Source: Faecousia sp.
GTDB taxonomy: Bacteria > Bacillota > Clostridia > Oscillospirales > Oscillospiraceae
Reading direction: 5' to 3'
Assembly (NCBI GenBank): GCA_045638225.1
Contig: JAZUAW010000056.1
Coordinates: forward strand, 8,480 to 72,479
Length of the DNA: 64,000 bases
The position numbers were made by a program, and so were the translations under genes. The notes under the pieces were generated by a model. It was not told where the DNA came from. It made no database searches and saw only the letters and a program-made list of their open reading frames with translations. Below, in pieces: positions 1 through 64,000 of the stretch. The stretch's first letter is position 1; each line of letters starts with the position of its first letter.

Positions 1-111
1 ACCAAACAATCGAAGATGATGCATAACTCAATGGGTTGACCAGTCTATGTGAGGGGCGAAGGCATCCTGGGCAAGCATATAGAAGATAATTATAGGAAAA
101 GGGGTTAATAT

Positions 112-855
112 ATGTCTTTAATAATCACGATACATACCAATGAGGGTATAATTATGGCAAGTGATAGCCGAACAACCTTTAATAAGAGAGATTTTAGCCC
201 GTTGCCGGATGGAAAAGGCGCAATAATCACAAATGATCATGGCATACATTATTCTGATACGACAAACAAAACATTTTTGACTAAAAACAACGTTGGCATT
301 TCTACTTGTGGCGCAGCGGCTATTGGTGGAAAACCTGTGACCGGCTACATTGAAGAATTCATTAACACCAAGATCGCTAGCGATGCACAGGTATCTGATG
401 TTGCTACATTAATTCTTAAGGAATTCAGAAATTTTAAGCCTATTCCTGATATAATCTTCCATGTTGCTGGCTATGAGGTTGAGAACAACGTTTTGCGGCA
501 AAGATTTTATCGTGTTTTTGTGGCAGTCAACAAGAAAAGTGAGATCGATGTGGCTTCGTAAGGGGCTGCGTGGAATGGCGAAACAGGAATTCTTTCCCGC
601 ATAATTAACCCATATTGGAGCGAAGTAAAACAGGCGGATGGAACCGTTACATATGAAAGGCACAACGCCCCATCTATTCCGTGGAACTTTTTCTCTCGTC
701 AAGACGCAATTGATTTTTCTAAGTATGCCATGAATACTACTATTGAGACAATGCGCTTCCAAGAGAGATTAAAAACTGTAAGCGCTCCTATAGATATACT
801 GGCGATTAAACCGACAGGGGTTTCCTGGGTACAGAAGAAAGAATTACATGCATAA
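112..855 (+). pseudogene. Proteasome-beta/Ntn-hydrolase-like protein interrupted by an in-frame TAA at 559-561
   Basis: N-terminus MSLIITIHTNEGIIMASDSRTT resembles Ntn hydrolase starts. The same frame stays open after the TAA (GAAWNGE...QDAIDFSKYAMNTTIETMRFQERLKTVSAPIDILAIKP...ELHA*) to 855. Confidence 0.7.
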
Positions 856-1095
856 GGTAAAAAACACAACTTGTTGCTTTGCGCGATCCAAAGAACAAAA
901 TGTTGTAACTAAATCCCGTTAATAACGGCGTTCTGATTGCAACAGCAAAAGTGATAGCTAAGAATAGAATAAAATACATACTTGTGTGCCCTTCAGAAAA
1001 ATGTGGTTTTAACTACAATTTTAATGACAAATCAAAAATCTTGTGTTATTACAACCTAAAATCTCCATATCGTCAGCTCAATAAAAATCCACAAC

Positions 1096-1130
1096 ACAAC
1101 GCCCAGCGAAATATGTTCGCTGGGCGTTGT
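1096..1130. terminator. Hairpin, probable bidirectional terminator
   Basis: 15-bp perfect stem ACAACGCCCAGCGAA/TTCGCTGGGCGTTGT between convergent genes. Confidence 0.7.
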
Positions 1131-1161
1131 ATTAATAAATTAATCGTTTTTGCTTTATATG

Positions 1162-2958
1162 CTATGAGATTAGGCTTGATACAAAGCGAGAAGGTCTTTG
1201 CCGCTTCATATCGCCCCAGGGCATTAGTTTGTATAGCGGAGACGATAAATAACACAGTCTTTTCGCCCGTGTTACTGCAACATACATATTATTCTGCTCC
1301 TGCTCTAACTCTTTGCCTCCAGATTGCACCGCACGGTAATCAGGGAAAGTTCCGTCTGTTAAACCTATGACAAATACAACTTCATATTGAAGCCCTTTTG
1401 ACATATGCGCCGTCAACAAGGTTACTCCTGTCTCAGAGTCTACCAACTGTGTCTTTCCTAATGCAACATGATTTCTAAAAGACAACAATGTACGTTGTTC
1501 GGAAGGGATCTGTGTGGCATACTTTAGCCAATGCTGTTTCCACAGATCCAAGTCACTGATCGCCATCAGTCGATCCTCATCTTGGTTGATTTCATTAGAA
1601 ATTAGGTTGTGCAATTCCCTAAACGATTCATCCAAATCAAAATCATCCGGATCTATGCTCGTAACAATCGTGTGTATTTTAGAGAAATCATACTCAGAAT
1701 TATAATTGTGTTGCAAGCTCTGCAGTTCTCTGTGATGCAGAATGTCTCTTGGGTTAGCCAGCAAACGAAGTTCTAGGTCAAATGCCTTAAAAACTATTGA
1801 CTCAGATTCTATTCCCGTAGTAGTTTTCTTAAAACTGTACGGAATACTGTGCTTGTCAAATAGTGCTTCAAGCTTGCTAAACAAGTATCTGTTTCTGGCA
1901 ATTACCGCAAAGCTCTCATATGATAATTTGCCTTCGATATCCGAATGTCCATTTGCAAGAAGTTCTTCAATTTTGGCAACTACTGCAGCAGCTTCTTTGT
2001 CTTCGTTATTGTATTGTGTATACTTTAGTTCGCCCATATAGAAGCAATTAGGAATACCACTAGAAGCTTCCAACGAATTCGCAAATTTTACAATAGCCTT
2101 TGCCGATCGGAAATTTTCATTCAAAGTAAAAACACTAGGATTAAAATCAGATACAAATCTTTCTGACATTAGAGTGCTATCTGATCCATTAAAACCATAG
2201 ATCGACTGTTTCGTATCTCCTACCAGCATAAGATTCTTGAAATGCGTGCCGCACATAGCATGAATAACAGCATACTGGGCATAGTTCAAATCTTGCGCCT
2301 CATCCACACAGATATACTTATATTGAGTCGTATATAGCTTGGACACATTGGGGATTTCTGAAAAAATTCTATACGCATAGTAAAGAATGTCATCAAAGTC
2401 TATAGCACCCTGTAACATCAACTGATTATTGTACGCTGCGTAAATTCTCGCATTATCATCTGTAAGCTCAGGATCTGTGGGTGATATGAATGCTCTTTTA
2501 TAGTCAGAAATCATTGACAGACAATTCGCAAGGTACCTATCTTGATTTTTGTTGGTCTTATAAGAATCAAAAAACATTGTATCGCTTTGAAACGCCTCTG
2601 CAAGAATACGTTTTCTGTCATCTAGATTCTCGAATAAAGCAAGGTTTTCAGGCAAACCAATCAAATACCCACGGCTTTGTACTACATCGAGACAGAATGA
2701 GTGAATCGTACCAATAGTGACATTATCAGTCAGACCCTCTATATCTTCATCCTCTTGAATTCGGCTTCGCATTTGCTCAGCAGCCATATTACTGAACGTT
2801 AATGCAAGAATTTTTGTCATTGGCTGAGTACGCAGTAGTCGTTTTATACGCTCAATCAACACTCTCGTTTTTCCACTTCCCGGGCCTGCTTTAACCAGTA
2901 TCGCCCCTTCGTCCATATTCACTATGGCCTTCTGCGCATCCGTTAAATTGATAGTCAT
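1162..2958 (-). CDS. gajB: UvrD/Rep-family SF1 helicase, GajB-like
   Basis: AGPGSGKT Walker A, VDEAQD, VGDTKQSIYGF, ENFRS, TAHMSKGLQY, YVAVTRAK; lies directly downstream of an OLD nuclease. Confidence 0.8.
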   Translation of the reverse strand: MTINLTDAQKAIVNMDEGAILVKAGPGSGKTRVLIERIKRLLRTQPMTKILALTFSNMAAEQMRSRIQEDEDIEGLTDNVTIGTIHSFCLDVVQSRGYLIGLPENLALFENLDDRKRILAEAFQSDTMFFDSYKTNKNQDRYLANCLSMISDYKRAFISPTDPELTDDNARIYAAYNNQLMLQGAIDFDDILYYAYRIFSEIPNVSKLYTTQYKYICVDEAQDLNYAQYAVIHAMCGTHFKNLMLVGDTKQSIYGFNGSDSTLMSERFVSDFNPSVFTLNENFRSAKAIVKFANSLEASSGIPNCFYMGELKYTQYNNEDKEAAAVVAKIEELLANGHSDIEGKLSYESFAVIARNRYLFSKLEALFDKHSIPYSFKKTTTGIESESIVFKAFDLELRLLANPRDILHHRELQSLQHNYNSEYDFSKIHTIVTSIDPDDFDLDESFRELHNLISNEINQDEDRLMAISDLDLWKQHWLKYATQIPSEQRTLLSFRNHVALGKTQLVDSETGVTLLTAHMSKGLQYEVVFVIGLTDGTFPDYRAVQSGGKELEQEQNNMYVAVTRAKRLCYLSSPLYKLMPWGDMKRQRPSRFVSSLIS

Positions 2959-2960
2959 AT

Positions 2961-4868
2961 TTACACCTCCTGGTGTAGATGAAGCAAGTGATCCACTTCA
3001 ATAAACAATTCATGAACTTTGGGAGGGATTGCATTTTCTGAAGAAGTAGTGGCTACTATCTCCTGTGCAATTAGCAATGCATATTTCGCTTTATTTCTTC
3101 CTCTTTGGCATACATCCAATAGCGCGCGCTTCACTCCCTCGTCTCCGTCATAGTCGTAGAAGACTTTTTCGGGAAGTGGCCGTCCACAGGTCTTGCATGC
3201 CTCGCCTGTATTTTTTGTTCCTGCCAGCTGGTGATTGTTAGACTCAATATATCGCTCAAAGAAATCTCTTGGATCTCGTTGCGCCCCCTCGGGATCAACT
3301 TCATCGCGCAATACTTTTTCGTACTTGTTGATAGCTTCTATCATTGTTGAAGAATATCCAGAACTTATTAGGTGTCTCTCATAATCGTTTCCTTGATCGA
3401 TGATAATAACATTCTTGACATTCTCGAGTGCCTGTCCTGTCGCCTTCAGAACCGCCTTACGTACAGTGGATACAGTTTTATCTTCTCCGTCGCTAAAAAT
3501 ATACCAAGGGATTTTAAAATCATTTACCAACTTAATAAAGGTATGATAATTCTGTCCACCTATTCCCAAAATGCTCACACCTGAGAAGCTTGGATCCGTA
3601 CCGAAGTACTTTTCAAAATAAATCGGCAAAGCCTGCTCTTCAGTAATTCCTTCTGCCAGAATAATTGCCGTAGAGAAAAGCAAATCACCTTTGCTGTTAA
3701 TGAACTCTCGCTGGATTTTTGCTAGTTCCTCAACCTCATATCTGTCCTTATCAAGACGGTTGCATGATGTCTTTCCATCTTGCTTGTATAAGTGAATAAA
3801 CTCAGCAACATCTGCCTGTGCCACTATACAAGGAGAATGTGTGCTGACAATCTTCTGCCCATGAAACTCCTTTATCTGGGCATACAATTTTTTCTGTGCG
3901 GCAGCGTGAAGGTGTGCTTCCGGTTCCTCAAGGGTTAACACGACAAAGATTTCTGCCTCCGGATTCTTCTCTCTTATGCACTGTGATAGGTAATTCACAT
4001 ATGCACCGAGTGTAAGGAAAGATACCCAACTGCGTGTTCCCATGCCATGATCTGCAAGCGAGAAACTTGCACCGGCGCCATCCTTGAACTTCACATCGAT
4101 TCCTCTATGCAAATCACTGATCTTTCTGCTAATCGGCTCTATTTGGAGGTGTCCACCATTACTCCCAACAACATTCCCGATCTGTGCAATTCGTGCCTCT
4201 GCGCTTCTTAGTGCCGGAGTATTAGCTACTATTTGCTCATTGATCGCATCCAATTTGCCCTCAATTTCTCTAACTAATTCTTGAGGCATGTCTTTACTGG
4301 AGGTAGCTCTACCAAAATATGATTTCTGATTTTTGATATCATCAATAATATCCCGTTGAGCATCCATATAGAAGCTGAAAATATATGATTGCATATCGGC
4401 ATTAAAATGAATGTTCTTGCTGCATTTAGCTGATTCGATGCTATCTTCCCATACTTTAATTTGTTTTCTGGTAATGCGGTAACTATCAAACTCCGGATTG
4501 TATGCTACAATAGTTCGAATACCTACAAAATCACCAGTATCGACATCCGTGGCAATCCAGTTTGTCGTAAACACTTTTGCCCAAAAGGCAGAAAAATTTG
4601 AAGCAACGGATCCGTCTTCGTTCGTAGGGCGAATTAAGATATCAATTATACTTGCTTTATCCTTAGTAAGTGCTTCGCCATGGGCAACAAAAATATCTTC
4701 CTCCGAAACAGTAGGATTCGGGGTCAATGCTATATTGACAGCTCTAAGAAGATTAGATTTTCCGCAGTTGTTTTGACCAAGCACGACATTGTTTTGTGTT
4801 AGCTTTACATCAAGGGACTCGATCGATCTAAAATTCTTTACTCGGATCTGGGTGATTTGTAATCCCAT
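2961..4868 (-). CDS. gajA: OLD-family ABC ATPase-TOPRIM nuclease, GajA-like
   Basis: KNFRSI, GQNNCGKS, LEEPEAHLH, VSTHSP, TOPRIM AEGITE and FSDGE; 2 nt gap to the helicase. Confidence 0.8.
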   Translation of the reverse strand: MGLQITQIRVKNFRSIESLDVKLTQNNVVLGQNNCGKSNLLRAVNIALTPNPTVSEEDIFVAHGEALTKDKASIIDILIRPTNEDGSVASNFSAFWAKVFTTNWIATDVDTGDFVGIRTIVAYNPEFDSYRITRKQIKVWEDSIESAKCSKNIHFNADMQSYIFSFYMDAQRDIIDDIKNQKSYFGRATSSKDMPQELVREIEGKLDAINEQIVANTPALRSAEARIAQIGNVVGSNGGHLQIEPISRKISDLHRGIDVKFKDGAGASFSLADHGMGTRSWVSFLTLGAYVNYLSQCIREKNPEAEIFVVLTLEEPEAHLHAAAQKKLYAQIKEFHGQKIVSTHSPCIVAQADVAEFIHLYKQDGKTSCNRLDKDRYEVEELAKIQREFINSKGDLLFSTAIILAEGITEEQALPIYFEKYFGTDPSFSGVSILGIGGQNYHTFIKLVNDFKIPWYIFSDGEDKTVSTVRKAVLKATGQALENVKNVIIIDQGNDYERHLISSGYSSTMIEAINKYEKVLRDEVDPEGAQRDPRDFFERYIESNNHQLAGTKNTGEACKTCGRPLPEKVFYDYDGDEGVKRALLDVCQRGRNKAKYALLIAQEIVATTSSENAIPPKVHELFIEVDHLLHLHQEV

Positions 4869-4913
4869 ATCTTTCTCTTACCTCCATAAACCCAATTAAA
4901 CATATTCCTACCC

Positions 4914-4950
4914 ATTTCCCAAAGTATCACTTTTTTAATTTTTGGGAAAT
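4914..4950. promoter_or_regulatory. Palindrome ATTTCCCAAA-N17-TTTGGGAAAT, copy 1 (upstream of gajA)
   Basis: Read directly; second copy at 6180-6216. Confidence 0.65.
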
Positions 4951-4953
4951 AAG

Positions 4954-6147
4954 TCACTTCTGTAATAACCAATCAGCAATATCAACAACGTGAATACCCT
5001 CATATTGATATGCTTCATGTCTCGTGCGCGCGATAATCATCTTGGGATATGCGTCCTTGATATTAAGTAATGGATCTACTTCACGTCTAAACGTTTCCTC
5101 ATCATTGATATTATCTGATACCTGAATATAAATCTTCTCATTGCGTTTTATAGCAACAAAGTCGATTTCCTTTTTATATAGTACGCCAACATAGACTTCA
5201 TAGCCTCTCCGGAGCAGCTCGATAGCAACAATGTTTTCTAGCATTCTGCCGTAATTCATGTTTTTTGTACCCAGCTTAGCATAGCGGAAAGCATGATCAC
5301 TTAGATAATACTTATGGCTTGCTGCAAGATATTTCTTTCCTTGAATATCGTATCTGCGAATTTTATAGAACGCAAATGCATTACAAAGATACTGGATATA
5401 TGAACCGACGGTTTTGTGATTAATAGTATCCTTTTGGCGGACAAGAGTATCCGTTATACTTCTAGCAGAAGTCAGATTTGAAACGTTGTCCATAAGAAAA
5501 TCGACAATGCGATCCATCAGTTCTCTATTGCGAATTTTATATTTCTGATGAATATCCCTTATGATTAAAGTTTTAAAAACTTCTTCTATATAGTCGTACT
5601 TTGCTTCTTGGTCTTTGTACAAATAAGAACCCGCCATACCGCCTTCCTTCATATATCTGTCAAATGCAAGATATCTATCCGAAAGGGAATGATATGTCAT
5701 GAACTCAGCAAAAGAAAATGGATACATCTTCACTTGATAGGTTCGTCCCGTGAACAATGTTGCCAAATCAGAGCTAAGCAAAAAGGCATTAGAACCAGTA
5801 ATATAGATATCATACTTCTCTAATGAGTGCAGGTTGTTGATTGCAGTTTCGAAATTCGCACACATTTGAACTTCATCAATAAAGACAAAGTTATCTTTTG
5901 CATCATCATACAGGCTCTCTATGTAATCATTTAGTGCATGATACTCTTTTAGATGTTCAAATTGTGTCCTATTAAAATCCACATGAATAATGTTTGCATT
6001 AGGATTAGCTTCGCAAACATACGTTTTAAATGCTTCCAATAATTTTGATTTACCTGATCTGCGAACGCCTGTAATCACTTTAATATCCGGGGTGCTAATA
6101 ACATTAACTAACTTGTTTAAATAATCTTCTCTTGTGATGAGTTTCAT
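4954..6147 (-). CDS. AAA_14/DUF4143-type ATPase (AAA+, wHTH, PD-(D/E)XK-like C-terminus)
   Basis: GVRRSGKS, FIDEVQ, ITGSNAFLLS, ENIVAIELLRRG, KEIDFVA...YIQVS. ATG at 6147 follows a GAGGTG RBS (the track starts at 6156). Confidence 0.85.
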   Translation of the reverse strand: MKLITREDYLNKLVNVISTPDIKVITGVRRSGKSKLLEAFKTYVCEANPNANIIHVDFNRTQFEHLKEYHALNDYIESLYDDAKDNFVFIDEVQMCANFETAINNLHSLEKYDIYITGSNAFLLSSDLATLFTGRTYQVKMYPFSFAEFMTYHSLSDRYLAFDRYMKEGGMAGSYLYKDQEAKYDYIEEVFKTLIIRDIHQKYKIRNRELMDRIVDFLMDNVSNLTSARSITDTLVRQKDTINHKTVGSYIQYLCNAFAFYKIRRYDIQGKKYLAASHKYYLSDHAFRYAKLGTKNMNYGRMLENIVAIELLRRGYEVYVGVLYKKEIDFVAIKRNEKIYIQVSDNINDEETFRREVDPLLNIKDAYPKMIIARTRHEAYQYEGIHVVDIADWLLQK

Positions 6148-6179
6148 CCTAATCACCTCAATAGTATTATATCAGGACT

Positions 6180-6216
6180 GTTTCCCAAAATCAATAAAAA
6201 TTTATTTTTGGGAAAT
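6180..6216. promoter_or_regulatory. Palindrome (G)TTTCCCAAA-N17-TTTGGGAAAT, copy 2, overlapping the minus-strand promoter TTGATT-N17-TATAAT of the AAA gene
   Basis: Read directly. Confidence 0.65.
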
Positions 6217-6277
6217 AGGAGTTGCTAATTAAAGTATATCACTCTTCTGCATTGAAAAATGTCGATATCTGTGTACA

Positions 6278-6550
6278 TTAAAGCGATGCTAAGTTTGTAA
6301 CTACTTTTCCTTGCTGTTGCGCTCTTGAAGCGTATCGTGCTGCGCTGCCGTAGGAGTGGGAGATGTACGTAACCACGTAGTCTGAATTCAGGATCATCCA
6401 GTTGTTGCGACAGGAGATGGCGCAGCGCAGGTGGACGGATTCAATGCTTTCCGGTAGCATGATATCGGAGTAGTCATCATACTCTGTTTGTTTGCCGGGC
6501 ATATAGGTCAGCACAACTGCGTAATTGATATGCGAAAATTCCTGCTTCAA
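6278..6550 (-). pseudogene. 5'-truncated SLOG/YpsA(DUF1273)-like fragment
   Basis: AISCRNNWMILNSDYVVTYISHSYGSAA resembles the SLOG C-terminal half; N-terminal half and RBS are absent. Confidence 0.55.
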
Positions 6551-6770
6551 TTACAACACCTATAATGTGATTGGACAAGAGTTTGAAGGTGGTGCATGAT
6601 CCTCGATGATAATTGGTTCTACTCCAAATGGCCCGTATTCATCCAAATCCTGGCTACCTTTTACACAGCTTCTCTACCAAGGTTTAACTAGAGTAAGAAG
6701 CAAGCTCGCCCTGATTATTTGTTCCGAAGCGGTTTTTGAGAAGGTCTTAGCATTGCTAAAGAATAAATAA
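6551..6770 (+). pseudogene. C-terminal remnant of an SF1 helicase (DUF2075-like)
   Basis: Disrupted NVIGQEFE ... LLYQGLTRVRSKLALII...KNK* (helicase motifs V/VI). Confidence 0.55.
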
Positions 6771-6793
6771 CTCGTGCAATGTCTATATTATTC

Positions 6794-6821
6794 AGGGCCA
6801 CCCGGGGACGGGTGGCCCTTT
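6794..6821 (+). terminator. Rho-independent terminator-like hairpin
   Basis: AGGGCCACCCG-ggga-CGGGTGGCCCT then a short T run. Confidence 0.6.
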
Positions 6822-6970
6822 GCTTATGGGATGGAATTCGCTCAAACCTCATGTATCCCTGTTAAGAGGTGAGCGGGTTGGTTTTTCGTAATGTTTTTGC
6901 AAACGGCATCTAAAAAATTGAGGCCCGCCAGTGCCGGTGGACCTCGTTTTTTGTATGCAATTGTTTCAAA

Positions 6971-7273
6971 TTACTTGTAGGCAATTTGGGAAGAATTCAT
7001 GGGTTCAAATGTGATTTTCAGCTTCATGCCCAAACCTTCAGCCAATCTGCGAAGTGTTTTAATAGAGGGGTTTGCGTTTCCGTTTTCCAATTTGCTGATA
7101 TCGGACTGCGCAATGCCAGTTCTCTGCGAAAGCTCCTGCTGGCTCATATTTACAGTATTGCGTGCATCAATGATAGCCTGCTTGATAGAATACTCTGCTT
7201 CCAGAGCATCATATTCTTTTTTTACTTCTGGATCCTGAAGTTGTTCATTCAAAAAATCTCTAAACTCACTCAT
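6971..7273 (-). CDS. XRE-family HTH protein (HigA-like antitoxin)
   Basis: MSQQELSQRTGIAQSDISKLENGNANPSIKTL. Confidence 0.85.
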   Translation of the reverse strand: MSEFRDFLNEQLQDPEVKKEYDALEAEYSIKQAIIDARNTVNMSQQELSQRTGIAQSDISKLENGNANPSIKTLRRLAEGLGMKLKITFEPMNSSQIAYK

Positions 7274-7336
7274 CTTGAAAGTTCCTTTCTGCTAATCAGG
7301 CACGCATTCCTACCATCCGTTTTACTCTTCTAATAT

Positions 7337-7363
7337 ATTATAGGATATATCCCATAATGTCAA
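7337..7363 (-). promoter_or_regulatory. Sigma70-type promoter with an embedded palindromic operator
   Basis: Minus strand TTGACA-TTATGGGATATATCC-TATAAT (or TAATAT at 17 nt); TTATGGGA-TATA-TCCTATAA is an imperfect inverted repeat. Confidence 0.55.
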
Positions 7364-7374
7364 CACCTTTTCAT

Positions 7375-7746
7375 TTAGGTATAAATCAGCTCGGCGTTGA
7401 CGATCTCCATGGCGCGGATGTGGATGTTATTCATATGCGCAACCCATTCGCTGGTATCGTCGATCTTCAGCTGCTCGGTGACATTTTCATCCTCTGCCAT
7501 GGTGTGAATCAGGCGGTCAAACATCTGCTCTGCGTGGGTGTTGATCTCCTGCAGGTGGGACTCCAGGGCATCATCCAGCAGCATGCCTACATACAATGCT
7601 TTCTGGTGCTCCTTCAAGAAGTGGCGTCTGCGCTCGCCCCAGATGCCGGTCAGTTTCACTTCCGGTACCGTTACGCAAGGGACGTAATAATCGCCCTCCA
7701 GCTTATACCAAAGTCCGTTCTTTTTATCGTAAGTATAGTGTTCCAT
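7375..7746 (-). CDS. tnpV: TnpV-family transposon-encoded protein
   Basis: GDYYVP...GIWGERRRHFLKEH...VTEQLK..D..EWVAHMNNI...EIVNAELIY; GGAGG RBS before the ATG at 7746. Confidence 0.8.
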   Translation of the reverse strand: MEHYTYDKKNGLWYKLEGDYYVPCVTVPEVKLTGIWGERRRHFLKEHQKALYVGMLLDDALESHLQEINTHAEQMFDRLIHTMAEDENVTEQLKIDDTSEWVAHMNNIHIRAMEIVNAELIYT

Positions 7747-7757
7747 AGCATCCTCCT

Positions 7758-8654
7758 TTATTTCTTCGGGGGCCGGTGATACTGCATCAGCCGGCAAGTG
7801 TCCAGTTTGTTCTGAAAGCGTTTCTGCGCCTCGCAGACGACTTTTTGCAGGATTTCTGGGTCGGTATCCCACTGAGCAATTCCGCGATTATATGCGCCCC
7901 TGCGCTTGTCGTCAATGATGAACGGATCGATGCCGTAGCGCAGGCACTCCTTCACCATGAGGATTCGGCCCACTCTGCCGTTATAATCGTCAAAGGGGTG
8001 AATACGCTCGAATTGAACATGAAACGCAAGGATTTGCTCCAGCTTGGCGGCTTTTCGCTCGTAGCCTTTGATCAAATCAGCTACCGCTCTGTTAACCTGC
8101 TGTGGGGGAATGCCCAGTTTATCGGGCTTAATGCGGAACTCGCCCACGCCGGTCTTATGGTTCTGATCGGCATAGGTGCCATAAGTCAGGAAGTGATGCA
8201 CCTGCTTGACGAAGGACACCGTCAGCGGAGCGGTCACATTGTCCACCACATAGCGCATACAGATAAAATGGTTCATGATCTCCACGATGTCGTCCACCTT
8301 GGTGGCCTCAAAAGCGGGGGAAATTCGGTTGGTACGATAGATTTCTTCAACCTGCTGCCGAGTTAGACGATTGCTGGCCATACGGCTGGAGCTGTAGGCC
8401 AAATCCACCTGTATGTATTCGTAGATGCCAAAGTGGTTGTTGCGTTCGCGCTGATAGAGGATCTTTTTTACGAGGGGTGTTGGGGGTGTTTCTTTTGCCG
8501 TCTGGGCACCCGGCTTCGGTGTTCCTTCCGGTATTTGCCAACCGAGTTCTGTTTGCACTGCACCCGGGACTTTTCCTTCCTTGCAATAGCGGCGAACCAT
8601 CGCACCGGAAATGTCCCAGATAACAGCAGTTTCATTTGCGGAATAGAATTTCAT
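7758..8654 (-). CDS. Fic-domain protein with N-terminal HTH
   Basis: HPFDDYNGRVGR Fic motif; N-terminus WDISGAMVRRYCKEGKVPGA. Confidence 0.85.
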   Translation of the reverse strand: MKFYSANETAVIWDISGAMVRRYCKEGKVPGAVQTELGWQIPEGTPKPGAQTAKETPPTPLVKKILYQRERNNHFGIYEYIQVDLAYSSSRMASNRLTRQQVEEIYRTNRISPAFEATKVDDIVEIMNHFICMRYVVDNVTAPLTVSFVKQVHHFLTYGTYADQNHKTGVGEFRIKPDKLGIPPQQVNRAVADLIKGYERKAAKLEQILAFHVQFERIHPFDDYNGRVGRILMVKECLRYGIDPFIIDDKRRGAYNRGIAQWDTDPEILQKVVCEAQKRFQNKLDTCRLMQYHRPPKK

Positions 8655-8840
8655 ATTTTCAATCCTTTCAAAGTTTTTGTTTCAGGTTGCAGGGGGTGCA
8701 ACTTTTTACCCAAACTGTACCCAAATCATCGCGAGAACACTTGGACTGGATTGAAATATTTTGCATATATAATATGCTATTTTATCTCGTTTTGTCTATT
8801 GTTTACTAACTTTTTCAACCGTATTTTTGTTCAAAATCCG

Positions 8841-8882
8841 ATGGCATTCAAGAGGTCAGCGGTTCGTTTTCACTTGCCGCCA
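8841..8882 (+). pseudogene. 3'-half relic of tRNA-Ala(GGC), att-like
   Basis: ATGGCATTCAAGAGGTCAGCGGTTCG (8841-8866) is the anticodon loop to T-loop of a Firmicutes tRNA-Ala(GGC); the 5' half is missing. Confidence 0.6.
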
Positions 8883-9054
8883 AAAGACATTGAAAGCTTC
8901 GGGTTTTGGAGCTCTTTATGCTTTTGGTGCTTTTAAATTCTATTTTGTCGCGGACTTCCATGACCACGATTTTAGAGTGTCCATTCTGGACAATCGGGCA
9001 TCCGGGCTGGGGCGGATTGGGCGATGTTGGCATGAGAAATAACTATACAAATTC

Positions 9055-9083
9055 TTGTAAATCCGGGGGGAATGGTGTAGAAT
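9055..9083 (+). promoter_or_regulatory. Sigma70 promoter of the WYL operon
   Basis: TTGTAA-N17-TAGAAT, with TG just before the -10. Confidence 0.55.
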
Positions 9084-9106
9084 AAAGTGAATAAGGGGGT
9101 GGAGCC

Positions 9107-10336
9107 TTGGAACGGAAAGAGAAACGCACTGGAATTAAGCATTATGAGCGTATGCGACGCTATTTAGGTGGCATCTATCTTTACGGCTTTCTTAAGCGTA
9201 AAGATTTCGCTTCTAAGAATGACGGCTCTGCCAAAAACTACTCCTTTATGATACACCTGATTCAGGCGCTTTTATCCATTGGGCAAGATGGGGAGCAAAA
9301 ACGCGACAGCCACAGCATCCGCAGAAAATACCACCTAAGTGGGAATAGCCGACTGACGGACTCCTATATGTACCATGCACTAGACCCACAGTCGAATATG
9401 GTAGAGTTTCTGCATATCCTGGCAACTCTGAATTCCGCAGATAAAAGCATGCCGCAACTGAGCATGTGGGTAGAAAGTCATGCTTACAGTAGCCCGTCCA
9501 AGGGAACCATCCGTGATCGGGTGAAAACACTGACTGATTACGGATGCATAGAAAACAAGGCCGACAAAAGTTATACCTTGGCAGAGGATGGCCTGCGGCT
9601 GCTGACAGACGCCCAGCTGCTTCAACTGTATCATTATGTCTGTTTTGTTTCCGGCATCACCTATCCCCGGGTGGCTGGCAGTTTTCTTAGGCGAACGCTG
9701 GAACGGTATCTCTATGCAAAGAATCTGGCGGTACCCCAGCAATCACCAATGCTACTGCGGCACAGTTCTAACCATGTGATATTCGACGAAGAATTGCTGT
9801 ATTTGCTTCAGACATATATGAAAGAACGGATGTGGGTATCATTTGACGGCAGAAAGCGGTTGCCGGTGCAGGTGCGTGTGGATGCCCAGCTGGGGCGATG
9901 GTATGTGTTGTGCGTTGATGAAAACATCCGCCCTTGCATCGAAAAGCTTGCCAATGTGGAAACGCTAGAAGGACAAGAAGTTGCAAGTGATCTACAGTGG
10001 ACCCGGGCGGCTAAAACCATCGAAAAAGCCTATGCCCATGTCCTGTTTTCCAGCAAAACCCGAAAGCCGGTTCTGGTGGAGGCAAAGTTGGGCTTTGCCA
10101 ATGCACCGGGGCTTTACCGACAATTTCTTCGAGAGATTCGCGTGGGCAAAGTGGTGCAACGGCCGGATGGAAAATACTACGAGGTATGGACCGCCGATCC
10201 TTTGGAATTGAAGCCGTTCTTGCGAACCTATGCACCTTATTTACGGATTCTGCCCGGAGACCATGACCTGACCCAATTGCTGCGCAGCGATCTTTCCCGG
10301 ATGCTGGATGCGCTGGATAAGGAGGAAAGTGTATGA
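9107..10336 (+). CDS. WYL-domain protein 1 (wHTH-WYL-WCX-like)
   Basis: TIRDRVKTLTDYG HTH-like; RLPVQVRVDAQLGRWYVL WYL-like; DPLELKPFLRTYAPYLRIL WCX-like; TTG start. Confidence 0.7.
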   Translation: MERKEKRTGIKHYERMRRYLGGIYLYGFLKRKDFASKNDGSAKNYSFMIHLIQALLSIGQDGEQKRDSHSIRRKYHLSGNSRLTDSYMYHALDPQSNMVEFLHILATLNSADKSMPQLSMWVESHAYSSPSKGTIRDRVKTLTDYGCIENKADKSYTLAEDGLRLLTDAQLLQLYHYVCFVSGITYPRVAGSFLRRTLERYLYAKNLAVPQQSPMLLRHSSNHVIFDEELLYLLQTYMKERMWVSFDGRKRLPVQVRVDAQLGRWYVLCVDENIRPCIEKLANVETLEGQEVASDLQWTRAAKTIEKAYAHVLFSSKTRKPVLVEAKLGFANAPGLYRQFLREIRVGKVVQRPDGKYYEVWTADPLELKPFLRTYAPYLRILPGDHDLTQLLRSDLSRMLDALDKEESV

Positions 10337-11325
10337 TCTTGCTACATCCTTTGCAAAGTCGGCAATTCCAGTTTTCTTTGGCACTGCTGGAAATACTTGG
10401 AACCGGACGCAGTTTGGATCGAGCTGGTGTAACACAGCTTGGTGCCGGCTTCCATGTGGACAGTATCATGCTAGATGAGCTCATGGAATCACTCTGTAAA
10501 AATGATTTTCTGGAATTAGTTCCGGATCCCAAACGTTGGGAGTGCTGTCGGGCAGCCACGCCTGCCATGCGGCCCCGTATGCCTGCAGGAACGCTGGAGC
10601 GGGAGTACTTGCAGTACATACTGCGCCTTCCGGAGGCGGAATTGTTTCTGGAGGAGGATGTCCGACAAATGCTGATGGCACAATCACCGGACTGGTACAG
10701 CGGTATCCGCCGCTTTTCCCCCCGGGGGGAATGCCGAACAGATGCTGTTTTAGGAGAGAACTTCCGTACAATTCTGACTGCGATCCACCAAGGTAAAACC
10801 ATCATCTACCGCTACCGCACCAAGGGTTCTAACCGGTACCAACAGGCAGAATGTGTGCCATGGAAACTGGAATACAGCGCCTATGACCGCAGGTGGTGGA
10901 TCATTCTCTACGACCCAGAAGAGGAAAGAACCATTAAGTCTGTGTTGAGCAATCTGCGGGATGTGCAGCTGGGCACCAGACACCTGATCTCCCAGGAACA
11001 GATTTTGGCGGCTATGGATAAGTTGAAGATGCCGGAGCCGGTGGTAATCCGGGTGGAAAATGTACACAACGGACTGGAGCGGTGTTTTTTGCAGTTTGAG
11101 ACCCAGGAATTTCAACAGACACGGTCTTTGGGCAACAACCAATACGAGCTTTCCTTTACATACTATAAATTTGATACAGAAGAGACCCTGCGGAAGCTAC
11201 TGTGCCTGGGGCCGGCAGTAACGCTGGTGGGTCCTCGATCTTTGAAGGAAGCCCTTCGCCAGCGGCTGCTGTTGGCGCTAGAATTAACAGGAAAGAGGGA
11301 AAAAGATGCGCAGACTATACTTTGA
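10333..11325 (+). CDS. WYL-domain protein 2
   Basis: AIHQGKTIIYRY...PWKLEYSAYDRRWWII; C-terminal LLCLGPAVTLVGPRSLKE; ATGA overlap with the previous gene. Confidence 0.8.
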   Translation: MILLHPLQSRQFQFSLALLEILGTGRSLDRAGVTQLGAGFHVDSIMLDELMESLCKNDFLELVPDPKRWECCRAATPAMRPRMPAGTLEREYLQYILRLPEAELFLEEDVRQMLMAQSPDWYSGIRRFSPRGECRTDAVLGENFRTILTAIHQGKTIIYRYRTKGSNRYQQAECVPWKLEYSAYDRRWWIILYDPEEERTIKSVLSNLRDVQLGTRHLISQEQILAAMDKLKMPEPVVIRVENVHNGLERCFLQFETQEFQQTRSLGNNQYELSFTYYKFDTEETLRKLLCLGPAVTLVGPRSLKEALRQRLLLALELTGKREKDAQTIL

Positions 11326-14068
11326 GAATGTGTCACTGGAAGATGAGCAGATAATTAGCTGCCACAATGCGCTGGTGGAGCTGGCGCAGATCGACCTTGT
11401 GAGAATATTTTCTTTGGCAGCCAAGGAGGCACACGCAAATGCGCCAACCGCCATTACTGCACAGGAATTTTGGGAAAACCTGTTTATCATCAACGGAACC
11501 GGAAACAAGCCGCTTCTGGAAGAGGGAAGACGCTACAGCAGCCGGGTTCTGCCCGCAGACCCTTACCTGGAACTGGATCTGCCGTGTTGGCTCAAATATC
11601 TGTACCGCGGGCGCCAACGCAAAGATGCGCAGAACAACTGGATCGATGACACCGATGCAGTATTGCAGTTTTTCCGGATCAACTACGATCATGCAAACCA
11701 CCAGTATCTCTCGGATAACTATGGTAGACAGCTGAATCAGATGATCAACATCCGTAACCAGCGCATTGGACACCAGAGCCCTGCCGAATTGCAGCGGCTG
11801 AATATGGAAGCGTTAACAAAGCATAGGGACACCATGCTGGAACTGCTGGAGCCCATGTGCAGGAGTAATTGGTCCGGACAGCAGGCGAGTCAGGCCCTTG
11901 TTGACAAGATTCTGGATGTTTTTTATGCCAGACTGGGTGAAGTGCGCTATAGTATTGCGCATCTTTTACGCTATATTAATATCCCGAGCGGAGAAAGTGC
12001 CCGGGTAGAGAAACTCATGATCGCCGCCGACCTGCAGGTTGACGACGGCAAGGTTACCTTGTCCATGAATCCCACAGAGTTTGCGGATGATCTGCTGAAG
12101 GTCATGAAAAGGGCCGGCATTTCTGATGAGGCTCGTGCGGCTCAGTTGAGGAGTCGCCTGCCGGGAAACGAAGCAGAGGTCGCCAGTTTGTTTATCCAGA
12201 AAGATTCCGACAACAGCATGGAGAAACAGTCCATGAAAGCACTGGAGGAGCTGGTAGCTGCCGGTAATCATGATGCGGAATTTGAGATGGCCTGGCGCTG
12301 GTACACCAAAAAGGACGGCGATGTAAAGGAAAACCGGACAGAGGCGGTTAAGTGGTTTGAAAAAGCTGCTCATGCAGACCACGCACATGCCCAGAGAGTA
12401 ATGGGGATAATGCTTAGAGGCGGATGGTACATAAAGCAGGATTTGGATGCTGCCCTTTACTGGCTGCGTGCGGCCGCAGAAAATCGGGATGACCGGGCCC
12501 ACTATCTTCTGGGTGAGTGCTATGAATGTGGGATCGGTGTTGAAAAAAATGCAGAAAAAGCATTCTCGTGGTACGAAAAGGGCGCAACCCTAAAAGACAC
12601 CAAATGTCAGCTTGCAAGAGCCCGCTGCATGATGCAAGGAATTGGCACGGTACGGGATGTGGATACAGCCGTGTTTGAGTATCAAAAATTGGAGCGCAAG
12701 CAGATTCCAGAAGCGAGCTGGTATCTGGGCACCTACTACAAGCCTGACGATCCTGAGAAAGCGTTGCGCTATTTCCAAAAGGCGGCAGACTTGAATTACT
12801 CCAAAGCGCAGTATGATCTTGCTCTGTACTATGAAGAAGGGGCGTACTTGGAAGAGGACCCGCATCTGGTGGAAGAACTGGTAAATAAAGCAGCCATAGG
12901 CGGCGATCCCCGGGCTCAGTATCGACTTGGCTGCGCTTTCAAAAACGGCACCAATGGAAAACCCAAGGATGATAAACAAGCGTTTGCGTGGTTTTTGAAG
13001 GCAGCCAAACAGGGGCATGTTGACAGCAGCTATGAAGTGGCCTGCTGCTATAAGGATGGCAAAGGCGTTGAGAGGGATCAATGGAAGGCTGACAAATATC
13101 TTCGCCTGCCTGCAAAAAAGGGAAAACCCGAGGCGATGGGTGATCTGGGTATCAGTTATCTGGGAACAAACAATCATCTTTTGGTGGATGATGCCCTTAG
13201 GTATCTGGAACAAGCAGCCGAGCAGGGCTATGCTCCGGCAGCGCTGCGGTTGGGTGAACACTTCGATAGCTACGACTATTTCCAGAAAGATAAACTGCTT
13301 TTCTGGTATGAGAAAGCCGGAAAATTGGGCGACCCGCAGGGATATTACTGTTTGGCAAAGTACTACGAAAGACAAGCCTGGTATTTGGGTAGCGAAGATG
13401 AGGATGTGGTGGATGAAGCCGAAATACAGAAAGCACTTCCATGGTTCTGGAAAGCCGCCAACCAAGGACACGTAGATGCAATGCGGGAATTGGCGAACTA
13501 TCTCCTCAGCGGCAAATACACGATAGCTGTACCTCATTATCACGATATGAAGGCTTTGGGCATAATCCTGCTGAAAAAAGCCATGAGCAAGGGATCGGCC
13601 TGGGCGGCAGAGGCTTTGGGCCGCTTTTGGGAGAAGGAGGGGGATACAAAGGAGGCCATCTCGTGCTACCGTTTCGCAGGCAAAACGCTTTTATCGGCAC
13701 AATATCTGCTGGCAGAGCTTCTGCACAAAGAAGGAAGCGGACGGGAAGCATTGGAGTATTACCGCTACGTGGCTGAGTATGGGCATAAAGAAGCCCAGTT
13801 CATGATGTACAGAGTTTATATGCAGGGCGTCTGGGGTGTGAAAAAAGACCCTCACGAAGCCATGAAATGGCTTCGCAAGGCGGCAGAAGCAAAGTATTTG
13901 AAAGCACTTCACCAGATGGGGCTTTGCTATGAACTGGGCATTTGTGTGCCAGTGGATATTCACACTGCAATGGAATGGTATGAAGAACTTCTGGAATATG
14001 ACTATTATGAGGAGTACGAACATTACGATGCGGTGCGGAACAGATTGAACGAACTGAAAAACAAATGA
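11306..14068 (+). CDS. Putative Swt1-like HEPN domain fused to a long Sel1-like repeat array
   Basis: LDLPCWLKYL...MINIRNQRIGH (R-x5-H); roughly a dozen or more SLR units (A..WF.KAA..G...AQY.LG). Confidence 0.75.
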   Translation: MRRLYFENVSLEDEQIISCHNALVELAQIDLVRIFSLAAKEAHANAPTAITAQEFWENLFIINGTGNKPLLEEGRRYSSRVLPADPYLELDLPCWLKYLYRGRQRKDAQNNWIDDTDAVLQFFRINYDHANHQYLSDNYGRQLNQMINIRNQRIGHQSPAELQRLNMEALTKHRDTMLELLEPMCRSNWSGQQASQALVDKILDVFYARLGEVRYSIAHLLRYINIPSGESARVEKLMIAADLQVDDGKVTLSMNPTEFADDLLKVMKRAGISDEARAAQLRSRLPGNEAEVASLFIQKDSDNSMEKQSMKALEELVAAGNHDAEFEMAWRWYTKKDGDVKENRTEAVKWFEKAAHADHAHAQRVMGIMLRGGWYIKQDLDAALYWLRAAAENRDDRAHYLLGECYECGIGVEKNAEKAFSWYEKGATLKDTKCQLARARCMMQGIGTVRDVDTAVFEYQKLERKQIPEASWYLGTYYKPDDPEKALRYFQKAADLNYSKAQYDLALYYEEGAYLEEDPHLVEELVNKAAIGGDPRAQYRLGCAFKNGTNGKPKDDKQAFAWFLKAAKQGHVDSSYEVACCYKDGKGVERDQWKADKYLRLPAKKGKPEAMGDLGISYLGTNNHLLVDDALRYLEQAAEQGYAPAALRLGEHFDSYDYFQKDKLLFWYEKAGKLGDPQGYYCLAKYYERQAWYLGSEDEDVVDEAEIQKALPWFWKAANQGHVDAMRELANYLLSGKYTIAVPHYHDMKALGIILLKKAMSKGSAWAAEALGRFWEKEGDTKEAISCYRFAGKTLLSAQYLLAELLHKEGSGREALEYYRYVAEYGHKEAQFMMYRVYMQGVWGVKKDPHEAMKWLRKAAEAKYLKALHQMGLCYELGICVPVDIHTAMEWYEELLEYDYYEEYEHYDAVRNRLNELKNK

Positions 14069-14078
14069 AAAAGGTTTT

Positions 14079-14106
14079 GCCACCGGCTTTTGCCGGTGGC
14101 TTTTTT
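14079..14106 (+). terminator. Rho-independent terminator
   Basis: GCCACCGGC-tttt-GCCGGTGGC then T6. Confidence 0.8.
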
Positions 14107-14117
14107 CTGTTCTGGGA

Positions 14118-14166
14118 GATGTGCTACCGCTTTTTGTACCACAAAGCCCTTTGCGCGGGATATACT
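14118..14166 (+). promoter_or_regulatory. Conserved box GATGTGCTACCGCTTTTTGTACCA + N19 + TATACT
   Basis: 22/24 identical to 15472-15495, with the same spacing to a -10-like hexamer. Confidence 0.65.
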
Positions 14167-14195
14167 ATGGCTACAAAAACACAGGAGGTGCCGAT

Positions 14196-14993
14196 ATGGG
14201 AGAATATACCCTTGAGAAATATTTAAGCCAAGATACCGGGTCTGCGGAGGTGCAGTGCGCCATCGGTCGGTGCTACGCCAAGGGCGATGGCTGCCTGGCA
14301 GACTATACGGCTGCAGTGCAGTGGTTTGAGAAAGCTGCCCTGCAAGGAGATAGCCGCGCCGGATTCTACCTGGGACAGTGCTACTTTTTTGGTGCGGGAG
14401 TTCAGCAGGATTATGACCAAGCCCACCAGTGGTTTCAGGTAGCCAGTAAAGACTGGTTTATGGCCAATCGATATTTACGGCAGCACTACTTGAACGGGAA
14501 TATATCGCTGAAGCCGGATTTCTCTAACTTTCAAGGCCTGCCGGAAGCAGCCCAGCGTGGTAGCGCATCGGCATACACCGCCATGGGGAATTGCTTTTTC
14601 TTGGGGAAAGTTGGCTACCGGGATTTTCGGACGGCTGTTCAATGGTACCAAAAGGCTGCCCTACAGGATGACCCGGAAGCCCAGTTCTGTCTGGGTTATG
14701 CCTATGTCACCGGTGCCGGAGTGACGCAAAATCGCGAACAGGCATTCGCGTGGTTTGAAAAGTCTGGACGGCAGGGGTTTATGCCGGCGATACATAACCT
14801 GGCAGTGTGCTGCAAACACGGTTGCGGTACAAACTACGATCCCCAGCAAGCCAAGCAATATCTGGATCAGCTGCAAGGTATAGGCACCTGCAGCGCAACC
14901 ACTACCCGATTGTATGCGCCGGAAGGACTCTGGCGAGATCGCTACATGGATAGTCTGACGACAATCCTGCGGGAGGAAAAAGGTTCGGATTAA
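14196..14993 (+). CDS. Sel1-like repeat protein
   Basis: AVQWFEKAALQGD, AQFCLGYAYVTGAGV; GGAGG RBS before the ATG at 14196. Confidence 0.85.
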   Translation: MGEYTLEKYLSQDTGSAEVQCAIGRCYAKGDGCLADYTAAVQWFEKAALQGDSRAGFYLGQCYFFGAGVQQDYDQAHQWFQVASKDWFMANRYLRQHYLNGNISLKPDFSNFQGLPEAAQRGSASAYTAMGNCFFLGKVGYRDFRTAVQWYQKAALQDDPEAQFCLGYAYVTGAGVTQNREQAFAWFEKSGRQGFMPAIHNLAVCCKHGCGTNYDPQQAKQYLDQLQGIGTCSATTTRLYAPEGLWRDRYMDSLTTILREEKGSD

Positions 14994-15025
14994 CAATTCA
15001 CACCCATGAAAAGGAGGAAATAAGG

Positions 15026-15466
15026 ATGAACAATCATAATCAATACGACGAAGCCTGCTACTGGACCATTCACGGGATCCTGGCAGATGCACAAAATGGC
15101 GACCCCGATGCTCAGTGCGCTGTGGGAGAGAGACATTGGTTCGGCGACCTGATTGATCAGGACCGATCTCGGGCTGTGCAGTGGTATCAACTGGCGGCGG
15201 AAAGGGGGCATACCTATGCACAGTGCTGCTTGGGGTATGCTTATGCCACCGGGGAGGGTGTCCGCAAGGATCCGGCACAAGCTGTTCGCTGGTATACTAT
15301 GGCTGCGGAGCACGGTGACCTGTGCAGCCTTCGCGGTCTGGCTGCCTGCTACGCACAAGGCTTTGGCGTGGAACGCAATCTGAAAATGGCCTTTGAAATT
15401 ATGTGCAAAGCCCTTACGCTGACGGCCGGTGCTACCCTGGATAGCGGTGGTTTTGACCGTCCGTGA
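15026..15466 (+). CDS. Short Sel1-like repeat protein
   Basis: AVQWYQLAAERGHTYAQCCLGYAYATGEGV; AGGAGG RBS. Confidence 0.85.
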   Translation: MNNHNQYDEACYWTIHGILADAQNGDPDAQCAVGERHWFGDLIDQDRSRAVQWYQLAAERGHTYAQCCLGYAYATGEGVRKDPAQAVRWYTMAAEHGDLCSLRGLAACYAQGFGVERNLKMAFEIMCKALTLTAGATLDSGGFDRP

Positions 15467-15471
15467 ACACG

Positions 15472-15520
15472 GATGTGCTACCGTTTTTTGAACCAATTTG
15501 GCACATGTTTGTGCTACCAT
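15472..15520 (+). promoter_or_regulatory. Conserved box GATGTGCTACCGTTTTTTGAACCA + N19 + TACCAT
   Basis: Second copy of the 14118 box. Confidence 0.65.
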
Positions 15521-15560
15521 ACAGCTATCGAGCAATGCGAAACCAGAAAGGAGAACTGCT

Positions 15561-16226
15561 ATGAAGAATATGACAATCATGAAGTTTGCGATCATCGTAA
15601 TGACCCTGAGCTGTCTGCTTACGGGCTGTCGAACACCATCTATACATACCCAGGCTTCGGATGCACACGTTTGCGCAACAATCGCGACACAAAGGGAGGA
15701 TTCTGTTCCGCCATCCACAAAGCCAGCACCCACCAAACCTGCGCAGACAGAACCGTCCGCTACTGTGCCTACGGAGACAGAACAGGCATCCACCGAACCT
15801 GCGCAAACCGAGCCGCCCACCACGGGAGATCTGGATGCCTATGCGCCGGATGCCTACGCACTTTCTATTTTGGCGGAGGTGAATCGGGCGCGGGCAGAGC
15901 ATGGTCTTCAGGAACTGGTGCTGGATGCTACCATCTGCCGTCTTGCCTATGTGCGGGCGCGGGAGTCGGCCGTGCAGTGGAGCCATACCCGACCCAACGG
16001 ACAGCCCAGTCACAGCGTGTATCCGGAGCATGGGGTTCCCTGGCCCAACTGCGTGGGGGAGAACCTTGCCAACTATGCCCTGCAGGATGCCGCGCGTATT
16101 GTGAATGCTTGGATGGGTTCCGATGGACACCGCAAGAACATTCTGTATCCGGATTATACCGGAGCGGGCATAGCCGTATATTTTGATGGCGAAAAATACT
16201 ATATTGCCAACCTGTTTTTCGGTTGA
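15561..16226 (+). CDS. CAP/SCP-domain lipoprotein
   Basis: Lipobox LLTGC, P/T linker, VNRARAEHGL, SHTRPNG, GENLA, WMGSDGHRKNIL. Confidence 0.85.
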   Translation: MKNMTIMKFAIIVMTLSCLLTGCRTPSIHTQASDAHVCATIATQREDSVPPSTKPAPTKPAQTEPSATVPTETEQASTEPAQTEPPTTGDLDAYAPDAYALSILAEVNRARAEHGLQELVLDATICRLAYVRARESAVQWSHTRPNGQPSHSVYPEHGVPWPNCVGENLANYALQDAARIVNAWMGSDGHRKNILYPDYTGAGIAVYFDGEKYYIANLFFG

Positions 16227-16244
16227 CGTAAGGAGGTGCTAACT

Positions 16245-16841
16245 ATGCAAGTACAGGTTAAATCCGCAGGGGGGATCAGCTTGATCCCCATGGAGACCAG
16301 ACATTTATCCAAGCGGCGTATCTTTATCCAGGGTGAGATCACCATGGAAAAGGCCTGCGATTTCGCAGATAAGGTTCTGCTGCTCAACGATGAATCCGAA
16401 ACCCAGTGCATCGACGTATTTATTACCAGTCCCGGAGGAGAGATCCAGGCAGGAATGCTGATGTACGATGTGATTCAGTCTTCCGAGGCCCCGATTCGGA
16501 TGTTTTGCCGAGGAGCTGCCTACAGCATGGCGGCTGTGCTGTTTGCCTGTGGCCGCCATGGCCGCTATATGCTGCCCAATAGCGAGTTGATGCTCCACGA
16601 GCCCCTCTTGGGCAATGCGGTGCGAGGTAATGCGTCCTCCATCCGCATCATGTCTGAAGAGTTGCTGGAGGTCAGCGGCAGATTGAACCAGCTGCTTTCT
16701 CAGCATACCGGCCGATCTCTGTCGGAAATCGAGGAAGCTTGCAGCTATGATCACTTCTTCACTGCCCCCCAGAGCGTAGACTTCGGTCTGGCTGATGGAG
16801 TGGTAGGATATATGCAAATGAAAGGAGACAGACCTCTATGA
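16245..16841 (+). CDS. clpP: ClpP-family peptidase (accessory copy)
   Basis: ITSPGG, AYSMAA (Ser), LMLHEP (His), YDHFF (Asp), DFGLADGV. Confidence 0.85.
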   Translation: MQVQVKSAGGISLIPMETRHLSKRRIFIQGEITMEKACDFADKVLLLNDESETQCIDVFITSPGGEIQAGMLMYDVIQSSEAPIRMFCRGAAYSMAAVLFACGRHGRYMLPNSELMLHEPLLGNAVRGNASSIRIMSEELLEVSGRLNQLLSQHTGRSLSEIEEACSYDHFFTAPQSVDFGLADGVVGYMQMKGDRPL

Positions 16842-18106
16842 ATTTCGACACCACAATCCTTGCCCGCGGCTGCCGATACAGCACCGACTGTTCCACCACA
16901 GGACTGAATAACAACCAGATTGTGGTGGGAGGCAGTGGCAGCGGTAAGACCATGTCCATCACAGAACCGTGCCTGCTGAACACCCAGCACAGGAATCTGA
17001 TCGTGACTGTTACCAAGCCGCGGATTGTCAGCAAGTACACGCCCTTGCTCACCAGCCGGGGCTATCGGGTGGAGACGGTAAATTTTGCCCAGCCAGAGAA
17101 AAGTGCACTGGCTTTTGACCCCATGTGCTTCATTCGCAGCGACCGGGATATCACCTTCCTGGCGCAGAGCATCGTGCGGGCAAATCCTCGTAAGAAGGAG
17201 GAAAACAAAGCAGACCCCTACTGGGACGATGCCGCTACCAGCCTTATGAGTGCCCTCATTGCCGGTGCTATGCTCCGCAATCCCGGTGCCGGCTTTGCGG
17301 AAGTACTTACCATGTTCCGGGCTATGGAAGTGAATTACGGAGAGACCATCAGCACCAACTACGACCAGTTCTTCAACGGAGTGCACCTCAGCAGTAGAGG
17401 TAAGTTTGCGGTAACCAACTGGAAGTCTTTCTGCAATCTGCCCGCCAGGACTGCCGCCTGTGTCGTCAGCAGTCTCGGCGTGACCATAGGGCATCTGTTT
17501 GGTGCGGAGCTGACGCAGATGATGCGCAACCCTCGCAAGGTGGATTTCCGGGCGATGGCACAGGAGAAAACGGTGCTGTTTGTGGTCTCATCTCCGGTGA
17601 ACCCCGGATTGAATTCCTTTGTCAGTCTGTTTTACGCAACAGCTATGAAGGAATTGTTCGAGTTCGCCGAGGAACTTCCGGATGGGATACTCCCTATCCC
17701 TACCCACTTGGTCTGTGATGACTTTGCCACCGGGGCACCCATCCCCCAGTTCGACCAGTACATCTCCATCATTCGGGAGAAAGCGCTCTCCGTAACGCTG
17801 CTGTGCCAGTCAGAATCGCAGCTGGAGAGTTTGTATGGCAAGGCAGGCGCCACCACGGTCATCAACAACTGCGACAGCTACATCTACACCGGGTCCATGG
17901 ATCTGAACACGGCCAAGAATGTGAGTCTGCGACTGAACATTCCGGTGGACGAGGTGCTTGCCATGGGGCTGGGCACGTTTGCGGTGTTTCGCCGGGGTGA
18001 GTTGCCGAAGGTTACCCAGCGGTATCCAATCCTGGAAGATCCGCTGTACCAACAGGTGACGCGGGAGTATGAACATTACCGACAGGGGCAGGAACCTTGT
18101 CGGTAG
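16838..18106 (+). CDS. VirD4/TraG-like (T4CP) ATPase without N-terminal TM helices
   Basis: GGSGSGKT, DPYWDDAA, LVCDDFA, IRE..LSVTLLCQSESQLESLYG, IINNCD-type motif. Confidence 0.8.
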   Translation: MNFDTTILARGCRYSTDCSTTGLNNNQIVVGGSGSGKTMSITEPCLLNTQHRNLIVTVTKPRIVSKYTPLLTSRGYRVETVNFAQPEKSALAFDPMCFIRSDRDITFLAQSIVRANPRKKEENKADPYWDDAATSLMSALIAGAMLRNPGAGFAEVLTMFRAMEVNYGETISTNYDQFFNGVHLSSRGKFAVTNWKSFCNLPARTAACVVSSLGVTIGHLFGAELTQMMRNPRKVDFRAMAQEKTVLFVVSSPVNPGLNSFVSLFYATAMKELFEFAEELPDGILPIPTHLVCDDFATGAPIPQFDQYISIIREKALSVTLLCQSESQLESLYGKAGATTVINNCDSYIYTGSMDLNTAKNVSLRLNIPVDEVLAMGLGTFAVFRRGELPKVTQRYPILEDPLYQQVTREYEHYRQGQEPCR

Positions 18107-18151
18107 ATGACGCTGCTGTTCATCATCAAACAACAGAAAAGGAGGTTCTCC

Positions 18152-19309
18152 ATGTACAATGAAACAATGGATTCTATCCGCAATAACCCCTTCCTGAAGG
18201 ATCTGGAAGAAGCAGTTGCACAGTTTGGAATGTGTGGCATCTTCGCTTGGGAACACCGTTCCGAACAAATCCAGGACAAAGGTTTCTATTTCCTCTGCGG
18301 TTATGATATGCAGTCCGTGGAGGCTGCCGCAGAACAGCTGGAGGACCTGTATGCGCTTCAGCGCAGCAGAAAAAGCATCCGGCTGGATTTGCATATTTGT
18401 AAAGTAACAGACCGTTCTGCGTTCAATGTCCATCAGGAGGTGATGGAATACTGTCTTTGGGCATCAACCATGCGTTTTCTGTTCAACTGGGCAGGCCTGA
18501 AAAACTGTCCACAGCGTATTTCTTTCGTGTTTCTGCAAGTCGTCTTGGCGCTCTATGAGAAATCCCAGTCTTCCAAACTTGGTGAGAAAGAAAAGGCACG
18601 GCAGGAAAAACTTCTAAAGCGCTATCTTCTGCGCCAGGGGGAGAAGGAACGTCTGACCGACGGCGAATACCTTCCGTTGAAAGCACATGAGAAGCCGGAA
18701 AAGATGGGGAAAGACGCACCGAAAAACCGGAAAACACTGCCGGAGCTTTTGTGCCGCTGTATATCCACCGTTAGCAAGACGCTGCCTTACAACGATCTGC
18801 CCAAGGTTTTGGAGGCTCTGGCGAAAAAACTGCATATTCAATACTTTCAGGCAAAACCGGTGGTGCCGAAGGTTTCGATGCACTCTGCATTGCTGCATCG
18901 GACGAAAAAATTTGAAGCCTTTGCTTATGTAACCTTTGTAATCGATTCACGGGACGAAAAGGAGTTTGACCTGATTCTGCTGGACTGTTATCAGCGCACC
19001 AAGAGCACACACTTGCGGAAAAAACGGATCAATCACTGCCGATTTGGTATTCGGCAGGAAGATTTGCCTGCGGTCAACCGGTGCGCAAAAGCCGCAGGTA
19101 TCGTAATAGCACTGGATCGGGAGAATCCGCATTTCAACTACAGGGGACACCTGGCCAATACAGAAAAAGATGGCTACGCCTTTGTCTGCGCCTTAAAGGA
19201 TGTCGATCGGTTGGAACGTGTGCTAGTGGATATAGCAAAGCACAGCAGGGAACGAAGACTCCTTTGCAAGGAGCATCTGGAAAGGGAAGGAGCGTGTGTT
19301 TATGGGTAG
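18152..19309 (+). CDS. Hypothetical basic protein
   Basis: Long ORF with AGGAGG RBS; no motif recognised. Confidence 0.6.
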   Translation: MYNETMDSIRNNPFLKDLEEAVAQFGMCGIFAWEHRSEQIQDKGFYFLCGYDMQSVEAAAEQLEDLYALQRSRKSIRLDLHICKVTDRSAFNVHQEVMEYCLWASTMRFLFNWAGLKNCPQRISFVFLQVVLALYEKSQSSKLGEKEKARQEKLLKRYLLRQGEKERLTDGEYLPLKAHEKPEKMGKDAPKNRKTLPELLCRCISTVSKTLPYNDLPKVLEALAKKLHIQYFQAKPVVPKVSMHSALLHRTKKFEAFAYVTFVIDSRDEKEFDLILLDCYQRTKSTHLRKKRINHCRFGIRQEDLPAVNRCAKAAGIVIALDRENPHFNYRGHLANTEKDGYAFVCALKDVDRLERVLVDIAKHSRERRLLCKEHLEREGACVYG

Positions 19310-19448
19310 TGTATGGGACATTGCGAAAATGGAAGAGGGCACTTTTGTGATGTCGGGTGGCGATGGTGCTGTGTATTCTTCTTGCTGTGTAGACGAAAAT
19401 GTGGGCGAGCATATCTTTTACAATCATTTTGGCATAATTAAGTGCTAT

Positions 19449-19523
19449 GAGGGTATAGCTCAGCTGTGAGAGCGCGTGAATGTCATTCAAGCGGATATGG
19501 GGGTTGATCCCGCTTTCTGCCCA
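19449..19523 (+). pseudogene. Degenerate full-length tRNA-Ala(GGC)-derived pseudogene
   Basis: GGGTATAGCTCAGCTGtGAGAGCGCgTGAATGtCATTCAAG...GATCCCGCTT...CCA; D-loop GG, anticodon (GGC>GTC) and TTCGA are mutated. Confidence 0.65.
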
Positions 19524-19882
19524 AAGAACTGGAATCGAAAGCGTTCAGGTCTTTTTCTTTAGCGTTATTCGTGTTTTTCGGAGTTTTCTGAACTTTCCGG
19601 GAAGTGCGCATTTTAGCAGGAAAAGTCCGATGCCTACAATAGAAATGTTGCTAAAATGGACACAAAAGGCGGTATGCACAACGAAAAGTATCGCCTAAAA
19701 CCTTTGCGGATTACCAACCGGTCTGCGGGCTGGTTCGCAACGGCACCTCTATTGGAATCGTAAACGAAAATCTAAAAAGTTATGGTGAGGGTATGGTAGC
19801 ATTTTTGCAGATGATTGCAAAGCTGTGAACAATGTGTTATAGTATCCGTGAGAAATGATCATTTGTCCGACTGAAAGGAGCA

Positions 19883-22800
19883 ATGAATATGAAGTGGAAC
19901 AAAAAACAGGTGTTGTGCTTGGTGGCGGTGCTGGTGGTTACGGCTATTGCCATCGGCGGTATTGCCCTGTGGCTGCGTGAAAGCAAGTTGCAGCAGCTGC
20001 AGAATGAGGCTTTGGCAGAGCTGGAGCGCAATGTGGGTCGCTACGATGAGCAGAGCATCGTTCTGCGCCAAACCTCCAGAGCCAGAGCGGAGGAACTTGC
20101 AGATCTGTATGGTGCCACGCTGCGCATCACAAAAGATGGCCGCTTTGCCACCTTGACGCTTCCAGAGGGCACTACCATCCGGGATGTGTACGCCAGAGAG
20201 GAAAGCCGCCGGTACATCGGCGAAATGGAAGCGGACTATCAGGTTTCTATCAGCGAGCTGACAGAGACGGAAGAAGATGGCCAAAGACTGCCCCAGCGGC
20301 CCATTTATGGGGCCGGCGATGCGGACTATGCAAAGCAGACCTATCTGGATTATGTGAATCTGGATAGGACCTGGTACAGCTATACCGGCGCAGGCATGAC
20401 GGTTGCGGTTATAGATACCGGTATCGACACAGATCACCCGGAATTTGCCGGTCGCATCAGCGAATATTCCTATAATGCCACAGAAGATAAGATCGTCAAG
20501 GACTACAGTGATTGGTCCCTGATTGAAGATGAGCAGGGCCACGGTACCGCCGTGACCGGTGTGATCGCTGCGTCGATGAACAGCGGCAATGTGGTGGGCA
20601 TCGCGCCGGATGCCCAGATCCTTGTGATCAAGGCAGAGTGCGACGCGTATGGCAGTTTTAGAACATCTGACCTCGTTTTCGGTATCTACTACGCCATCGA
20701 GCGGGATGTCAATGTGATCAATATGTCCTTTGGTACTTATCTCCCCGTCAATCCCTTTGCCGAGGCACTCCAGCTGGCCTATGACAGCGATATCATCTGC
20801 GTGGCAGCTGCTGGCAACGACAATACCGCTACCCGCAGCTGGCCTGCTGCAGACGAGCACGTAATCGCCGTAGGCGCGTTGGATGGCTGGGAGCGGGCTT
20901 ACTACTCCAATGTCGGTGAGAATGTGGATGTCATGGCTCCCGGCACCACCTACACCACCAAAATGGGTGGCGGCTACGGTGATATGACCGGCACTTCGTT
21001 GGCAAGTCCCATTGTTGCCGGTGCTATGGCGCTGCTGGCGCAAAGAAATCCCTATACCAATTTTGAAGAGGTGACTGAGCAGCTCTATGCCGCCTGCTAT
21101 GATCTGGGCCCTCTGGGCCGGGATTGGCACTACGGTTTCGGTGCGCTGGATGTTGGCGCATTGATGCTGGAAGAGCGGGGCAAGATCACCTATGATATGC
21201 TCACAGACGAGTTGGAAAATATAGAGGGCCTGTATATTCAGGGCCACACCCTGCAGCAGCTGCCGGAACCGGAGCGGCTGTATGCCGTGTTCGACGGCTG
21301 GTATTATGACGATACCTTTACCCAGGAGTACAACTACTACACAGATAAATTCTACGGCGAAGAGATCACCCTCTATGCCAAGTGGGTCAATGAAGAGGAC
21401 GGCATCCCTTATACATATGTAATTTTGGATGACGGCACCGTGGAGATCCGCTCCTATACCGGCCACAGAAGATACATTACCATCCCTGAAAAGATCGAGG
21501 GCCGCATCGTCTCCTCCATCGGTGAAATGGCTTTTGCGGGCCAAACCAGATTGCGGGAAGTGACCCTGCCTTCCGGTCTGAAGCATATTGGCATCTATGC
21601 CTTCCAAAACTGTACAAACCTTGTTGGCATCCAGATTCCGGAAAATGTGACCGAGATTGGGGAAGGTGCGTTTGCCGGCAATATTAGACTCTCCACCGTG
21701 GCCTTCACCGGCAACAGCAAGCTGGAAACCATTGGCTATGCTGCATTTTCCGATTGCGGCAGCCTGCAGTGGATCGAGCTGCCGGCTTCTCTGCAAAACG
21801 TCGATGGCGCGGCCTTCAGCGGTACCACCCAATTGTACCATATCGGTGTGCAGCAGGGGAATACTGCCTTCCAATCCAAGGACGGTGTGCTTTTTGACAT
21901 CAGCGGCAGCACCCTGGTGGCCTTCCCGGCAGCATGGGGCAGCAGCTATACCCTGCCTGCGGAAACTACCCGCATTGGTCCCTATGCCTTTGCCTATGCA
22001 AAGATTAAAACCGTGGATCTGTCCAATGTGACCACCATCGGCGATTATGGCTTTGTTTGCGCGGAGCTGGAACGGGTGGATATTCCCGACGGCATGCGGG
22101 AACTGGGAGACCGTGTGTTTATGATGAACGGCAAGCTGTCTGCGGTGACATTCGGCCGTGGCTTGACAGAGATTTCGCCTGAAGCATTCTATGGCTGCGC
22201 AAGCCTCCAACAGGTCACCATTCCCAATAATATTTGCATGCTGGGAACAGGTGCCTTCGGAGCAACCGGGCTGAAAGAGGTGATCTTTGAGGAAAACAGC
22301 AGCTTGACGCTGATTGGCGGCGGTGCATTCATCGGCACCAAGCTGGAGCAGATCGACATTCCTGCTTCTGTTCAGGTGATCGGTGCCATGGCGTTTAAGA
22401 GCACCTCTCTGCAACAGGTCAACTTTGCCCCGGACAGTGTTCTGCAGGATATCGGAGGTGAGGCTTTCCAGGGATGCTGGTCTCTGCAGAGCATCCGGCT
22501 GCCCGAAAGTTTGAAATCCATCGGAGAATCGGCCTTCCAGAGCAGCGGCCTGACAGAAGTCACCATCCCTGCCGGTGTGATCTACCTTGGTGATGGCGCC
22601 TTCTCCCTGTGTTCCAACCTGACGGCTGTTTCCATTGCCGAAGGCAACACCAGCTACCACGATATCGACGGTGTAGTCTATGATCTGAGCAACACCACCA
22701 TCCACATCTATCCTGCCAACAGAGCAGGGGAGAACTATGTGCTGGAAAGCACCACCCAGATCGTGGCGCCTTGGGCTTTTGCAGGCGCTATGAATCTGAC

Positions 22801-25800
22801 GTATGTGCAGTTGCCGGAGAGCTTGACCCAGATCGGTACATATGGCTTCTCCAGCTGTGCACAGCTCGACAATGTTTATATTCCGGATAATGTGGTGCAG
22901 ATCGGCCAGTATGCCTTTGCCTACAGCTGGAATATGTACAATGTGTATTTTAACGAGACTGCCAAGATTTTCCGACTGGGCTTCGGAGCCTTTGCCTATA
23001 GCGGCATCGCAAATTTCCGGGTGCCTGCCAATGTGTCCACCATGGCGCAACAGGTATTTGAAGGCTGCTCTAATTTGTCCAGCATCACCTTTGCTGCCGG
23101 CAGCAAGCTGGAGAGCATCTCGGCTTATATGTTTGACGGCTGCTCCAATCTGTACAGCGTCGTCTTTGAGCCCGGCAGCGCCCTGCAGAGCATTCAGGCC
23201 CACGGCTTTGAGGGCATGGAACAGCTACAGCATGTGGTATTCAACGACGCCAAGATCACAAATATCGATAACTTTGCTTTCCGCTTCTGCAAAAACCTGA
23301 CCGAACTGCAGCTGCCCGAAACGGTTACCAATATTGGCCGCTATGCCTTCTACGGCTGCACAAACCTGTCTGAGCTCCGTATCCCCGCCGCTGTAGAGCA
23401 TATCGGCAGCTACGCATTCCTGAATACCAAGGATATGGAACTGTATTTTGCCGGCGAAGCACTGCCTGCTTATCTGGACGAAAACTGGGACTATGCCACC
23501 AAGGGCTATTACACAGGCGTGGAAACGGTTGAACAAAACGGAGACTATAAGTATGCCATTCTGCCCTCCGGTGCTATTGCGATTCTGCAGTATCTGGGCA
23601 GCGAAACCCATGTGGATCTGACACAGGTGGATCTGGGCGGCCCCATTACCACCATCGGCGGCAGCGCCTTCGAGGACAGCACCGTCAAGACCATTGTGCT
23701 GCCTGAGACCCTGACGGCTATTCAGGCGGAGGCCTTCCGGTATACTGCGCTGGAGGGTGTGCATATCCCCGCAGGCGTTACCTTCATTGGTAGAGAGGCA
23801 TTTGCTTACACGGATATCCAAAGCCTGACCTTTGCCGAAAATGCAAAGATCGCCGTGATTGAGCAGCATGCTTTTGAGGAAACCCGCGGGCTGACCACCG
23901 TCATGCTGCCGGCTTCTGTTACTACCCTTGGCACCGGTGTGTTCCAAGGAAGTGGCCTGCAAAGCGTTATCTTTGCCCCGGGCAGCCAGCTGGCAGAGAT
24001 CCCTCAGCGGGCCTTTGCTGCCACCGAGTTGACGGCAGTGACATTGCCCGACAGTGTAACGCTGGTCAATCACGATGCCTTTGCCAATGTGCAGACCCTC
24101 AAGTCGGTGACCTTCGGCAATAACGATGGCATCCGGCTGATGAGCAACGCCTTCTACAATACGGGTATCAGCAGCCTGCACATTCCTGCCAATGTGACCT
24201 ACATCGGCGAATACTGCTTCGTGGGTCTGCAGCAGCTGACGGCCTTTACCGTCGACGAGAATAACCCCAACTACAAGGCAGAGGACGGTCTGTTGCTGAC
24301 CAAGAACGGCAGAAAACTGATCGCTGTTCCCGCAGGCCGGGAAGGCAGTCTGATCGTGCCGCTGAGCGTTGAAGAGATCGGCTTCGGTGCCTTTGAAGCA
24401 AGCAAGCTCAGCCAGATCCAGTTCCATGGGGATGCCAATATCCTCTCCTTTGGCTACCGTGCCTTCTTCAAAGCAAGCAATATCACCACCATCACCATTC
24501 CCAAGAGCGTGGTGGCCATCGACTATTATGCTTTTGCCTACTGCGAAAGCCTGAAAGAAGTGATCTTTGCCGAAGGCAACCAGCTCAAAGGTATCTACGA
24601 GGGTGCATTCTGCGGCGACCTGAACCTGGAGAGCATCATCCTCCCGGCGGATGTGGTGGAGATCTCCGACTTTGCCTTCTATGGCTGCAGCAAGCTTACT
24701 ACACTGCCCCTTTCTGCGCCCGAGAATCTGAAGGGCATTTATGATTATGCCTTTGCTTACTCCGGTTTGGAAGGTCAGCTGACCATGCCTGAAAATCTGT
24801 ATGACATCGGCAGTTATGCCTTCCTTGGCTGTAAAGTCACCGAAGTCACCGTTTCGGACACCAATAAGAAGGATCTGATCATCGGTATCGGTGCATTTGA
24901 AAATTGCAACCAGCTGACCGAGATTACCCTGCCCTTCATCGGCGCAGAGTATGAAGATGAGTGGAAAACATGGTTCGGCTATATCTTCGGTGCAGGCAGC
25001 TACACAGCCAACAATACTTATGTGCCCAAGAGTCTGAAAACCGTCACCATCACAGAGGGCATCAGCTTCATCGGTTGGGGTGCTTTCAGCGGCTGTACGG
25101 AGCTGGAAGAGATCAATCTGCCTCATAGTGTGTCGGATATTTGCAGCGAGTCCTTCCGGGAGGTTGTGGCCCGGTACGAACTGACCAATACGATTTCGGT
25201 CTATTTGGGTTCCGGTGGATATCGTGAGCCCTATGGGTTCTTTAGCGGTGGAGTAGGTGGAACGGGTCTTTCCGGCCATGTTAAACTGGCAGAGGGTGTG
25301 AAATATGTGAGTCTGGATTGCCCCGGTGTAACAGCTATCACCCTGCCGGAAGGTGTAACGACGGTAGAAATGGCAAATGCTTCCATTACAGAAATCTACC
25401 TGCCGGATTCTGTTGCCGAGTTTAGATTCAATAACCTTCTGAAGCTTCAGAGCGTGCGCCTGCCTGCCACCATGAAAACCATTCCGAGTAGTTCGTTCTT
25501 CGGCTGTGAAAGCCTGCAAAAGGTTGTGTTGCCCGAAGAGTTGGAAGTGATTGGAGGGGGAGCTTTTTCTGGATGTGCCGCGCTGAACAGTGTTGTTCTT
25601 CCGGAAAGCGTGACCACGATTGGTGCATTTGCCTTCAATGGATGCAAGGCGCTTTCCAGCATCCAGTTGCCGAAGAATCTGCAAACCATCGAAGAATATG
25701 CGTTTGCCGATTGTACAAAGCTGTATGAAATTATCAACCACAGCCAGCTTGCTCTGACCTTTGGCGGCGAAGACAACGGACAGGTTGCTTTCAATGCCCG

Positions 25801-28800
25801 GTGGATCATCGACCAGAATGGCAACAAGACTACCCTGATCGAAGGTAGCGACGCGACCTATGTGGATACGGCGGAAGGTTACCGATTCCTGCTGGAGAAC
25901 GGGGAATATTCTCTGGTTGCCTACCTGGGCAGCGAGGAGACCCTGACCCTGCCGCTGGATATTCTGGGCAATCCCTATACCATCCGCCAGTTCCGTGGCG
26001 GCAAGCATATCATCATTCCGGAGGGCATTACTGCCATCGATGATTATGCCTTTGCCGGCCATGGACAGCTGGAAAGCATCGTCATTGCTGACAGCGTGAC
26101 TAAAATCGGAGAATTTGCTTTCTCCCAGTGTGCGAAGCTGCAATCGGTACAGCTGCCGATGGGGCTGACCACCGTTGAAGCTCATCTGTTCTGGGAATGC
26201 ACCAGCTTGCAGGCCGTAGAAATCCCGGCCAATGTGACCGAGATAGGATATGGTGCTTTCATTGACTGTATCGCTTTGCAGCAGGTGACGCTGCCCGATG
26301 GCCTGCAGACCATTGGCGACAATGTTTTCCGTGGTACGGCGGTGACGAGCATAAAGATCCCTGCATCGTTGCGGGATATTGTATCTGGCGCATTCGCCGG
26401 CTGCCCGCTGGAAACCATTGAGGTAGATGCCCGCAACCAAAACTTTGTACAGGTGGACAACATCCTTTACAACAAGGATATGACGGTGATCTACGCAGCT
26501 GCCTATAATATTACCCATGTGGTGATCCCGGCTTCTGTGCAGGATATCGGCTCTGCTTTCTCCGGCTGCACCAAGCTGCATACTGTGGAGTTTGCGGCAG
26601 GCAGCCAACTGACCCAACTTCCTTACAGAGCATTTGCGGATTGTTCTGCTCTGGAGCAGATCATTTGGCCTGACAACCTGCAATCCATTGCTTACGCTGC
26701 CTTCTATGGTTGCAGCGCCCTGAAGACGGTGCGGCTTCCCGATACACTGACCTATTTGGAAAGTGAGGCTTTCTGGAATTGTGCCGGTCTTACGGAGCTG
26801 TATCTTCCTGCCGGCGTGAGCAACTTCTGGCCCGGATCGGTATGGGAATGCAGCAATCTGCAGGCCATTCATGTGGACCCTGCCAATGAGAGCTACTGCA
26901 GCGTGGATGGTGTGGTGTATACCAAGGATATGTCCCAGATTGTGCTGGTTGCCGCAGGTATGACCGGTACGGTCACCATCCCAGAGGGCATCACCCATAT
27001 CAGCGGCTTCGAGTCCTCCAGTGTTACAGAGGTTATTCTGCCGGAAAGCGCGGTCTCCATCGAGCCGTATGCGTTTGACAGATGCAGATCCCTCAAGAAG
27101 ATTTATATCCCCGATTCGGTTACCAGCATCGGTTTTGGTGCGTTCTGGGATTGTGTCGCGTTGGAAGAGGTTCGCTTGCCCTATGGTCTTACCGAGATTG
27201 CTGAATATGCCTTCTATGGCTGCGAAAGCTTGCAGCAGGTAACGATCCCGGATTCTGTCATGGTTGTGCACGACAATGCGTTCCAAAATTGCTACGGGTT
27301 GAAAGACCTCACACTTTCCAAGCAGTTGACAGAAATTGGTGACTATGCGTTCTACAGTTGCAATATACGGTATTTAGACATTCCGGAGGGCGTGGTGTCC
27401 ATCGGCAGCGAGGCCTTTGCCTACTGCGATGATCTGCTGTGGATCACCCTGCCCCAGAGCCTGCAGCACATCGGTCAGGATGCATTCTACTACAATATAA
27501 AGCTGCATGAGATTCGCAACAACGGTGATCTGCCGCTGGTTTGCGGCAGTGACAGCTATGGTGGGGTTGCCCAATATGCGCTGGCCATCGTGGACAAGAA
27601 CGGAAACCGGACCCTGCTGGATCCTGAGAAGCTGTTTGCTGTTATCGAAACAGAGGATGGCTTTGTGTTCACGCAGGAAAACGATGTGTATACCATGATC
27701 GCCTATTGGGGCGAGCAGGAAACTGTGACCCTGCCGCTGACATTCAATGGCAGTCCTTATGAGATGTATGCGGTCGATGGCATCCGCCATGCAATCATAC
27801 CGGAGGGATGGACGGAAGTTCCGACAATGGCCTTCTGGAGTAGCAGTACGCTGGAATATGTCACCATTCCGAATACAGTGACCACCATCTCTCATGGCGC
27901 ATTTGGCTACTGCGTCAATCTCAAAGAGGTGACAATCCCGGATAGCGTGATGATAATCGACAATTCTGCTTTCGACTATTGCCAGTCGCTGGCATCCATC
28001 TCGGTGGGGCCGAATGTTACATTTATCGGCTTCGGTGCGTTCCGGGATACTGCCTTTGCAAAGGATCCTGCCAACTGGTCCGATGGCGCGCTGTATCTGA
28101 ACCGGTATCTGCTGGATGTGGACAAAACACTCTCCAGCTTTACCGTGCGGCCGGATACGCTGACTATCTGTGACAGCGCATTCTTCCAGTGCTATCTGCT
28201 GAAGATACTGGAAACTGGCGTTTGCAAAACGAATGTGCTCCAGGAATGTGTGAATTTGGAGACGCTGATCCTGACCCGCAATAACGGAGAACTGGGCTCG
28301 TTCATTCCCATCACCCTGAAAAATATCGTGCTCACCGAAAGCTTCCTGTGGAATGAAGAATCCAAGTGGCTATTTGAATTTGTTAACGGTGCTACTATCT
28401 TTGTGGAAAGCAAGGATGCCGATCTGCGTTGGGACGTGAACTACCCCAACTGGAACCTGGGTCTGCCCGTAATTTATGGTGACCAGTGGATCTGGGCCAA
28501 CTTCTACGATGCAGATGGACAGCTGATCCAGTCTGCGCCTCAGCGAAATGCGGCGGTTATCCGCCTGCCCTATCTGGCAGAGAAGCCCGGATATGCTTTC
28601 GTGGGCTGGGATTTGGATGGCGACGGTGTTGCCGACAGCGTGCCTGCCACCTCCGCAGTGGATATCTATGCCTATATGCTGATGGAGCGGGTCTGTGAGC
28701 ACAGCTATCAATCTGTGGTCACGGAGCCTACCTGTACAGAGGATGGCAATGCTACCTATACCTGCAGTATCTGTGGCGACAGCTACAGCGAGCGGATCCC

Positions 28801-29977
28801 GGCCGCCGGCCACAAGGTGGTCATCGATGAAGCGGTGGCACCCACCTGTACCGAAACCGGCTTGACCGAGGGCAGCCATTGTGAAACCTGCGGTGAGGTA
28901 CTGGTAGTCCAGCAGATATTGGATGCTATCGGCCACCAATATAGTTCCTCGGTCACCAAGCCCACCTGCACAGAGGACGGCGATACCACCTATACCTGCG
29001 ATGTCTGTGGTGACAGCCACAGCGAGGGGATTCCGGCTACCGGCCACAAGGTGGTCATCGATGAAGCGGTAGCACCTACCTGTGTCGAAACCGGTTTGAC
29101 CGAGGGCAGCCACTGCGAAACCTGTGGCGAAGTGCTGGTAGCCCAGCAGATATTGGATGCTATCGGCCATCAATATAGTTCCGTGGTTACCGAGCCCACA
29201 TGTACAGAATCCGGCTATACCACCCACAGCTGCGGCAACTGCGGCGCTACCTACACCGATAACCATGTGGATGCGCTGGGCCATAGCTGGGACGAGGGCG
29301 TTGTGACCATTGCGCCTACGCTGGAATCCGAAGGTGAAAAGCGATATACCTGTACCTGCTGCGGCGAAACCAGAACGGAGATTCTGCCCAAGAAAGAACC
29401 GGTCATCTACGATACGCCGGCAGATAACACCGTGCAGATCCCTGAAAACGATTGCTTCGAGGGCGGCACTACGGTTACCGTCCAGCTGATCGAAGAGGGC
29501 AAGAACTTTGAGACGGTAAGCGCTGCCATGGAGTTTGTGGCGGAGCAGTATGTGGCCTACCAGTTCACAGCCGCCAAGGACGGTGTGCAGGTGCAACCCA
29601 GCGGCAAGCTGGCCGTCACCATTGCCATCCCTGAGAGCTACAGTAACAATGTGGTAGTCTACTATATGGATGAAAACGGCAAGCTGGAGAAGCTGGAAAG
29701 CAGGGTGGATGTGGATGCACGTACCGTCACGGTAGAGCTGACACATTTCAGCACCTACATCCTGGCCGATGCCGATACCGCCCCCACTTTCGTGCTGGGC
29801 GACGTCAATGACGACGGCCGCATCAATGCCCGTGATGCCCGTCTGCTGCTGCGATTCATTGCCGACTTGGTAGAAGAATCCGAGCTTGTGGTGGCTGCTG
29901 CGGACTTCAACGGCGACGGCCGCATCAATGCCCGTGATGCCCGCGATGTTCTGCGCCACATCGCCGGTCTGGATTGA
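19883..29977 (+). CDS. Giant S8 subtilase with BspA-type LRRs, InlB-B-like repeats, Cys/His repeats and a C-terminal dockerin-like pair
   Basis: N-terminal hydrophobic anchor; VAVIDTG/HGTAVTG/GTSLASP triad; many IG..AF..C..L..I.LP repeats; GDVNDDGRINARDA and ADFNGDGRINARDA. The start may be 19889. Confidence 0.9.
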   Translation: MNMKWNKKQVLCLVAVLVVTAIAIGGIALWLRESKLQQLQNEALAELERNVGRYDEQSIVLRQTSRARAEELADLYGATLRITKDGRFATLTLPEGTTIRDVYAREESRRYIGEMEADYQVSISELTETEEDGQRLPQRPIYGAGDADYAKQTYLDYVNLDRTWYSYTGAGMTVAVIDTGIDTDHPEFAGRISEYSYNATEDKIVKDYSDWSLIEDEQGHGTAVTGVIAASMNSGNVVGIAPDAQILVIKAECDAYGSFRTSDLVFGIYYAIERDVNVINMSFGTYLPVNPFAEALQLAYDSDIICVAAAGNDNTATRSWPAADEHVIAVGALDGWERAYYSNVGENVDVMAPGTTYTTKMGGGYGDMTGTSLASPIVAGAMALLAQRNPYTNFEEVTEQLYAACYDLGPLGRDWHYGFGALDVGALMLEERGKITYDMLTDELENIEGLYIQGHTLQQLPEPERLYAVFDGWYYDDTFTQEYNYYTDKFYGEEITLYAKWVNEEDGIPYTYVILDDGTVEIRSYTGHRRYITIPEKIEGRIVSSIGEMAFAGQTRLREVTLPSGLKHIGIYAFQNCTNLVGIQIPENVTEIGEGAFAGNIRLSTVAFTGNSKLETIGYAAFSDCGSLQWIELPASLQNVDGAAFSGTTQLYHIGVQQGNTAFQSKDGVLFDISGSTLVAFPAAWGSSYTLPAETTRIGPYAFAYAKIKTVDLSNVTTIGDYGFVCAELERVDIPDGMRELGDRVFMMNGKLSAVTFGRGLTEISPEAFYGCASLQQVTIPNNICMLGTGAFGATGLKEVIFEENSSLTLIGGGAFIGTKLEQIDIPASVQVIGAMAFKSTSLQQVNFAPDSVLQDIGGEAFQGCWSLQSIRLPESLKSIGESAFQSSGLTEVTIPAGVIYLGDGAFSLCSNLTAVSIAEGNTSYHDIDGVVYDLSNTTIHIYPANRAGENYVLESTTQIVAPWAFAGAMNLTYVQLPESLTQIGTYGFSSCAQLDNVYIPDNVVQIGQYAFAYSWNMYNVYFNETAKIFRLGFGAFAYSGIANFRVPANVSTMAQQVFEGCSNLSSITFAAGSKLESISAYMFDGCSNLYSVVFEPGSALQSIQAHGFEGMEQLQHVVFNDAKITNIDNFAFRFCKNLTELQLPETVTNIGRYAFYGCTNLSELRIPAAVEHIGSYAFLNTKDMELYFAGEALPAYLDENWDYATKGYYTGVETVEQNGDYKYAILPSGAIAILQYLGSETHVDLTQVDLGGPITTIGGSAFEDSTVKTIVLPETLTAIQAEAFRYTALEGVHIPAGVTFIGREAFAYTDIQSLTFAENAKIAVIEQHAFEETRGLTTVMLPASVTTLGTGVFQGSGLQSVIFAPGSQLAEIPQRAFAATELTAVTLPDSVTLVNHDAFANVQTLKSVTFGNNDGIRLMSNAFYNTGISSLHIPANVTYIGEYCFVGLQQLTAFTVDENNPNYKAEDGLLLTKNGRKLIAVPAGREGSLIVPLSVEEIGFGAFEASKLSQIQFHGDANILSFGYRAFFKASNITTITIPKSVVAIDYYAFAYCESLKEVIFAEGNQLKGIYEGAFCGDLNLESIILPADVVEISDFAFYGCSKLTTLPLSAPENLKGIYDYAFAYSGLEGQLTMPENLYDIGSYAFLGCKVTEVTVSDTNKKDLIIGIGAFENCNQLTEITLPFIGAEYEDEWKTWFGYIFGAGSYTANNTYVPKSLKTVTITEGISFIGWGAFSGCTELEEINLPHSVSDICSESFREVVARYELTNTISVYLGSGGYREPYGFFSGGVGGTGLSGHVKLAEGVKYVSLDCPGVTAITLPEGVTTVEMANASITEIYLPDSVAEFRFNNLLKLQSVRLPATMKTIPSSSFFGCESLQKVVLPEELEVIGGGAFSGCAALNSVVLPESVTTIGAFAFNGCKALSSIQLPKNLQTIEEYAFADCTKLYEIINHSQLALTFGGEDNGQVAFNARWIIDQNGNKTTLIEGSDATYVDTAEGYRFLLENGEYSLVAYLGSEETLTLPLDILGNPYTIRQFRGGKHIIIPEGITAIDDYAFAGHGQLESIVIADSVTKIGEFAFSQCAKLQSVQLPMGLTTVEAHLFWECTSLQAVEIPANVTEIGYGAFIDCIALQQVTLPDGLQTIGDNVFRGTAVTSIKIPASLRDIVSGAFAGCPLETIEVDARNQNFVQVDNILYNKDMTVIYAAAYNITHVVIPASVQDIGSAFSGCTKLHTVEFAAGSQLTQLPYRAFADCSALEQIIWPDNLQSIAYAAFYGCSALKTVRLPDTLTYLESEAFWNCAGLTELYLPAGVSNFWPGSVWECSNLQAIHVDPANESYCSVDGVVYTKDMSQIVLVAAGMTGTVTIPEGITHISGFESSSVTEVILPESAVSIEPYAFDRCRSLKKIYIPDSVTSIGFGAFWDCVALEEVRLPYGLTEIAEYAFYGCESLQQVTIPDSVMVVHDNAFQNCYGLKDLTLSKQLTEIGDYAFYSCNIRYLDIPEGVVSIGSEAFAYCDDLLWITLPQSLQHIGQDAFYYNIKLHEIRNNGDLPLVCGSDSYGGVAQYALAIVDKNGNRTLLDPEKLFAVIETEDGFVFTQENDVYTMIAYWGEQETVTLPLTFNGSPYEMYAVDGIRHAIIPEGWTEVPTMAFWSSSTLEYVTIPNTVTTISHGAFGYCVNLKEVTIPDSVMIIDNSAFDYCQSLASISVGPNVTFIGFGAFRDTAFAKDPANWSDGALYLNRYLLDVDKTLSSFTVRPDTLTICDSAFFQCYLLKILETGVCKTNVLQECVNLETLILTRNNGELGSFIPITLKNIVLTESFLWNEESKWLFEFVNGATIFVESKDADLRWDVNYPNWNLGLPVIYGDQWIWANFYDADGQLIQSAPQRNAAVIRLPYLAEKPGYAFVGWDLDGDGVADSVPATSAVDIYAYMLMERVCEHSYQSVVTEPTCTEDGNATYTCSICGDSYSERIPAAGHKVVIDEAVAPTCTETGLTEGSHCETCGEVLVVQQILDAIGHQYSSSVTKPTCTEDGDTTYTCDVCGDSHSEGIPATGHKVVIDEAVAPTCVETGLTEGSHCETCGEVLVAQQILDAIGHQYSSVVTEPTCTESGYTTHSCGNCGATYTDNHVDALGHSWDEGVVTIAPTLESEGEKRYTCTCCGETRTEILPKKEPVIYDTPADNTVQIPENDCFEGGTTVTVQLIEEGKNFETVSAAMEFVAEQYVAYQFTAAKDGVQVQPSGKLAVTIAIPESYSNNVVVYYMDENGKLEKLESRVDVDARTVTVELTHFSTYILADADTAPTFVLGDVNDDGRINARDARLLLRFIADLVEESELVVAAADFNGDGRINARDARDVLRHIAGLD
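28699..29200 (+). repeat. Intragenic 234-bp (78-aa) tandem duplication of Cys/His-rich units
   Basis: CACAAGGTGGTCATCGATGAAGCGGT at 28811 and 29045. Confidence 0.85.
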
Positions 29978-29986
29978 ACCAAAACC

Positions 29987-30014
29987 CAACGCCGCCGGTT
30001 TTCCGGCGGCGTTG
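29987..30014 (+). terminator. Terminator hairpin
   Basis: CAACGCCGCCGG-tttt-CCGGCGGCGTTG. Confidence 0.75.
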
Positions 30015-30158
30015 TCTGTTTTTGGGGAGGTATTGCTGTGTCAATTCACATATTTGGGATTTCGTCGGATAAAACAAACTGGACTTTTTTATCAGTTGTG
30101 ATACAATAAACTTAGCTGAAATCGGCGTGCCAACCTACACGAAACAGGAGGAAATCAT

Positions 30159-30551
30159 ATGGAACGCGTATGCAAGTTTTTGAAGGATGCCGGGGTTTAC
30201 TATTTGGCCACTGTGGAGGCTGATCAGCCTCGGGTGCGGCCCTTTGGTACTGCCCACATCTTTGAGGGCAAACTATACATTCAAACCGGCAAAGTCAAGC
30301 CCTGCTCCAAGCAGATTATGGAAAATCCCAAGGTAGAGATCTGTGCATTCCACAATGGTGCGTGGGTGCGGGTCGCCGGCGAGCTGGTGGAAGATGACCG
30401 GGTTGAGGCCAAGAAGTCCATGCTGGACGCTTATCCCAGCCTTCGCGGTATGTATGATGAGAATGACGGCAACACCCAGGTGCTGTATTTCAAGCATGCG
30501 GTAGCGACGTTCTCCGCATTCGGTTCCGCACCGGAAATTGTGGAGTTTTGA
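30159..30551 (+). CDS. Pyridoxamine 5'-phosphate oxidase-like (NimA/NimC) protein
   Basis: YYLATVEADQPRVRPFG...NPKVEIC. Confidence 0.85.
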   Translation: MERVCKFLKDAGVYYLATVEADQPRVRPFGTAHIFEGKLYIQTGKVKPCSKQIMENPKVEICAFHNGAWVRVAGELVEDDRVEAKKSMLDAYPSLRGMYDENDGNTQVLYFKHAVATFSAFGSAPEIVEF

Positions 30552-30566
30552 TAGGGGAGGAGAAGC

Positions 30567-31343
30567 ATGGCCTATTATTTTCCTTTTGGACAAGAGCTAA
30601 AGCCTCTGGTGCAGGAGGATCGCTCACCCAAGAAGGTATTTGTGCTGGGTGTGTATGCCAGCGCTGTGCATGCCCGGTGGAAAAAGGATGGGAAGATCAT
30701 TTGCCAGGCGCTTGCTGTGGCCAGCGAACCGTACATATTTTGGGACGGCAATGTGGACAAAGCCCGTCAGATCATTGGCGACATTGCGATGCCTGAGGAA
30801 TTGGGTACGCTGGAGCCTGCGGGCAAGCAACTGAATGGCCCTTCGGCAACGGTGCTGGTTGATAACATTCTGAAGCCCCTTGGCTTTATCCGCGAAGAGG
30901 CGTGGCTTTGCGATTGCTTGCCGGAGACCCGGCTGAATCCCAGCCAGGTCAAGGCACTGCGTGACAAGTATGAGCCGTTGATGGAAGAATACCATCTGAA
31001 TCCGGTCACTATTCCGAAGCGCCCCAATGTTTTCTGCGACAAGGCAAGAAGCGCCGAGATCACAGAAGAACTGCTCCAATCGGAAGCGGACTTGCTGGTG
31101 CTGTTGGGCGATATTCCTATTGCGCAGTATTTGAAGAAAGTGGCCGATGTGCCCTATTCCACATTGGGCGAATATATGGAGCTTTACGGCTATGGCAATC
31201 CTAGTCCCGTGACCATTGCGGGCAAGACCATCCGGGTACTGCCTTTGGCCCATCCCAGACAGATTGGTGCCTTGGGTGCCCACAGCGAAAAATGGTGCCA
31301 AGCCCATAAAGAATGGGAACAACGAGTTTGCCCGGCAGAATAA
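30567..31343 (+). CDS. Uracil-DNA glycosylase-like fold protein
   Basis: LVLLGD...VLPLAHPRQ resembles UDG superfamily motif B. Confidence 0.55.
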   Translation: MAYYFPFGQELKPLVQEDRSPKKVFVLGVYASAVHARWKKDGKIICQALAVASEPYIFWDGNVDKARQIIGDIAMPEELGTLEPAGKQLNGPSATVLVDNILKPLGFIREEAWLCDCLPETRLNPSQVKALRDKYEPLMEEYHLNPVTIPKRPNVFCDKARSAEITEELLQSEADLLVLLGDIPIAQYLKKVADVPYSTLGEYMELYGYGNPSPVTIAGKTIRVLPLAHPRQIGALGAHSEKWCQAHKEWEQRVCPAE

Positions 31344-31350
31344 AATAAGA

Positions 31351-31383
31351 AGCCCTGGATCGGTGGGAAATCGATCCAGGGCT
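31351..31383. terminator. Hairpin between convergent genes
   Basis: AGCCCTGGATCG...CGATCCAGGGCT. Confidence 0.7.
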
Positions 31384-31432
31384 GTTGTTTTGCTTGCGCA
31401 TGACAGAAATCAAACAGAAATATCAATGATTT

Positions 31433-32398
31433 TCAGAAGGAAAAACCCGCATATTTTCTGGCTTTTTCCAGAACTTCTACAACATTACGGGTGGTTTCCA
31501 ACCGCCTGTAGCAATCATCATAATCGGCGGCAGCCACCAGTCGGCCAATGTCCTGAACTTCGTGATACCAAGGGTTTTCGGGCAAATGGACGCAGGCAGA
31601 TTCCTGGCCTCTCACATGCAGTTCCACACTCTGACAGTTGCTGCTGCTGGGTGTCACTTCCATATATCCGGCTTCTCCGATGATCTGTACGCCGTTGCGG
31701 GCGGCACAGTCTTTGGCACCGATGCACTGGCAGAGAAAATCTTCATATTCCAGAACCAGCATGCCGCTGGTATCCACACCGGTTTCGTGACGGTTGGGGA
31801 AATAGCGCACATGCGTAGGAGCGCCGAACAAACCAACCACAAAATGAATGTTATAGAGGTTGATGTCCATGAGGGCGCCGCCTGCGAAGGCGTGGTTCAG
31901 AACAGGGGAGGGGTTGCCTGCCAGCAAAGCGGGATAACGGCTGGAAAATTGGCAGAAGGTGGCAGTTACCATTTTGAGTTTGCCCAGTTTGGGCAGATTC
32001 TCTTGGATAAAAGTGTAGTGGGGATGATGGGCAGTGGTGATGGCCTCAAACAGCAGCAAATGCTTTTCTTTCGCCAAAGCAATCAGCTCGTCTGTCTGGG
32101 CAACAGTGGGCGTGAAGGGCTTTTCACAAATCACGTGCTTACCGGCCAACAGCGCAGAACGGACTTGATCATAATGAATACTGTTGGGAGATGCCACATA
32201 TACCATATCAATGGCAGGATCAGCAAGCATCTCCTGCAGAGAGGTATAAACTTTCTCAATACCAAATTCTTCGGCCATTGCGCGGCCTGTCTCCTCTTTG
32301 CGGGAGTAGATGGCGGTACAATGAAGCACGTCGCTGCGGTTGAACTCTGCCAGCATGCTTTTGGTAATGGCACCGGTTCCGATGGCGCAAAGATTCAT
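31433..32398 (-). CDS. Gfo/Idh/MocA oxidoreductase
   Basis: IGTGAI, VYVASPNSIH, KHVICEKP, GGALMDINLY. Confidence 0.9.
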   Translation of the reverse strand: MNLCAIGTGAITKSMLAEFNRSDVLHCTAIYSRKEETGRAMAEEFGIEKVYTSLQEMLADPAIDMVYVASPNSIHYDQVRSALLAGKHVICEKPFTPTVAQTDELIALAKEKHLLLFEAITTAHHPHYTFIQENLPKLGKLKMVTATFCQFSSRYPALLAGNPSPVLNHAFAGGALMDINLYNIHFVVGLFGAPTHVRYFPNRHETGVDTSGMLVLEYEDFLCQCIGAKDCAARNGVQIIGEAGYMEVTPSSSNCQSVELHVRGQESACVHLPENPWYHEVQDIGRLVAAADYDDCYRRLETTRNVVEVLEKARKYAGFSF

Positions 32399-32410
32399 AG
32401 GAGAACCTCC

Positions 32411-33595
32411 TTAATAGATCCGTTTTGCGTATTCGCTGGGGGAAATGTGATATTTCTGGTTGAAGGCGTTGGAGAAATAGTGGATCGAACTGTAGCCCAG
32501 CTTCAGGGAAACTTCGCTGATCGTGTATTTGTTTTCCCGCAGCATTTGGCAACTTTTTTCCAGCTTCATATCGCTGATGAACTTCTTTGGCGACTGGTTG
32601 ACGGTGTTCTTAAACAGCAATTGCAATGTGGAGCGGGAAAGGGAGAAATGCTGACAAATGTTGGCCACAGTAAGCGGCTCATAGATCTTCTCCTCGATGT
32701 AAGTGATGATCTCGTCAAACAGTTCGTCCTGATAATTTTGACGCACCACGCTGGAGGGCTGTACGGTGGGAATGACATAAATGCCCTGCAGCAGACGGAT
32801 AATGGTTTCGGTCAGCAGACAGTGCATCAAGCTGTCCGTATAGGGGGCGCCGTTGGAACTTTCCTGAACAAGGGTCTTGATCAAGGTGTAGATTTTTTTG
32901 TTGTAGGGAAAAACACGGTTGATCAAAACATTGTGCCAGTCGCTGGGCAGCTCCGGGGAGGTATTTTCGATGCTGAATACGATGGTTACATAGGAAACGG
33001 CCTGATTGCCCGTATGCTGGGAATGAAATTGTCCCGGTCCGTAGATCATCAAGTCTTTTTCACCAAGGGTGTAGGATATGCCGTCCACCTCGGTATAAAG
33101 GGTGCCGGTGTCAATGTAGGTCAGTTCAAAGAAGCGATGTTTTTCTCCTGCGAAACTGTAGCCCGGCGTGCGCATACGATAATAGTAACCTATGATTTTG
33201 TCCAGACGTATGCGCGGCAGGATGGGGCGGTACTCATAGGGTGTGGACAAAGTGATGGCATCCATTTGGTAATCTTGCTGGGTATAGATATCGACCACCA
33301 GTTCCGGTGTGGTAGAGATGAATCCAAAATAAACATTGGGATTGATATGGATCCGATGGTTCATGCCGAATTCTTCGATCGGATGTGTTTCGGGGTTTTC
33401 AGATACCAATAAAATACCGATGCCGCTTTGCACTTCGATATAGATGTCGCAACTAAAATGCAGGAATTGAGACAGTGTCCGCTGGGTGGGGATTCGCCGA
33501 CTTTGGTGGATCAGCGATTGCTCCTGCTCCTCGGTCAATTTGCGGTAAACAGAACCGTATTTCAGAAATGCGGTACTGGCAGTTTCGTTTTGCAT
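32411..33595 (-). CDS. AraC-family regulator
   Basis: Cupin HRFFELTY; C-terminal ISEVSLKLGYSSIHYFSNAF. Confidence 0.9.
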   Translation of the reverse strand: MQNETASTAFLKYGSVYRKLTEEQEQSLIHQSRRIPTQRTLSQFLHFSCDIYIEVQSGIGILLVSENPETHPIEEFGMNHRIHINPNVYFGFISTTPELVVDIYTQQDYQMDAITLSTPYEYRPILPRIRLDKIIGYYYRMRTPGYSFAGEKHRFFELTYIDTGTLYTEVDGISYTLGEKDLMIYGPGQFHSQHTGNQAVSYVTIVFSIENTSPELPSDWHNVLINRVFPYNKKIYTLIKTLVQESSNGAPYTDSLMHCLLTETIIRLLQGIYVIPTVQPSSVVRQNYQDELFDEIITYIEEKIYEPLTVANICQHFSLSRSTLQLLFKNTVNQSPKKFISDMKLEKSCQMLRENKYTISEVSLKLGYSSIHYFSNAFNQKYHISPSEYAKRIY

Positions 33596-33814
33596 TTATA
33601 CCACCTCCGATGTAAAAAGTATAACATATTTTTGTCGGTTTGCATAGAGAAAATTGTTAAAAACGATAAAAAGGTCGGAAAATGAATAAATCGTGAAATA
33701 ACTATTTTCATTAAATAAATTGTTAAAAAAGGCAAAGACTTTACGACGAAAAAAATCTATAATCATAGTGTCTGAATTGGAAACTCAGTCAATAAATTCA
33801 AGGAGGAGATCCCA

Positions 33815-34291
33815 ATGCCTAATATCATTTTAACCCGCATTGACAATCGTCTGGTTCACGGACAGGTCGCAACTCAGTGGTGCGGCGCTATCGGTGCCAA
33901 CCTGATTCTGGTTGCTAACGACGAAGTCGCAGGCAACAAGCTGCGTCAGGGTCTGATGGACATGGCTGCTCCCAGCTACGCAGCAATGCGTTACTGGACC
34001 ATCCAGAAGACGATTGAGACCATCCACAAGGCTAGCGACAAGCAGAAGATTTTCATCGTTTGTGAGAATCCCACTGATGTTCTGCGTCTTGTTGAAGGTG
34101 GCGTTCCCCTGAAGAAGGTGAACATTGGCAATATGCACATGGCCGAAGGCAAGCGCCAGGTGGCCGGTTCTGTCGCTGTTGACGACAAGGACGTTGCTGC
34201 ATTTGCAAAGCTTCGTGAGCTGGGCGTCGAACTCGAGATTCGTCGTGTTCCCACCGAAGCTGCTGAAAACATTGAGAAGCTGTTTAAGTAA
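33815..34291 (+). CDS. agaV: PTS GalNAc EIIB (mannose family)
   Basis: RIDNRLVHGQVATQW, VNIGNMHMAEGKRQV. Confidence 0.9.
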   Translation: MPNIILTRIDNRLVHGQVATQWCGAIGANLILVANDEVAGNKLRQGLMDMAAPSYAAMRYWTIQKTIETIHKASDKQKIFIVCENPTDVLRLVEGGVPLKKVNIGNMHMAEGKRQVAGSVAVDDKDVAAFAKLRELGVELEIRRVPTEAAENIEKLFK

Positions 34292-34333
34292 GCTCTCTTT
34301 GTAAAAAAATATTTTAATAAGGAGTAATACACT

Positions 34334-35143
34334 ATGGATTTTAGTGTTCTGCAGATCATCCTGGTTTTTGCATGGACTTTCATCATTGCAATCGACCAGT
34401 TTGATTTCCTGGAATCCCTGTATCAGCCCATCGTGTCCGGTGCTGTCATCGGCGCTATCCTGGGCGACCTGGAGACCGGTCTGATCGTCGGCGGTACTTA
34501 CCAGCTGATGACCATTGGTAACATGCCTGTCGGTGGCGCTCAGCCCCCGAACGCTGTTATCGGCGGCGTTATGGCCGTTGTGTTCGCTATCGGCGCTAAG
34601 CTGGATGTTGAGGCCGCTCTGGGCCTGGCTGTGCCCTTCGCTATGATCGGCCAGTACATGGTTACCCTGCTGTTCACCGTCATGTCCCCCATGATGTCCG
34701 TTGCTGACAAGATGGCTGACAAGGGCGATCACAAGGGTATCGTTGGCCTGAACTGGCTGGCTATGTCTGCTCTGGGCCTGCTGTTCGCCGTGGTTTGCAC
34801 CATCGGTCTGATCGGCGGTTCCGCTCTGGGCAAGACCCTGACCGACCTGTTCGACAAGGTGCCGTGGCTGATGACCGGCCTGGGCGCTGCTGGTGGTATG
34901 ATGCGCTTCGTCGGTTTTGCTACCCTGCTGCGTATCATGATGTCCAACAAGCATTGGGGCATCTACTTTGCCGGCTTCACTCTGGCAACCATCATTGGTT
35001 ACATCCCCGCTCTGGGCGGCTCTGCCCTGGTTCTGATCGCTTTCGTCGGTATTGCTCTGGCTATCAATGATTTCCAGACCGGCGTTGCTCTGAGAACTGC
35101 TGGCGGTTCTAATGGAAATGGAGGCGACGACGATGGCATCTAA
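34334..35143 (+). CDS. agaW: PTS mannose-family EIIC
   Basis: PIVSGAVIG, PVGGAQPPN; polytopic. Confidence 0.85.
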   Translation: MDFSVLQIILVFAWTFIIAIDQFDFLESLYQPIVSGAVIGAILGDLETGLIVGGTYQLMTIGNMPVGGAQPPNAVIGGVMAVVFAIGAKLDVEAALGLAVPFAMIGQYMVTLLFTVMSPMMSVADKMADKGDHKGIVGLNWLAMSALGLLFAVVCTIGLIGGSALGKTLTDLFDKVPWLMTGLGAAGGMMRFVGFATLLRIMMSNKHWGIYFAGFTLATIIGYIPALGGSALVLIAFVGIALAINDFQTGVALRTAGGSNGNGGDDDGI

Positions 35144-35945
35144 TTACACTAACCTGACTCCTGCCAAGGCTCTGGACAAGAAGACCCTGAACAAGATGGT
35201 CTGGCGTTCCCTGAACCTGCAGGCGTCCTTCAACTACGAGCGTATGCAGGCTGCCGGCTGGCTGTACTGCATCCTGCCCGGCCTGCTGGCTATCCACGGC
35301 GAGGGTACTGATGATCTGAAGACCTCCATGAAGCACAACCTGGACTTCTTCAACACCCACCCCTTCCTGGTCACCTTCGTCATGGGCATCGTGCTGTCCA
35401 TGGAGCAGCAGAAGTCTGACATCGACACCATCCGTGCTGTCCGTGTCTCCGCTATGGGCCCCCTGGGCGGCATCGGCGACGCTATCTTCTGGTTCACTCT
35501 GGTTCCCATTGCTGCCGGTATCGGCTCCAATATGGCCATCGAGGGCTCCATCGCAGGTCCCATCGTGTTCCTGGCACTGTTCAACATTGTTCAGTTCGCT
35601 GTCCGTTTCTTCCTGATGCACTGGTCCTACAAGCTGGGCACCTCCGCCATTGGCGCTCTGACTGCCTATGCTAAGGAATTCACCGGCGCTGCTTCCCTGC
35701 TGGGCGTCTTCGTCGTTGGTGCTCTGACTTCCAACTACGGCGGCACTGCTCTGAGCAACGAGCTGAAGCTGGAAAATGGCCAGACCATCCAGTCCATCCT
35801 GGACGGCGTTCTGCCCAAGATGATCCCCCTGGCACTGACTCTGGGTCTGTTCTTCCTGATGAAGAAGAAGAAGTGGACTCCCGTTATGTGCATCGGCGCT
35901 CTGCTGGTCCTGGGCCTGGTCGGCGCAGCTATCGGCATCTTCTAA
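35133..35945 (+). CDS. agaE: PTS mannose-family EIID
   Basis: LQASFNYERMQA, FFNTHP, MGPLGGIGD. Confidence 0.9.
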   Translation: MASNYTNLTPAKALDKKTLNKMVWRSLNLQASFNYERMQAAGWLYCILPGLLAIHGEGTDDLKTSMKHNLDFFNTHPFLVTFVMGIVLSMEQQKSDIDTIRAVRVSAMGPLGGIGDAIFWFTLVPIAAGIGSNMAIEGSIAGPIVFLALFNIVQFAVRFFLMHWSYKLGTSAIGALTAYAKEFTGAASLLGVFVVGALTSNYGGTALSNELKLENGQTIQSILDGVLPKMIPLALTLGLFFLMKKKKWTPVMCIGALLVLGLVGAAIGIF

Positions 35946-35959
35946 TTATCGCTTGATAA

Positions 35960-36610
35960 ATGCGCGCAGTTCTTCTTGATTTTAATGGAACCATGTTTTT
36001 TGACACAAGCCTCCATCTGGAGGCTTGGTCAAAAATCTATCAGGATCTGTACCCAGAGGATACGGATCCCCCCAGTACCGCACGCTTCTGCGGCCCGTGC
36101 AATGATGCCATCTTGAAAAAGTTGGCACCTTGGCTGACAGCCGAAGAGCGCCTGTGGTATTCTGAAAGGAAAGAGGAATTGTACCGCAAAGCCTGCATGG
36201 CGAATCCGGACATGTTCCGTTTAGCTCCAGGCACGGAAGTTTTCTTGGATCAGCTCCAGAATCGTGGCATTCCGTTTGCTCTGGCGAGTGCCTCCATCAA
36301 GGACAACATCGATTTTTTCTTCGAATCCTTCGCTTTAGAGCGGTGGTTTCGCAGAGAAGATGTTGTTTATGATGATGGTACTTATCCGGACAAGGGTGCT
36401 ATGCACTTGGCTGCTGCCCACAAGATGGGTGTGCTGTTGAGCCACTGCTTGCTGGTGGAGGATAGTTCGTCTTCCATCAGTCTTGCAAAGAAAAATGGTG
36501 CTGGCTGCATTGTTGCCATTGGCAACACAGCTGCGCCGGAGGTTTTGATCAGCGCTGGCGCCGATCATTACATTCGGGACTTTACCGAATTTGAACTTGT
36601 CTGGCTTTAA
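35960..36610 (+). CDS. HAD-family phosphatase
   Basis: LLDFNGTMFFD, LASAS, VEDSSS. Confidence 0.85.
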   Translation: MRAVLLDFNGTMFFDTSLHLEAWSKIYQDLYPEDTDPPSTARFCGPCNDAILKKLAPWLTAEERLWYSERKEELYRKACMANPDMFRLAPGTEVFLDQLQNRGIPFALASASIKDNIDFFFESFALERWFRREDVVYDDGTYPDKGAMHLAAAHKMGVLLSHCLLVEDSSSSISLAKKNGAGCIVAIGNTAAPEVLISAGADHYIRDFTEFELVWL

Positions 36611-36652
36611 AGACAGATCCTGTTAATTCCATGAGTTTCCAATAGAAAGTAC

Positions 36653-36683
36653 AAAAAAAGCTCCGAGTAATCGGAGCCTTTTT
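36653..36683 (+). terminator. Terminator
   Basis: A7-GCTCCGA-gtaa-TCGGAGC-c-T6. Confidence 0.75.
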
Positions 36684-36785
36684 TGTTGTATTTTTGATAG
36701 CCGGGAAAGATTCTCGTATCTAAGGCTTGCAAATTTTCCTGTAGTGCTATATAATGTAGAAAACAAAGACAGAGGATGATTTTAC

Positions 36786-37406
36786 ATGAAGAAGTTCCAA
36801 CTTTCCACCCCCGCTGAACGCATGGTGGGCATCACCTTTTCCGTTATTATCAGTGCAGCCCTGGTGTTTCTGCTGTTTGCTCTGCGAAATAACATGGCCG
36901 TGTTGCTGCTGACCGCAGTGGGCGTTGGGGTCGTGGTTTTTGTGTTTGCCCTGTATGTTCTGAATGTGGCGAAAGCTGCCTGTATTCCGGATCCGGAAAG
37001 CAAAACCCTTCGCGTTACCGGTGTCCGGGAGCGGAACATTGACCTGTCCCGTGCTGCATACCTGCAGACGATTCCGGTTAAGAGCGGCCATATTGAGAGC
37101 CGGTCTCTGGCTTTTACGGATGCGGAGGATAAGGTGTTGGCCATCGTGCCCACTTACTTCACTTCCAGAAGGGGCGTTCTGGCAGAACCTTTGGCCAAGG
37201 AGCTGGCACAGGTGCTGAACCTGGAGTTCGTGGAAAAGGTTCCCGTTTGGGAATACGACAAGGAAGCACGGAAAGCCCACGACATTGAAGTGGAACAGCA
37301 GGAAAAGGAAGCGGCGAAGGCAGACCGTGAGGCAAGGAAGGCACTGCGTGCTGCTAAGCTTCGCAAGAGAATGGAGCAGATGCGGCAGGAGGACAACAAG
37401 TCCTGA
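36786..37406 (+). CDS. Hypothetical membrane protein (2 TM + charged coiled-coil tail)
   Basis: Two hydrophobic segments; GAGGA RBS. Confidence 0.7.
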   Translation: MKKFQLSTPAERMVGITFSVIISAALVFLLFALRNNMAVLLLTAVGVGVVVFVFALYVLNVAKAACIPDPESKTLRVTGVRERNIDLSRAAYLQTIPVKSGHIESRSLAFTDAEDKVLAIVPTYFTSRRGVLAEPLAKELAQVLNLEFVEKVPVWEYDKEARKAHDIEVEQQEKEAAKADREARKALRAAKLRKRMEQMRQEDNKS

Positions 37407-37460
37407 TCGGTCCGCCCCAGGATGGCGTGACATCCACTTCCCAAGCATATGAATAGCAAT

Positions 37461-37496
37461 AAAAATGACGCATCCGCTTGGATGCGTCATTTTTTA
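37461..37496. terminator. Bidirectional terminator
   Basis: AAAAATGACGCATCC-gctt-GGATGCGTCATTTTTT. Confidence 0.8.
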
Positions 37497-37499
37497 TCA

Positions 37500-37787
37500 T
37501 TACTTGTTTTCGATAGCCTGGATGGCGAAGCGGGAAACGTCAATAATAGTCTTGGGAGCAATTTCGATGCCAATGATCTCGTCGTCGCTCATGCGGACCA
37601 CCTTGCCGTAAATACCACCGGCAAACATAACGCGGGAGCCGATGTTCAAAGTGGTGTGGATGCCAGCCAGCTCGGTGCGGCGCTTGCGCATGTTGACAGC
37701 GGAAATAGCTGCCAAAATCGTTGCAAAGATGCCGACCAGAACACCAATGGTGATGCAGGTCCAAAGAATAACTTCCCAGTTGATCAT
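37500..37787 (-). CDS. YajC-family membrane protein
   Basis: TM + LNIGSRVMFAGGIYGKV. Confidence 0.8.
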   Translation of the reverse strand: MINWEVILWTCITIGVLVGIFATILAAISAVNMRKRRTELAGIHTTLNIGSRVMFAGGIYGKVVRMSDDEIIGIEIAPKTIIDVSRFAIQAIENK

Positions 37788-37790
37788 ATC

Positions 37791-38225
37791 TTAGATACCG
37801 TCCTCTTCCTCAACTTCCTCACGGACAGCCATCTCAAACTTGACCACATTGTCCTTGCCTTCGAACAGCAGCTCCTCGGCCAGAGCCTGAGGATCAGTCT
37901 CGAAGCTGAGCATGGTGGAACCGGTGATGATCATGGGCAGGTTGGTGCCGGACAGGACGATGATCTGCTTGTCAGGATGTGCCATGGAGCATTCCACAGC
38001 GGTCTTGAAGGGGGAGCCGCCGGGCAGGTCGGACAGGACCACGATGCCGTCGCAATCGGACAGCTCGGTGTAAGCGGCGTTCAGCTTTTCAGCCAGGGCT
38101 TCCAGGCCCATGCCATCTTCAAAGCACACATACTTGATGTGCTCATTTTCGCCGGCGATCATTCTGGCAGAGGAGTGCATACCCTCCGCAAACAGGCCGT
38201 GGCCAGTAACAACTAAACCGATCAT
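37791..38225 (-). CDS. agaF: PTS mannose-family EIIA
   Basis: VVTGHG.FAEG, DLPGGSPF, GTNLPM. Confidence 0.9.
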   Translation of the reverse strand: MIGLVVTGHGLFAEGMHSSARMIAGENEHIKYVCFEDGMGLEALAEKLNAAYTELSDCDGIVVLSDLPGGSPFKTAVECSMAHPDKQIIVLSGTNLPMIITGSTMLSFETDPQALAEELLFEGKDNVVKFEMAVREEVEEEDGI

Positions 38226-38248
38226 TTTGTTTTCCTCCTCAAATTTAA

Positions 38249-39427
38249 TTACTGCAGGGTATAAGGATACAGGATAACACCCTTAACCACGCGGTTGACT
38301 TCGCCGGTGGGGCAGGGGTTGTCGGGGGTGATGCCCATGGACAGGCTCTTCATAACAGCCAGAGTTTGGGCGAACATAATGAAGTCCAGGCCCAGCATGA
38401 TGTTTTCCATGTCGGCGCCTACGTTGATCTGGATGGCGTAGTCAACCAGCTCTTCGATGCCTTCGCAAGTTCTGTTGTAGACAACAGCGATCTTGTTGCC
38501 CTTGCGCTGGCCGGACATTTCCTTGATCAGATCCAGCTCGTACTGACGGCGGTAAGCGTCATCGCTCAGGTAGGCAACAGTCAGAGTGGTGGGGTTGATA
38601 ATGGACTTGGGACCATGACGGAAGCCCAGCTGGGAGTCATACATGGTGGCCACCTTACCGGCGGTCAGCTCCAGCATCTTCAGAGCGGATTCCTGTGCCA
38701 CGCCCTTCAGAGCGATGTTGCCCAGGTACACGATGCGGTCGAAGTCGAACTCGGAAACGATCTTGGCGACAGCGTCATACTGGTTGTCCAGGAAGTTCTC
38801 GCCGGCCACACAGATCTTCTCCACAGCGGCGGTGATCTCATCCAGACGATCCAGGTTCAGAGCCAGATAAGTAGCCAGGTACATGTTGGAGTAGCTGGAG
38901 GTCATGGCAAAGGACTTGTCGTGGGTCTCGGGGGTCAGGTTCAGAGCGAAGCAGTTGTCATGCTTGTCAGCCAGCTTGGACAGAGCGCCTTCGCTGTTGC
39001 AGGTGACGAACAGGTGATAGATGTTCTCGCAGACGACCTCAGCTGCTTCCACGTTGCCAACGGACTCGGGGGAGTTGCCGGAACGGCCAAAGTTGACCAG
39101 CAGGGTGGGCTTGGTGCGGGACAGGGTGTCCTCGGGATTGGGGACGATGTCGGTAGAAGCGTAGGACTTAACCTTGAAGTTGTACTTCTTGTTCAGTGCG
39201 TGGTACAGAGAATTGCCGACAAACTCGCTGGTGCCAGCACCGGTCAGAACGATGTCAAAATCCTCGGCCTTGACAACCTGATCCAGGAACTTCTGCAGTT
39301 CGTCCTTGCAGGCGGCCAGCTGTGCGCAGGTCTTGCGCCAGGTGGCGGGCTGCTGGTAGATCTCGTGAATGGTGAAGGTGGAAAAATTCTCCTTCATCTG
39401 CTCTTCGGTGTAGTTGAAAATACGCAT
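38249..39427 (-). CDS. agaS: SIS-domain galactosamine-6-P deaminase/isomerase
   Basis: EIYQQP, TGAGTSEFVG, GRSGNSPES, FAMTSS, GFRHGPKS, PDNPCPTGEVNRVV. Confidence 0.9.
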   Translation of the reverse strand: MRIFNYTEEQMKENFSTFTIHEIYQQPATWRKTCAQLAACKDELQKFLDQVVKAEDFDIVLTGAGTSEFVGNSLYHALNKKYNFKVKSYASTDIVPNPEDTLSRTKPTLLVNFGRSGNSPESVGNVEAAEVVCENIYHLFVTCNSEGALSKLADKHDNCFALNLTPETHDKSFAMTSSYSNMYLATYLALNLDRLDEITAAVEKICVAGENFLDNQYDAVAKIVSEFDFDRIVYLGNIALKGVAQESALKMLELTAGKVATMYDSQLGFRHGPKSIINPTTLTVAYLSDDAYRRQYELDLIKEMSGQRKGNKIAVVYNRTCEGIEELVDYAIQINVGADMENIMLGLDFIMFAQTLAVMKSLSMGITPDNPCPTGEVNRVVKGVILYPYTLQ

Positions 39428-39545
39428 TGTACAGTATACCTCCCATTATTATTCAAACAATTTTATTATATAGCATTAAAAAAATAAATACAAGAGATAA
39501 AACTAAAACAAGTAACATTTGCCTTAAAAAATGTAAATCATTCTT

Positions 39546-39574
39546 TTGACATTCCTGCGCTTTGATTGTATAAT
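39546..39574 (+). promoter_or_regulatory. Consensus sigma70 promoter
   Basis: TTGACA-N17-TATAAT. Confidence 0.75.
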
Positions 39575-39611
39575 GAAAATACAAATAGAGATTTGCAAGG
39601 AGGTATTTTTC

Positions 39612-40751
39612 ATGATTATTCAAAGTAAAAAAGTTTGGATCGCTGACCAGTTTATTCCGGCACAGGTTGAGGTGGAAGGCGGCAAAATCGTTGCCATTGC
39701 ACCCTACCAGGCAAAGCCCGTAGATGTTGACTACGGCGATAAGCGCGTGATCCCCGGCATGATCGATGTGCATTGCCACGGCGCTTACGAATTTGATACT
39801 AACTATGCTGAAGAAGCAGGCCTGCGTAACTGGGCAAAGAATATTGTGTCCGAAGGTGTTACCGCTTTTCTTGCTACTACCATTACCCAGAGCGAAGAGG
39901 TGCTGACCAAAGCTGTTGCCAATGTTGCCAAAGTTATGGAAGACGGCTATGAAGGCGCAGAGATCCTGGGTGTCCATTTCGAAGGCCCTTACCTCGACAT
40001 GAAGTACAAGGGTGCCCAGCCTGAGGAGCATATCGTCAAGCCCACCATTGAGCAGTTTGAGCGCTATCAGGCTGCAGCCAAGGGCAATATCCGCTATGTG
40101 ACCATGGCCACCGAGACCGATGAGGACTTCGCCCTGACCCGTTACCTGGCCGACAAGGGCATCGTGGTCAGCATTGGCCACAGCGCTGCTACTTACGAGC
40201 AGGCCTGCATGGCATATGCCAACGGTGCAAAGTGCATGACCCATGTCTACAACGGCATGACTCCCTTCAATCACCGTGCCAACGGTCTGGTGGGTGCCGC
40301 TTTCCGCCTGCGCACCATGTACGGCGAAGTGATCTGCGACGGCAACCACTCCACCACTGCCGCACTGAATATGTTCTTCATGAGCAAGGGCCCCGATTAT
40401 TCCATCATGGTGTCCGACGCACTGATGGCAAAGGGCACGCCTATTGGCAGCCGCCATATCTTCGGTGGCAATGAGATCCTCATCTACCCCGATGGCAGCG
40501 CACACCTGACCAAGATCGACTCTCTGGCAGGCTCCACCCTGCAGCTGAACAAGGGCCTGAAGATCCTGATTGAGGATGCTTTGGTTCCCGTAAACTATGC
40601 TATCAATGCCTGCACCCTGAACCCCGCAAACTGCCTGGGTATTGCTGACCGCAAGGGCTCTATCCGTGTGGGCCGTGATGCTGACATGGTGGTTCTGGAC
40701 GATGATTATTCCGTTATTCAGACCTATTGTATGGGTGAACCCAAACTGTAA
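39612..40751 (+). CDS. nagA: N-acetylhexosamine-6-P deacetylase (NagA/AgaA)
   Basis: PGMIDVHCHG, GVHFEGPY, GHSAA, THVYNGM, LAGSTL. Confidence 0.9.
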   Translation: MIIQSKKVWIADQFIPAQVEVEGGKIVAIAPYQAKPVDVDYGDKRVIPGMIDVHCHGAYEFDTNYAEEAGLRNWAKNIVSEGVTAFLATTITQSEEVLTKAVANVAKVMEDGYEGAEILGVHFEGPYLDMKYKGAQPEEHIVKPTIEQFERYQAAAKGNIRYVTMATETDEDFALTRYLADKGIVVSIGHSAATYEQACMAYANGAKCMTHVYNGMTPFNHRANGLVGAAFRLRTMYGEVICDGNHSTTAALNMFFMSKGPDYSIMVSDALMAKGTPIGSRHIFGGNEILIYPDGSAHLTKIDSLAGSTLQLNKGLKILIEDALVPVNYAINACTLNPANCLGIADRKGSIRVGRDADMVVLDDDYSVIQTYCMGEPKL

Positions 40752-40777
40752 TATTCAATATTTTTAGGAGGATCACT

Positions 40778-42067
40778 ATGAAACATCCGCTTCAAATTAT
40801 GATGGAACAGCGCCGTGCCGGTATCCGCTGCGGTATTCCTTCCTATTGCACCGCCAACGAGCTGGCGCTGGAGATCGCTCTGCGTCGTGCCAAGATGCGG
40901 AACAAGCCCGTTCTGATCGAGGCTACCGCCAACCAGGTCAATCAGTTTGGTGGCTACACCGGCATGATGCCCAAGGACTTCTATCAGATGGTTCTGAAGA
41001 TGGCACAGGCCATTGATCTGCCCGAGAATATGATCATTTTGGCCGGTGACCATCTGGGCCCCCTGACCTGGCAGAAGCTGCCGGAGAGCGAAGCTATGGC
41101 CAATTCCTATGAACTGGTTTATCAGTATGCCCGGGCCGGTTTCACCAAGATCCATCTGGATACTTCTATGAAAGTGGCGGACGATCCCGAGGGCCTGCTG
41201 TCCACCGAGACCATTGCCCGCCGTGGTGCCATGCTGTACAAGGCAGCCATGAAGGGCTACGAAGAACTGAAGGCTGAGAAGCCCGATGCCATTCGCCCTG
41301 TGTTCATTGTTGGTTCCGAGGTTCCGATTCCTGGCGGTGCCACCGAAGCTGAGGATACCTTGGCTGTTACCAAGCCGGAGGCATTCCTGGATACCGTCAA
41401 CACCTACACCCGCGTTTGGACCGAGGAAGGCGTTGGCGAGGGTATGAAGGATGTCATCGCTGTGGTGGTACAGCCCGGCGTTGAGTTTGGTGACGAGCAG
41501 GTCTTCGACTACAACTCCGAGGCAGCCAAGGAGCTGTGCGCCATGCTGAAGGAATATCCCGACTTCTGCTTCGAGGGTCACTCCACCGACTATCAGACCC
41601 CCAAGTGCCTGTATGATATGGTTACCGACGGCATCGCCATTTTGAAGGTTGGCCCCGCGCTGACCTTCGGCCTGCGTGAAGCTCTGTTTGCCCTGAGCAA
41701 GATGGAAGAAGAACTGGTTCCCGCAGAGGAGCGTGCAAACTTCATCGCAAAGTTGGAAGAAGTGATGCTGGCCAACCCCGCCAACTGGGCCAAGCATTAT
41801 CACGGTGACGAGCGCCAGCTGGCTCTGTGCCGTAAGTACAGCTATTCCGACCGAGCCCGCTATTACATCGGCCAGCCCGAGGTGGTAGCTTGCATGAATA
41901 AGCTGTTTGAGAACCTGCGCAAGTACACCATTCCCATGAATATGTTGCATCAGTACATGCCGCTGAGCTACAACAAGGTTCGTGCCGGTGAGCTGGAGCT
42001 GGATCCCAGAGAACTGGCTATGGACGGCGTTGCCCAGTTTATGCTGGACTATGAATCTGCTGTGTAA
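40778..42067 (+). CDS. kbaZ: KbaZ/GatZ/AgaZ family (tagatose-6-P 4-epimerase-like)
   Basis: IEATANQVNQFGGYTGM, GDHLGP, KIHLD, EVPIPGG, VVQPGVEF, EGHSTDYQ, LKVGPALT. Confidence 0.9.
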   Translation: MKHPLQIMMEQRRAGIRCGIPSYCTANELALEIALRRAKMRNKPVLIEATANQVNQFGGYTGMMPKDFYQMVLKMAQAIDLPENMIILAGDHLGPLTWQKLPESEAMANSYELVYQYARAGFTKIHLDTSMKVADDPEGLLSTETIARRGAMLYKAAMKGYEELKAEKPDAIRPVFIVGSEVPIPGGATEAEDTLAVTKPEAFLDTVNTYTRVWTEEGVGEGMKDVIAVVVQPGVEFGDEQVFDYNSEAAKELCAMLKEYPDFCFEGHSTDYQTPKCLYDMVTDGIAILKVGPALTFGLREALFALSKMEEELVPAEERANFIAKLEEVMLANPANWAKHYHGDERQLALCRKYSYSDRARYYIGQPEVVACMNKLFENLRKYTIPMNMLHQYMPLSYNKVRAGELELDPRELAMDGVAQFMLDYESAV

Positions 42068-42085
42068 GACCCGGAAAGAGGCATT

Positions 42086-42337
42086 ATGGAATTTTTGACT
42101 GCCCTTTCCTATGTGATGGCTGTTTTGGAGACAGCGGCGCTGATTGCCGCTATGATCTTTTTGACCCGAGGATTGCATGAGAAGAAGAATCAGCGGGCAA
42201 AACAGGGCAAAAAAGGCGGAAAAAACAGCGAGATCACCCAAAAGGCCATCACGGCCTGCTATCAAAAAGCCGGCCTGACCTTTTTTGTCTACCTGGTTCT
42301 CAATGTCGTGCGCAACTACAGCGGCCTTTTTGGCTAA
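42086..42337 (+). CDS. Small hypothetical membrane protein
   Basis: Two hydrophobic segments; GAGG RBS. Confidence 0.6.
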   Translation: MEFLTALSYVMAVLETAALIAAMIFLTRGLHEKKNQRAKQGKKGGKNSEITQKAITACYQKAGLTFFVYLVLNVVRNYSGLFG

Positions 42338-42364
42338 CCGGAAACACTATCCATAAGAACATCA

Positions 42365-42402
42365 TGTAGGGATCGACCTTCGGGACGATCCCTACAATTT
42401 TT
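42365..42402 (+). repeat. GTAG-type REP-like palindrome / terminator
   Basis: TGTAGGGATCG...CGATCCCTACA then a T run. Confidence 0.55.
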
Positions 42403-42542
42403 TGAGGTTTCTCCGCCATTTCAGGTGGCCATGGGAAATAAGACAGGTGCTTCCGCGGAAAAGGAAAAGAAATACTTGGCTATTGGGCCATGTTGTGATA
42501 TGATGGTGGCATCAATCAAATAAACCGGGAGGAAATACTACC

Positions 42543-42809
42543 ATGGATAAACATTATACTTATCAGACCCAAGGCGTTTGCGCCTCGGAGATCAGCTTCG
42601 ACATCATCGACGGCCATGTGTTCAACGTTAATTTCAAGGGCGGTTGCAGAGGCAACACCCAGGGTGTCGCTATTCTGGCGGACGGCCTGGAGGCTCGTGC
42701 TGCCATCAAGCGCCTGCGAGGCGTTGAGTGCCACGGCGGTACTTCCTGCCCGGATCAGCTGGCTATCGCCATTGCTGCCTGCCTGGAAAGCATGGGTGAG
42801 ACCGTATGA
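42543..42809 (+). CDS. TIGR03905-like TSCPD-domain protein
   Basis: GVCA, FKGGCRGN, C...GTSCPDQLA. Confidence 0.85.
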   Translation: MDKHYTYQTQGVCASEISFDIIDGHVFNVNFKGGCRGNTQGVAILADGLEARAAIKRLRGVECHGGTSCPDQLAIAIAACLESMGETV

Positions 42810-43675
42810 TCAAAAAACGCTATGATTTTTCCCAGGTAGATGTACCTGCGGCACTTCTGCAGGCAGAAGTGACACGGGAAGAAATGGATGCGGAGTACGC
42901 AGCTGCCGCCAAGCAGTTTACGACCATTGCGCCTACTGATGGCCCTGTACAGACCGGCGACGTGGTGACGCTGTCCTTTGCCGATGAAAAGGTGGAGACC
43001 GGCCTGCGCACCATCTATGCCAATGTGGGCAAGGGCTTTACGGATGAAGAGGAGCTGGTACCTGGCTTGCGGGCTGGTGACAGCATCCGGACTCGGTATG
43101 CCAGCAGGGAAGTGGAGGCCAAGATTGTTTGCGTCAAACGTCTGCAGGTGCCTGCTTTGACCGATGATCTGGTTGCGAAGCTGGGCATGGAGAATGTGGC
43201 TGACATGGCCGCTTTTGAAGAGTATGTTTTCGTTAAGCTGGCAGAGATCCAGCGCAAGCGTAAGTTCCGTGGTATCATGGGTATCGTGTCCAAGGCCATG
43301 ATGGAGAAAACAGAATTTGCAGAAGTGGAAGAGACCCATCCCTGGTATCAGGCGCTGCATGGCGTGATGATGGGCCGCATTCAGGCCTTTGCACAGCAGT
43401 CTGGTGTCAGCGTGGAGCAGGCCATGCCCACCGCGCTGCGCATGGCGGATAAGTCCTTGGAGGAGTGCCAGCAGGCGCTGAAGGCTATGTGCATCGAGCG
43501 TGCCCGGCAGGGTGCGCTGGGCCAGAGCTACGCCCAGGAAAAGGGTGTATCCATGGAAGAGGAAGATACTGCGGACCTGATCGGTGCCTATGTGGATTAT
43601 CTGAATGAGGTGGTCTATCAGCACTTTGCTCCCATGATCCATGTGAGCAGACCTGCCCATGGAAATGCTCGATAA
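42806..43675 (+). CDS. Trigger-factor-like protein (FKBP-like + helical domain)
   Basis: GPVQTGDVVTLSF...VGKG...VPALTDDLV pattern. Confidence 0.55.
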   Translation: MIKKRYDFSQVDVPAALLQAEVTREEMDAEYAAAAKQFTTIAPTDGPVQTGDVVTLSFADEKVETGLRTIYANVGKGFTDEEELVPGLRAGDSIRTRYASREVEAKIVCVKRLQVPALTDDLVAKLGMENVADMAAFEEYVFVKLAEIQRKRKFRGIMGIVSKAMMEKTEFAEVEETHPWYQALHGVMMGRIQAFAQQSGVSVEQAMPTALRMADKSLEECQQALKAMCIERARQGALGQSYAQEKGVSMEEEDTADLIGAYVDYLNEVVYQHFAPMIHVSRPAHGNAR

Positions 43676-43767
43676 GCTGGAAGTGCTGTGGTGTCCGTCT
43701 TTCAGGGTCTACTGAGGGTCCATTGGCCCATTCCGGCCTTTCGCAGCGGAAAAAATAAGGGAATTCC

Positions 43768-43796
43768 TTGAAATCTTAGGCAAAGGATGCTATAAT
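43768..43796 (+). promoter_or_regulatory. Sigma70 promoter
   Basis: TTGAAA-N17-TATAAT with extended TG. Confidence 0.7.
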
Positions 43797-43799
43797 CAA

Positions 43800-43938
43800 C
43801 AGGCAGAATTCATATGCTGCAAGCTTCTGACACTAAGCGTTTTGCTGCGTGAAAGGTGCTGTCACACAGATATTTACCCCATGGGATCCATGGGGAGAAG
43901 TTTGTTTGCCGCACCGGTTAGGGGCGGCAAATTTTATT
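43800..43938 (+). promoter_or_regulatory. Structured 5' leader ending in a terminator (candidate riboswitch/attenuator)
   Basis: Stems TGACA/TGTCA and CCCCATGG/CCATGGGG; terminator TTTGCCGC...GCGGCAAA-TTTT just before the RBS. Confidence 0.5.
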
Positions 43939-43953
43939 GGGGAGACATCGCCT

Positions 43954-44211
43954 ATGGAAACAAGAGTAGCAGTTATGAGCATCATTGTGGAAAACCCGGA
44001 TGCGGTGGAGCGGCTCAATGCCATTTTGCATGAGTACGGAGTATACATTATTGGCCGCATGGGGATTCCTTATCGAAAGCGGAAGATCAGCATCATCTCC
44101 ATTGCGCTGGATGCGCCCCAAGATACCCTTTCGGCGTTGGCCGGAAAGATCGGCGGATTGAGCGGCGTTAGTGTAAAAACAGCCTATTCCAGTATCATCA
44201 GTGCCGAATAA
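43954..44211 (+). CDS. TM1266-family ACT-like regulator
   Basis: METRVAVMSIIVEN...LNAILHEY...IIGRMGIPY...LSGVSVK. Confidence 0.85.
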   Translation: METRVAVMSIIVENPDAVERLNAILHEYGVYIIGRMGIPYRKRKISIISIALDAPQDTLSALAGKIGGLSGVSVKTAYSSIISAE

Positions 44212-44229
44212 AAGAAAGAGGGAAGAATT

Positions 44230-44805
44230 ATGCGCAAGAACATTCGTTGGATTACAGAAACTGCTGTTATGCTGGCGCTGCTGGTTTGTTTGCAGTGGGT
44301 CGGTTCCTTTGTGCCGGATCAGATGACCAAACAGCTGATCACCGGTACCATGGTTAACTGCGTTCTGGCAGTCACGGTGCTGATGGTGGGCCTGAGTAGC
44401 GGCGTGACTGTGGCGCTGATCTCTCCTGTTTGTGCCTTTGCATTTGGTATTGCTCCGAATTTCGTTACCGTCCTGCCTATTATGGTGGGTAACTGCTGCT
44501 ATGTCACGCTGCTGTACTTTATCATCGGCAAAGCCCGTAAGCTGGGCTGGCGGCAGCCGGTGGCGCTGGTCAGTGCGGCGGTGGTCAAGTTCGGCGTGCT
44601 GTATCTGCTGGTGGTGAAGGTGATCTGCGGCATGGCCTCCGGTGCGCTGCTGGGCAAGAAAATTGGCGATATCGTGGTGCTGGCACCTCCCATGCTGAAG
44701 ATGCTGCCCACCATGTTTGCCTGGCCCCAGCTGGTGACCGCCTTGACCGGCGGTGTGATCGCGTTGGCCATTGTGCCGGTGCTTCGCAAGGCACTGCATA
44801 GATAA
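44230..44805 (+). CDS. ECF transporter S component
   Basis: WITETAVMLALL, QLITGTMVN; about 6 TM. Confidence 0.8.
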   Translation: MRKNIRWITETAVMLALLVCLQWVGSFVPDQMTKQLITGTMVNCVLAVTVLMVGLSSGVTVALISPVCAFAFGIAPNFVTVLPIMVGNCCYVTLLYFIIGKARKLGWRQPVALVSAAVVKFGVLYLLVVKVICGMASGALLGKKIGDIVVLAPPMLKMLPTMFAWPQLVTALTGGVIALAIVPVLRKALHR

Positions 44806-44832
44806 ATTGGGTTTTATCATAACGTTTGTGTG

Positions 44833-44860
44833 GTAGGGTGGGAGCTTGCTCCTGCCCTAC
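44833..44860. repeat. GTAG-type REP-like palindrome
   Basis: GTAGGGTGGGAGC-TT-GCTCCTGCCCTAC. Confidence 0.55.
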
Positions 44861-44899
44861 ACTGCGTCAGTGGCATAAATGAAATTTGCCCATATGTCC

Positions 44900-44931
44900 A
44901 TCCCTCGGTTCCTTAGAACCGGGGGATTTTT
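44900..44931 (+). terminator. Terminator
   Basis: ATCCCTCGGTTC...GAACCGGGGGAT then a T run. Confidence 0.7.
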
Positions 44932-45078
44932 GTTTGCAGGCCAATGGCGGACATGCTTTCAATGTTAAGAGTCGTGTTTTCTGTATGTTTGCGGCGAAAG
45001 GATGAATTTGGTGTCGACTTTTGAGAAATCTTGTGCTATGCTATGGACAGAAAGAAATACGAACGGAGGTCACAGCAC

Positions 45079-45303
45079 ATGACAAATTCCATTATCTACC
45101 ACAATTTTCAAAATACAGAAGCGGCTGCAAAAGCCCCTGCTTCCGGCGTGGTACTGACCGCACCCATTCTGGAAAAGGGTCGCCGTGTGGCCAAATTTGT
45201 AATCCGGGTCAATGCCGTGGCAAACGCGGCGTGCATGTTTCTGTGCGGTGCTTGCAGCGCCGTGGGGCTTGTGATCCTGCTGCTTCTGGTTCGTGGCAGT
45301 TGA
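45079..45303 (+). CDS. Small hypothetical protein with C-terminal TM
   Basis: GGAGG RBS. Confidence 0.55.
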   Translation: MTNSIIYHNFQNTEAAAKAPASGVVLTAPILEKGRRVAKFVIRVNAVANAACMFLCGACSAVGLVILLLLVRGS

Positions 45304-45324
45304 GTGTGAAAGGGAGGGCTTGGT

Positions 45325-45552
45325 ATGTTTGAAATGGTTGTTACGGTTCTGTTTTTTGCCCTGATGGCAGGCGTGGTGCGTAGTGTCTTTTTGGCGGACA
45401 GAGGCATGGCAAAGATTGCGCTGATCGCAGCCCTTGTTGTGGTGCTGCCGGCATTGGTGGGTTGCTTGCTGGTGGTCAGCGGTATGTTTTTGCTGATGCC
45501 CTTGGGGCTGATGCTGATGGCTTTCGGCATGGTGAAGGCCTGTGTCAACTGA
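45325..45552 (+). CDS. Small hydrophobic membrane protein
   Basis: GGAGG RBS; almost entirely hydrophobic. Confidence 0.55.
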   Translation: MFEMVVTVLFFALMAGVVRSVFLADRGMAKIALIAALVVVLPALVGCLLVVSGMFLLMPLGLMLMAFGMVKACVN

Positions 45553-45563
45553 AAAAGAATAGT

Positions 45564-45654
45564 ATGTCATCCTGAGCCAAGCGCAGCGGGGTCGAAGGAT
45601 CTGTTCTCTTTTTGCAAGGAAAACGGATCGCGCTGTGCCCGGCCGGGATGACAT
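45564..45654. repeat. Palindromic dispersed element (TGTCATCCTGAGC...GAAGGATC...GGATGACA type)
   Basis: Terminal inverted repeat ATGTCATCC/GGATGACAT. Confidence 0.6.
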
Positions 45655-45673
45655 TTTTGCTCCTTCAGGACAT

Positions 45674-45702
45674 TTGACAAGGGGTAAAAAGTGAACTATA
45701 AT
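45674..45702 (+). promoter_or_regulatory. Consensus sigma70 promoter
   Basis: TTGACA-N17-TATAAT. Confidence 0.8.
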
Positions 45703-45727
45703 GAAAGAAAACGAGGGGAGTGACGGT

Positions 45728-46786
45728 ATGCCCTTTGCGATTGTAAGAAATGACATTGTGAATATGCGGGTGGATGCCATCGTCAACACCGCCAACCCAC
45801 AGCCCATCATTGGAGCGGGGGTGGATTCTATGCTCCATGAAAAGGCGGGCCCGGAGCTGCTCATGGCCCGGCAGCGGATCGGTCCCATCCTCTGCGGTCA
45901 GGCGGCTATCACGCAGGCTTTTCGCCTCCACGCAAGGTTTGTGATCCACACCGTAGGCCCCGTGTGGGATGGTGGCAGCTATGGTGAGGAAGCCCTGCTA
46001 CGCAATTGCTATGAAAATTCCTTGCGGTTGGCCCGGGAAAATGGATGCCAGTCTATTGCATTTCCCTTAATCGCCACCGGCAGCTATGGTTTTCCGAAGG
46101 ATAAGGCTTTGCAGATTGCCATTTCTGCGTTCAGTACATTCCTGCTGGAGCACGAAATGCAGATTTACCTGGTGGTGTTTGACCGGAAGGCGTTCAAGCT
46201 GTCGGAGAAACTGTTCCAGGGTGTCGCCAGTTACATAGACCAAAATTATGTGGATATCTGCCAGCAGGCCGTGTATGGCGGCGCGGAAGAAATCCGCCGC
46301 AGTCGAAACTATCACCGTCGGGATATGGAGATTTACGAAAGCGCTGTGCTGCGTGAAAGCCTGTCCTGTGCGCCCATGGCGGCGACTAAAGCGACACCGA
46401 AGCCGAAAGCCGCTTCCCTGGAGGATATGCTGAAGCAAGCCGATGCCGGTTTCACCGAAACCCTGCTGAAGCTGATCGACCAGACCGGCAAGAAGGATTC
46501 GGAGATCTATAAAAAGGCGCTGCTGACCAAGCAGCATTTCTCCAAGATCCGCAATAATCCCCATTATAAGCCCACCAAACCCACGGCAATCGCGTTGGCA
46601 CTTGCTCTCGAGCTTGATTTGGAAGCCACGAAGGACTTGATCGGCAGAGCGGGCTATGCTTTGACCAACAGCAGCACCTTTGATCTGATTATCCAGTACC
46701 ATATCGAAAACAGAAAATTCAACGTGGTGGAGATCAATGTGGTGCTGTACGAGTTTGATCAACCTTTATTGGGGGCACAAATATGA
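45728..46786 (+). CDS. Macrodomain protein fused to a C-terminal XRE-like HTH
   Basis: VDAIVNTAN...GAGVD, VIHTVGP, SIAFPLIATGSYGFPK; C-terminal FTETLLKLID...IYKKA...FSKIR...PTKPTAIALALAL. Confidence 0.9.
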   Translation: MPFAIVRNDIVNMRVDAIVNTANPQPIIGAGVDSMLHEKAGPELLMARQRIGPILCGQAAITQAFRLHARFVIHTVGPVWDGGSYGEEALLRNCYENSLRLARENGCQSIAFPLIATGSYGFPKDKALQIAISAFSTFLLEHEMQIYLVVFDRKAFKLSEKLFQGVASYIDQNYVDICQQAVYGGAEEIRRSRNYHRRDMEIYESAVLRESLSCAPMAATKATPKPKAASLEDMLKQADAGFTETLLKLIDQTGKKDSEIYKKALLTKQHFSKIRNNPHYKPTKPTAIALALALELDLEATKDLIGRAGYALTNSSTFDLIIQYHIENRKFNVVEINVVLYEFDQPLLGAQI

Positions 46787-47208
46787 TTTACACAGATTTG
46801 ACGAAAAAGGCCATGAAGCTGTGCTTTGCGGCCCATAAGGATCAGGTGGACAAGAGCGGTCTGCCCTATGTGTTTCACCCTTTCCATCTGGCGGAGCAGA
46901 TGACGGACGAGTTGACCACCGTGGCGGCGCTGCTGCACGATGTAGTGGAGGATGCGCCCTATACACTCGCTGACCTGCGGAAGATGGGCTTCCCGGAGGA
47001 CGTATTGGCGGCGCTGGCGCTGCTGACGCACGATGACGAAATGCCCTATCTGGACTATGTGGCCCGGCTGAAAAGCAACCCCATCGCCCGGGCTGTCAAG
47101 TTAGCCGACCTGCGGCATAACAGCGATTTGACCCGCTTAGATTATGTGGACCAACGGGCACTGCAGCGAGTGGAGAAGTATCAGAAGGGAATAGAATTGC
47201 TTAAATAA
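46783..47208 (+). CDS. Small HD-domain hydrolase (SpoT/Mesh1-like)
   Basis: AHKDQVDKSGLPYVFHP, ALLHDVVED, VKLADLRHN. Confidence 0.85.
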   Translation: MIYTDLTKKAMKLCFAAHKDQVDKSGLPYVFHPFHLAEQMTDELTTVAALLHDVVEDAPYTLADLRKMGFPEDVLAALALLTHDDEMPYLDYVARLKSNPIARAVKLADLRHNSDLTRLDYVDQRALQRVEKYQKGIELLK

Positions 47209-47302
47209 TGAAAACGTCTCCTGGCAGTTGACCAAATGAATAACGAAACCTCCTATAATATGGGTGTAAGTTCAAACACGCCAGATTATAGGAGGTATTT
47301 TT

Positions 47303-47953
47303 ATGAAGAAAAATTTGACAGAGATCGTTTTTATCCTCGACCGCAGCGGCTCTATGGCAGGCCTGGAGGGGGACACCATTGCCGGCTTCAACGCCATGAT
47401 CGAGAAGCAGAAGAAGGAACCGGGACAGGCTATCGTATCCACGGTACTGTTTGATAATGTCAGCGAAGTGATCCATGATCGGGTGGATGTGCAGAACATA
47501 GCCCCTATGACCCGGGATGACTACTATGTCCGGGGCTGCACCGCACTGCTGGATGCTGTGGGCAAGGCCATCCGCCACATCGGCAATGTCCATAAGTATG
47601 CCCGTGAAGAGGATCGCCCGGAAAAGACCCTGTTCGTCATCACCACCGACGGCATGGAAAATGCCAGCCGGGAATACACCTATGACCGGCTGAAAGCTAT
47701 GATCCAGCGGCAGAAAGAGAAATATGGTTGGGAATTCTTGTTCCTGGGTGCCAATATCGATGCTGCCAAGGAGGCTGCACGATTTGGCATCGACAGAGAT
47801 CGGGCGGCGGATTATCACGCGGACAGCACCGGCACAGCCGTTGTGTATCAGGCTGTCAGCGAAGCGGTCTGCGCCGTCCGGGCATCCCGCCCCATGGAAG
47901 CTGATTGGAAGCGTAATATTGACAAAGATTACAGGACGAGAGGGAGAAGATAA
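47303..47953 (+). CDS. vWA-domain protein
   Basis: MIDAS DRSGSM, TALLDA, ITTDGMENAS. Confidence 0.9.
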   Translation: MKKNLTEIVFILDRSGSMAGLEGDTIAGFNAMIEKQKKEPGQAIVSTVLFDNVSEVIHDRVDVQNIAPMTRDDYYVRGCTALLDAVGKAIRHIGNVHKYAREEDRPEKTLFVITTDGMENASREYTYDRLKAMIQRQKEKYGWEFLFLGANIDAAKEAARFGIDRDRAADYHADSTGTAVVYQAVSEAVCAVRASRPMEADWKRNIDKDYRTRGRR

Positions 47954-47954
47954 T

Positions 47955-48746
47955 ATGTACGGCGCGATTTTGGGCGATATCATCGGCAGCCCCTTTGAAT
48001 TTGATCAGGGCAACAAGTGCAAGGATTTCCAGCTGTTTAGTAAGGGCGCTTCCTACACAGATGACACGGTGATGACCATCGCCGTAGCAGAGGCCTTTCT
48101 CTTTGCCCATACCCGTTCTGATGAGGCATGGCTCAAAACCCGCTTGATCCGCTGTATGCAGAAATGGGGCCGCCGGTATCCCAACGCCGGCTATGGCATC
48201 CGATTCAACCTGTGGCTGGCTATGGACGACCCCAAGCCCTACCATAGTTTTGGCAACGGCAGTGCCATGCGAGTGTCTTCTGTGGCGTGGCTATTTGAGG
48301 ATCTGGCTACTGTGCGCCGTATGGCAAGGCTTTCCGCGGAAGTCACCCACGACCACCCAGAGGGCATCAAGGGTGCGGAGGCTACCGCCAGCGCAATCTT
48401 CCTTGCGCGCACCGGCCATACCAAGGCCCAGATCAAGGACTACATCGAAGAGAATTTCCACTACGATCTCGGCCGCACCTGCGACGAGATCCGTCCCGGC
48501 TATCATCATGTGGAATCCTGTCAGGAAACCGTTCCTGAGGCCATTACCGCCTTTTTGGAGGGAGCGTCCTTTGAGGATGTGATCCGCACAGCGGTTTCTC
48601 TGGGTGGCGATTGCGATACGCTGACTTGCATCGCAGGTTCGATTGCGGAGGGGTTTTACGGTGTTCCGGAGGAGTTGAAACAGGAATGCAAGAGGCGGAT
48701 GCCCAAGGATCTGCGGCAGGTACTGCACCAGTTTGAAAATCGCTGA
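47955..48746 (+). CDS. ADP-ribosylglycohydrolase (DraG/ARH family)
   Basis: GAILGDIIGSPFEF, YTDDT, SFGNGSAMR, THDHP, GGDCDT. Confidence 0.9.
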   Translation: MYGAILGDIIGSPFEFDQGNKCKDFQLFSKGASYTDDTVMTIAVAEAFLFAHTRSDEAWLKTRLIRCMQKWGRRYPNAGYGIRFNLWLAMDDPKPYHSFGNGSAMRVSSVAWLFEDLATVRRMARLSAEVTHDHPEGIKGAEATASAIFLARTGHTKAQIKDYIEENFHYDLGRTCDEIRPGYHHVESCQETVPEAITAFLEGASFEDVIRTAVSLGGDCDTLTCIAGSIAEGFYGVPEELKQECKRRMPKDLRQVLHQFENR

Positions 48747-48751
48747 TATAC

Positions 48752-48781
48752 AAAAAAGCGGCACCTTTCAGTGCCGCTTTT
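48752..48781. terminator. Bidirectional terminator
   Basis: AAAAAGCGGCAC...GTGCCGCTTTT. Confidence 0.8.
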
Positions 48782-48786
48782 GTAAT

Positions 48787-49623
48787 TTAGAAAATGATCA
48801 GCAGGCCTACCAGAATGCCTACAATGGTGGAAAATGCGGGCAGCTTGCTGTGGTACATCAAAATGGACTGGGGCATGATCTCGCCGAACACCACATACAG
48901 CATGGCGCCGCTGGCGAAACCCAGGCTCATAGTCAGACCCAGCGGGCCGATCTCGCCCAGCAGATAGCCCAGCAATGCGCCCAGAATGGTGGGGATGCCG
49001 GAGGAGGCAGTGATCAGCACTGCTTTCCATTTGGCCATGCCGCCGCTGATCAGAGGCACAGAAACGGCCATGCCCTCCGGGATATTATGCAGGCCGATCA
49101 GCACGGCCAAAACCAGCGCGGCGCTGCCCATGACACCGTCGTTGCTGGCGTAGGAAGCGCCGATGGTCATGCCCTCAGGCACATTGTGCAGGGCGATGGC
49201 ACTGGCCATGACGATGCCGGCCACAAACAGACCCAGCTTGCTGTCCTTGCGGGCGTAGTGCTGCTCCAAGTGATTGCTGTGGATCAGTTCGTCCAGATCA
49301 TCGGCGGTCTTGGGGTGGTTGGCGTCGATGTGAGGCACTTCCGGGTTGGTCTTTTTGTCGATGAGATGATTGAGCAGATATGTGGCGGCTACGCCGAAGG
49401 CAATGGAACCGACCACCCACCAAAGACCTGCTTGGGTCTCGATAGACTCCACCACCAGATCAAAGCAGACCACGCTAAGCATCACACCGCCGGCAAAGCT
49501 CAGCAACAGGCTTACGGTCCTGTTGGAGTTTCGCTGCAGCATGGCGCCAATGAGGCCGCCAAGGCCTGTGCCTACTACGCCAGCCAGCGCGGTTGTGACA
49601 ATCAAAGTTGCAACAATGCCCAT
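48787..49623 (-). CDS. ZIP-family metal transporter
   Basis: SFAGGVML, ALHNVPEG, GLHNIPEG. Confidence 0.9.
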   Translation of the reverse strand: MGIVATLIVTTALAGVVGTGLGGLIGAMLQRNSNRTVSLLLSFAGGVMLSVVCFDLVVESIETQAGLWWVVGSIAFGVAATYLLNHLIDKKTNPEVPHIDANHPKTADDLDELIHSNHLEQHYARKDSKLGLFVAGIVMASAIALHNVPEGMTIGASYASNDGVMGSAALVLAVLIGLHNIPEGMAVSVPLISGGMAKWKAVLITASSGIPTILGALLGYLLGEIGPLGLTMSLGFASGAMLYVVFGEIMPQSILMYHSKLPAFSTIVGILVGLLIIF

Positions 49624-49889
49624 AATTTCTATCTCCTGTATCCGGAACTGCCTGCGGCAGTTACCCATGGCAAACTATTTTCGCTATCATACCACAAATT
49701 TCGACAAAATGCAACGCACAGAAAGGCGTTATCAAAAAGAATTTCAGGTTTTCGTTTGTCGTTCCGTTGCCAGGTTGCAGATTAAGGGGAGAGACAGTTA
49801 ACACGTTTTTGTCCGAAAGAAAATTCTCCGGCGCGCAGTTCATGTCATAGGCGGATTACTGCAAAGCAATGCGCAATATTTCTTGGTTG

Positions 49890-50480
49890 TTATATCTCGG
49901 ACTCCATTGCGATCAGAACTGCGCGGCAGGGAGCGCCGTCTGCACCCTGCAGGTTTATCGGTGCGGCGCTGAGGAAATAGTGGCCCTCCGGGATATCTTT
50001 CAATACGATGCCCTCCAGCAGAGCGATGCCGCGGCTGAGCAAGATTTTATGTACCTGCATAGGCGCGTTTTCCGGGCCGATAGTTTGACCCTCGTTGCCC
50101 AGCAGGCAGATGCCGGAACCGGCGAATACCTCTGCTGCCTCCGCTGTCACGGTTACAGGACCCGCGATCAAGATTCTGGGCGCACCAGCGGCTTTACTGA
50201 TAATATGAATTGCATCCGGGGCAGTTACATCGCCTGTGTGGTGGGAAACAAAGCAATCGCCCACGAAGATGGTCAGGTCCATCTGGTCCAGGGTTTTGCC
50301 GTCTGGCAGGAAATGAAAGGGCGCATCGATATGGGTGCCGTTGTGGGCGCACATGGAAAAGGCGGTCAGGTTGTAAAGGTCTCCCTTTGCGGTGGAATAC
50401 AGGCTCTGTCGTGCCGGTCGGGGGTCGCCGGGATAGACGGTGCAGGAGAAAACCTCCTGAGAAATGTCGTAGATCTTCAT
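49890..50480 (-). CDS. Cyclase/kynurenine formamidase family
   Basis: HNGTHIDAPFHF, DGAPCRAV. Confidence 0.85.
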   Translation of the reverse strand: MKIYDISQEVFSCTVYPGDPRPARQSLYSTAKGDLYNLTAFSMCAHNGTHIDAPFHFLPDGKTLDQMDLTIFVGDCFVSHHTGDVTAPDAIHIISKAAGAPRILIAGPVTVTAEAAEVFAGSGICLLGNEGQTIGPENAPMQVHKILLSRGIALLEGIVLKDIPEGHYFLSAAPINLQGADGAPCRAVLIAMESEI

Positions 50481-51355
50481 GCTTGTTCCTCCAAATCGAT
50501 AGGCAGGCGGAACAGGCGGATGGCGTTTTCAGCAGTGGCCTGCTCTACATCTTCGGGGGACAATCCCTTTAATTCTGCAATCTTTGCAATAACAGCCGGC
50601 AGGATCAGAGAGGTGTTCCGTGTCCGGCGCACCAGCTTGGGCGGCAGTACGTCCTTGCAATAAGGCAGGATATAGGGTGCGTCGGTTTCCAGAAGGATGC
50701 GATCCAGCGGAATGTGGCCCATCGCATCCCACAGCTCACCGGCTCTTTCCTCTTGCTGCAGCAGTGCGCCGCCAATGCCGATGTGGTAGCCCAACCTTAA
50801 ATACTGTTGGGCAATTTCTTTGGTGCCGTAGAAGCAGTGGATCACGCCGCCCAATTTGCGGGCGGGATGGTGCTTCAAAATACGCAGGGCATCCTTATGG
50901 GCCTCCCGGACATGGAGGATCACCGGTTTTTTTAGCTTCCACGCCAGATTCAGTTGGTATAGAAACCAGCGATATTGGGTCAAGCGATGCTGATCTTCTC
51001 GCTTGTAATGATAGTCAAGTCCCGTTTCGCCGATGGCAATGACGCCCTCTGCTGTGGCATAGGAGGCAAGCTGCTTCCGGTCAGCCCATTTTTCAAAAAT
51101 GGCCCGGGTAGGGTGGATACCCATGGCGGGAAAGAGCCGTCCGGAATGCTGCCGGCAAAGATCCAGCACCTCTTGGCAGGATTGCAGGCTTATGCCCGGC
51201 TCAATGGCATAGGGGATGTTGGCATCTTTCAGCGCGTCGAAAAGCTGGGAAAGATCACCTTCCTGGACGGAAAAACCGTTATCCCCATAGGTCAAGTATC
51301 GAAAGGGTTTTTTATAGGCACTGTTGTTATAATGGGCGTGGGAATCAATGATCAT
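50477..51355 (-). CDS. TatD-family nuclease
   Basis: IDSHAH, AIGETGLDY, LHVREAH, IHCF, LETDAPY. Confidence 0.9.
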   Translation of the reverse strand: MIIDSHAHYNNSAYKKPFRYLTYGDNGFSVQEGDLSQLFDALKDANIPYAIEPGISLQSCQEVLDLCRQHSGRLFPAMGIHPTRAIFEKWADRKQLASYATAEGVIAIGETGLDYHYKREDQHRLTQYRWFLYQLNLAWKLKKPVILHVREAHKDALRILKHHPARKLGGVIHCFYGTKEIAQQYLRLGYHIGIGGALLQQEERAGELWDAMGHIPLDRILLETDAPYILPYCKDVLPPKLVRRTRNTSLILPAVIAKIAELKGLSPEDVEQATAENAIRLFRLPIDLEEQA

Positions 51356-51380
51356 ATCCATCCCTCCTTCATGGGTCATA

Positions 51381-51418
51381 GACGAAACCTCCGGCCAGCT
51401 AAGCCGGAGGTTTTCGTG
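51381..51418 (-). terminator. Hairpin after atpC
   Basis: AAACCTCCGGC...GCCGGAGGTTT. Confidence 0.65.
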
Positions 51419-51439
51419 GTTTTTGTCTTGAAAAAGCGG

Positions 51440-53259
<1,820 letters not shown>

Positions 53260-53270
53260 TTAGAGTGTCA

Positions 53271-54110
53271 TTACGAACCGGCCACGATCTCGGTGATCTC
53301 CTGGGTAATGGCCGCCTGGCGGGCCCGGTTGTATTGCAGGCTAAGAGATTCGATCATTTCATCGGCATTTTTGGTGGCGGAGTCCATGGCGGTGCGGCGT
53401 GCGGCTTGCTCGGATGCCCGGCTTTCACACAGCGCGCCATAGAGGATGCCGCCAACATATTCCGGAATGATGGTATCAAAAACAGTTTGGCTGTCCGGCT
53501 CATACAGCGTATCGTTGTAGACTACTTTGCCGGTTTTCTGCCGCAGCAACGGCAGCAGCTGCAATGAGGCCGGTGTCTGGGACAGGATGGAAACAAAATT
53601 GGTATAGGCGATGCGCACTTCGTCATACTCGCCGTTACGGAAGGCTTTACAAATCATGTTGGCGGCGGTGAAGCAATCGCCAATGGAAACATCTTCCGCT
53701 TCGGCGTATTGCTCGGTCAAAATGGCGCATTTGCGACTGCGGAAGAAATCCGCGGTCTTTTTGCCGATGGGCAGCACGGTCACGTCCTTGCCCTCCATCT
53801 CATTCCACGCCAGCTTCAGCACATTGCTGTTGTAGCCGCCGGCAAGGCCGCGGTCGCCTGCGATCACGATCCATGCGGTCTTTTTCACAGGCCGGGCAGT
53901 CAGATATACGGAGGAAAAGTCTTGGTTGGAATCTGCGATCAGGTTGACCGTGTCATACAGGGTTTCAAAATAAGGCCGCGAGGAAGAAACTTGGTTCTGG
54001 GCCCGGCGCAGCTTGGAGGCTGCCACCATTTCCATGGCTTTGGTGATCTGCCGGGTGGAGGACATGCTCTTGATGCGGTTCTTGATCGCCTTAGAGGAAG
54101 TTCCGGCCAT
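53271..54110 (-). CDS. atpG: ATP synthase gamma
   Basis: ITKAMEMVAASK, RQAAITQEITEI. Confidence 0.95.
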   Translation of the reverse strand: MAGTSSKAIKNRIKSMSSTRQITKAMEMVAASKLRRAQNQVSSSRPYFETLYDTVNLIADSNQDFSSVYLTARPVKKTAWIVIAGDRGLAGGYNSNVLKLAWNEMEGKDVTVLPIGKKTADFFRSRKCAILTEQYAEAEDVSIGDCFTAANMICKAFRNGEYDEVRIAYTNFVSILSQTPASLQLLPLLRQKTGKVVYNDTLYEPDSQTVFDTIIPEYVGGILYGALCESRASEQAARRTAMDSATKNADEMIESLSLQYNRARQAAITQEITEIVAGS

Positions 54111-54123
54111 GGTCTAACCTCCT

Positions 54124-55638
54124 TTACGCGTTGGGTACAAATTCAGCCACCAGCTGGGAAATGGCGATTTTCAGCGCTTCTTCCGTATCCGGTTCCAGTT
54201 TGCCGGTGGCGCGGATGACGTCCAGAACGGCAAAGTGGCGGGTATCCATATGTGCTTCCAGACGGCGCTCAAATTCGGGGATCTGCTCCAGAGAAAGCTG
54301 ACGCAGATAACCCTTGGTCACGGCGTACAGAATGCACACCTGCTGAGCCACTTCCTTGGGCTGGTTGTTGCGCTGCTTCAGCACAGCCACGATCCGCTCG
54401 CCCAGAGCCAGACGGGCCTTGGTATCCGCGTCCAGATCGGAGCCGAACTGGGCAAAGCTTTGCAGCTCACGGTACTGAGAATACAGCAGCTTCAAAGAAC
54501 CGGCCACTTTCTTCATAGCCTTGATCTGGGCGTCACCGCCTACACGGGACACGGAGATGCCGGGGTTCACGGCAGGCATGATACCGGCGTTGAACAGCTC
54601 GGTTTCCAGGAAGATCTGGCCATCGGTGATGGAGATCACGTTGGTGGGGATATAGGCGGATACGTCACCTGCCTGGGTCTCGATAATGGGCAGGGCAGTC
54701 AAGCTGCCGCCGCCGTTGGTATCCGACAGCTGTGCGGCACGCTCCAACAGACGGGAGTGCAGATAAAATACGTCACCGGGATAGGCTTCACGTCCGGGGG
54801 GACGGCGGATCAGCAGGGAAATAGCCCGGTAGGCTACAGCGTGCTTACTCAGATCGTCGTAGATCACCAGCACATCCTTGCCCTGGTGCATAAAGTATTC
54901 GCCCATGGCGCAGCCGGAATAGGGGGCGATATACTGCATGGGTGCCAGCTCGGAAGCGGAAGCGGAGACCACGATGGTGTAGTCCATAGCGCCGCCCAGG
55001 GTCAGACTTTCTACGATCTGGGCAACGGTGGAGCGCTTCTGGCCGATGGCCACATAGATGCAGATCACATCTTTGCCCTTTTGATTCAGAATGGTATCGG
55101 TGGCGATGGTGGTCTTGCCGGTCTGGCGGTCACCGATGATCAGCTCACGCTGACCCTTGCCGATGGGGATCATGGCGTCGATGGCCTTGATGCCGGTCTG
55201 CAGGGGGCGGGAAACATGCTTACGGTCGATAATGCCGGGTGCCGGGGATTCGATGGGCCGATAGGCAGCGGCGGTGATGGGACCTTTGCCGTCAATGGGC
55301 GCGCCCAGCGCGTCCACAACACGGCCGATCATACCCTCGCCCACAGGGACGGAGACAACCTTGCCGGTGTGTTTAACGGTGTCACCTTCTTTGATGCCAC
55401 TGTCGGAACCCAAAATGATGGCGGCCACCGTTTCTTCTTCCAAACTCTGGGCCAGACCAAAGGCGCCGTTGGGGAACTGCAGCAGTTCGCCGGCCATGCA
55501 ACGGTCCAGACCGGATACTCTGGCGATGCCGTCGCCTACCAGGATGACGGTGCCGGTTTCCGCGGTTTCGATCTTATTTTCGTAGTATTTGATTTGGTTA
55601 CGAATGATCTTCGTAATTTCTTCAGGTCGTAATTCCAT
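54124..55638 (-). CDS. atpA: ATP synthase alpha
   Basis: [20 protein letters not shown]. Confidence 0.97.
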
Positions 55639-55659
55639 ATTGGTACCTGCTTTCTTTCC

Positions 55660-56199
55660 TTAGAGGACAGTGTTTTCCAGCAAGCTGCGCAGGGAGTCCA
55701 TGCGATGGGCAATGGTGTCATCCACCTGCTTGCCGTCGTAATCCAGCCGTACGCCGCCCAGAACAGTTGCGTCTATTTTATTGGTCAGTTCCACGGTCTT
55801 GCCGGTAAGACTTGCCAGCTTGGCAGTCAGCCGTTCCTGCTGTGCCTGAGTCAGAGGCAGGGCAGTGGTGGCGGTGACAGGCAGAATGTTGTGGGCCTGA
55901 TTGTAGCGGTGGCGATAGGCCAGGCAGCAGCGGTCAAAATGACGCATATAGCCTTTTTCTGTGAGGATCTTCAAAAAATTCAGCACATAGGGCTGCACCT
56001 TGTCCCGGAAACTGTCGTCAAGGATCTGGCAACGGGCCTCTTTGGACAGGGCAGGATTGCTCAGCAGGCGGACAAAATCCGGCTCCTGGGCAAAGGCTTG
56101 CCGCAAACTGTCCAGCTGCTGGCCGATGGATGTGTCTAAGTTTTCTTCACAGGCCAGTGTAAACAGTGCCTCGGCATAGGTATTGGCGATCTCACTCAT
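55660..56199 (-). CDS. atpH: ATP synthase delta
   Basis: IANTYAEALF, VLGGV; operon position. Confidence 0.92.
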   Translation of the reverse strand: MSEIANTYAEALFTLACEENLDTSIGQQLDSLRQAFAQEPDFVRLLSNPALSKEARCQILDDSFRDKVQPYVLNFLKILTEKGYMRHFDRCCLAYRHRYNQAHNILPVTATTALPLTQAQQERLTAKLASLTGKTVELTNKIDATVLGGVRLDYDGKQVDDTIAHRMDSLRSLLENTVL

Positions 56200-56202
56200 A
56201 GC

Positions 56203-56703
56203 TTACTCACCCAACCCGTTGATAAACTCGTCCACCAGATCATTCTGGTCGGCGGCGTTCAGCTCCCGGCCAACTACCTTTTCGGCGATGGCCATAGCAA
56301 TACCGGAGATCTCATTTTTGGCATCATTGATGGCCTTTTTCTTCTCCAGAGCGATGTCAGCGGCAGCTTTGTCCATAATGGCGGAAGCCTCCGCGTTTGC
56401 CTGGCGAATAATCTCCTCTTCACGGGTCTGACCCCGCAGCATCGCGTCCCGCACGATCTGTTCGGAGGTGGTGTGGGCAGATTCCAGCTTCTGCTGATAT
56501 TCGGCCTGCAGCGCGTCAGCGTTGGCCTTGGCGCTGTCTGCCTGCCGGTACATGTCCTCCAGCTCACTTTGGCGTTCAGCAATGATCTTCAAAACAGGGC
56601 CGATCAAAAATTTTTTGGCTACAAAAAACAGCACAAGGAAATTGAGCAGAGTAAACAACGCGGTCCAGAAATTGACACCGATAAAGCTTTCAAAATAACC
56701 CAC
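56203..56703 (-). CDS. atpF: ATP synthase b
   Basis: TM + coiled coil; operon position; GTG start. Confidence 0.92.
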   Translation of the reverse strand: MGYFESFIGVNFWTALFTLLNFLVLFFVAKKFLIGPVLKIIAERQSELEDMYRQADSAKANADALQAEYQQKLESAHTTSEQIVRDAMLRGQTREEEIIRQANAEASAIMDKAAADIALEKKKAINDAKNEISGIAMAIAEKVVGRELNAADQNDLVDEFINGLGE

Positions 56704-56742
56704 TTCTGTTGTTACTCCTTTCGTAGAAATTAAATTTAGGGA

Positions 56743-57012
<270 letters not shown>

Positions 57013-57050
57013 CTAAGAATTGTTATAGAAAATGTTATGATTGGATATGG

Positions 57051-57947
57051 TTATTCTGCTTCTTCAGCAGGCGGGGGACAGGCACCGGAGATATACACCA
57101 TGCTCAGCAGGCTGAATACCAATGCCTGCACAAAACCGGAGAACAGGTCAAAATACACCGACAGCACCGCCGGGATGCCCAGCGCCAGCAGGGGGACACC
57201 TTCCAAAATGCCCAACGCCTGCAGCAGACCAAACAGACCCAGCACGCCGCACAGGATGCCGAAAACAATAAACCGCTTTTTGCCGGTCTTCATACTCAGC
57301 AGCAACAGTCCCGCGCAAGTTACCAGCAGAACGCTGCCTACCGCCACGCCGGACTTGGCGATCAGATTCAGCACCACAGCGGAGATGCTGGCCAGTGCGG
57401 TGTACAGAATGCTGCTGATCACGCCGCCACCGGCCACATTGCCGAAGTGACGGAAGGCCATGGAAATGGGCTGGGCGATCTCAGAGATGATGTTCATGGG
57501 GGTCATGACCACCACAGGCTCCGTAAAACCCTTCAGCCAACCGATAAAGCCGTTGTTTTTAATGTTGTTATACCAAATCACTGCCGATACGATGATGGAC
57601 CAGGTCAGCGTGGTGCTCAAATCTGCAGTGGTAGAGCGCAGAAAACCGGTCATGCCGATCAAACTGCCGCAGATGGAGCTGACAAAAATGGTGATGATGA
57701 AGGGTGTCCAGTGGGCGTTGTGGGCACCCATGGTGTCGACGACCATGTTGTGCATCATCGTCACGCCTTTTTCCACAAGAACCTGCTTGCCGTCGGGGCG
57801 CTTGGATAGGCCCTTGCCAAGCCAAACGCAAAGCCAACAAAGCACCACCGTCAAGATCAGGGAAGATACGGTGGTCTGGCTGATGGGGATGCCCCCAAAT
57901 ATGGGGATCTCAAAATATACAAAAGGACCGGTGACACTAACATTCAT
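57051..57947 (-). CDS. atpB: ATP synthase a
   Basis: PISMAFRHFGN, VQALVFSLLS. Confidence 0.93.
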   Translation of the reverse strand: MNVSVTGPFVYFEIPIFGGIPISQTTVSSLILTVVLCWLCVWLGKGLSKRPDGKQVLVEKGVTMMHNMVVDTMGAHNAHWTPFIITIFVSSICGSLIGMTGFLRSTTADLSTTLTWSIIVSAVIWYNNIKNNGFIGWLKGFTEPVVVMTPMNIISEIAQPISMAFRHFGNVAGGGVISSILYTALASISAVVLNLIAKSGVAVGSVLLVTCAGLLLLSMKTGKKRFIVFGILCGVLGLFGLLQALGILEGVPLLALGIPAVLSVYFDLFSGFVQALVFSLLSMVYISGACPPPAEEAE

Positions 57948-58348
57948 GCTTTGATCTCACCTGACTTTCGAAAAAATTCCGCTACGAACAATACGGGGCG
58001 GGTAAATGCCAGAGGCAGTACAGCGGTTAGCACATTGCCAAGGCCGCTCTTGACCAATGCGAACAGTGTTACAAACAGAACAGCCAGACGCACCATGTAG
58101 GAAAGCCGCATGACCAGTTGGCCGCCCTTGACATCCTGGGCCACTGCCTTTTCTGATGCCACGCTGGCGGCAATGGCCATAAAAAAGAAATTGGCCACAG
58201 CCAGCACACTGCCCGCAACACCGCCCAGCCAGATACTGCGGTCAAATTTTCCCAGCAACGCAAAAATACCGATCATTGCGCCGGTGCAGATGGCTTGTCC
58301 CAGGGCGACAATGCCGGTTTCGAGCAATACAAATTTACGGGAATCCAT
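57944..58348 (-). CDS. atpI: ATP synthase protein I
   Basis: 4-TM protein upstream of atpB; GGAGG RBS. Confidence 0.8.
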   Translation of the reverse strand: MDSRKFVLLETGIVALGQAICTGAMIGIFALLGKFDRSIWLGGVAGSVLAVANFFFMAIAASVASEKAVAQDVKGGQLVMRLSYMVRLAVLFVTLFALVKSGLGNVLTAVLPLAFTRPVLFVAEFFRKSGEIKA

Positions 58349-58367
58349 TGAGATTACCTCCGGGGCC

Positions 58368-58622
58368 TTAATCGTGGTCGTTAAAACAGGGGAGAGGCGC
58401 GTCCTTTTCCTTGGGCTCAGACAGACGCTTGAGGGTCTGCAGGGAAATGAGCAAACCGTCCAGTGCCAGCAGCATGCCAAGTCCGATGCCGACCCACAGC
58501 ACCCAAGCACCCCAGCCGCAGTCATCCCGCAGCCATAGCGCAAGCAGGATGCAAACTGCCGGCGGAACTGCCACCGAAAGACCCAATTGTGTCAGCCAAA
58601 CCAGTAAATGTAAGTCTTTCAA
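58368..58622 (-). CDS. atpZ: AtpZ/AtpI-family small membrane protein
   Basis: LTQLGLSVAVP...; TTG start after GGAG. Confidence 0.7.
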   Translation of the reverse strand: MKDLHLLVWLTQLGLSVAVPPAVCILLALWLRDDCGWGAWVLWVGIGLGMLLALDGLLISLQTLKRLSEPKEKDAPLPCFNDHD

Positions 58623-58768
58623 AGCGGGCACTCCTTTTTGTTTTCCGTTATTATATCCCAATTCAAAAGAAAACGCAATAGTTGCGTACTAAAATTAGAG
58701 AATATTTGTGCGCCAACGGTGCACGGAGCGCGTTTGCCTGCCAATGCGGAAACAGCCATAGTCTGCGT

Positions 58769-58809
58769 AAAAAATCCCACGATCCCATGCCGAAGCCGGG
58801 ACCGTGGGA
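58769..58809 (-). terminator. Terminator of the RCC1-like gene
   Basis: Minus strand TCCCACGGTCCC...GGGATCGTGGGA then T6. Confidence 0.65.
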
Positions 58810-58876
58810 GCGAATGCTATGGAAGAGAATATTCGGGTGGCTTAATATAGTGCTGCAACCGTTAGGTGTCGCCTTT

Positions 58877-61800
58877 TTAGCCCTGCTGCATTTCTGGCAG
58901 CCGGATATTTCTCCATGCGGGGAATCTGCGCTGGCCAAACAAATCGTCACCGACAGACAGGACTGTGCCATCTTTTTTCAGACCCACCGTGTGATTCGGG
59001 CCGCTGGCGATGGCTACGAGATCCCGCCAGGAGGAAATGTTCAGCTCGTAATTGTTATTGCAGCCGGCAGTAACGGTGGTTCCATCCTTTTTTAGGCCAA
59101 TGGTGTGACCATAGCACGCGGAGATGGCGACAATATCCTTCCAGCCGGATACATAACACTCACCGTACTGGTTTCTGCCTGTGGCGACTACAGTGCCGTT
59201 CTTTTTCAAGCCCACAGTATGTTCGCTGCCGACAGCTATGGCAACAATATTATTCCAACCTGCGACATTGCACTGATCATAATCGTTGTCTCCGATTGCG
59301 ACCACTGTGCCGTCGGCTTTCAAACCAACGGTATGACGTTCGCTGGCGGCCACGGCAATGATATGGTTCCAACCCTTGATATCGCACTGACCGTAATTGT
59401 TAGACCCCGTTGCCACAGCTGTGCCGTCAGCCTTGATGCCAACGGTATGGGCGGTTTTGTAACCATCACCAACAGCTACTGCTACGATGTCTTTCCAGCT
59501 GGACACATCGCACTGTCCGTATTCGTTTTTGCCTACGGCGACCACAGTGCCGTCAGATTTCAGACCCACGGTGTGATTGCCGCTTGGGGCGACGGTTACG
59601 ATGTCTTTCCAATTGGCGACTTCGCATTGCTTGTCGTAGTTGTAACCTGCGCTCAGCACGGTGCCGTCCGTCTTAACAGCGAAGGTGCAGTAAGTTCCGG
59701 CCACAAGAGAAGGTCCCGTGATGATGGGCTTGGCCGCTGTGATCGGCGCTGCAGGTTTAGCAGACTGCACAATGGGGGCTTGTGTTTTGGAGAAGGGAGA
59801 TTCCACTGCCGGGGAAACAGTTACAATGCGCTGAGGGGGTTGAGGCAGCCGGATGCCGCGCCAGTTGGTTACTGCACACTGCTTGTTGTAGTTGCTGCCC
59901 ACTGCCCGCATGGAACCATCCGGGAACAATGCGGCGGCATGATGGCTGGAAATGGTCACGGCTGCGGGATTTGCCCAGCCCAGCATATGGAATGTGGCCT
60001 TCGTTTCGCCTTCGTTGTGTCCAATCATTACCAGCGTGCCATTGCGACGTTTGCCAACGGTGTAGTAGGAGCCAGCGAAGATCTCTACAATATCCTGCCA
60101 GGCGCTGACATCGCACTGCCCCTCCGTATTTCTGCCCATAGCCACGACGGTGCCGTCCTTTTTCAGACCCACCGTGTGGAAAGAGCCTGTGGATATGGCT
60201 GTGATGTCTTTCCAATCGGATAGATCACATTGACCATATTTGTTATCGCCTGTGGCAACTACAGTGCCGTCTTTTTTCAGACCCGCAGTATGGAAATTGT
60301 AGGAAGAAATGGCGACGATATCTTTCCAACCGGTCACATTGCAGCCGCGGTTGTCATAGGGCCTGGAAGCAACTACGGTACCATCGTTTTTCAAACCAAT
60401 GGTGTACCAGGCGCCTGCTGCTACGGCTACGATATTTTTCCAACCGGACACATCGCCTGCCGTTTCGTCGCCAACGGTAACCACGGTGCCGTCTGCTTTT
60501 AGACCCGCATCATGCCATCTGCCAGCGGCCACTGCCACGATATCACGCCAGGAGGAGGTATCTCTCCAATCACCGGTCAGGGTAGTGACTACCGTGCCGT
60601 TATTTCGCACCGCAATGGTGTGGATTTCCGAGGAGCCAATGGTGGCGCCGCCGGGCTTGGTAAACAGCATGACCGGATCTGCGGGTTTTGCAGTGGTTGT
60701 CTCAGCGGCTTGGATCAATTTCACGGCCTGATCAGGAAGCTGAACATTTTTCCATGTGGATACATTGCACTGGTTATCCCGGTTGTCACCTACTGCCACA
60801 AGGGTTCCATCTTTCTTTAGAGCCACAGAGTGTGAGGAACCGGCACTGATCGCTACAATATCGCGCCAATGGGAAACATTGCACTGGCGGTACTTGTTAG
60901 AGCCTGTTGCCACCACTGTGCCGTCTTTTTTGAGGCCTAATGTGTGCCATGTGCCTGCGGAAACCGCCACAATATCTTTCCAGCCGGATACATTGCACTG
61001 GCCGTCATTGTTCAGGCCTGTTGCCACCACTGTGCCGTTAGCCGTCAGGCCTACTGTGTGAAATTTACTTGCACATACAGCAACGATGTTCTTCCATTTC
61101 GATACAAGGCACTGACCGTAATCTCCATTTTGGGCGTGTCCGGCGGTTACAACTGTGCCGTCCTTTTTTAAGCCTACCGTGTGACTGTGTCCGGCGGCCA
61201 CCATGGTAATGTCCTTCCAGTCGAATACCCGGCACTGGCCGTACTCATTGGAGCCTGTGGCGACTACGGTGCCGTCCCACTTCACGCCAAGGGTGTGTTT
61301 TTCACCAACTGCCACGGATATGATATCCGTCCAATCTGAAACAGCGCACTGAAGCTGCTTGTTATTGCCCACAGCCACTACGGTGCCATCTTCATTTAGA
61401 CCAACTGCATGCATTTGGCTACAAGCGACAGATACAATATTTCTCCAATCCGAAACATTGCGCTGGCCATACTCGTTGTAGCCGATTGCCTGTGCTGTGC
61501 CATTATTTTTGGCAACCACGGTAAGCCAGTCTCCGGCAGAAATGGTGTGGATACCTGCGTCGGTATGCTTGCGGATTTGGTTGAGCGGTGCCGGTTCAGG
61601 TTGTACGGCCGATGCAGCTGGCGTTTCTGCTGCCTTGATTGCCACGGGAAGCTTCGCAGGGCTGGGCAGCCGGACATTTTTCCAGTCGGATACATTGCAC
61701 TGCCCCTGGTTGTTTTCGCCTGCGGCCACCATGGTGCCCTTGGTTTTGACACCGGCCGCATGATTTCTGCCGCAGGCAAGGACTGCGACCTTGTCCCAGT

Positions 61801-63868
61801 TTGCCAGATCGCTGAGATTTTTGTAAGAATATCCTGCCAAGACGATAGAACCGTCATGCTTCAGGCCAAGCGTAAAGCCGTTGCCAGCGGCAATGGCTAC
61901 GATATCCGTCCATGCCGCTACATCGCATTGACCGCCATGATTTGCGCCGGTGGCGACCACAGTGCCATCTGCCTTCAAGCCTACCACATGGTCATCGCCT
62001 GCGGCGACCTGCTGGATATCCTTCCAGGAGGACACATCGCTTTTGTGGTACGAAAAACGGTTGTTTATCACCACAGTGCCATCTTTTTTAAGGCCCACCG
62101 TGTGATGCCGCCCGGCGGCGATGGCTACGATGTCTTTCCACTCAGTTTCCACACCGGTCCGATCGCTGATGGCAACCGTTCCGTCGGAGCGCAGGCCGAA
62201 TGCTTCTGCGTTGCTGCAACTGACGGTAACGATGTTGGTCCATTTGGCAATATTTCTCAGGTAAAAACTGTCCTCGCCAGCAGTGACTGCAGTGCCATCC
62301 GCTTTGATGCCTACGGTAAAGTTTTCACCGGCACCGACGGCTACGATATCCCGCCAATTCTGTACATTGCATTGCCCAAATTTATTGTCGCCGGTGGCCA
62401 CCACGGTTCCGCTGGTCTTCAAGGCTACCGTGTGCTTATCACCCAGTGCAATCGTAGCGTATTGGGGCTTGAGATCCAGTTGCTTCGGTGCAGGCTTTGG
62501 TGCCGGCTTCGGTGCGGGTTTGGCCGCAGGCTTTTCTGCTGGCTTTGGCTTCTCCGGCAGCAATTTGTCCAGCGGAGTGATGTTCCAGCGGTCGAATTTG
62601 GTTTGGCCTGCCAGCAGCATCGTGCCGTCGGATCGCAGGCCCGCGGTAAAGGTGGCACCGGCACAGATGGCGATGATATCCTTCCAGCCGGATACATCGC
62701 ATTGGCCATAGGAATTGTCGCCGGTGGCGATTACCGTATCATCGGCCAGCAGACCGACGGTGTGCCGATCGCCGGCGCTGATGGCCAGCACTTCGCTCCA
62801 CTCGAATACATCGCACTGACCATGGGTGTTGTCACCGGTGGCCAGTACTGCGCCATTTTCCGCCAGACCCACCGTATGGCAGCTGCCGGCGCTGATTTGG
62901 GTGATACCCTGCCAGAGGCCGATGTCACATCGGCCATCTTTGTTGGCACCGGTGGCTACCAGGGTTCCGTCGGTCTTCAGACCCACCGTGTGGATGGCAC
63001 CGGCGCTGATGGCCACCAGATTCTTCCACGCGCCCACCAAATGTTGGCCAAACTGTTTGCCACCGGCAGAAAGGGCTGTTCCGTCAGATTTCAGACCTAC
63101 CGAGTGATAATCACCGCAGCTGACCGCCATGATATTTTTCCAGGATTGCATGTTGCATTGACCGTACTGGTTATCGCCGGTGGCTACCACCGTGCGGTCA
63201 CGCCGCAGACCCAGCGTATGGCCCTTGCCTGCGCTGACGGCTACGATATCCCGCCATGTGGATACCTTGCACTGGCCGTATGCATCGCTGCCGCTGGCGC
63301 TGACACCCTGCTTGCTGTTGACGGCCACCACATGGTGGTCACCGGCAGCAAGGGAAAGACCGCCGGGCATTGCCGGCAGAGGCAATGCCTTGGAAAGGGG
63401 CTTCATATCCGGCAGCTTCCGCTTGTGGATAGTAAGATATTTTGTCGGAATCGTACTGGACAGGGTTGGATATTTCAGATAATCCATACTGCCGTCGAAA
63501 CCGCATTTTTCGCACTGCAAGGAATTGGTTACTTTGCCGCAAACCGAGCATTTGTACTGCTTGCCCTGGGAGAAGACATTTGGTTTCCCGGATTTTTGGG
63601 GCTGGGGTACGGCTGCCTGGGACGCTTGCTGGGGCTTATGGCATTTGGCGCATCGGAATCCTTTGATTTCCCGGTCCGGATAAAACCGTGTGCTGCCGCA
63701 GTATTGACAGGGCTGGCCTACGGAACGCTCCTTCTTGCGGGTGGAAATGGTCTTTCCACTGACTTTGCAAACAGTGGGGAACATCTCATAATTTTGGCTC
63801 CCGTCAAAGCCGCAGGCGGTACAGACGAAACCGTCATTTCTTTTGTTACATACCGGACATGTCGGCAT
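58877..63868 (-). CDS. Zn-ribbon + multi-RCC1-like (BLIP-II-like) beta-propeller repeat protein
   Basis: Three CxxC...CxxC pairs; dozens of ~39-aa HTVGLK.DGTVVA.G.N.YGQC.VS.W.DIVA repeats in five blocks; AGGAGG RBS. Confidence 0.9.
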   Translation of the reverse strand: MPTCPVCNKRNDGFVCTACGFDGSQNYEMFPTVCKVSGKTISTRKKERSVGQPCQYCGSTRFYPDREIKGFRCAKCHKPQQASQAAVPQPQKSGKPNVFSQGKQYKCSVCGKVTNSLQCEKCGFDGSMDYLKYPTLSSTIPTKYLTIHKRKLPDMKPLSKALPLPAMPGGLSLAAGDHHVVAVNSKQGVSASGSDAYGQCKVSTWRDIVAVSAGKGHTLGLRRDRTVVATGDNQYGQCNMQSWKNIMAVSCGDYHSVGLKSDGTALSAGGKQFGQHLVGAWKNLVAISAGAIHTVGLKTDGTLVATGANKDGRCDIGLWQGITQISAGSCHTVGLAENGAVLATGDNTHGQCDVFEWSEVLAISAGDRHTVGLLADDTVIATGDNSYGQCDVSGWKDIIAICAGATFTAGLRSDGTMLLAGQTKFDRWNITPLDKLLPEKPKPAEKPAAKPAPKPAPKPAPKQLDLKPQYATIALGDKHTVALKTSGTVVATGDNKFGQCNVQNWRDIVAVGAGENFTVGIKADGTAVTAGEDSFYLRNIAKWTNIVTVSCSNAEAFGLRSDGTVAISDRTGVETEWKDIVAIAAGRHHTVGLKKDGTVVINNRFSYHKSDVSSWKDIQQVAAGDDHVVGLKADGTVVATGANHGGQCDVAAWTDIVAIAAGNGFTLGLKHDGSIVLAGYSYKNLSDLANWDKVAVLACGRNHAAGVKTKGTMVAAGENNQGQCNVSDWKNVRLPSPAKLPVAIKAAETPAASAVQPEPAPLNQIRKHTDAGIHTISAGDWLTVVAKNNGTAQAIGYNEYGQRNVSDWRNIVSVACSQMHAVGLNEDGTVVAVGNNKQLQCAVSDWTDIISVAVGEKHTLGVKWDGTVVATGSNEYGQCRVFDWKDITMVAAGHSHTVGLKKDGTVVTAGHAQNGDYGQCLVSKWKNIVAVCASKFHTVGLTANGTVVATGLNNDGQCNVSGWKDIVAVSAGTWHTLGLKKDGTVVATGSNKYRQCNVSHWRDIVAISAGSSHSVALKKDGTLVAVGDNRDNQCNVSTWKNVQLPDQAVKLIQAAETTTAKPADPVMLFTKPGGATIGSSEIHTIAVRNNGTVVTTLTGDWRDTSSWRDIVAVAAGRWHDAGLKADGTVVTVGDETAGDVSGWKNIVAVAAGAWYTIGLKNDGTVVASRPYDNRGCNVTGWKDIVAISSYNFHTAGLKKDGTVVATGDNKYGQCDLSDWKDITAISTGSFHTVGLKKDGTVVAMGRNTEGQCDVSAWQDIVEIFAGSYYTVGKRRNGTLVMIGHNEGETKATFHMLGWANPAAVTISSHHAAALFPDGSMRAVGSNYNKQCAVTNWRGIRLPQPPQRIVTVSPAVESPFSKTQAPIVQSAKPAAPITAAKPIITGPSLVAGTYCTFAVKTDGTVLSAGYNYDKQCEVANWKDIVTVAPSGNHTVGLKSDGTVVAVGKNEYGQCDVSSWKDIVAVAVGDGYKTAHTVGIKADGTAVATGSNNYGQCDIKGWNHIIAVAASERHTVGLKADGTVVAIGDNDYDQCNVAGWNNIVAIAVGSEHTVGLKKNGTVVATGRNQYGECYVSGWKDIVAISACYGHTIGLKKDGTTVTAGCNNNYELNISSWRDLVAIASGPNHTVGLKKDGTVLSVGDDLFGQRRFPAWRNIRLPEMQQG

Positions 63869-63901
63869 GCGCTCACCTCCTTGTGTATGTGTGGTTTATA
63901 A

Positions 63902-64000
63902 TTACCACAATGCTACATCGTCAAGTCCATTCAGACCGGCTATAACGACAGTGCCATCCGACTTTAAACCCAACGTGCATGTTGAAGCGACAGCAACACT
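63902..64000 (-). CDS. C-terminus of a second RCC1-like repeat protein (partial, runs off the window)
   Basis: SVAVASTCTLGLKSDGTVVIAGLNGLDDVALW*. Confidence 0.7.
   Translation of the reverse strand, partial: SVAVASTCTLGLKSDGTVVIAGLNGLDDVALW

Follow-up and report, generated by a model that had tools for sequence, protein, structure and literature searches.

Layout of the Locus

Nine ORFs (g1–g9), all on the plus strand, span positions 9107–19309 of the window, i.e., the whole 64,000-nucleotide stretch of Faecousia sp. DNA under analysis. ORF calling thus bears out the co-orientation described in a first-pass annotation, as well as the overlaps it had listed at 10333/10336 (g1/g2), 11306/11325 (g2/g3) and 16838/16841 (g7/g8). 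Behind a candidate sigma-A-like promoter, recognized by consensus match only (TTGTAA-17-TAGAAT, 9055–9083, plus strand), lie g1 (WYL-A, 409 aa, 9107–10336), g2 (WYL-B, 330 aa, 10333–11325) and g3 (920 aa, 11306–14068), the latter comprising, by domain and fold comparison, a probable Swt1/DZIP3-like HEPN domain, a small linker domain and Sel1 repeats. A strong intrinsic terminator follows on the same strand (14079–14107; 9-bp stem with 8 GC pairs, and a T run). Beyond it are found the Sel1-repeat proteins g4 (265 aa, 14196–14993) and g5 (146 aa, 15026–15466), the CAP/SCP-domain lipoprotein g6, with its LLTGC lipobox and Pro/Thr linker (15561–16226), the ClpP-like protease g7 (16236–16841), the soluble VirD4/TraG-like ATPase g8 (422 aa, 16838–18106) and the orphan protein g9 (18152–19309). 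Pfam assigns WYL and WCX to g2, Sel1 to g4, g5 and the C-terminal part of g3, CAP to g6, CLP_protease to g7 and T4SS-DNA_transf to g8, with no match for g1 and g9. Start codons were re-placed by RBS position, being likely at 14196 (g4), 15561 (g6), 16245 (g7) and 18152 (g9). The terminator at 14079–14100 behind g3 rules out a single nine-gene operon, and the block is not confirmed as one unit.

Two plus-strand tRNA-Ala(GGC) relics, identified by comparison with same-genus tRNAs, flank the block: a 26-nt internal/3′ fragment (8841–8866) that matches the tRNA of three same-genus genomes exactly, and a decayed full-length copy (19449–19523, ~84% identity over 70 nt). Neither of them is recognized by ARAGORN or Rfam, which report no tRNA anywhere in the window, and relaxed ARAGORN settings gave noise only. 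The relics invoked earlier as boundaries are thus real, but they do not behave as island-type ends, since the 3′ fragment on the left and the full copy on the right stand in the opposite of the usual island order for the block, no integrase is encoded among the nine ORFs, and block GC is 49–57% against 52% for the genome. For the reversed order, the decay of the right copy and the lack of an integrase, a tRNA-integrated island bounded by both relics was rejected. The fragment at 8841–8866 is likely the right att end of a low-GC defence island on the left of the block, marked by a GC step; Gabija and PDC-S01 lie just upstream of the block.

The WYL-A/WYL-B Regulator Pair

By fold, g1 is a WYL-family protein, DriD (E 2.6e-9) and PafBC (E 1.7e-8) matching better than CapW/BrxR (E ~1e-5 to 1e-6). 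The pair is formed by two HTH-WYL-WCX subunits, adjacent or fused as in PafBC-type activators, and a heterodimer of the PafBC kind is predicted for it. Both genes are fused into one in two same-genus genomes, and in genome G879 the fused pair sits on a different contig from its ClpP-VirD4 genes.

Two WYL arginines are required for ssDNA binding by PafBC, according to PMC11804915. On sequence comparison they have no clear counterpart in the WYL pair. The WYL-A sub-lineage of the window (P0001–P0007) carries EK instead of the R-x-x-x-I stretch behind the WYL strand, where relatives show R-V-S-x-I, and WYL-B displays K-x-x-L-x-N, as read from sequence comparison. Nucleic-acid sensing is thus possibly altered or lost.

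A Promoter Box Shared with Relatives

The promoter box is present twice, as first noticed at first pass. Box 1 (14118–14141), with the -10 hexamer TATACT at 14161, and box 2 (15472–15495), with the -10-like hexamer TACCAT at 15515, are 22/24 identical, and the two plus-strand stretches 14118–14166 and 15472–15520 are predicted WYL-pair operators. When up to three mismatches are allowed, the genome holds one further box-like site only, unrelated-looking. The description of the box as private had to be abandoned, the motif being common to relatives: a motif sampler that was given nothing but the 270 nt following WYL-B in seven relatives returned one motif in 7/7, and in each of them a -10 hexamer lay at offset 40. 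Held-out sites scored 31.0 before ClpP in locus L029, 37.3 before a divergent gene in L021, and 35.4 and 26.3 in the HEPN-Sel1 cluster of G879, where a box site also precedes ClpP; the best control scores were 10.3 in the WYL-less G1010 locus and 22.7 before 64 metagenome ClpP genes. A strict core-plus-spacing pattern, written after the boxes of the window had been seen and giving 0–3 matches per genome with other spacings, detected two sites in the 1.89-Mb genome of origin (both being the boxes), six in 244 kb of subfamily loci, none in 1.68 Mb of other loci, and in G992 two sites only, flanking the WYL fusion. The boxes of the window are themselves diverged, with one extra base and ACCA for AAAA, and fall outside the 15 best own-genome sites of the relatives' matrix.

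The motif starts 40–41 nt and ends ~18–20 nt ahead of the -10 hexamer, and at boxed promoters the distance between a -35-like hexamer and the -10 is 21 nt instead of 17. Judged from sequence, the box is probably the operator of the WYL pair, which we are inclined, with somewhat less assurance, to regard as an activator rather than a repressor. It is through the box that the downstream genes are linked to the WYL pair.

In relatives, secreted proteins and signal-peptidase-like genes are among the box targets, a range that would suit envelope stress no less than defence. Together with lipoproteins and CAP proteins among the targets, they agree with a reading that we consider unlikely, namely that the regulon is the same but serves against RNA damage or envelope stress instead of in defence: a pair derived from RNA-repair regulators would respond to broken RNA by inducing surface and quality-control proteins, the HEPN protein clearing damaged RNA. 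Indeed, 19 of 22 distant WYL-pair loci carry RtcB, Band-7, TROVE or DUF2828 genes, and these RNA-repair-linked loci display a related box at a similar distance from the -10. Their box matrix does not score the boxes of the window (its best score, 11.4, is located away from them), so that the RNA-repair-type operator is related at most. Against this reading, seeds for these four families match neither the close-subfamily loci nor the genome of origin, and HEPN and TerY-P partners are conflict-associated according to PMC3710099 and PMC11090510.

The Predicted HEPN-Sel1 Protein

The HEPN-like domain of g3 extends over residues ~12–212 and contains the motif R150-N151-x4-H156, the Rx3-6H pattern being kept in 28/30 homologues. 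Its model (pLDDT 94.8) superposes on Swt1-CTD with Z 7.5 (rmsd 3.7, 133 aligned) and on AbiF with Z 7.0 (155 aligned), values that both tie with MOB1 helix bundles. Atlas features favour HEPN, placing the domain by HEPN_DZIP3/Swt1 clusters, while Foldseek gave no match for the HEPN model, and no Pfam HEPN model matches g3, for which a HEPN RNase is predicted. The family is small (33 representatives) and fused to Sel1 or kinase: relatives have the Swt1-like HEPN fused to a TerY-P-type kinase, whereas in the window it is fused to Sel1 repeats. DUF4145-Sel1 fusions in Firmicutes are tabulated in PMC3710099. At locus L027, a DUF4145 protein occupies the same slot.

The ClpP-VirD4 Cassette

The g7 protein shares 34.5% identity with the housekeeping ClpP of the genome, and its Ser-His-Asp triad is intact, as in 65/65 ClpP partner sequences. 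In g8, Walker A (residues 31–38) and Walker B are intact and no hydrophobic membrane segment is found, nor is there one in 70/70 ATPases of its family. ClpP lies directly ahead of the ATPase in 71/80 ATPase loci (35/40 clusters), with TIR, NACHT/STAND, JAB-ThiF, RAMP/Cas, kinase/PP2C and nuclease genes as neighbours, and the pair is proposed to be a separately travelling conflict-island cassette. Whether both proteins physically work together is doubtful. No IGF-type ClpP-docking loop is conserved in 12 ATPases inspected. No AAA+ unfoldase is encoded in the block, and the ATPase profile had no match among PDB sequences. A complex prediction with two ClpP and the ATPase scored 0.00 and was weighed neither way.

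The best family matches of g8 are VirD4 proteins (NF045973, 206.8 bits, under the curated cut-off of 250), and in nearby loci nucleases, OmpA-like proteins and another ATPase, of TrwB-like type, are frequent. These features would suit a conjugation or mobilization coupling protein (an ICE remnant or IME helper) or an unrecognized secretion coupler, with ClpP incidental, a role that is nevertheless highly improbable considering that (i) the membrane segment is lacking, (ii) when ORFs taken from three ICE loci and read here as VirB6-, PrgI-, VirB4- and TopoIII-like were compared with the 80 loci, only the ATPase was matched, (iii) VirB4- and VirB6-like ORFs have no match in the genome of origin, (iv) plasmid tblastn gave nothing at E<1e-60, (v) a quick-method tree places the family at a great distance from ICE VirD4s, and (vi) ClpP is almost always adjacent. 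VirB4 and VirB6 were likewise not detected in the 80 ATPase loci, and IMG/VR scans with both alignments revealed no relative. An ICE cargo region was rejected, no ICE context, conjugation genes or membrane anchor having been found. For g9, two homologues were detected (67–77% identity); an Atlas search with a g9 homologue yielded no usable match.

Two Modules, Mostly Apart

The block is made of two modules, the WYL pair with the HEPN protein (A) and ClpP with the anchor-less VirD4-like ATPase (B), whereas CAP, the small Sel1 genes and g9 vary between loci. The WYL pair occurs in 0/80 ATPase-anchored loci and ClpP-VirD4 in 1/12 WYL-anchored loci, and a 400-genome family draw contained 16 WYL genomes and 8 ATPase genomes without overlap. 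Thus, the domain calls of the first-pass annotation (WYL, HEPN, Sel1, ClpP, solo T4CP) hold, but the nine genes do not form a fixed system; its idea of an undescribed system keeps the lack of a named PADLOC system and of ICE context, and loses the general linkage of the modules. Co-occurrence, proposed there as a check, is accordingly rare, but WYL-A, HEPN-Sel1 and ATPase markers are placed jointly on contigs of 68,267, 11,690 and 64,112 nt (matched by equal contig size), which indicates that three further full or near-full blocks exist. One DNA sequencing run (0.06 share) has contigs covering scraps of the block and no joints; RNA sequencing runs are not listed for it.

All WYL-linked ATPases fall in a single clade of a quick tree, so that linkage may be descent. 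Accretion without joint function, in which a decaying WYL-HEPN-kinase-vWA-PP2C-Sel1 derivative and a ClpP-VirD4 cassette met at a tRNA-Ala hotspot and were co-inherited, would account for this clade, for modules mostly found apart, for the tRNA-Ala relics and the adjoining defence island, for the gene order differing among G000, G879 and G992, and for the apparent loss of the WYL-A arginines. We nonetheless hold it improbable, since three genomes that differ in gene order have the box ahead of ClpP-VirD4 (in one of them the WYL genes lie in trans), and the linked copies have diverged (to 53–80% for WYL-A and 70–83% for the ATPase) with motifs intact. Apart from the genome of origin, the box is present before ClpP-VirD4 in two genomes of the genus with a WYL pair and absent in one where no pair was detected. 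Module B was therefore likely recruited into the WYL regulon, in one lineage.

Proposed Mechanism and Significance

In this gut-type Clostridia genome, the shared box and the two regulator genes of sensor type likely turn on, next to a predicted RNase, a pair of ClpP and conjugation-type motor; the whole resembles a candidate circuit against stress or phages, put together from two separately travelling modules. Gene content, the terminator, box position and conservation, the box-WYL link and intact catalytic motifs are the observed basis. As read from sequence, chances are about even that this is a stress-inducible regulon in which the WYL pair binds the box at two promoters, next to the co-transcribed predicted HEPN RNase, and would turn on the Sel1 proteins and the unit of CAP, ClpP, VirD4-like ATPase and orphan protein. 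In such a regulon, the WYL domains would bind a damaged or foreign nucleic-acid fragment, and the pair would then activate sigma-A transcription from promoters with the 21-nt gap between -35-like and -10 hexamers. HEPN-Sel1 might cleave cellular RNA and so bring about dormancy or abortive infection, the Sel1 repeats serving as sensors or inhibitors. A ring ATPase with ClpP might act on a component, either the RNase or a Sel1 inhibitor, by removing or processing it, and thereby set or reset the response. Neighbourhood and domain content make an anti-phage or anti-element role an evenly balanced proposition. The boldest version, that the soluble VirD4-like ring ATPase drives a new ATP-dependent protease by feeding its own ClpP, and that a WYL heterodimer with changed pocket induces it to unleash or stop the HEPN-Sel1 RNase as an inducible immune circuit, is improbable.

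For a clostridial subfamily of WYL pairs that is unstudied, the analysis offers a defined operator open to direct testing. One regulator family appears to have been redeployed, its payload changing from RNA-repair genes to RNase/kinase or RNase/protease combinations. An intact ClpP is almost invariably paired with a conjugation-type ATPase that lacks a membrane anchor and conjugation genes; if both work together, they would constitute an ATP-dependent protease whose motor is not of the AAA+ kind.

Comparison with Known Systems

The block corresponds to none of the PADLOC systems and to no publication retrieved. The PADLOC check suggested at first pass (PADLOC 2.0 library, dated 2023) gave no named system, with generic WYL and weak single-stretch matches only, and the literature searched, subscription papers being mostly beyond coverage, gave no account of a WYL pair with HEPN-Sel1, ClpP and VirD4, or of ClpP-VirD4-YbjN. 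With VirD4/TraG proteins (CD1115 family, NF045973) and ClpXP-type proteases, the cassette has in common the P-loop, Walker B and the ClpP triad, and differs in lacking an anchor, conjugation genes and an AAA+ unfoldase, its ATPase having ClpP as partner and no conserved IGF loop. The g3 protein shows the Rx4-6H motif, and probably the helical fold, of Swt1/Abi2/DZIP3-like and DUF4145 HEPN proteins and of AbiU2 with Sel1 neighbours.

Relatives resemble the TerY-P triad (vWA, PP2C, kinase-Zn ribbon), since the same pair and box are followed there by vWA, PP2C and a kinase whose C-terminus bears Zn ribbons, although this kinase has an N-terminal HEPN; in the window, the nine genes include no vWA, PP2C or Ser/Thr kinase, and HEPN is fused to Sel1. 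As with the CapW/BrxR repressors of defence operons, a WYL regulator with matching fold heads a candidate defence locus, but CapW/BrxR are homodimers with RWHVR, according to PMC11662680, whereas here two divergent subunits carry RWYVL and RWWII. PafBC (mycobacteria) and DriD (Caulobacter) match in fold and share two adjacent, overlapping or fused HTH-WYL-WCX genes and a promoter motif of their own whose distance from the -10 is fixed, a -35 at the proper spacing being absent. The clostridial pair differs by its ~11–15% identity and apparently changed ligand arginines. The -26 motif of PafBC-type sigma adaptation was not found, the box lying further upstream than that motif as given in PMC11804915. 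Finally, while PafBC and DriD target DNA repair, the pair described here is associated with HEPN, Sel1 and ClpP-VirD4 genes.

Gene content and transcription units

The nine ORFs and three overlaps claimed in the first-pass annotation for the block (window 9107-19309) were all found upon ORF calling in the window. The block is real, though only partly as described, being probably a lineage-specific WYL regulon assembled from two mobile modules, namely the WYL pair with the HEPN protein and the ClpP-VirD4 pair. Pfam assigned g2 to WYL plus WCX, g3-g5 to Sel1, g6 to CAP, g7 to ClpP and g8 to VirD4/TraG families, with no match for g1 and g9. A strong terminator directly 3' of g3 indicates, on sequence grounds, at least two transcription units and probably three: WYL-A, WYL-B and HEPN-Sel1; box 1 (14118-14141) with two Sel1 genes; and box 2 (15472-15495) with CAP, ClpP, the ATPase and g9. 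In the 1.89-Mb assembly, ClpP alone recurs among the block genes, once as the housekeeping enzyme and once as a ClpP-like fragment where a contig ends; no second copy of the others was detected. The DefenseFinder/PADLOC check, carried out with PADLOC 2.0, returned for the block no more than a generic WYL and weak single-stretch matches, and neither the combination nor the ClpP-VirD4 pair was found described in the literature, including the available portions of PMC4012209, PMC11662680 and PMC12419801. The single parts are of kinds already known, and the combination, as proposed, matched no named system in these searches.

HEPN domain of g3

A search of 1.84 billion proteins yielded 33 representatives of the g3 N-domain, with either Sel1 or a kinase as the fused partner. 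The R150-N151-x4-H156 motif of g3 recurs as Rx3-6H in 28 of the 30 homologues aligned; that alignment omitted three proteins with two domains and one further long protein. Structural alignment of the domain model (pLDDT 94.8) gave Z 7.5 over 133 residues for the Swt1 C-terminal domain and Z 7.0 for AbiF, with MOB1 bundles tying; Foldseek found nothing with it, and Atlas features of a homologue point toward HEPN_DZIP3/Swt1. Motif conservation, these alignments and the Atlas features thus make the modelled domain a likely active Swt1-like HEPN. According to PMC3710099, HEPN RNases function in Abi and in toxin-antitoxin systems, and DUF4145 HEPN proteins are recorded with Sel1 fusions.

The ClpP-VirD4 cassette and its meeting with the WYL module

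The 420-aa ATPase family of g8 is large (941 hits). In the 80 top-ranking loci out of 261 confirmed in metagenomes, ClpP lies directly upstream of the ATPase in 71 (35 of 40 clusters at 90%), and 7 of the 9 loci without it begin <450 nt from a contig end. The catalytic triad is complete in 65/65 partner ClpPs, hydropathy revealed a membrane segment in 0/70 ATPases, and ICE ORFs searched against the 80 loci matched no partner but the ATPase itself. Neighbours in the 40 clusters include YbjN (18), a second TrwB-like ATPase (9), kinases (7), Cas6 (6), nucleases (6), JAB-ThiF (5), TIR (3) and NACHT (3); CAP is present at one of the 80 loci. In gut metagenomes, YbjN-ClpP-VirD4 with a second TrwB-like ATPase (L039, L041, L061-L070, L091, L103) is accompanied by a non-specific or HNH nuclease, an OmpA-like protein and an M48 peptidase, this larger recurrent cassette being possibly a toxin-handling or secretion-like system.

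The synteny check gave a divided answer on co-occurrence: the modules are linked in some genomes, but 0/80 ATPase loci show homologues of g1-g5 or g9, and ClpP-VirD4 is among the partners at 1 of the 12 GTDB loci of the close WYL subfamily. The ATPase occurs in 8/400 genomes of the family draw, with ClpP nearby in seven and WYL-A in none, while one class-draw genome (G301) holds WYL-A and ATPase unlinked. Close ATPase matches (59-63%) turned up in three of 300 same-genus genomes, and a distant match in one more. A fused WYL pair stands immediately 5' of ClpP-VirD4 in G992, with HEPN-Sel1 genes elsewhere; in G879 HEPN-Sel1 takes that position, the fused WYL pair being on another contig; neither was found in G1010 (85% complete). 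Going by identical longest-contig sizes among matches, a 68,267-nt contig would hold WYL-A (80%), HEPN-Sel1 (71%), ATPase and g9 (67%), an 11,690-nt contig WYL-A (55%), HEPN-Sel1 (48%) and ATPase (70%), and a 64,112-nt contig WYL-A, HEPN-Sel1 and ATPase; two-gene matches share longest-contig sizes of 11,308, 9,825 and 9,803 nt. Since a rough simulation expects 0.45 pairs and 0.0005 triples by chance, the triple placements are credible and the pairs weak. All seven linked ATPases fall within one 25-row clade (SH-aLRT 100) of a quick tree with linkage labels assigned after the fact, so that, by sequence, these occurrences do not represent independent origins.

Boundaries and flanking DNA

Both proposed tRNA relics exist, as an exact 26-nt tRNA-Ala(GGC) piece (8841-8866) and a decayed full copy (19449-19523); this tRNA was recovered from 3/5 same-genus genomes, and no intact copy was found in the own assembly. 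Nevertheless, an island spanning the block was rejected, given the reversed copy order, the lack of an integrase among the block's ORFs and the host-like GC. As DNA left of 8840 is AT-richer than the block, we infer that the left fragment closes a left-hand island, the block sitting within a tRNA-Ala accretion zone. That left DNA carries a complete Gabija pair (1162-4868, reverse strand; GajA E 8e-188, GajB E 3e-213) and, after it, a gene of PDC-S01-like AAA_14/DUF4143 type (4954-6156). HTH, TnpV and HTH-Fic genes (6971-8654, reverse strand), of the sort that mobile elements typically leave behind, extend up to the tRNA fragment; further left on the contig an ORF resembles a type I restriction subunit. 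Right of the block, a forward-strand gene (19883-29977) encodes a secreted 3364-aa subtilase that bears numerous BspA-type leucine-rich repeats and, C-terminally, a dockerin-like duplication, and a 114-nt coding repeat of about 20-40 copies (58900-63980, reverse strand) has a 38-aa unit that we take to be RCC1-like.

The promoter box

An operator motif of WYL-pair/RtcB operons was recovered at the distant WYL loci; it does not score the window's boxes. By reading, close-subfamily regions 3' of the WYL pair display another motif, TTCTAC-N-G-T5-GAAAAA, and a sampler trained on seven relatives found the motif in 7/7, the -10 hexamer lying in every case at an offset of exactly 40. Held-out sites lie 5' of ClpP in G992 and G879, of divergent genes in L021, L029 and L207, and of Sel1 in L028; none was found in the G1010 locus. 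The window's boxes have the CTACCG-T-run-G core in common with relatives; they contain one additional base, and the G again lies 24 nt from the -10. A strict pattern of core plus spacing, which was drawn up once the window's boxes had been seen, matches only these two boxes in the own genome; subfamily loci yield 6 hits over 244 kb, and the remaining loci none over 1.68 Mb. In G992 its sole hits are the two sites flanking the WYL pair, and G879, G1010, G002 and G699 give none, with 0-1 control hits; patterns with other spacings give 0-3 hits. Under the relatives' matrix, the window's boxes fall outside the top 15 sites of their genome. The box announced as private is present twice, but its core is shared with relatives. 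A TTGAAA-like hexamer inside it is separated from the -10 by 21 nt, and the hexamers found at 17 nt depart from consensus, which suggests promoters working by activation.

Proposed mechanism and comparison with known systems

Most likely, a WYL heterodimer would sense a nucleic-acid damage product and induce the Sel1 proteins and the CAP-ClpP-ATPase-g9 unit; HEPN-Sel1, made along with the regulators, would act as the effector RNase, set or reset by the protease-motor pair of ClpP and ATPase. Nucleic-acid sensing is the weak step. Lipoproteins and signal-peptidase-like genes are among the box targets, and the role may instead lie in envelope or RNA stress; the HEPN domain, the TerY-P kin and the neighbourhood speak for defence, which is favoured. 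The same box accompanies signal-peptidase-I-like genes in two genomes (L207 13315-13962 and L029 9165-9863), two neighbour genes being presumably S26-like.

The g1 model (pLDDT 76.6) best matched DriD and PafBC, followed by CapW and BrxR. According to PMC11804915, PafBC activates in like manner, albeit with a motif at -26, unlike the box here, and requires two WYL arginines; the matching stretch in the window's sub-lineage (P0001-P0007) carries EK, and the ligand may therefore differ.

Distant WYL homologues occur in 15/398 other class genomes and 16/400 family genomes; of 22 such loci (all 15 of the class draw plus 7 of the 14 distant ones of the family draw), 19 carry RtcB, Band-7, TROVE or DUF2828 genes. 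Distant pairs (L134-L147, L194-L200) lie by RtcB, Band-7, TROVE, DUF2828, RlaP, KptA or Hen1-Pnkp, and in many of them a GCAAC-T7-CCGTGA box precedes a -10 by 37 nt; in L137, L138 and L031 WYL pairs adjoin pairs of large STAND ATPases in place of RNA-repair genes. Partners at the 12 close-subfamily loci comprise Zn-ribbon kinases (5), vWA (4), PP2C (4) and Sel1 proteins (5), among them the vWA, PP2C and kinase genes of the TerY-P triad, as described in PMC11090510. Four of these kinases begin with the same domain as g3. The Flavonifractor/Lawsonibacter/Dysosmobacter loci (L022, L023, L024, L026, L028), in which a WYL pair and box accompany HEPN-kinase-Zn-ribbon, vWA, PP2C and Sel1 proteins, represent a TerY-P variant whose kinase is fused to HEPN, and arguably the better conserved parent system.
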